From assembly GCA_038831915.1 (NCBI GenBank), contig JAWBKB010000022.1:1-23441 (forward strand): a stretch of 23,441 nt of DNA, in the 5' to 3' direction. The notes beneath the pieces were generated by a model. The model had not been told where the DNA came from and did no database searches. It saw nothing but the letters and a program-made list of their open reading frames with translations. The stretch comes from Candidatus Caldarchaeum sp. (GTDB taxonomy: Archaea; Thermoproteota; Nitrososphaeria_A; Caldarchaeales; Caldarchaeaceae). Positions 1 to 23,441 of the stretch are shown here, piece by piece. How positions within the stretch are numbered: position 1 is the first letter of the stretch; every line of letters starts with the position of its first letter. Made by a program: the position numbers and the translations under genes.

Positions 1-185
1 CGGACAAGCATATCTATCTTGTCTTCAGGCATGTTGGAAGTGTCGAGTGCAGGTGTGACGACAACCTCCTTAGTTCCTGCGTCAGCCGGTAGGTCGCATG
101 CGTAGGTCACGCCAACGACCTCGTCTCCCGCACCAAGCCTGTATAATGTTTCTGTGGCGCTGGGAACCAGCGAAACAATACGCAT
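1..185 (-). CDS. BtuF/FepB-like cobalamin/iron-chelate periplasmic-binding protein, N-terminal part (runs off window start)
   Basis: Manual translation from ATG at 185: MRIVSLVPSATETLYRLGAGDEVVGVTYACDLPADAG..., the RIVSLxPSxTE...LG...VVGV N-terminus of TroA/BtuF-type binding proteins; not in the ORF track because it has no stop in the window. Confidence 0.85.
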   Translation of the reverse strand, partial: MRIVSLVPSATETLYRLGAGDEVVGVTYACDLPADAGTKEVVVTPALDTSNMPEDKIDMLV

Positions 186-270
186 GATGTAATGTCTTTC
201 TTTAACCTGATAAATTTTACGCACTCTAACAAAGACGTTGGCTCGTCTAGGTTTGATTACACGGTTTGTT

Positions 271-933
271 TCAGCGGTTTGCTACGAGGTCCTGAAAACA
301 GAACCTTCCATCCCGAACTACTTTCTCCCCGAGTGTGCACTCGACAGGTTTTGAAAACAACGGGCCGGAGTAGACGAAGGTGTGGAATTCGCCGTTTTCT
401 CCGCATGGGTCGCAGTCGGCAGGTATGCCGTTGAGAAAGCTCATGTCGTATTCCCTGCCCACGTATGTTTCGGGCAGCTTCTGCAAGTCGACGACAACTA
501 TCTTTGCTTTGTAGCCGAGTTGGAGGAAGGTTCGGGCAAGCTCTTTCGTCGGCCTACCCCACAGCGGGAAAAGACCATTCATACCCATGGCCTCGAGATT
601 TTTCTCACGATATCTTCTCACGTCTTCGAGGAAGATGTCGCCGAAAGCGATAGACTTGACGCCCTTGCTTTTCAGGTCTATGCACACTTGCTTCATCACC
701 GATTCGTAGACCTCGTTGCTGCAGTTGGGCGGTATGATGGCCTTGAATAACGGGAGCCCGAGACTGTGGGCTTGCTCCACCACCAGCTCCTCGCGGACGC
801 CGTGCATGCTGACCCGTTTGTAGCCTTCTGTGACAGTGCACAGCAGGCCTACAATTTCATACCCGGCTTGATGGAGAAAGTGCAGCGTCATGGTACTGTC
901 TTTGCCGCTGCTCCATGAAACCACTGTCTTCAA
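271..933 (-). CDS. DUF71/COG2102 PP-loop ATP pyrophosphatase (diphthamide-synthase-like family; probably the B12-associated subgroup)
   Basis: PP-loop SWSSGKDS, RVSMHG, FGDIFLEDVRRYRE, PLW and DPCGENGEFHTFV motifs. Start trimmed from 1047 to TTG at 933 because the family begins just before the PP-loop and the extension would overlap the divergent promoter. Confidence 0.85.
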   Translation of the reverse strand: MKTVVSWSSGKDSTMTLHFLHQAGYEIVGLLCTVTEGYKRVSMHGVREELVVEQAHSLGLPLFKAIIPPNCSNEVYESVMKQVCIDLKSKGVKSIAFGDIFLEDVRRYREKNLEAMGMNGLFPLWGRPTKELARTFLQLGYKAKIVVVDLQKLPETYVGREYDMSFLNGIPADCDPCGENGEFHTFVYSGPLFSKPVECTLGEKVVRDGRFCFQDLVANR

Positions 934-1003
934 CCTGGAATGACGTTTCTTCCCACGGTTATATGTCTGGAGATTTTTCGCAAGAATGTTTGTTTGGATA
1001 ATG

Positions 1004-1013
1004 TTTATTAAAA
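1004..1013 (+). promoter_or_regulatory. Archaeal TATA box for the SBP-permease-ATPase operon
   Basis: TTTATTAAAA about 25 nt upstream of ATG 1038. Confidence 0.55.
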
Positions 1014-1016
1014 AGA

Positions 1017-1035
1017 TGGATGGATTATCCATCCA
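1017..1035. promoter_or_regulatory. Perfect 9-1-9 palindrome, candidate repressor operator
   Basis: TGGATGGAT-T-ATCCATCCA between the TATA box and the start codon. Confidence 0.55.
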
Positions 1036-1037
1036 CC

Positions 1038-2303
1038 ATGATGCCACGCAGCCTCTCCCTAAAGATATTCACACCACTCTTGATCTTGTTCCTCGCTGCC
1101 GGGTTTGCTGGAGGTTTTTTGCTAAGGGGTTCAACACCTGCCACGGTTACGGAGACAGTTGTCCGAACGCATCATGAAACTGTCACGACATCTCTCGTCA
1201 AGGTTGAGGTGACGCCTCAGACGGTGACGTTGTCGGCTACAACCACTCAGACGGTCATAAAACAGTCTGAAGAACCGCCTGTCAAGTATGCCAAGTTTTT
1301 CGGCTTGACACGCGGTGATAGCTATGTTCTTTTGCGTGACTCTCACAACAGAACAGTTCTCGCCGTTCCGAGGGGCATGCCTGTCCCTGCCATCAAGGCC
1401 GACGTAATCGTCAGAACTCCTGTCGAGAGGGCGGTGTTGATGTCTGCTACGCACGTGGCTTTGGTTGAGCGGCTGCGGGAGTTTGACCCAGAGCTGTGGA
1501 AGAAGGTCGTCGGAATAATGTGGGGACAGAGCTACGAGTGGTACTTTCCAGAGGTTGAGAGGCTTCTGAAATCAGGCGTGATAAAGGATGTGGGGGCCTC
1601 GTGGTCGCCTGATTACGAGCAAATCGTCGCCCTTAACCCCGACCTCGTCATAATCTACACTTATCCCGGAGACCCTGTTGCTTCAAAGCTCGAGGAGCTC
1701 AAAATCCCATATGTAGTAAACAACGAGTACATGGAAAACCATCCGCTCGGGAGGTTTGAATGGATAAAGTTCGTGGGAGTGTTCTTCGGGCTGGGGAAGG
1801 AAGCCGACATGGTTTTCAAGTTCGTTGAACATAGCTACTGGATGACGGCGGAAAGAGTGAACAACCTCGTCAAAAAAATGGGTGTTCCGACGCCGAAGGT
1901 TGTTTGGTTTTCGGTTTTTCGCGGCACGGTATACGTTGCCGGCGGAAAAAGCTATGTTGCCGAGTCGCTTCGACATCTCGGCGCCGTGTATGCTTTTGGG
2001 GACCTTGACAAAACGGGTTCTGCAACAGTCACCGTGGAGGAGCTCGTCAGAAGAGCATCAGACGCGGACGTACTCATCATCTCGACAAATTTAATCACGT
2101 CGAAACAGGACTTGCTCAAGGAAATTCCCCAGCTCGCCGAATCAAAAGCATTCCGTCAAAACAGGCTTTACCGCTACAACTCAAACATCTTCCAGCTAGG
2201 CTATTATGCGGCTGAGGAGCTGTTCAGAGAGCTTGCAGCCACACTGTATCCCGGCTACCTCAGCTATCACGAGCCGTACGACTTTTTCGTGAAACTGAGT
2301 TGA
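1038..2303 (+). CDS. ABC transporter substrate-binding protein, Fe-siderophore/cobalamin (TroA-like) family, N-terminal membrane anchor and Thr/Val-rich linker
   Basis: N-terminal hydrophobic helix, TxT-rich linker, RTPVERAVLMS, PDYEQIVALNPDLVI, EYMENHPLGRFEWIKF motifs; start placed at ATG 1038 (ORF track 1020). Confidence 0.85.
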   Translation: MMPRSLSLKIFTPLLILFLAAGFAGGFLLRGSTPATVTETVVRTHHETVTTSLVKVEVTPQTVTLSATTTQTVIKQSEEPPVKYAKFFGLTRGDSYVLLRDSHNRTVLAVPRGMPVPAIKADVIVRTPVERAVLMSATHVALVERLREFDPELWKKVVGIMWGQSYEWYFPEVERLLKSGVIKDVGASWSPDYEQIVALNPDLVIIYTYPGDPVASKLEELKIPYVVNNEYMENHPLGRFEWIKFVGVFFGLGKEADMVFKFVEHSYWMTAERVNNLVKKMGVPTPKVVWFSVFRGTVYVAGGKSYVAESLRHLGAVYAFGDLDKTGSATVTVEELVRRASDADVLIISTNLITSKQDLLKEIPQLAESKAFRQNRLYRYNSNIFQLGYYAAEELFRELAATLYPGYLSYHEPYDFFVKLS

Positions 2304-3310
2304 CTGCCATGCGGTTAGGTGCTTTCCCCCTGCTCATCTCCCTGCTACTCGTCTCGTTCTTCTCATCCCTTATTCTGGGCAGCATCCGATACCCAGTTTA
2401 TACAATTCTGATGCACGTGCTGGGCCTGGATCATGATTTTTCTCTTCTGAACGTTATCGTTGACATCAGGCTTGTGAGAACTGTGGCGGCCGTGTTGACG
2501 GGAGCCTCGCTCGGCGTAGCCGGATGTATCTTGCAATCGCTTTTCAGAAATCCTTTAGCCGACCCCTTCGTCCTCGGAATCTCCTCAGGCTCCACTCTCG
2601 TAATAGCCGTCGCCCTAGTCCTCGGCACGGGATTCGGAATAATGCAAGCCTACGACCCATACAGCCTCTACATAGCCGGCTCGCTTGGAGCTCTGCTCAC
2701 CTCGCTTGTCGTCATAGGCCTCTCATCCGTTACCAGAACCGCTATAGGCCTCGTTCTAGCGGGAGTCGTGCTAGGTTATCTTAACGCGGGCGTAACCACG
2801 CTCATCATAACCATGTCTGACGTTGAGACTATGAGGGCGTTTAGCTTCTGGACGTTGGGAAGTTTTTCCGCCGCGAAAAAAAACATAGTCGAACCCGTGT
2901 TGCCATTCATGCTCGCTGGGTTTGTCGCCTCGTTTTTGGCGGCGAAGCCGTTGAACGCGTTGGCGTTCGGCGAGGAGATAGCTTCTTCTATGGGGGTTTG
3001 GATACGCGGTGCACGTGTTTTAGCCGTTGCTGCTTCCTCATCGGTTGTCGCCGCAGCTACGGTAATCGCAGGCCCCGTAGGGTTCATCGGGCTTGCAGCA
3101 CCACACATCGCAAGGCTCACCGCAAAAACAGTAGATAATCGGTTCATCATTCCATTATCAGGGCTTGCCGGATCAACGCTCGCGGTAACCTCGGACATAA
3201 TTGCGCGGAACATCGTTGCACCCCTTGACCTTCCAATAACAGCCATCACATCGATTTTCGGCGCACCCATCGTACTGTTTCTCCTAATGCGAAGAGGATT
3301 ACTGCGATGA
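2300..3310 (+). CDS. FecCD/BtuC-family ABC permease
   Basis: IRLVRTVAAVLTGASLGVAG, LQSLFRNPLADPFVLGISSG, GEEIASSMGV, GPVGFIGLAAPHIAR; overlaps the upstream stop. Confidence 0.93.
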   Translation: MTAMRLGAFPLLISLLLVSFFSSLILGSIRYPVYTILMHVLGLDHDFSLLNVIVDIRLVRTVAAVLTGASLGVAGCILQSLFRNPLADPFVLGISSGSTLVIAVALVLGTGFGIMQAYDPYSLYIAGSLGALLTSLVVIGLSSVTRTAIGLVLAGVVLGYLNAGVTTLIITMSDVETMRAFSFWTLGSFSAAKKNIVEPVLPFMLAGFVASFLAAKPLNALAFGEEIASSMGVWIRGARVLAVAASSSVVAAATVIAGPVGFIGLAAPHIARLTAKTVDNRFIIPLSGLAGSTLAVTSDIIARNIVAPLDLPITAITSIFGAPIVLFLLMRRGLLR

Positions 3311-4470
3311 TCAAAACACACAAGCTATCGATAGGCTACAGTCACGGCTCAATTGTCTCACGCATCGAGGTTGAACTGCGTAGCGGCGAATTCACCGTGG
3401 TGGTGGGGCCCAACGCCTCCGGCAAAACGACTTTCCTCAAGACTTTGGCTGGTTTGCTTAAACCAGTTGCTGGAACAGTTTTTTTAGGCGAGGATGATGT
3501 GAAGAGTTTGAGCGCTCGTTCTAGGGCCCGTCGTGTAGGGCTTGTTCTGACGGGAAGACCTGAAGTCACTGGGATGCTTGTTGAGGAAGTTGTTGCTCTA
3601 GGTCGCTATCCTTGGACAGGTCCAGTTCATATCTTAACCACGCAGGATAAGCAAGCGGTGCAGCAAGCCATGGCTAAAACCGGCATCACACATTTACATG
3701 GACGAAAAATATCCGAACTCAGCGACGGCCAGTTCCAACGCGTCATGATAGCCAGAGCATTAGCACAACAGCCCAAAATATTGATACTCGACGAGCCCAC
3801 CACACATCTAGACACCCCTTCCCGTGTTGAAATCATGATGCTGTTACGTAGGCTCGCCCACGACGAAAACATGACGGTAGTGGCTTCAACCCATGAGCTT
3901 GAGCTGGCCTTCAGGTTCGCCGACAAACTTCTTCTTATCTCTGACAACCAAGTCAAGTCCTTCGAAGACCCGGAGGAGTTGATTAACGACGAAACTTTCT
4001 ATAAAGCATTTGGTTTCAACCGCAAGCTTTCGTTCTCACCCTTAACTCTGACGGCAGAATTTCGAGATAGCTCCGCGCACGGCAAGCCCATAGTGTTTGT
4101 TATAGCCGGAGGCGGTTCAGGCGCCAAAACATACAGAAAACTGTTGAAGAAAGGTATCAAAGTCGTGACTGGTGTACTGCATGAAAACGACATCGACCAT
4201 CACATAGCCACCATGCTAGGATTAGAAGCCATATCGGAAAAGCCTTTCCAAGATATTAGCGAGGGGACGTTGGTCAAAGCGGTTGAAAAAATGCTGTCGT
4301 GCGATGCTGTCATTTACACCAGTCCGCCAATAGGCGAAAACAATAAACGCAACTTGGAACTCCTTCAAAGAGCCATACAAAGCAACAAACCCGTATACAC
4401 AGCGCATGAAATAGAACGCCACGGCCTTAACATCATAAAACACGAACTATCGATACAGTTAACAGCTTAA
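3307..4470 (+). CDS. FepC/BtuD-type ABC ATPase with a C-terminal extra domain
   Basis: Walker A GPNASGKT, signature LSDGQFQR, Walker B LILDEPT, H-loop STHE; ~130 aa extension beginning VFVIAGGGSG. Confidence 0.92.
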   Translation: MIKTHKLSIGYSHGSIVSRIEVELRSGEFTVVVGPNASGKTTFLKTLAGLLKPVAGTVFLGEDDVKSLSARSRARRVGLVLTGRPEVTGMLVEEVVALGRYPWTGPVHILTTQDKQAVQQAMAKTGITHLHGRKISELSDGQFQRVMIARALAQQPKILILDEPTTHLDTPSRVEIMMLLRRLAHDENMTVVASTHELELAFRFADKLLLISDNQVKSFEDPEELINDETFYKAFGFNRKLSFSPLTLTAEFRDSSAHGKPIVFVIAGGGSGAKTYRKLLKKGIKVVTGVLHENDIDHHIATMLGLEAISEKPFQDISEGTLVKAVEKMLSCDAVIYTSPPIGENNKRNLELLQRAIQSNKPVYTAHEIERHGLNIIKHELSIQLTA

Positions 4471-5014
4471 CCAACAAGACCCTTAATGATTTAGCTGGGC
4501 AGCTGTTTTTAACGTGAAGGTAGCTCCGGGTCTGTTTTGGCAGATAATCTACTGTGGCCTTCATTTCATCGGTGAGGTGCTCCTCGCCACTTAACAGCGT
4601 TTAACTTGTCTATGCTTAGACACCACGAGACAAGTTTCGTTATCGAGTTATTTTTCGCATTTCAATTGGAAATGCCTATTACCAATCTTTCAAGCAGATG
4701 GTCGTAGGGTAGCTAGTGCAAGAAATCCAGCAACCGTTTAACGGTCTATTTTTCACCCCATACCTTTTGAAAACCTCATGAACCCACATAATCAGAAAAG
4801 TTTCCCTGATTCTCTCACAAAATCCAATACTGTGTCACAATCTTTGTCAGCCAAGCTGTGTAAAAGGATTGAGACATCCACATAACCGGGTGGGCAGCCC
4901 TAGACTTAGAAGCTAAAAACCTTACCACAACCGTAACATCGACATCTCTTACTTGTTAAAACTACTGCCGCCGGGCCTATTTGATGAGTGGCTACCACCA
5001 ACGTTAGGTATACA
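4471..5014 (-). pseudogene. Possible decayed gene remnant of unknown identity
   Basis: 544-bp gap in a dense genome; minus-strand protein-like fragments in different frames (KRCRCYGCGKVF; HEVFKRYGVK; VKRLLDFLH*LPYDHLLERLV; EEHLTDEMKATVDYL) interrupted by stops. Confidence 0.3.
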
Positions 5015-6031
5015 TCATCCTTTGAGTTTCTTATCGTATTCGATAAGTTCTTTTTGTACGAATCTCCCGTCTTTGGCGATTGTTTCACCATCGTATAAGA
5101 CTGTAGGATTGTATATACCTGCGTCAGTGTGGGCTTTGGCTAGTCCTACCTTACCCTCGAACTTCAGGCTTTGAGATCCGAACCCAAACTCTACTCCCGC
5201 ATAAATTCTTTCATCTTCGAGAGGTACTCCAGTCAGCTTAGCTGTCGGATGGAAACCCCACGAAGCATGAGCTACGTAATACATTTTTTCATCGCCCAAG
5301 TTTTTCAACCATTTTTCAAATATTTTTGCTTCGATCCCTCCTTCAATTTTCACAATTTTACCGTTTTTTGCGACTACTTTCAAAGGATTCTTGAGAACAC
5401 CCAGCTCTGTCGGAGGCCAGACGAAAGTGTCAAACACAATAGTTCCCTCAAACGTTTCTTCAATCGGTGCCCAAGATATCTGGCCGCCAAGCGGTTTGTA
5501 GAATCCTTTTTTGTTCATAATTCCGTCGTTGTGGAAAACGGGGCGCTTAGGATCGTTTTCAAACCTTAGGTCAGTTCCGTTAACGCTTTTGATAACCACC
5601 TCTCTAGCGTTTGCAGTTAATTCTGTCAGTTTGTCGCCAAGCTTACACATTGTTGAATAATCTACTCGGCCAATTAGCCGTATCAACATGTCTGGGTTCA
5701 TACCTGTAAGCTCGAGGATTCTGGCGCCAGCTTTCATTGCCTCGTTGTACGCCGTCGTGTGCAGGATATACATTAGCGGCAGGCTTATAATCACGTCGCT
5801 AGATTTCATCGCTTCGGAAACATGTTTAGGCGGCTCCATGTCAACTTCTTTTCTTGTCTCATAAACCGTGATACAAGGCTCTGCTCCGAGAGAGTAAGCT
5901 GCAGACGCTAAAAGCTTAAGCATCTCCCAATCGATGGCGGTGTCGGCTAAAACCAAAACTTTCTCACCGGGTTTTGTTAAAGCAAGATCACGAACAGTTT
6001 TCAATGCAGCGTCGTACAATTCCATGAACAT
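5015..6031 (-). CDS. M29 (thermophilic aminopeptidase)/NicX-fold metalloenzyme
   Basis: KPGEKVLVLAD, EPP..V..AM..SDVI, GTDL.F, APIE..FEGTIVFD, GKIVKIEGG, EDER and HTD motifs; start at ATG 6031 or 6025, with TTTAATAAA on the minus strand at 6062-6070. Confidence 0.8.
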   Translation of the reverse strand: MFMELYDAALKTVRDLALTKPGEKVLVLADTAIDWEMLKLLASAAYSLGAEPCITVYETRKEVDMEPPKHVSEAMKSSDVIISLPLMYILHTTAYNEAMKAGARILELTGMNPDMLIRLIGRVDYSTMCKLGDKLTELTANAREVVIKSVNGTDLRFENDPKRPVFHNDGIMNKKGFYKPLGGQISWAPIEETFEGTIVFDTFVWPPTELGVLKNPLKVVAKNGKIVKIEGGIEAKIFEKWLKNLGDEKMYYVAHASWGFHPTAKLTGVPLEDERIYAGVEFGFGSQSLKFEGKVGLAKAHTDAGIYNPTVLYDGETIAKDGRFVQKELIEYDKKLKG

Positions 6032-6152
6032 AAAGCCTCGAGCAGTATCGTGTGTTAGTTGTTTATTAAATGTTTCAGCCATTGTGCGTGAACCCGCTCA
6101 TACTTAATCTGGCGGAATTGTTGCAAGAGGGATGAGTCATGTTTGGAGGGTG

Positions 6153-6172
6153 GCAAGCTATATAAAGCTTGC
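6153..6172. promoter_or_regulatory. Inverted repeat in the divergent intergenic region, candidate operator
   Basis: GCAAGCT-ATATAA-AGCTTGC, roughly midway between the two divergent starts. Confidence 0.35.
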
Positions 6173-6244
6173 TACACCGGTATATTTTCACGGTACAGAC
6201 AAGAAATAAATAACCCTTATACTTTTTTAAAACAGAAACAATAT

Positions 6245-6940
6245 ATGACAGGTAGAGTTGGTTTTTTGACCATCGGTCAATCACCGCGTAACGATGTTAT
6301 GAAAGACTTGATGAAGATTTTGCCGGCTGATTTAGAGGTGATTCAAGCCGGCGCGCTGGATGACTTCAACAACATACAGGAAATCTCACAGAAGCTCGGG
6401 CCAAAGGACGGTGAACTATTCTACGTCACAAGGATGAGGGATGGTTTAGAGGTGAAAGTTTCGAAAGAAAGGCTGATGCCATTGATGGCTGCGAAGGTTG
6501 ACTATTTGGATAGTCTAAACGTGGATGTCATTGTGATTCTTTGTTCAGGCGAATTTCCAAATTTCCGTTCCGATGCCTTGATCGTCTATCCTGACAAAAT
6601 CTTAAAGGGTGTGGCCTCGAGTATTTCCTATCAAGGAACCACCGCCATTCTTATTCCTTCAGAAAACCAAGTTGATTATGCTTTCGGTAAATGGTCAAAG
6701 TACTTCCGTGAGATTGTTGTCTTTCCAATTTCGCCCTATTCTGCTCAGCATGCTGACTTTGAAAATGTTGGCCGTATGATTCAAAACAATGGTATTAAAT
6801 TTGTCGTAATGGATTGTGCAGGGTATGATTTCAGTCACAAGAACATATTACACAGCGTGGCTCCCCAGGCTAAGGTCATTACCACCAGAGGAATCATCGG
6901 CCGTGTTGTCTCCGAGATGTTTAGACAAAAGCTTGCATAA
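6245..6940 (+). CDS. aroM: AroM family protein
   Basis: GFLTIGQSPRNDV, GALD, YVTRMRDG, ILCSGEFP, SPY and VMDCAGY motifs; start at ATG 6245 downstream of an AT-rich TATA-like run. The symbol denotes the family, not a proven orthologue. Confidence 0.85.
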   Translation: MTGRVGFLTIGQSPRNDVMKDLMKILPADLEVIQAGALDDFNNIQEISQKLGPKDGELFYVTRMRDGLEVKVSKERLMPLMAAKVDYLDSLNVDVIVILCSGEFPNFRSDALIVYPDKILKGVASSISYQGTTAILIPSENQVDYAFGKWSKYFREIVVFPISPYSAQHADFENVGRMIQNNGIKFVVMDCAGYDFSHKNILHSVAPQAKVITTRGIIGRVVSEMFRQKLA

Positions 6941-6944
6941 TTTT

Positions 6945-7799
6945 TCACCTTTTTCTTAGCCTTGGGTTAAGATATTCAACCAAACCGTCTCCAAGCAGGT
7001 TTAATCCAACAACAATCATTGACAACATGATGCCTGGATACACCGCCATCCACCAGGAGGTCAGTAGATATTGTTGAGCAGTGTTCAGCATCAAGCCAAG
7101 ACTTGGCACGTTGGGGTCTCCTACTCCTAAGAACCCTAACCCTGCCTCGATCAGAATAGCTGAGTTTACCTGCAAGATTATGTATGGAATTACCGCTGGT
7201 ATAGCATTAGGCAATATTTCGCCGAAGATTATACGTGAATCGGGCAATCCTATTGCTCTCGCTGCTTCCACGAACTGTCTTTCTTTGATTGATAGAAATT
7301 CGGCTCTAATTAAGCGGGCTAACCCGGGCCAGCTAACGATCCCGATGGCTATAATGATGTTTGTAAAGCTCTGGCCAAAAATGGCTACTATTACTAGTGC
7401 GAGCAGAAACTGTGGGAGAATTAGAGTCATGTCGGTGATGCGCATCAGAAAATCTTCTAGAAAACCTCTGTAGTAGCCTGCGAGAACCCCTATCAATGTT
7501 CCTATTACGATTGCTATGAGAACTGAGCTTAATCCTATCGTTAACGAGGTTCTTATTCCATAAATTACGTTTGAATATATGTCGCGGCCGAGATCATCTG
7601 TTCCGAATGGATGTCCCTCATTGGGGGGTGTGAATGGTTTCCCGACAAGAGTTTTGAGCGGAGGGAACCATGTTAACAACGGTGCAAATACCGCGATAAC
7701 AACCACGGCTGAAACGATGATGAGCCCTGCATATACTCTGGAGTTCAGCAGTATTCTAGAGCGTTTGACTTTCTTTTTCTGGTTTGTGTTAGTTGACAT
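6945..7799 (-). CDS. dppC: Dipeptide/oligopeptide ABC permease DppC/OppC
   Basis: HPFGTDDLGRDIYS, EAA loop FVEAARAIG, EAGLGFLG, WWMAVYPG, NLLGDGL. Confidence 0.93.
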   Translation of the reverse strand: MSTNTNQKKKVKRSRILLNSRVYAGLIIVSAVVVIAVFAPLLTWFPPLKTLVGKPFTPPNEGHPFGTDDLGRDIYSNVIYGIRTSLTIGLSSVLIAIVIGTLIGVLAGYYRGFLEDFLMRITDMTLILPQFLLALVIVAIFGQSFTNIIIAIGIVSWPGLARLIRAEFLSIKERQFVEAARAIGLPDSRIIFGEILPNAIPAVIPYIILQVNSAILIEAGLGFLGVGDPNVPSLGLMLNTAQQYLLTSWWMAVYPGIMLSMIVVGLNLLGDGLVEYLNPRLRKR

Positions 7800-7800
7800 T

Positions 7801-8769
7801 TTACCTCACCCTTATACGTGGGTCGATTAACCCGTATAAAATGTCTACAATCAGGTTTGCGATTATTATGATGATCGACCCGTAGATGAATATTCCAAGA
7901 ACCACCGGATAGTCACGTAGTTTTATCGAGTCGTATAGAAGGGAGCCCATTCCCGGCCATGCGAAAACTGTTTCCGTTAGTATTGCTCCCACGAGTAAAA
8001 CTCCGGTGTTAAATCCTGTGTAGGTTACCACAGGGATCAACGCGTTGCGGAGTGCGTGTACGAAGACTACTCTTCTTTCGGAGAGACCTTTGGCGCGGGC
8101 TGTTACGATGTAATCTTGAGTCAGTGATTCAAGGACGCTTGCACGAGTTATTTTCGTAGTGTATGCAATGTTAAATGTCGCTAGCGTGAGAACGGGCAGC
8201 ACCATATGACGCAGTACGTCAAGAACATAGTCGAATCCTTTATACCCAGCTCCGACGGTTACCATACCACCTAGAGGGAAAAGCCCAAGATAAACGGCAA
8301 AGACTATCAAGATTATTTGTCCAAGCCAAAAGTAAGGAATTGATATCCCGATTAATGAGAGTATTGAAAGGGTTACGTCTAGTGTTCCTCTCCGTGCAGC
8401 AGCTACCGTGCCTATTAATATACCCACTGCAGCGGATAACGCCATGGCGGACAACACGAGAAATATCGTGGCGGGAATTCGGTCAAGTATCAGTTTGGAT
8501 ACTTGCTCTGATCTCAGGTATGAGTATCCTAGGTCTCCTCGAAGGACGTTGGAAATATAAATCAGTAGCCGTTCGTGGATTGGTCTGTCAAGCCCGAGTC
8601 TTGATCTGGTTGCCTTGATAAATTCCTCATCTCCTATTTCTCCGGCAAGGATGTAGGTTGGATCGCCAGGAGCGAGATTGATTAACATAAAATTGATGAC
8701 TATGACTACAAAAATCATAGGGATGTATTGTATAAGGCGTTTGACAATGAAATTTAACGCCTGCGACAT
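7801..8769 (-). CDS. dppB: Dipeptide/oligopeptide ABC permease DppB/OppB
   Basis: APGDP, GDLGYSY, DYIVTARAKGL, HALRNALIP, ETVFAWPGMG, DPRIR; GGAGG SD upstream. Confidence 0.93.
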   Translation of the reverse strand: MSQALNFIVKRLIQYIPMIFVVIVINFMLINLAPGDPTYILAGEIGDEEFIKATRSRLGLDRPIHERLLIYISNVLRGDLGYSYLRSEQVSKLILDRIPATIFLVLSAMALSAAVGILIGTVAAARRGTLDVTLSILSLIGISIPYFWLGQIILIVFAVYLGLFPLGGMVTVGAGYKGFDYVLDVLRHMVLPVLTLATFNIAYTTKITRASVLESLTQDYIVTARAKGLSERRVVFVHALRNALIPVVTYTGFNTGVLLVGAILTETVFAWPGMGSLLYDSIKLRDYPVVLGIFIYGSIIIIIANLIVDILYGLIDPRIRVR

Positions 8770-8827
8770 TTACTTCCTCCTCAATTAATGGTTTGCATTG
8801 GTATAATAACTTTAAACGTTTCAACCT

Positions 8828-9817
8828 CTACTGTTTTTCATAGAGGTAGCACGCTACTTCCCTTCCTTCGACATTGTAGAAAGGAGGGGGCTCCTTCCTA
8901 CACTTCTCAATGGCGTATGGACATCTTGTATGGAATCTGCATCCTGGAGGCGGGTTTATCAAAGATGGTGTTTCACCGGTTATGGTTGGTCGGTCACGCG
9001 ATTTGGCGATATCGGGGTCTGGGACAGGTATAGCAGATAATAACATACTTGTGTAAGGATGGAGTGGTTTTTTGATGATGTCCTCCGTTTTCCCCTGTTC
9101 AACCACTTTGCCAGCATACATCACCAACGTGTCTTCGCATATACTTTTTATTAGCGCTATGTCATGGGAGATGACGATGTACACCATTTCTGGGAAATCC
9201 CTATGTATGTCGAGGAGCAAGTTGATAATTTGACCTCTGATGGATACGTCTAATGCCGAAACTGGTTCGTCAGCTATCAGCAGCCGCGGGTTCAACGCGA
9301 TTGCTCTCGCAATACAGACGCGCTGTCTCTGTCCTCCGCTCAGCTCATGAGGATATCTTTCCAGAAATAGCTCTGGTGGAGTTAGCCCTACCCTTTCAAG
9401 TAAGTTCGCGACTTTTTCGTTAATGGTTTTTAAATCAAGGGTGGTATGTAGTTTATATACCTGTTCAAGTATCTGTTTGATCTTTTTCCGTGGGTTGAGG
9501 GATGCCATGGGATCTTGGAAAACCATCTGAATCTGCGGCCTAAGTTTTCTCAATTCGTTCTTGTCTAAGCTGAAAATGTTCACACCATCAAAGTAGACAG
9601 TTCCGGAAGTAGGCTCTATGAGCCTTAAAATTACCCGTGCCAGCGTTGTTTTGCCTGAGCCACTCTCTCCTACTATACCCAGAGAGCTTCCCTTTTCTAC
9701 TTGGAAGCTAACGTCATCAACGGCTTTCACGTAGGATCTAACTGTGCCGAAAAAGCTGCGGCCAGCAGGGAAATATTTCTTCAAGTTAATAACGTGTAGT
9801 AAAGCGCTGTTCTTCAT
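8828..9817 (-). CDS. dppF: Oligopeptide ABC ATPase DppF/OppF
   Basis: GESGSGKT, FQDPMASLNP, LSGGQRQR, DEPVSALD, HPYT, C-terminal GCRFHTRC...C...C motif. Confidence 0.93.
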   Translation of the reverse strand: MKNSALLHVINLKKYFPAGRSFFGTVRSYVKAVDDVSFQVEKGSSLGIVGESGSGKTTLARVILRLIEPTSGTVYFDGVNIFSLDKNELRKLRPQIQMVFQDPMASLNPRKKIKQILEQVYKLHTTLDLKTINEKVANLLERVGLTPPELFLERYPHELSGGQRQRVCIARAIALNPRLLIADEPVSALDVSIRGQIINLLLDIHRDFPEMVYIVISHDIALIKSICEDTLVMYAGKVVEQGKTEDIIKKPLHPYTSMLLSAIPVPDPDIAKSRDRPTITGETPSLINPPPGCRFHTRCPYAIEKCRKEPPPFYNVEGREVACYLYEKQ

Positions 9818-10800
9818 TGTGCCTCACTCAATAGCCAGCATGCTGCAGCACGGTTTTCGCCGAAATGGATGAGCGGCGGCTCCATATTTTTACATTTGTC
9901 CCAGACATATCGGCATCGTGGATGAAAACGGCATCCCTGCGGTGGGTTGATCAAGTTAGGAATAGTTCCGTCGATCGTAGCAACGGTTGCTCTTTCACTT
10001 TTTATCGACGGAACAGCGTTGAGCAATCCCACTGTGTAAGGATGTTTTGGGTCCTTGTACAGTGAGTAAACATCGCCCACTTCAACAATTTTGCCTGCAT
10101 ACATGATCATCACACGGTCGCATATTTCTGCAACGATTCCAAGGTCGTGCGTGATTAAAATTAATGACATTTGCATATCTCTGATGAGCGATTTCAACAT
10201 CGCAAGCACTTCAGCTTGAACCGTAACATCTAACGCCGTCGTCGGCTCATCCGCTATTAATATTTCTGGATTGCATGAGATAGCTATAGCGGTCATTACT
10301 CTCTGTTTCATACCGCCGCTTAGCTGGTGCGGGTAGCGAGAGGCAACGTTCGTCGCATCCGGTATCTTCAATTTTTCCATTAACTCGATCGCCCTTTGCT
10401 TCGCCTCTTTCCATGAAACTCCGTAATGGAACACAATGCTTTCGGCTATTTGATGCCCGATCTTGAAAACGGGGTTAAGATAAGTCATCGGATCTTGGAA
10501 AATCATTCCGATACGACGCCCTCTGATTTTCCGCATGTAATCGTTGGGTATCTTGAGTAGGTCAATTTTCTCCGGGTAGAGCCAGACGTTTCCGTTTACG
10601 ATCCGTGCGTTTTTCGGAAGAAGTTTTGTTATGGTGAATGCAAGTGTGCTTTTTCCGCTTCCAGACTCACCGACTATGCCTAACACTTCTCCTTTCTTGA
10701 GCTCAAACGAAACACCGTCAACAGCCTTAACAATTCCTTCTGTTGTTTCATAATAAACAGCCAAGTTAGAAACTTCAAGAATCTTCAAAAATTTTACCAC
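9814..10800 (-). CDS. dppD: Oligopeptide ABC ATPase DppD/OppD
   Basis: GESGSGKS, LSGGMKQR, DEPTTALD, HPYT, GCRFHPRC; overlaps the dppF start. Confidence 0.93.
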   Translation of the reverse strand: MVKFLKILEVSNLAVYYETTEGIVKAVDGVSFELKKGEVLGIVGESGSGKSTLAFTITKLLPKNARIVNGNVWLYPEKIDLLKIPNDYMRKIRGRRIGMIFQDPMTYLNPVFKIGHQIAESIVFHYGVSWKEAKQRAIELMEKLKIPDATNVASRYPHQLSGGMKQRVMTAIAISCNPEILIADEPTTALDVTVQAEVLAMLKSLIRDMQMSLILITHDLGIVAEICDRVMIMYAGKIVEVGDVYSLYKDPKHPYTVGLLNAVPSIKSERATVATIDGTIPNLINPPQGCRFHPRCRYVWDKCKNMEPPLIHFGENRAAACWLLSEAQ

Positions 10801-10837
10801 CCATTAGAGCATATTGCATGCAAACCCACATCAGCTG

Positions 10838-11902
10838 TTACACCATCTTTTTTTGGATTATGTTCTCGACCCGTTTAAGTAAATCGATGTCTCTAACACC
10901 TGACCCTAAAGGAATCTTTTCACGCGGTACAATGACTATAGTTATTTTCTGCCCTTTTGATATTTCAGCAGATGCTATTGGCAGTCCTGTTTCACTGCTT
11001 AATGTGACGATTAAGTCAGGAAAAGTAGCCAACCTCTCGTTTTTGTTTTTTTCCAACGTCATATATTCATTCCAAAAAGTAAGTAGATAGCTGCCGGTGA
11101 CGCCTCTGACTTGTACGGTCCCAACATCATAGCCGCCTTTTGATTCCAGAGTTACGGATTCTACAACGCCGCTGTCAATCAGTTTGCCAGCTGTTTTCTT
11201 GACGATGTTTTCCACTATTCTTTCACCGTCTCCACGGTATTTTTGAAAAATTTTCCCTACTTCTATGGCGAGTTTCAAACCGCCCACCGCTGCATTTTCT
11301 TTGACGTAATTGGGTGAAACAGGGTTTCTCGTTACCGCTACCATTCCACCCGCTTGAACAGAAGCCTCGCGGATAATTTTGTCCACCTTATCCAGCGAGC
11401 CTTTTGCGAAAACCTCTACGTACTGCCCCGATTCCTCGCGTCCTCCGACAGCAGCCTGGATAGAAACATAATTCTTAACTTTGTGAAGGCCCATTGAGCC
11501 CATTACGCCCGTGGGATGGGCTCTTCCGTCTGCTGGAGCGTCTACAACAGGTATGTCCATGAAAGCTGATGGTATCCACCCGTTTACGGTCGACATTCCA
11601 CCATTCTCAGAAGTTATAAAGCCGGTAATATATTCGCCTGACATATCAATTAGCATTTCAGCTGACTTGAGAATGTGTTTTGCTGAGACATGTTTCTCTC
11701 GTGCTGATGGAGCACCGATAATCGAGGCCGTGGCTATGAGTCCTTCGGTCACTTCGTCAATGTCAACGATTATTACATCGCCTGATTCAACAGCCAGTTT
11801 TGCATATTTCAGCCCTAGGCTGATTTCACCCCCTCCCCCTCCTCCGAAAAACGCGCCACCCAGAACAGCAGCCTCGGCTAACGACTCATCTATTCGCAAC
11901 AT
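10838..11902 (-). CDS. DUF917 family protein
   Basis: GGAFFGGGGGG N-terminal motif, GAPS, ENGGMSTVNG, VDAPADGRAHP, WNEY and TFPDLI motifs. Confidence 0.85.
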   Translation of the reverse strand: MLRIDESLAEAAVLGGAFFGGGGGGEISLGLKYAKLAVESGDVIIVDIDEVTEGLIATASIIGAPSAREKHVSAKHILKSAEMLIDMSGEYITGFITSENGGMSTVNGWIPSAFMDIPVVDAPADGRAHPTGVMGSMGLHKVKNYVSIQAAVGGREESGQYVEVFAKGSLDKVDKIIREASVQAGGMVAVTRNPVSPNYVKENAAVGGLKLAIEVGKIFQKYRGDGERIVENIVKKTAGKLIDSGVVESVTLESKGGYDVGTVQVRGVTGSYLLTFWNEYMTLEKNKNERLATFPDLIVTLSSETGLPIASAEISKGQKITIVIVPREKIPLGSGVRDIDLLKRVENIIQKKMV

Positions 11903-12571
11903 TCACGTTCTACCGAATTCCAACTGCCTAAGAATGGATAAGGCGGCAGCTCCGGAGGCAACAACTGGCTCGATTATAGGGATGGGGAAGAACTTTTGAA
12001 CTTTCTTTACGAAACCAATTGTACTGTAACCTGTGCATGCCAAAACAACAGCATCCACGCCTTTCTCTACTAACTTTTTCAACGCCTCGATAGACGCCTT
12101 CTCTCCCTCCTGAGTCATGAGATCTGTCGTGTTTCTTACGTTAGCCGGATGTTCTTCTGCGACTAGGTTTTCTCCCAGAATCCGTTTAATAGACTGAGGA
12201 ACTTCTTCGGTCAGTTTGATTACGCCGATTTTTTCACCCATGGAGAGAGCAAGCGACGCTGCCGCAGAACCTGAACCAATCACTGGAATTTTTATTTTTT
12301 CCCTTGCCTCCGAAACAGCTGGATCTATGGCACAACTGATTATGATGGCGTCAACACGATCTTTTTGGAACTCCTCAACCATCTGTAGGATTTTTGGCTT
12401 CGCTATTTCCTCGGTTTCAGCATCGTATATTCCCTTAGGCTGGTCTTTTATGCATTTTGAGATAACCTTGAGTTCAGGGAAGACCTGCTCGATAAGTCTA
12501 CCATGCTGATGGAGTTTTTCTTCGTCATGTATCGTGATTACTCGGACGAGGCCTATGCGGTATTTTGTCAT
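11903..12571 (-). CDS. Hydantoin/Asp-Glu racemase family protein
   Basis: Two Cys motifs ISCAIDP and LACTGYS, plus IPVIG and IPIIEPV; ATG 12571 forms an ATGA overlap with the DUF1177 stop. Confidence 0.85.
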   Translation of the reverse strand: MTKYRIGLVRVITIHDEEKLHQHGRLIEQVFPELKVISKCIKDQPKGIYDAETEEIAKPKILQMVEEFQKDRVDAIIISCAIDPAVSEAREKIKIPVIGSGSAAASLALSMGEKIGVIKLTEEVPQSIKRILGENLVAEEHPANVRNTTDLMTQEGEKASIEALKKLVEKGVDAVVLACTGYSTIGFVKKVQKFFPIPIIEPVVASGAAALSILRQLEFGRT

Positions 12572-13530
12572 TTCCCGCACTCCCTTGGCTCTATGGTTTT
12601 TGCAAGTATATCACGAACATGTCCGTGCGTTTTCACAATAGTCTGAAACTCATCCTCATCATAAAACTTTACGTCGCCTTTTCCAAATCCTTTCGCAACC
12701 TCAACAACAAACCTCGTTGCCTGTTCAAGAGCAAGAATGTTGTTTGCTCCGGTAGCGGAGCCAGGGACAATCATTTCACTCGTGATCGCCACACCTACCA
12801 CGGGCGCATCGGTGAAGAGCCAAGGTTGCATCATGCTGTTCAAATGATACGCAGGAGTTGAGAAAGGTATGATATCCTGCATGGTGATCGGAACTATCAC
12901 CGGCATATGTCCTGCCACACACATGTATATATTCATTAGGTCTTGGCTCACTTTGAGTATCCATCCCTGTTTCACGGTTGGGGTGATTGCGAACCCGTTG
13001 TGTTTGACAACGTAGTTCGCCTTGGTTGCGTCGATCGATAAAACCGCATCCATTTCCGGAGAGACTTCTTTTTTGAGTAGTGTAAATATGTCGACCGGTG
13101 ATTCCATCATCGCCGCTGGTTTGTGCGGTCGCGTGGGTGCGTTAGGACATATATGTGTAGTGATTTTTACATCACCCGGTAGCACATCACCCCTCCTCTT
13201 CATCTCAGCTAACATATAAACAGTTGCCAATGCCACCACAGCGCCATCTGCGTCTGAAACGATTCCAACTTCAATTGGTCTGGCCCCAATGCCGCCAAGA
13301 CGGCCGATAACACCGAGAGTGGGCGATGTTCCATTTACCGACTTTCCGTTAACACCAGACACCAAGATCGACACGAAATCAGTCACGCCTTTAACGCCTT
13401 TCAAGGTTTCAACGTAGATAGGAAGCTTGTCGTAACCCTTGCCTGTGAAAAATTTTCGCACTTCTTCGCCTGACACCGATGGGTTGTCTAACAAATCTAG
13501 GATCTCGACAACATATCTAAAAGCGCTCAT
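12568..13530 (-). CDS. DUF1177 family protein
   Basis: PTLGVIGRLGGIGARP, VSDADGA, LPGDV, THICPNAPTRPH, MDAVLSIDATK, ITPTVKQGWIL, YHLNSMMQP, PGSATGA; start trimmed to ATG 13530. Confidence 0.85.
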   Translation of the reverse strand: MSAFRYVVEILDLLDNPSVSGEEVRKFFTGKGYDKLPIYVETLKGVKGVTDFVSILVSGVNGKSVNGTSPTLGVIGRLGGIGARPIEVGIVSDADGAVVALATVYMLAEMKRRGDVLPGDVKITTHICPNAPTRPHKPAAMMESPVDIFTLLKKEVSPEMDAVLSIDATKANYVVKHNGFAITPTVKQGWILKVSQDLMNIYMCVAGHMPVIVPITMQDIIPFSTPAYHLNSMMQPWLFTDAPVVGVAITSEMIVPGSATGANNILALEQATRFVVEVAKGFGKGDVKFYDEDEFQTIVKTHGHVRDILAKTIEPRECGK

Positions 13531-13572
13531 GGATTTCCCTTTTTTTAGATAAAGAAAAATTTTTGGTTGTTT

Positions 13573-13579
13573 TAAAAAA
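13573..13579 (-). terminator. Oligo-T terminator-like tract after the Dpp substrate-binding gene
   Basis: T7 run on the minus strand about 10 nt after the stop, typical of archaeal intrinsic terminators. Confidence 0.4.
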
Positions 13580-13588
13580 ATAGTGGGT

Positions 13589-15481
13589 TTATGTTTTTGG
13601 TTTTCTTGTACGAGATACGGCAAATGAAACCGCTGCTACAGCTACGACGACGGCCACCACTACTGCAGCAATAGCCCATTCGGGAACCACTTGTGTCACA
13701 ACCTGTGTAGGCTGCGTAACTGTCACCACTTCGGATTTGACTACAGTCGTCATAACGGTCGTTCCTCCTTGTATTATAGTCTGTATCATAGTTCGTTCAA
13801 CGGTTATAACCTCTGTTCTAACCGGAGCCTTGACCCAGTAGATTTTCTCAAGATTGAGATACCCTGTCCCCATACCGTTTTCCCATGCACCTGGGGCTAG
13901 TTCGTCGGAGAAATCAAGGTTTACAGCGGCCACGAAAGTTCGTGAACACGTCCAAACAGCTGGCTGATCCTCGACAAGGATTTTCAGAGCTTTTCGGACG
14001 AGCTCAACTTCTTTTTGACGGTCGATTTCATACTCTGCGGCGAAAATCAACTTGTTAAACTCGGGGTTGTTGTATCCCATGGCGTTCGACCATGAAGCTC
14101 TAACAATGCCTTTTTCCGTGTAGTAGCGGATGAAGAATGTTGGGCCAGGTCCATGAACAAACGGGAATATGCTCATGTCGAAATCCCAATTGCGGAATAC
14201 TCTCTCATGCCATGCTGCAGTATCTAGGGCAACGATTTCAACAACTATTCCCACTTGTGCTAAAAAGTCGCGTATCAGCTCCGCTTCTTTCAAGTAGAAT
14301 GGGTATGAAACGGAATCTATCATCAGTCTCAGCTTGAACCTTGTTCCGTCCGGCCCTCTTCTGTATCCGGCTTCGTCCAGTAGTCTTTCTGCTAGAGCAG
14401 GGTTGTATGCTGGCTGATTAACTCCAGGGTTGTATTGAGCTACCGCAGGAGCGCTTGAAACGACGGTATCGAGTGCCTCAACTCTGTTAAAGTAAACGAC
14501 TTCGGCGATTTTATGTCTGTCAATTGCAGCGGCTATGGCTTTTCTCACACGCACGTCTTTAAGCGGTGCTGGCCCCTCGGGGTGTAAATTGAACCCAACG
14601 ACGTCGAGTGAGCCTCCTGGGCTTGGGAAGAACCAGACACGTTTACCTGGAAGCCGTCCAAGACCAATCTTTTCCTGTAAACCAACAGCATCGGAAATCG
14701 TGAGACCATAAGTCCAGATAAAATCAACATCGCCCTTCTCGAATGCAAGTGTCAACGCTGGAGAAGTTCGGATTATGCGGAAAATGATTCTATCGAGGTA
14801 TGGTAACCCTTTTTTCCAGTAGTTTTCGTTTCTTTCAAGAATGATGTATTCGCCTTTCTTCCATTCTTTGAACTTGAACGGCCCTGTTCCGATAGGTTGT
14901 GTATTGTAAGGATTGTTTGCAATGTCTGTGTTTTCATAGAGGTGTTTAGGACTTATGTTGATCCCCGAACCGCCGAAATATCCAGGATAGAACGCGGGCG
15001 CCCACGTGGTGTTGAAACGGAATATGACCGTGTAGTCATCTGGTGTCTCTATGGATTTGACATAGGATTTAACCATATAGGCGACAAAGCTGTTGAAAAC
15101 TGGCGCAACTACCTCGTATGTGAACTTTACGTCGGCGGACGTGAATTTCCTACCGTCGTGCCAGGTCGCGTTTCTGACCAACTTAAACACAATCGTCATT
15201 CCACCATCACGCTCTTTGATAACCTGCCAAGATTCTGCCAACTCAGGCTGCCACTCCAATGTTTCTGGATCAATGCTTACCAACGAGTTCCCAATTTGCC
15301 TAACTATTTGATAAAAGGCCCATGTTGGTGGTCCGCTCAACGCTAGATGCGGCGGCTCAGAGCTTATTCCGACAACTAGAGTTCCTCCGTGTCTAGGCTG
15401 AGCTTGGATGGATGGAGCCGCTGAAAACGCTAACAATAAAGCCAAAAGCAGAGCTAAAAGATATTTTCTATTTCCTGTCAT
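13589..15481 (-). CDS. dppA: Family 5 ABC substrate-binding protein DppA/OppA with signal peptide, C-terminal Thr/Val linker and membrane anchor
   Basis: PELAESW, WHDG..FTSADVKFT, PIGTGPFKF, NENYW, DVRVRKAIAAAIDR; C-terminal TVTQPT linker, hydrophobic helix and basic tail. Confidence 0.93.
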   Translation of the reverse strand: MTGNRKYLLALLLALLLAFSAAPSIQAQPRHGGTLVVGISSEPPHLALSGPPTWAFYQIVRQIGNSLVSIDPETLEWQPELAESWQVIKERDGGMTIVFKLVRNATWHDGRKFTSADVKFTYEVVAPVFNSFVAYMVKSYVKSIETPDDYTVIFRFNTTWAPAFYPGYFGGSGINISPKHLYENTDIANNPYNTQPIGTGPFKFKEWKKGEYIILERNENYWKKGLPYLDRIIFRIIRTSPALTLAFEKGDVDFIWTYGLTISDAVGLQEKIGLGRLPGKRVWFFPSPGGSLDVVGFNLHPEGPAPLKDVRVRKAIAAAIDRHKIAEVVYFNRVEALDTVVSSAPAVAQYNPGVNQPAYNPALAERLLDEAGYRRGPDGTRFKLRLMIDSVSYPFYLKEAELIRDFLAQVGIVVEIVALDTAAWHERVFRNWDFDMSIFPFVHGPGPTFFIRYYTEKGIVRASWSNAMGYNNPEFNKLIFAAEYEIDRQKEVELVRKALKILVEDQPAVWTCSRTFVAAVNLDFSDELAPGAWENGMGTGYLNLEKIYWVKAPVRTEVITVERTMIQTIIQGGTTVMTTVVKSEVVTVTQPTQVVTQVVPEWAIAAVVVAVVVAVAAVSFAVSRTRKPKT

Positions 15482-15502
15482 ATCTATAGTTCTGTATGTC
15501 TA

Positions 15503-15517
15503 GTTAATAACTTTTCG
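15503..15517 (-). promoter_or_regulatory. BRE/TATA promoter of the dppA-DUF1177-racemase-DUF917-dppDFBC operon
   Basis: Minus strand GCGAAAAG-TTATTAA, TATA about 22-28 nt upstream of the ATG, consistent with a leaderless transcript. Confidence 0.6.
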
Positions 15518-15541
15518 CTAATTAACTTTTTTGCAGTTTAA

Positions 15542-16079
15542 GGCACTGTCAACTTTTACTTAAGGTTTTTGGAAAGGGCCTATGGGCTGGGTTGTTTTGA
15601 TGGGTTTGTGGACGTCTTCGATTATCTCGTAGGGCGTATGTCCAGAAGGTTTATGCTGCTATGTTGTTCGTTGCTGGTTTGAGCCTTAGAGACGTTATTA
15701 CAGGCGCGTCTAGGGAGAGTGTTAGGTGTTGGGCCCATAGGATGAGAAAACTCTTCACACCATATAGTCTGCTGTAGACGTGGATGCAGGGGGAGATAAC
15801 AGCTGTATATGCCTTTAGGGGTAGGTCTATCCTAAACGCCTAACTGTTCTGGAAAAATGCGAGGGGAAAATGGGATTTGAAGAGGCTTCTATGAAACATT
15901 TGGGGATGGGAATAGGGTTGAGAGGTGGTTTAGGGGGCTTAAAGACAGGACCAAGAGATTCCACAACAACATAACTCAAAGACGGTCAGGAGTTATTGAG
16001 GAGATAGCCATAGCCCTCACACACAACACATTACTCAACACCCAAAGAGAAGGGGGCGTATTACCTGGCTGACAGTACC
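15542..16079 (+). mobile_element. Degenerate, internally deleted IS6-family insertion sequence (transposase pseudogene)
   Basis: Terminal inverted repeats GGCACTGTCAAC / (rc) GGTACTGTCAGC, similar to IS6-family GGCACTGT ends. Fragments in different frames: KVYAAMLFVAGLSLRDV..ASRESVRCWAHR, SAVDVD/GEITAVYAFRGRSILNA*, ETFGDGNRVERWFRGLKDRTKRFHNNI. Confidence 0.85.
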
Positions 16080-16234
16080 TGTGAATTTTTAATGGCGGGC
16101 AAGCCTTTGCTGATGCAAGATCCTAAGTTTGCTCACGCTTTGTAACCTCCCTGTTAAGGCTTTCAAAATTCTTCCAGTATACTGTTGTGACGAGCCTGAC
16201 CACCTCCAGAGCTGTCGTATCATGTGAGAGTGAT

Positions 16235-16273
16235 GTAGGCGCGGCCGTGGGTGAAAACCATTCTTGCGCCTAC
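16235..16273 (+). other. GC-rich hairpin capped by a GAAA tetraloop
   Basis: GTAGGCGC (16235-16242) pairs with GCGCCTAC (16266-16273); inner GGT-GAAA-ACC. Confidence 0.4.
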
Positions 16274-16353
16274 TCTATACCTTCAAAAATATCACAGACT
16301 TAACATTGCTAAAGAGTTTTAAAAGTCGAAACATGGTTGATATAACGAGGGGT

Positions 16354-18132
16354 ATGGACAGGCTCGATGTTGTAGAGCAGGTTCTCAGGCTTCCTGAGCT
16401 TTCGCTGGTTGATCTGTCCCGTGACGGGGCATGGGCAGTTATTGTTTCCAACCTTACAGGCTCCTACCAGCTCTGGTCGTTCAAGCTGGCCGACAAAACT
16501 GTTGTCCAAGTTTCTCACGGCGACCAGCGTGTGACTTATGCCAGGGTTTCCCCCGATTTGAAAAACGTTTTCTTCCTTCGGGATTTTGATGGAAAGGAGA
16601 GACATCAGCTATTTGTGACCTCTATCGAAGGCGGGGAGAAGGAGATGCAGCTATCGGATTTTAAGGATTTGAGGCTCTTCGATTTTGCATGCTCCCCACA
16701 AGGCCGGAAAATTGCTTTAACAGGCAGCACTTCGGAATCAAACTATCTGTGGGTTTTTGACGTTTACGAAGGCAGGCTAGAGCCGGTCTTTAAATCAGGC
16801 GGGTGGATTTTCTCCCCCAGCTATTCCGAAAGCGGTGACGTTTTGGCTTTTTCAGCCAATACAACTGGAACACCACGATCCAGCGAGATCGTGGTAATCG
16901 ATTTTCAAAGCGGTGCAACCTCGGTCTACACACCTAAACCAGGCAGCGAAAACACCATCCCTAAATGGCATCCACAAGCCATGCGAATACTTTTCAAGAC
17001 TAATGCAGCAGGGCCTTATGACCTAGCCATTTACGACATAGATTCAAGCTCTTTCACAACAATGGGTTTGTCGAAATACGGTGTGGATTTCACAGATTTT
17101 GGATGGCTTTCCGACGGGGGTGTATTCTGGTTTGTTGCACGGAGAAATGGAAGATCTAAACTATACGTCAGGAAGGATGGTGGTGATGTGGCTGAGGTTG
17201 AAACCCCGGTTGGAACGATTACAGGCATTGAGGTGGACAGGACTGGTTCCTTTGCCGTGTTTTCATGGTCATCTCTGTCAAGACCTCCAGTTCTTTATAG
17301 GGTTGACATAAAGTCAGGAAAACTTCACCTGCTTTACGAGCCAGCTCAGCTCCGTGGATTGCCTCTGGGGAAAGCGGAATTCATCAGCTACAGGTCTTTC
17401 GACGGCTTGGAGGTGCCGGGCTTTTTGCTGCTTGCAGAAGGGAAAAAAGAGCCTAAACCCTGTGTAGTATGGGTACATGGCGGGCCGTGGTGGGAGGTAG
17501 GGGATGAATGGAATGCACCTGTGCAGGCTCTTTGTGCAGCAGGCTTCCACGTCCTCTGTCCAAACTTTAGAGGAAGCACCGGGTATGGTGCTGATTTCGA
17601 GAGATTGAATATAGGTGACCCTGGTGGAGGCGACATGCAGGACGTGCTGCATGGTGTGAAGTATCTTTACGAGCTTGGGCTTGTGGATGATGAGCGGGTT
17701 GGGGTTGCTGGCGCAAGCTATGGAGGATTTATGACTTTTCTCACAATGACAAAGAACCCCGATGTCTGGAAGGCTGGGGCTGCCATAGTTGGTGTTACGG
17801 ATTGGATGGAGGATTATGAGCTTTCAGACGCGGCTTTCAGAAACTTCACGGAGCAGCTGCTGGGCAAGCCTGAAGAAAAACCAGAACTGTTCCGTGACAG
17901 GTCTCCGATAAACTTTGTTCATCAAACCAAAGCACCGATACTTGTCTGGCATAGGGCCAACGACAGCCGATGTCCACTCCAGCCAGTTGAGAAATTCGTG
18001 AAAAAACTGAAGCAGCTGGGCAAGCCCCACGAGTTCTATGTTGTCGAAGGAGAAGGCCACGGCGTTCAAAGGCTGGAAAACTTCGTAAAACAATACAGAA
18101 CTGTTGCAGACTTTTTCCTACGGTATCTTTGA
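16354..18132 (+). CDS. S9 family acylaminoacyl-peptidase / prolyl oligopeptidase (beta-propeller plus alpha/beta hydrolase)
   Basis: VHGGP, PNFRGSTGYG, nucleophile GASYGG, Asp in NDSRCP, His in EGHG; start probably ATG 16354 after GAGGGG (alternative 16333). Confidence 0.92.
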   Translation: MDRLDVVEQVLRLPELSLVDLSRDGAWAVIVSNLTGSYQLWSFKLADKTVVQVSHGDQRVTYARVSPDLKNVFFLRDFDGKERHQLFVTSIEGGEKEMQLSDFKDLRLFDFACSPQGRKIALTGSTSESNYLWVFDVYEGRLEPVFKSGGWIFSPSYSESGDVLAFSANTTGTPRSSEIVVIDFQSGATSVYTPKPGSENTIPKWHPQAMRILFKTNAAGPYDLAIYDIDSSSFTTMGLSKYGVDFTDFGWLSDGGVFWFVARRNGRSKLYVRKDGGDVAEVETPVGTITGIEVDRTGSFAVFSWSSLSRPPVLYRVDIKSGKLHLLYEPAQLRGLPLGKAEFISYRSFDGLEVPGFLLLAEGKKEPKPCVVWVHGGPWWEVGDEWNAPVQALCAAGFHVLCPNFRGSTGYGADFERLNIGDPGGGDMQDVLHGVKYLYELGLVDDERVGVAGASYGGFMTFLTMTKNPDVWKAGAAIVGVTDWMEDYELSDAAFRNFTEQLLGKPEEKPELFRDRSPINFVHQTKAPILVWHRANDSRCPLQPVEKFVKKLKQLGKPHEFYVVEGEGHGVQRLENFVKQYRTVADFFLRYL

Positions 18133-18204
18133 AAACACACAGCAACCGATTGGTGTGTTGCTGTTGTTCAACGCTTATATGATGTTATTTGAGAGAGCCT
18201 GTTG

Positions 18205-18732
18205 ATGAAACGGTTTCAACATTTTGAAACAGTTGCCATAAATCGCTTCGAAACGTTGATAGGGGATTTTTGGGCAGCAGCCTCCAACAAAGGTTTGGTA
18301 CGTCTTGAAAGAGAAGTAGCCAAACAATCTTTTGTTCACAGGCTTGAAAGGTCTGGAATGAAGACCGTCGAAAAACTGACAACAGTTATCAGAACCGTGC
18401 ATAAACAGCTCAACGAATATCTTAACGGGGAAAGACGTAGTTTCAACATCCCGCTTGACCTACGGTTTAGAGGATTCGAGTTGATGGTGTTACGTGCAGT
18501 AATGGCTATACCGTTCGGCGAGACACGCAGCTACAAGGCTGTAGCAGCCATGATAGGGCGTCCAAACGCTTATCGAGCCGCAGGCAACGCCGTCGCCAAA
18601 AATCCAATAACCATAATTATTCCATGCCATAGGGTGATCAGGTCTGATGGACGGCTCGGAAAATACGGCGGAGATACACGTGTCAAAGCATGGCTTCTAA
18701 AGCATGAAGGCGTAGAGATAGACATTACATAA
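18205..18732 (+). CDS. ogt: Methylated-DNA--protein-cysteine methyltransferase
   Basis: IPFGETRSY, RAAGNAVAKNP, active-site PCHRV, K.WLLKHEG. Confidence 0.93.
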   Translation: MKRFQHFETVAINRFETLIGDFWAAASNKGLVRLEREVAKQSFVHRLERSGMKTVEKLTTVIRTVHKQLNEYLNGERRSFNIPLDLRFRGFELMVLRAVMAIPFGETRSYKAVAAMIGRPNAYRAAGNAVAKNPITIIIPCHRVIRSDGRLGKYGGDTRVKAWLLKHEGVEIDIT

Positions 18733-19159
18733 CGTTATGTTTTGGAAGTTGTAAAAGCCTTGTTATAAGCTCGTAAGTTTTTGACGCTTGCTCGATGGCT
18801 TGCTCAGCATCCTTTCTGTCAACCAGGTCGTCAGGCGACAGCAGCGCTTCCTCGCCTCCGTAAAAGCTGACCTCTCTCTTGGCGGCGAGACTTCTAGAAG
18901 CGTTGGCGAGAAACTCTATTTCGTATGCGAACCATGCGGGAAACCTATCCCTGTATTCTAGTAAAACATCTGACACGTCATGTATTTTGGGGTATTCGAC
19001 GCCGATGGTTTTCAACGCCGCTTTCAGACATAGCTCAACACATTCTTGCGAGAGCCTGAGAGTGTAGGGATAGTTTCCTCTTTCAAGAGCTCTCTTAGCG
19101 TCGTCCAGCCTGTCGCCAGCTTGCCTGATGTACGCTTTCGCGATTTTAGCCAGGTTCAG
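18725..19159 (-). CDS. HEPN domain protein (partner of the upstream nucleotidyltransferase)
   Basis: A.DRL.DA, SQECVELCLKAAL, PKIHDV and REVSFYG motifs; likely start is CTG at 19159 overlapping the upstream TGA, start uncertain. Confidence 0.85.
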   Translation of the reverse strand: MNLAKIAKAYIRQAGDRLDDAKRALERGNYPYTLRLSQECVELCLKAALKTIGVEYPKIHDVSDVLLEYRDRFPAWFAYEIEFLANASRSLAAKREVSFYGGEEALLSPDDLVDRKDAEQAIEQASKTYELITRLLQLPKHNVM

Positions 19160-19893
19160 AGCGTGGACGCCTCCACCGCTCTCGGACCCAGGTCCCAGTA
19201 CCAAGCACCACGCTTTGACATGTAGCGTTTAGCCCCCATCAACTCCAGCCTAGACCGCATCTGCGAAAACAAGCTGCGGAGAAAACCGTCGTCCAACAGT
19301 ATGGCTGCGTCGTACACCATGTCTAGGAAAAGGAGGGGCAGTCTTTCGGCTTCGCTTTTCTTTAAAGGATAGAAGCTCAGCCTAGTGTGTATGCCGTACG
19401 ATTTGAGGAAACTTAGTTCAGACTTGACGTCGACGTCGCGCTCGATCTCGAGCAACGCGTCTATCCGTGAAGACAGACTGCCGCTGAAACTGTCTGAGAC
19501 GACTAACAGGTCCACGTCGCTCAACGGGGTGGCGGAGTGCCTAGCCACAGAGCCGTAGACGGCGGCAGACGAAGGCCTCCAAGACTTTTTCAGAGCGCGT
19601 AAAACGTCGTAGACGAGCTGTACATATTCGCCTTGGATGTTGGACGGCTTGCTGACAGCGCCTGATGCAACCAACATGAAGCTTCTCGGGTCGAGAAGCC
19701 TGTAGAGCCGGGGACGAGTTCTCCGAAAATCTATCAAAGCTCCCGACCTTCTTAACACGGTTAGAAGAACGTGGGCTCTGCCGCCGTCGATGGAAAGCCT
19801 GCTGCATACTTCGTCGAAGCCGAAAACCCCTCGGCCGAAAAGGGAGTAAAGGCTTGCAAACCTCTCGCCAGCCCATCTAGGAGGCCATGTCAC
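19156..19893 (-). CDS. Minimal nucleotidyltransferase (MNT, PolB superfamily) with an N-terminal winged-HTH-like domain
   Basis: YGSVARHSATPLSDVDLLVV = GS-x10-DxD; N-terminal ~75 aa FGFDEVCSRL...LLTVLRRSGAL...RLYRL resembles a wHTH; GTG 19893 lies ~25 nt downstream of a TATA-like TTAATTA. Confidence 0.82.
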   Translation of the reverse strand: MTWPPRWAGERFASLYSLFGRGVFGFDEVCSRLSIDGGRAHVLLTVLRRSGALIDFRRTRPRLYRLLDPRSFMLVASGAVSKPSNIQGEYVQLVYDVLRALKKSWRPSSAAVYGSVARHSATPLSDVDLLVVSDSFSGSLSSRIDALLEIERDVDVKSELSFLKSYGIHTRLSFYPLKKSEAERLPLLFLDMVYDAAILLDDGFLRSLFSQMRSRLELMGAKRYMSKRGAWYWDLGPRAVEASTL

Positions 19894-20059
19894 ATCAGAT
19901 AGTAAGCTTAACAAATAATTAAGGTTTTTAGATATATAGTTGTCCACAGCCATCCTCAAAAATACAAAAAAGCTCCACCGGCGTTACACAAGCTTTTTCG
20001 CTGAACTTTTGTACATGTTTCATGCTTATTAACTTCGTTTAACTGTGGTTGTTTTAGGT

Positions 20060-21052
20060 TTGCAGCTTGTCGACGGCTTCGGCCGTGTTGCACGGAAGCT
20101 AAGGCTTTCTGTCACCGACAGATGTAACTTCAGATGCGATTTCTGCATGCCGCTGAACCCTGTGTGGATACCTCACCGGGAGATTCTGACGTACGAGGAA
20201 ATGGCGAGGATTGTCAGGATTCTTGTTTCCATGGGTGTGACTAAGATAAGGCTCAGCGGCGGAGAGCCGTTGATGAGACGGGACATAGAGAAGGGCATAA
20301 AAATGTTAAGGGAAATTCCAGGCGTGGAGCACATCTCCATGACGACAAACGGCTACTTTCTCGCTGAGAAGGCCGAAGCCCTCAAGCGGGCGGGGCTCGA
20401 CAGCGTGACCGTAAGCCTCCACAGCCTCAAGCCCGAGAGGTTTGAGGAGATAGTCGGCAGGAAAGACGTTTTCAGCAAGGTTCTCGAAGGAATCGACAAA
20501 GCTCGGAAGGTTGGACTCGAGCCCGTCAAAATAAACTGCGTCATAACGCGCGGCTGCAACGACGACGAAATCCTCGACTTCGTGGAGCTTGGACGAGCGT
20601 CTGCGCTTGTGATAAGGTTCATAGAATACATGCCTTTCGACGGAAGACATATGTGGAGTCCTGAAAAGCTTGTCAGCGGAGCCGAGATAATCGCACGCAT
20701 TCAGGAGAGGTATGAGCTGGAGAGGTTGCCGCGCGAGCCTGGAAGCACGTCAGTCGGCTACAGGTTCAAAGACGGGGGAAAAGGCATGGTCAACATCATC
20801 ACGTCGATGACCCAGCCCTTCTGCGGCGACTGCGACAGAATACGGCTGTCCGCCGACGGCAAGATAGTTCCCTGCCTCTTCAGCCGCGACGAATACGACG
20901 TCAAAAGCTTGTTGAGAGGAGGAGCCTCCGACGAGGAGATAGCCGAGTTCATTAGACGCTCGTACAGAAGGAAGTTTGCGGGCGTTGAGGCGTTGATCAA
21001 AAGCGGCAGGGTTCAGCCGTTGATTAGACCCATGCATACTATAGGCGGCTAA
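20060..21052 (+). CDS. moaA: GTP 3',8-cyclase MoaA (radical SAM)
   Basis: LRLSVTDRCNFRCDFC, SGGEPL, TTNG, RFIEYMP, second cluster FCGDCDRIRLSADGKIVPCL, C-terminal MHTIGG; start TTG 20060 or GTG 20045. Confidence 0.95.
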   Translation: MQLVDGFGRVARKLRLSVTDRCNFRCDFCMPLNPVWIPHREILTYEEMARIVRILVSMGVTKIRLSGGEPLMRRDIEKGIKMLREIPGVEHISMTTNGYFLAEKAEALKRAGLDSVTVSLHSLKPERFEEIVGRKDVFSKVLEGIDKARKVGLEPVKINCVITRGCNDDEILDFVELGRASALVIRFIEYMPFDGRHMWSPEKLVSGAEIIARIQERYELERLPREPGSTSVGYRFKDGGKGMVNIITSMTQPFCGDCDRIRLSADGKIVPCLFSRDEYDVKSLLRGGASDEEIAEFIRRSYRRKFAGVEALIKSGRVQPLIRPMHTIGG

Positions 21053-21750
21053 AGGCTGAAAAGCCGGCCGAGCTCAGGTCTTTCAACACCGCATCCAAGA
21101 ACCTTCAGCGTGTTCCAGAGGGTTGACGAGTTGCTGGAGACAGCTGGCTTGCCGGTCTTCTCCTCTATCTGTCTGATGGCGTTGAAGGTTCTGAGGTTTG
21201 TGCAGCTTATAAAAACCGCGTCCGCCTCTCCATAACGTGTTCTTCCAACCCAATCCACAACCTCCTCATCCTTAATCATGCCAATCTCTCTGTTGCCGAC
21301 AACCGATGCATGATAGCTGCTGACAACCTCGAACCCATAGTGCAGCAGGAAAGCCGCTTCTAGAGAGGTTATGTCGGCGGTGTAAGGTGTTACGAGACAG
21401 ATTCTCTTCGCGCCGAGATGTTTCAAAGCTCTGAGCACAGCACCCGAGGTCGCAACGCATTCCAAGCCTGTGGCGTTCTTAATCTCCTGCTCTATCCTGG
21501 TAAACTGATCACGTCCTCCCACAAAGCTGCCGCTGGTGCATGCAAAGGCTATGACGTTGACGGCTGCGGTTGCAAGCTTCCTAGCCTCCCTGACGGCTTC
21601 GTCCTCAAGCTTCATAAGCTCGCTCACCTCCACCCGCTCGAGAAAAACCCGTGCAGCGTGAACCGTCGCAACGCCTTGAAGAACACGGTTGAACTCGTAT
21701 TCCACTGTCGTGTTGGACGATGGAACGATAACCCCCACCCTGTACATCAC
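21049..21750 (-). CDS. Maleate cis-trans isomerase / arylmalonate decarboxylase-family protein (Asp-Glu racemase superfamily)
   Basis: GVIVPSSNTTVE, FACTSGS, VTPY, FISCTNL, SSN motifs. Confidence 0.88.
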   Translation of the reverse strand: MMYRVGVIVPSSNTTVEYEFNRVLQGVATVHAARVFLERVEVSELMKLEDEAVREARKLATAAVNVIAFACTSGSFVGGRDQFTRIEQEIKNATGLECVATSGAVLRALKHLGAKRICLVTPYTADITSLEAAFLLHYGFEVVSSYHASVVGNREIGMIKDEEVVDWVGRTRYGEADAVFISCTNLRTFNAIRQIEEKTGKPAVSSNSSTLWNTLKVLGCGVERPELGRLFSL

Positions 21751-21812
21751 GGTTCTACCGTGAAAACCGGCAAATATTGTTTAAATGATGGTTATTACGG
21801 CGGAGTTAAGGA

Positions 21813-23441
21813 ATGCTTCACGTCGCCGTTGACGTCGGAGGCACGTTCACCGACCTCGTGGCCTTCGATGAGGATGCTGAAGCCATTTACATCGTCAAAG
21901 TCAGAAGCACACCGCGCAACCCTGAGCAAGGCTTCATCACCTCGCTCAAAACCCTGCTAAACAAGCATGGATTGCACGCCTCCGACGTTAAAACCATAAT
22001 CCACGTAAACACGATTGGGACAAACCTGCTTAGGGGGCAGCTGGGTCTTGAGATCCCGAGGACGGCTTTGGTTACGACGAAAGGCTTCCGCGACGTGCTT
22101 GAGATAGGACGGCAGAACAGACCTGAGCTCTACAACATTTTTTATAATAGGCCGAAGCCGCTTGTTCCGCGCCAGCTCAGGATGGAGGTTGACGAAAGAG
22201 TTGACAGCCGGGGCGCATGCCTAGCAGAGGTAAACGCCGAGCAGCTAGATGAGATAGCGGAGGCGTTCATCCGTGAAAAAGTAGAGACCGTGGCCGTCAG
22301 CTTCCTAAACAGCTACCTCAACCCCTCCAACGAGAAAAAAGCCAAGCAACATCTCCAGAAAAGGCTCAAAATACCTGTCACCGCCTCGCATGAGGTCAAC
22401 CCAGAGCACAGGGAGTATGAGAGGACAAGCACCACCGTCGTCAACGCCGTTCTGAAACCCGTCGTCTCCCGCTATTTCAACGAAGTCATCAACCGACTCG
22501 AGGAGACAGGTGTGAAGGCTACAGTCGAGATCATGAGTTCCTCAGGAGGCCTGGTAGACGTCACAGAATCCATGGAAAAACCTGTGTCATGCATCGAGTC
22601 AGGCCCCGCCGCAGGGGTTATAGGGGCTGCGGAGCTCGCACGGCGGCTTGGCGTCATGAACTTGATAAGCCTAGACATGGGTGGCACGACGGCCAAGGCA
22701 GGCGCCGTAGTCAACGGACAGCCTCTATACGTTCCAGAGATCGAGGTCGGCGGAAAAGTTCACATGGGCCGGTTTGTCAAGGGAAGCGGATATCCTGTCA
22801 GATATCCGTCGGTCGACCTCGCAGAGGTGAGCGCGGGAGGAGGCACGATAATAGACGTTGACGAATCTGGAGGATTGAAGGTGGGGCCCATGAGCGCGGG
22901 AGCCGACCCAGGGCCCGCATGCTACGGGTTCGGCGGCACGATGCCAACGATAACGGATGCAAACCTTGTGCTTGGAAGGCTTCAAAGCCTGCTGGGCGGT
23001 GAGTTCAAGCTCAACAAAGACCTAGCCCTCTCCGCCCTCAACAGCGTAGCTGACAAGGTTGGCGCAACCCCAGTGGAGACAGCTTCGGCTGCCCTCACAC
23101 TGGTCAACCTGCAGATGGCGAGGGCAGTCCATCTCGTAAGCCTCGAGAGAGGCTACAACCCAAGCGACTTCGTTCTGATGGCTTTCGGAGGCGCTGGACC
23201 CATGCACGCCGCAGAACTCGCCCAGCAAATAGGCATGTCAACCGTCATCATCCCACCCCACCCAGGCCTGTTCACATCCCTCGGCCTTCTGATGACGGAC
23301 TTCCGCTACACCTTCGTCAAAGGATTCATTAAGGTTCTCTCAGCCGAAAGCGAACAACACTTCGAAAATGTCTTCGCCGACATGGAGCTGGAGGCGTTAC
23401 GCCATCTGGAGAGCAGAAAGATAAGAGCAGACAACGCGATG
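21813..23441 (+). CDS. Hydantoinase A / ATP-dependent 5-oxoprolinase subunit A (runs off window end)
   Basis: Manual translation from ATG 21813: MLHVAVDVGGTFTD, TTKGFRDVLEIGRQNRP, EYERTSTTVVNA, ESGPAAG, DMGGTTAKAG, SAGADPGPACYG, FGGAGPMHA; no stop in window, so absent from the ORF track. Confidence 0.92.
   Translation, partial: MLHVAVDVGGTFTDLVAFDEDAEAIYIVKVRSTPRNPEQGFITSLKTLLNKHGLHASDVKTIIHVNTIGTNLLRGQLGLEIPRTALVTTKGFRDVLEIGRQNRPELYNIFYNRPKPLVPRQLRMEVDERVDSRGACLAEVNAEQLDEIAEAFIREKVETVAVSFLNSYLNPSNEKKAKQHLQKRLKIPVTASHEVNPEHREYERTSTTVVNAVLKPVVSRYFNEVINRLEETGVKATVEIMSSSGGLVDVTESMEKPVSCIESGPAAGVIGAAELARRLGVMNLISLDMGGTTAKAGAVVNGQPLYVPEIEVGGKVHMGRFVKGSGYPVRYPSVDLAEVSAGGGTIIDVDESGGLKVGPMSAGADPGPACYGFGGTMPTITDANLVLGRLQSLLGGEFKLNKDLALSALNSVADKVGATPVETASAALTLVNLQMARAVHLVSLERGYNPSDFVLMAFGGAGPMHAAELAQQIGMSTVIIPPHPGLFTSLGLLMTDFRYTFVKGFIKVLSAESEQHFENVFADMELEALRHLESRKIRADNAM

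Follow-up and report, generated by a model that had tools for sequence, protein, structure and literature searches.

A conserved gene module joining DUF1177, AroM, DUF917, a two-cysteine racemase and a NicX/M29-like protein to a peptide-type importer in Candidatus Caldarchaeum

Ten intact genes at positions 5015-15481 of a contig from the hot-spring archaeon Candidatus Caldarchaeum sp. (GCA_038831915.1, contig JAWBKB010000022.1, 1-23,441; the whole stretch of 23,441 nucleotides analysed is called the window) form a real conserved module, not a chance neighbourhood, and the gene set is found again in many archaea and bacteria. We give an even chance to the reading that the module imports a small, chiral compound that derives from peptides, resists peptidases and is likely cyclic, and converts it to amino acids by stereo-inversion and hydrolysis. 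The view in the initial annotation that DUF1177, DUF917 and AroM have no assigned pathway agrees with our literature search, which found no functional characterisation in print.

Organisation of the locus

The ORF list and Pfam matches placed eight genes in one minus-strand operon, in the order SBP, DUF1177, two-cysteine racemase, DUF917, DppD, DppF, DppB and DppC (Table 1). The three enzyme genes lie inside the transporter operon, between the binding protein and the remaining transporter genes, as had been described. The intergenic gaps in this order are 58, -4, 0, 37, -4, 58 and 1 nt. Read from the sequence, DUF1177 and the racemase share an ATGA (12571-12568), the racemase and DUF917 abut as TGA-ATG (11905-11900), DppD and DppF share a second ATGA overlap (9817-9814), and DppB and DppC are joined as TAA-a-ATG. 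The initial annotation had quoted two of these junctions (ATGA at 12568-12571, abutting at 11902/11903), both exactly, and its operon of eight co-directional genes was confirmed; its description of the starts as overlapping or abutting stands for these junctions, but three gene starts were corrected. The most likely start of DUF1177 is ATG 13530, from which its homologues align, so that an AT-rich gap of 58 nt, and not an overlap, separates it from SBP. The racemase and AroM starts were moved to ATG 12571 and ATG 6245.

Table 1. Features of the locus, with window positions and supporting matches
Feature	Position	Strand	Evidence or remark
SBP_bac_5 substrate-binding protein (SBP; DppA/OppA type)	13589-15481	-	PF00496 E 8e-83
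AT-rich 58-nt gap, SBP stop to DUF1177 start	13531-13588	-	read from sequence
DUF1177	ORF 12568-13623; corrected 12568-13530 (320 aa from ATG 13530)	-	PF06675 E 9e-118
Asp/Glu/hydantoin racemase	ORF 11903-12580; corrected 11903-12571	-	PF01177 E 2e-26, 93.5 bits vs cut-off 31
DUF917 (= S-Me-THD_N + _C)	10838-11902	-	PF06032 + PF20906
ABC ATPase, DppD type, oligo_HPY C-terminal region	9814-10800	-	PF00005 + PF08352
ABC ATPase, DppF type, oligo_HPY C-terminal region	8828-9817	-	PF00005 + PF08352
ABC permease, DppB type	7801-8769	-	BPD_transp_1 PF00528 + PF19300
ABC permease, DppC type	6945-7799	-	BPD_transp_1 PF00528
AroM	ORF 6143-6940; corrected 6245-6940 (231 aa)	+	PF07302 E 7e-57, 192.8 bits vs cut-off 23.8
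Divergent intergenic region, NicX-like gene / AroM	6083-6244	.	read from sequence
NicX/M29-like (clan MQ) 355-aa ORF	5015-6082	-	alternative start 6031; NicX 7cn3 match

AroM is convergent with DppC and, as first noted, forms an adjacent divergent pair with the M29-fold (NicX-like) gene; the pair abuts the operon. For the NicX-like gene, 6031 (MFMELY) is a possible start, which would match that of its paralogue on contig C12 of the same genome; the divergent region would then measure 213 nt. A conserved non-coding motif was sought in this region and none was found. In an RNA-library run, all eight matching contigs (at least 99% alike) lay inside 7659-15373; one, covering 13446-13652, bridges the SBP/DUF1177 gap and another the DppB/DppC junction. 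These contigs weakly support expression of the operon, as they may contain DNA and tell neither strand nor level.

Recurrence and co-inheritance of the gene set

Contig C12 carries a second ten-gene copy in identical order (53-81% amino acid identity). Beside it lie genes for two enzymes of amino-acid fermentation, a 2-oxoacid:ferredoxin oxidoreductase and an acyl-CoA synthetase of the ADP-forming type. A genome from another family of the same taxonomic order (G033, locus L105) has all ten genes in this arrangement too, and locus L030 has the same components. An alignment-seeded co-occurrence scan found 537 relatives and kept 80 loci; 79 of these, from many phyla, had a DUF1177 ORF. AroM was present in 50 of the 79, DUF917 in 30, the racemase in 26 and the NicX/M29-like gene in 23; at least one of these four partners occurred in 61 loci and all four in 13, and 18 had none within the stretch covered. 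Where at least 9 kb was available on both sides (n = 36), the counts were 25, 11, 14 and 12, respectively, with any partner in 30. Together with the co-inheritance described below, this neighbourhood check showed that the co-occurrence stated in the initial annotation is real and strong.

DUF1177 and AroM alone make up the most conserved core. AroM lies within 200 bp of DUF1177 in 35 of their 50 shared loci, on the same strand in 34 of these, and a DUF1177+AroM fusion protein exists (P0121, 561 aa). Moreover, among the present genome (G000) and 40 relatives, DUF1177 occurred in eight, AroM in the same eight plus one 81%-complete genome, and module-type DUF917 was confined to G000, four further genomes that carry DUF1177 and that same 81%-complete genome.

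Accessory dipeptidase or amidohydrolase genes were found in the 79 loci (M20 in 8, S51 PepE in 5, M24 in 5, CN-hydrolase in 3), together with OPT (20) and SBP-ABC (20) transporters, NCS1 permeases (6), PucR-type regulators (12), nitroreductase-like genes (2) and S66 LD-carboxypeptidases (2). An enterobacterial and plasmid cassette reads IclR-OPT-DUF1177-AroM-PepE-racemase, and a haloarchaeal plasmid locus holds an extra AstE/AspA-family deacylase. The transporters beside the 13 full modules were OPT in 10 and family-5 SBP ABC in 3, with NCS1 in none.

Predicted activities of the encoded proteins

The racemase residues C80, D83, P84, C179, T180 and G181 were invariant in 29 sequences. Its PDB matches were 2eq5 (E 4e-78), 3qvj (E 1e-7) and OpaE (9qbx, E 1.4e-6), with glutamate racemases weaker (E 5e-4 to 1e-3) and behind the latter two. 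By sequence, it falls in the hydantoin/allantoin-racemase-like branch of the cofactor-independent two-cysteine racemases/epimerases. Its characterised relatives, allantoin/hydantoin racemase 3qvj and OpaE, act on alpha-carbons inside cyclic amides; OpaE is reported to epimerise a residue within a tricyclic peptide derivative (PMC12661438). Across 34 AroM sequences, C100 was invariant and C191 conserved to at least 90%, and an hhalign comparison with the racemase profile (97% probability, E 8e-11) placed both pairs of cysteines opposite each other. This alignment through both catalytic cysteines, which is new here, predicts AroM to be a second two-cysteine racemase-superfamily enzyme, and the two racemase folds expected from the first reading of the DNA are thus borne out.

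Of 7999 candidates that were scored because they shared most words with the DUF1177 protein, at least 6865 proved to be relatives (E ≤ 1e-10); a functional name was sought and none occurred among the 120 matches listed. Its AF2 model (pLDDT 83.1, pTM 0.87) gave a VIA Z of 17.0 to TET/M42 5ds0 and Z of 16-17 to M28, M20 and M17 chains, and Foldseek returned BotP and PfA-M17 at E 3e-9. DUF1177 thus models as a Zn-exopeptidase fold, an assignment new here, with putative metal ligands placed from motif order alone, and we propose that it hydrolyses the product in its opened or linear form.

The NicX-like ORF had no match among the Pfam models used. It resembles solved NicX (7cn3, E 6e-13, residues 90-292), and 316 of its relatives carry a precomputed PF26233 ('NicX') match, some also PF02073 (M29). 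The protein is 75% identical to its C12 paralogue, and E289, D290, E291, H318 and D320 were invariant in 26 sequences, constituting M29-type EDE and HxD motifs, whose retention is also a new observation; the HxD motif is common to NicX, and both motifs to M29 aminopeptidases of the AmpS/AmpT type. Canonical M29 members of related loci contain AE..G and GTxH, whereas window-type proteins contain AH..G and GxE, as if the Glu and His of a pair had been swapped. NicX itself is a 2,5-dihydroxypyridine 5,6-dioxygenase, whereas the gene here sits in a peptide operon; its relatives occur in loci from Thermococci, Bathyarchaeia and Sedimentibacter, lineages of anaerobes, and this speaks against a dioxygenase that depends on O2. 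We propose a metallo-hydrolase, and the earlier expectation of two metalloenzyme folds, DUF1177 and this protein, was upheld.

DUF917 matched, over their full length, the models for thiohydantoin desulfurase (NF058529, 310 bits, cut-off 440) and S-methyl thiohydantoin desulfurase (NF058532, 265 bits, cut-off 450), and PDB 2o3i at E 3e-8. Six of seven module-linked DUF917 proteins elsewhere scored 273-306 bits against NF058529 (seven of eight with the window's own), compared with 91-105 bits for HyuA-paired ones. These scores mark a distinct module-type subfamily, recognised here, that is closest to the thiohydantoin desulfurase model but under its cut-off. Judging from their family names, characterised DUF917 relatives remove ring sulfur, and we know of none that opens a ring; a hydrolytic step on a ring is proposed for the present protein.

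The SBP has an N-terminal signal sequence, a Thr/Val-rich linker and a C-terminal membrane anchor in the archaeal style. Its closest solved chain is the oligopeptide-binding AppA of B. subtilis (1xoc, E 6.5e-41), every match to NCBIfam models was far under its cut-off, and the SBPs in three other modules share 80-84% identity with it.

Possible substrates and related systems

We infer the following scheme of substrate class, step order and enzyme roles. The Dpp/Opp-family importer would take up a small chiral compound of peptide origin whose breakdown ordinary peptidases cannot complete. Most likely it is cyclic, either of the diketopiperazine type or a hydantoin/imide-type ring with amino-acid side chains. 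In the cytoplasm, the hydantoin-racemase-like protein and AroM, as cofactor-independent Cys-Cys epimerases, would invert alpha-carbons and so funnel all stereoisomers into one. The DUF917 enzyme would carry out the hydrolytic step on the ring, the DUF1177 and NicX/M29-like enzymes of metallo-exopeptidase fold would cut the opened product to free amino acids, and these would enter fermentation. In favour of this scheme are the operon anatomy, the recurrence and co-inheritance of the set, the peptide-type transporters, the conserved cysteines and motifs, the fermentation genes beside the C12 copy, the accessory dipeptidase or amidohydrolase genes and the enrichment around cyclodipeptide-oxidase genes cited below. 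The lack of such an oxidase in the module, the rarity of nitroreductase-like genes in related loci, the sulfur-removing chemistry of DUF917 relatives and the 18 loci with no partner family count against it.

Somewhat unlikely, yet the strongest competitor, is salvage of linear small peptides with D-residues or abnormal linkages, whether murein-derived or 'aged' by D-Asp/isoAsp. Here DUF1177 and the NicX-like protein would be peptidases selective for stereochemistry or linkage. AroM and the racemase would turn freed D-amino acids, or a dipeptide's D-residue, into the L form, and DUF917 would act on a side branch. AroM without a DUF917, racemase or NicX-like gene in 17 of the 79 loci suggests that ring opening is not universal and that linear peptides may be what the core acts on. 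The frequent absence of DUF917 beside the core pair, the prevalence of OPT and SBP-ABC peptide transporters, the PepE-containing cassette, the two S66 loci, the haloarchaeal deacylase and the aminopeptidase-type fold predicted for DUF1177 all favour this reading, and accessory PepE and LD-carboxypeptidase fit linear peptides with Asp or D-residues equally well. However, the characterised relatives of the racemase are ring racemases, ahead of glutamate racemases; DUF917, near the thiohydantoin desulfurase model, lies inside the operon here and occurs in 30 of the 79 loci; and we know of no two-cysteine racemase that acts on internal residues of linear peptides.

Non-canonical utilisation of simple 5-substituted hydantoins or N-carbamoyl amino acids, with the racemase as hydantoin racemase, DUF917 as hydantoinase and DUF1177 and/or the NicX-like protein as carbamoylase, is improbable. 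The branch to which the racemase is assigned, the relation of DUF917 to enzymes acting on a thiohydantoin ring, the fold that the DUF1177 model has in common with M20 ureide amidohydrolases (allantoate amidohydrolase, Z 15.1) and the M20, CN-hydrolase, NCS1 and PucR-type genes of related loci speak for it, but full modules have OPT or Dpp transporters instead of NCS1, and a second racemase-fold enzyme and two exopeptidase-fold enzymes are left unexplained. This reading overlaps the favoured one, from which it differs solely in substrate size.

We regard as quite improbable that the genes share no pathway, being a generic dipeptide importer with unrelated insertions, or that they serve to build or tailor a metabolite derived from peptides. 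The SBP does belong to a general peptide class, and a biosynthetic role is left open in PMC11055893. Against these options, the same gene set stays together across domains with three transporter families, the families are co-inherited, synthetase, ligase and exporter are all absent from the module (Pfam), and the architecture is that of an importer with a binding protein. That the module degrades ergothioneine or some other sulfur-containing derivative of histidine, a substrate class offered initially, with DUF917 as (S-methyl)thiohydantoin desulfurase, is very improbable despite the full-length matches to NF058529 and NF058532, since both scores are under the equivalog cut-offs, a search of the genome (95.6% complete) revealed no urocanase-family PF01175 or aromatic-lyase-family PF00221 gene, and DUF1177, AroM, peptidases and peptide transporters are, to our knowledge, foreign to that pathway.

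Several known systems resemble the module in part. Ergothioneine catabolism uses thiohydantoin and S-methyl thiohydantoin desulfurases, to which the DUF917 here is a full-length relative, plus a lyase and a hydratase; the neighbours differ, and the latter two are the genes that the search above did not find. Murein-peptide recycling sets (B. subtilis ykfABCD; E. coli LdcA, MpaA, YcjG) likewise combine a peptide importer, an epimerase and peptidases for D-containing peptides, and S66 LD-carboxypeptidase adjoins DUF1177-AroM in the two loci mentioned, but the epimerases here are of two-cysteine racemase fold rather than enolase-superfamily, and the module has no NlpC/P60 or M14 enzyme (Pfam). 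Hyu operons comprise an NCS1 permease, hydantoin racemase, dihydropyrimidinase-type hydantoinase and an M20 or CN-hydrolase carbamoylase. The racemase Pfam family is common to both, as is the scheme, in which import is followed by racemisation and hydrolysis of the ring, and amide hydrolysis then yields an amino acid; in contrast, the ten genes include no amidohydrolase-type hydantoinase, carbamoylase or NCS1, the transporter is peptide-type, and AroM and the DUF1177 and NicX-like hydrolase families are additional. The P. horikoshii 'hypothetical hydantoin racemase' 2eq5, a structural-genomics entry, matches the racemase over its full length with both cysteine motifs identical, and is likewise without assigned function.

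Finally, synthase-less cyclodipeptide-oxidase loci are enriched in PF01177, PF06032, PF07302, peptide transporters and peptidases (Andreas & Giessen, Nat Commun 2024, PMC11055893); the accessible part of that paper describes such clusters bioinformatically in anaerobic bacteria and Thermococcus and leaves their function open. A cyclodipeptide oxidase/nitroreductase gene is absent from the ten-gene module (Pfam) and present in only 2 of the 79 related loci. DUF1177, the anchor and most conserved member here, and the NicX-like protein are not named in the accessible part of PMC11055893, and none of the papers listed by a literature search for PF06675 contained it. What the module and those clusters have in common is PF01177, DUF917, AroM, ABC di/oligopeptide and OPT transporters, and peptidases.

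Organization and second copy of the module

The ORF list and Pfam place ten genes, all intact, between 5015 and 15481 of the window, which is contig C22 of a 1.59-Mb genome (34 contigs, 95.58% complete); the closest named record (locus L010) is ~97% identical to the window over 20.8 kb. The minus strand carries, in order, the genes for the family-5 binding protein (SBP), DUF1177, an Asp/Glu/hydantoin racemase, DUF917, two oligo_HPY ATPases and two permeases. On the opposite strand, AroM is convergent with the last permease gene, and a 355-aa NicX-like gene is divergent from AroM. The initial annotation had described this arrangement correctly overall, and the junctions read from the sequence at 11905-11900 (TGA-ATG) and 12571-12568 (ATGA) are exactly as it gave them, but three gene starts had to be moved: DUF1177 to the ATG at 13530, with 58 AT-rich nt between it and the end of the SBP gene, the racemase to the ATG at 12571, and AroM to the ATG at 6245. 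Additional junctions are an ATGA at 9817-9814 and a TAA-a-ATG between DppB and DppC. No convincing small ORF was found in 15482-16263 or 4471-5014, no RNA family was detected in the window with Rfam at gathering thresholds, and phylogenetic footprinting gave no conserved non-coding motif in the AroM/NicX-like or upstream-SBP intergenic regions. An apparent conserved block in the AroM/NicX-like footprint proved to encode the N terminus of the NicX-like protein in the other loci.

The SBP, the two BPD_transp_1 permeases and the two ATPases form a Dpp/Opp-type (PepT family) importer, and all five proteins exceed their Pfam cut-offs. The nearest solved relative of the SBP is the peptide-binding protein AppA (E 6.5e-41), and its scores against NCBIfam equivalogs all fall far under the cut-offs (for example, 134 vs. 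650 bits for Opp4A).

A second complete ten-gene copy, on another contig of the same genome (C12), has the identical order and orientation pattern. Amino acid identity between the two copies is 80% for the SBP, 79-81% for the permeases, 75% for the NicX-like protein, 68-70% for the ATPases, 65% for DUF1177, 57% for DUF917, 55% for AroM and 53% for the racemase. The C12 copy adjoins genes for a 2-oxoacid:ferredoxin oxidoreductase and an ADP-forming acyl-CoA synthetase, and an ORF without a Pfam match also lies near it (table).

Among the neighbours of the window copy, the S9 peptidase gene was considered as a further member; it is probably outside the module, since such a gene lies near DUF1177 in just 2 of 79 DUF1177 loci compared across many phyla. 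The HEPN and nucleotidyltransferase genes look like a HEPN/MNT toxin-antitoxin-type pair. The EutA-like and hydantoinase A genes constitute a separate, second pairing of a racemase fold with a cyclic-amide hydrolase, ~5.5 kb from the module. The ATPase of the FecCD-type system has a C-terminal extension of ~130-150 aa past the ABC domain, without a Pfam match.

Positions of features in the window and in the loci compared
Feature	Locus	Position (nt)	Strand	Remark
ATPase of FecCD-type ABC system	window	3307-4470		neighbour of the module
Family-5 SBP	window	13589-15481	-	signal sequence, Thr/Val-rich linker, C-terminal membrane anchor
S9 prolyl-oligopeptidase/acylaminoacyl-peptidase-like gene	window	16264-18132		divergent from SBP gene; gap of ~780-850 nt without convincing ORF
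Ogt methyltransferase gene	window	18202-18732		flanks HEPN/nucleotidyltransferase pair
HEPN gene	window	18725-19204	-	overlaps nucleotidyltransferase gene
Nucleotidyltransferase gene	window	19156-19959	-	overlaps HEPN gene
MoaA gene	window	20045-21052		flanks HEPN/nucleotidyltransferase pair
Arylmalonate-decarboxylase/EutA-like protein	window	21049-21750	-	Asp/Glu racemase superfamily
Hydantoinase A/oxoprolinase gene	window	21813-23441	+	runs off contig end; divergent from EutA-like gene
ADP-forming acyl-CoA synthetase	L003	283-2403		adjoins second copy
2-oxoacid:ferredoxin oxidoreductase	L003	2476-5576		adjoins second copy
ORF of 449 aa	L003	5613-6962		no Pfam match
Second module copy	L003 (G000:C12)	7022-17282		53-81% aa identity to window copy
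Six-gene cassette	L108 (NZ_CP057460.1)	4556-9963		conjugative Klebsiella plasmid, IS-flanked
Six-gene cassette	L111 (NZ_CP006570.1)	4558-9969		Sodalis praecaptivus pHS1
HyuA-paired-type DUF917	L106	5673-8343 and 15447-18200		related genome
HyuA-paired-type DUF917	L107	7629-8681		related genome
unk283 family	L011	10969-11817
unk283 family	L068	2146-2994
unk283 family	L017	16327-17832

Predicted activities of the five enzymes

The racemase belongs to PF01177 (93.5 bits vs. a cut-off of 31). Its residues C80 and C179 are invariant among 29 sequences and align to the Cys motifs of the solved structures 2eq5 and 3qvj. The best match is 2eq5, an uncharacterised protein of P. horikoshii (E 4e-78); the nearest characterised relatives are 3qvj, a putative hydantoin/allantoin racemase (E 1e-7), and OpaE (E 1.4e-6), with glutamate racemases ranking behind them (E 5e-4 to 1e-3). 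Hydantoin-racemase function is thus putative for the module enzyme, its sole links being the 3qvj and 2eq5 matches. OpaE is described as epimerising a residue within a tricyclic peptide derivative and as belonging to the allantoin-hydantoin racemase subfamily (PMC12661438).

AroM is a PF07302 member (192.8 bits vs. 23.8) that scores 165.1 bits against the E. coli AroM equivalog NF007788, under the cut-off of 198. Among 34 sequences, C100 is invariant and C191 is present in at least 90%, and the alignment of AroM with the racemase profile (97% probability) brings both cysteine pairs into register. This cysteine conservation and the profile alignment indicated that AroM is a second two-cysteine enzyme of the racemase superfamily. 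A complex prediction for DUF1177 (A1) with AroM (A2) scored 0.01 vs. a mark of 0.32, which gives no answer and counts neither for nor against an interaction.

Both DUF917 domains (PF06032 and PF20906, now named S-Me-THD-like in Pfam) are present, with 69.9 and 96.3 bits vs. a cut-off of 27. Against thiohydantoin desulfurase (NF058529) and S-methyl thiohydantoin desulfurase (NF058532) the protein scores 310.4 and 264.7 bits, under the equivalog cut-offs of 440 and 450, respectively. Two DUF917 subfamilies occur in the loci compared. The HyuA-paired type (n = 3, two proteins from L106 and one from L107) matches the Pfam N-domain strongly and reaches just 91-105 bits on NF058529; each of the L106 copies is immediately next to a gene for a HyuA-like hydantoinase A. 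The module type matches the N-domain weakly and reaches 273-310 bits on NF058529 in seven of the eight proteins tested, the exception among module-linked proteins being that of L035 (88 bits). As no DUF917 protein tested reaches the cut-off of 440 bits, the module enzyme ranks as the closest relative of the desulfurases and not as one of them. In addition, neither the ergothionase-type lyase family PF00221 nor the urocanase family PF01175 was found in the genome, at 95.58% completeness.

DUF1177 is a PF06675 member (392.5 bits vs. 25) whose fold was resolved by an AlphaFold2 model only. All sequence routes found nothing: phmmer and profile searches of the PDB gave no relative of known fold, hhalign gave no relation to the NicX-like profile or to small profiles of the M20, M24, S51, S66, CN-hydrolase, DUF917, racemase, AroM and SBP neighbours, and ESM Atlas features, with PF06675 excluded, returned nothing. 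The model, built from 29 sequences (pLDDT 83.1, pTM 0.87), matches the alpha/beta fold of the Zn-dependent exopeptidases (clans MH/MF: M42, M28, M20 and M17). It aligns to the TET/M42 aminopeptidase 5ds0 with Z 17.0 (rmsd 3.4 over 232 residues), to M28, M20 and M17 enzymes with Z 16-17, and to allantoate amidohydrolase with Z 15.1; 122 chains match at Z of at least 8 with no one family standing out, and Foldseek gave E 3e-9 for BotP and PfA-M17. The conserved residues D51, D93/D95, H126/C128, D167 and H229 sit where strands end and follow the same order as the metal ligands of the clan; by motif order, they mark a candidate metal site.

The NicX-like protein has no match in the Pfam set searched, including Peptidase M29 (PF02073) at E up to 10. 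PF26233 ('NicX') is precomputed on the window protein (P0124) and on all 120 relatives listed, some of which also carry PF02073. The window protein matches the solved NicX 7cn3 (E 6e-13), with the HMMER alignment stopping at residue 292. The family takes two forms in related loci, a canonical M29-like form with the motifs PSGE, AE.GIGTN, EDEK, GTxH and HxD, and the window form with GGQISW, AH.S.G, EDER, GxEFG and HTD. E289-D290-E291 and H318-x-D320 are invariant across both, and one Glu/His pair appears to be swapped between two motifs. At the position aligned to 7cn3, the EDE motif resembles M29 and not NicX. On these motifs, the protein is probably a hydrolase with a retained metal site.

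Recurrence, mobility and origin

The ten-gene order is repeated in L105, a locus from another family of the same order (genome G033), and the locus L030 carries the identical set of components. An alignment-seeded scan with one genome per species yielded 537 DUF1177 relatives, from which 80 loci were kept; in all of these except L083, leaving 79, a DUF1177 ORF was recovered by an ORF/HMM pass. Near DUF1177, AroM was present in 50 of the 79 loci, DUF917 in 30, the racemase in 26, the NicX/M29-like enzyme in 23 and a family-5 SBP with permease in 20; the corresponding counts for the 36 loci flanked on each side by 9 kb or more were 25, 11, 14, 12 and 14. One or more of the four enzyme families occurred in 61/79 loci (30/36 of those with long flanks), all four in 13/79 (6/36) and none in 18/79 (6/36). 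In 35 of the 50 AroM-bearing loci, no more than 200 bp separate AroM from DUF1177, in 34 of these on the same strand, and a 561-aa protein fuses DUF1177 to a following AroM. Among this genome and 40 relatives, AroM occurs in the same eight genomes as DUF1177 and in one further, 81%-complete genome; the eight are kin in three genera and therefore amount to about three independent observations. In rare longer proteins, DUF1177 is joined with an ABC ATPase (614 aa) or with a PucR-type HTH domain (733 aa); this pair (P0122 and P0123) may be real fusions or gene-call artefacts.

The transporter beside the 13 full modules is OPT in ten and a family-5 SBP ABC system in three, with NCS1 in none; across all 79 loci, OPT was counted 20 times and NCS1 six times. 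Regulators near DUF1177 are PucR (12 loci) and IclR (11). Peptidase-type neighbours comprise M20 (8), M24 (5), PepE-type S51 (5) and S66 (2), and CN-hydrolase (3) and nitroreductase (2) genes were also recorded. In bacterial modules, a family of ~283 aa without a Pfam match (unk283) lies between DUF1177 and AroM in 8/79 loci. One Sedimentibacter locus seems to have it as a fusion on the upstream side of AroM, and it is absent from the present genome. It was rejected as a diverged AroM, as a single sequence showed no relation to the AroM profile, and the strong match between the two profiles is due to long ORFs in the AroM alignment whose N-terminal part is unk283-like.

DUF1177 comprises at least 6865 sequence clusters. 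It is present in archaea among Thermoproteota, Bathyarchaeia, Thermococci and haloarchaea and in bacteria among Bacillota, Synergistota, Enterobacterales and Actinomycetota, and it also occurs on plasmids. Two plasmids share a six-gene cassette, IclR-OPT-DUF1177-AroM-PepE-racemase, and the IS elements that flank it on the conjugative Klebsiella plasmid indicated that, in this short form, the module is mobile. On a haloarchaeal plasmid, the order is ABC-DUF917-DUF1177-AroM-aminopeptidase, with genes for a racemase and an AstE/AspA-family enzyme next in line. Haloferax volcanii and Sulfolobus acidocaldarius, which served as control genomes, both match DUF1177 and DUF917, with an AroM match in H. 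volcanii as well; no E. coli genome matched an enterobacterial DUF1177-AroM stretch. The module is more than a chance neighbourhood: it is a real, deeply conserved catabolic system with two diverged copies in this genome.

The G+C content of the window copy is 45.2% vs. a genome mean of 49.0% (sd 1.5%, 10-kb windows), with 1.5% of windows lower; its flanks have 51-57% and the C12 copy 47.9%. DUF1177 is also patchy among relatives (7 of 40 besides this genome). The DUF1177 FastTree (47 selected rows out of about 215), consulted on a foreign origin of the window copy, places it next to a clade that unites the C12 copy with two Caldarchaeum proteins. The SH-like support of 91 for this position is under the 95% mark, which leaves transfer and an old duplication within the lineage equally likely. 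A mosaic origin of the two copies was rejected, since the identities to three other modules are specific to each family and similar for all, from 80-84% for the SBP down to 52-57% for AroM.

In a hot-spring metagenome RNA-library run (X13), all eight contigs that could be placed on the stretch (at least 99% alike) fall within 7659-15373, one spanning the SBP/DUF1177 gap and another the DppB/DppC junction; the uncovered parts, 4400-7658 and 15374-18200 (including the AroM, NicX-like and S9 genes), are uninformative. As the contigs show neither strand nor level and the library may hold DNA, they lend weak support to expression of the module.

Proposed function and comparison with known systems

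The OPT and Dpp transporters, the peptidase neighbours, the amino-acid enzymes beside the C12 copy and the relation of the SBP to AppA together point to a small peptide-like substrate with amino acids as end products. The initial interpretation, an importer with enzymes degrading one substrate, is upheld in outline. The anatomy, conservation, residues and folds are observed, whereas the substrate class and the order of steps are inferred. In the reading with the best support, the Dpp-type system would import the compound, the two Cys-Cys enzymes (racemase and AroM) would invert alpha-carbons, DUF917 would perform a hydrolytic step on the ring, and the two exopeptidase-fold enzymes (DUF1177 and the NicX-like protein) would cleave the opened product and release amino acids.

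2,5-Diketopiperazines and related rings form from peptides and epimerise spontaneously. We tentatively propose, as a possibility with the odds against it, that the module provides a genetically defined route, missing so far, by which peptides damaged by heat or age are recycled, namely cyclic dipeptides (2,5-diketopiperazines) and related five-membered imide or hydantoin rings. On this proposal, the two Cys-Cys epimerases would reset two stereocentres, the DUF917 subfamily would be the long-sought ring hydrolase, DUF1177 and the NicX-like enzyme would act as finishing dipeptidases, and the two diverged copies would cover different side-chain or stereo classes. The main rival of the best-supported reading dispenses with the ring and has a DUF1177 and AroM core handling linear D- or iso-linked peptides; in its favour, 17/79 loci contain AroM with the other three enzyme families absent, and PepE and LD-carboxypeptidase genes occur as neighbours. 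A sulfur-containing histidine derivative, one of the substrates offered initially, is disfavoured by the sub-cut-off desulfurase scores of DUF917 and by PF00221 and PF01175 not being found in the genome.

No module-type member of DUF1177, AroM, the module-type DUF917 subfamily or the NicX-like hydrolases has been characterised. A substrate assignment would annotate thousands of genes at once and would explain a trait kept and exchanged by peptide-fermenting archaea and by gut and soil bacteria. If the cyclic-peptide proposal is true, the module would be a source of enzymes for hydrolysing a ring, a reaction to which the literature search attached no named enzyme; that search also found no functional study of diketopiperazine catabolism, and for diketopiperazine hydrolases it gave a paper that, by its title, concerns caprolactam degradation. 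The finding is directly testable, because tractable carriers exist (H. volcanii, S. acidocaldarius and, with the cassette, Sodalis praecaptivus pHS1).

The same literature search found no functional study of DUF1177, DUF917 or AroM with hydantoin racemase, none of thiohydantoin desulfurase among titles outside subscription, and one paper on part of the gene set; a paper retrieved for DUF1177 was unrelated, judging by title and abstract. The hyu operon comprises a dihydropyrimidinase-type hydantoinase, a carbamoylase and an NCS1 permease, none of which is among the ten module genes. Clusters of cyclodipeptide oxidase (CDO) genes without a synthase share part of the gene set. Their surroundings are enriched in PF01177, DUF917 and AroM, as well as in peptide transporters and peptidases, with the function left open (Andreas and Giessen, 2024; PMC11055893). 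These clusters include a CDO gene (nitroreductase-like A subunit and B subunit), whereas none of the 21 ORFs scanned in the window, each 159 aa or longer, matched the nitroreductase family. DUF1177, a member of the module, goes unmentioned in the passages of that account consulted.
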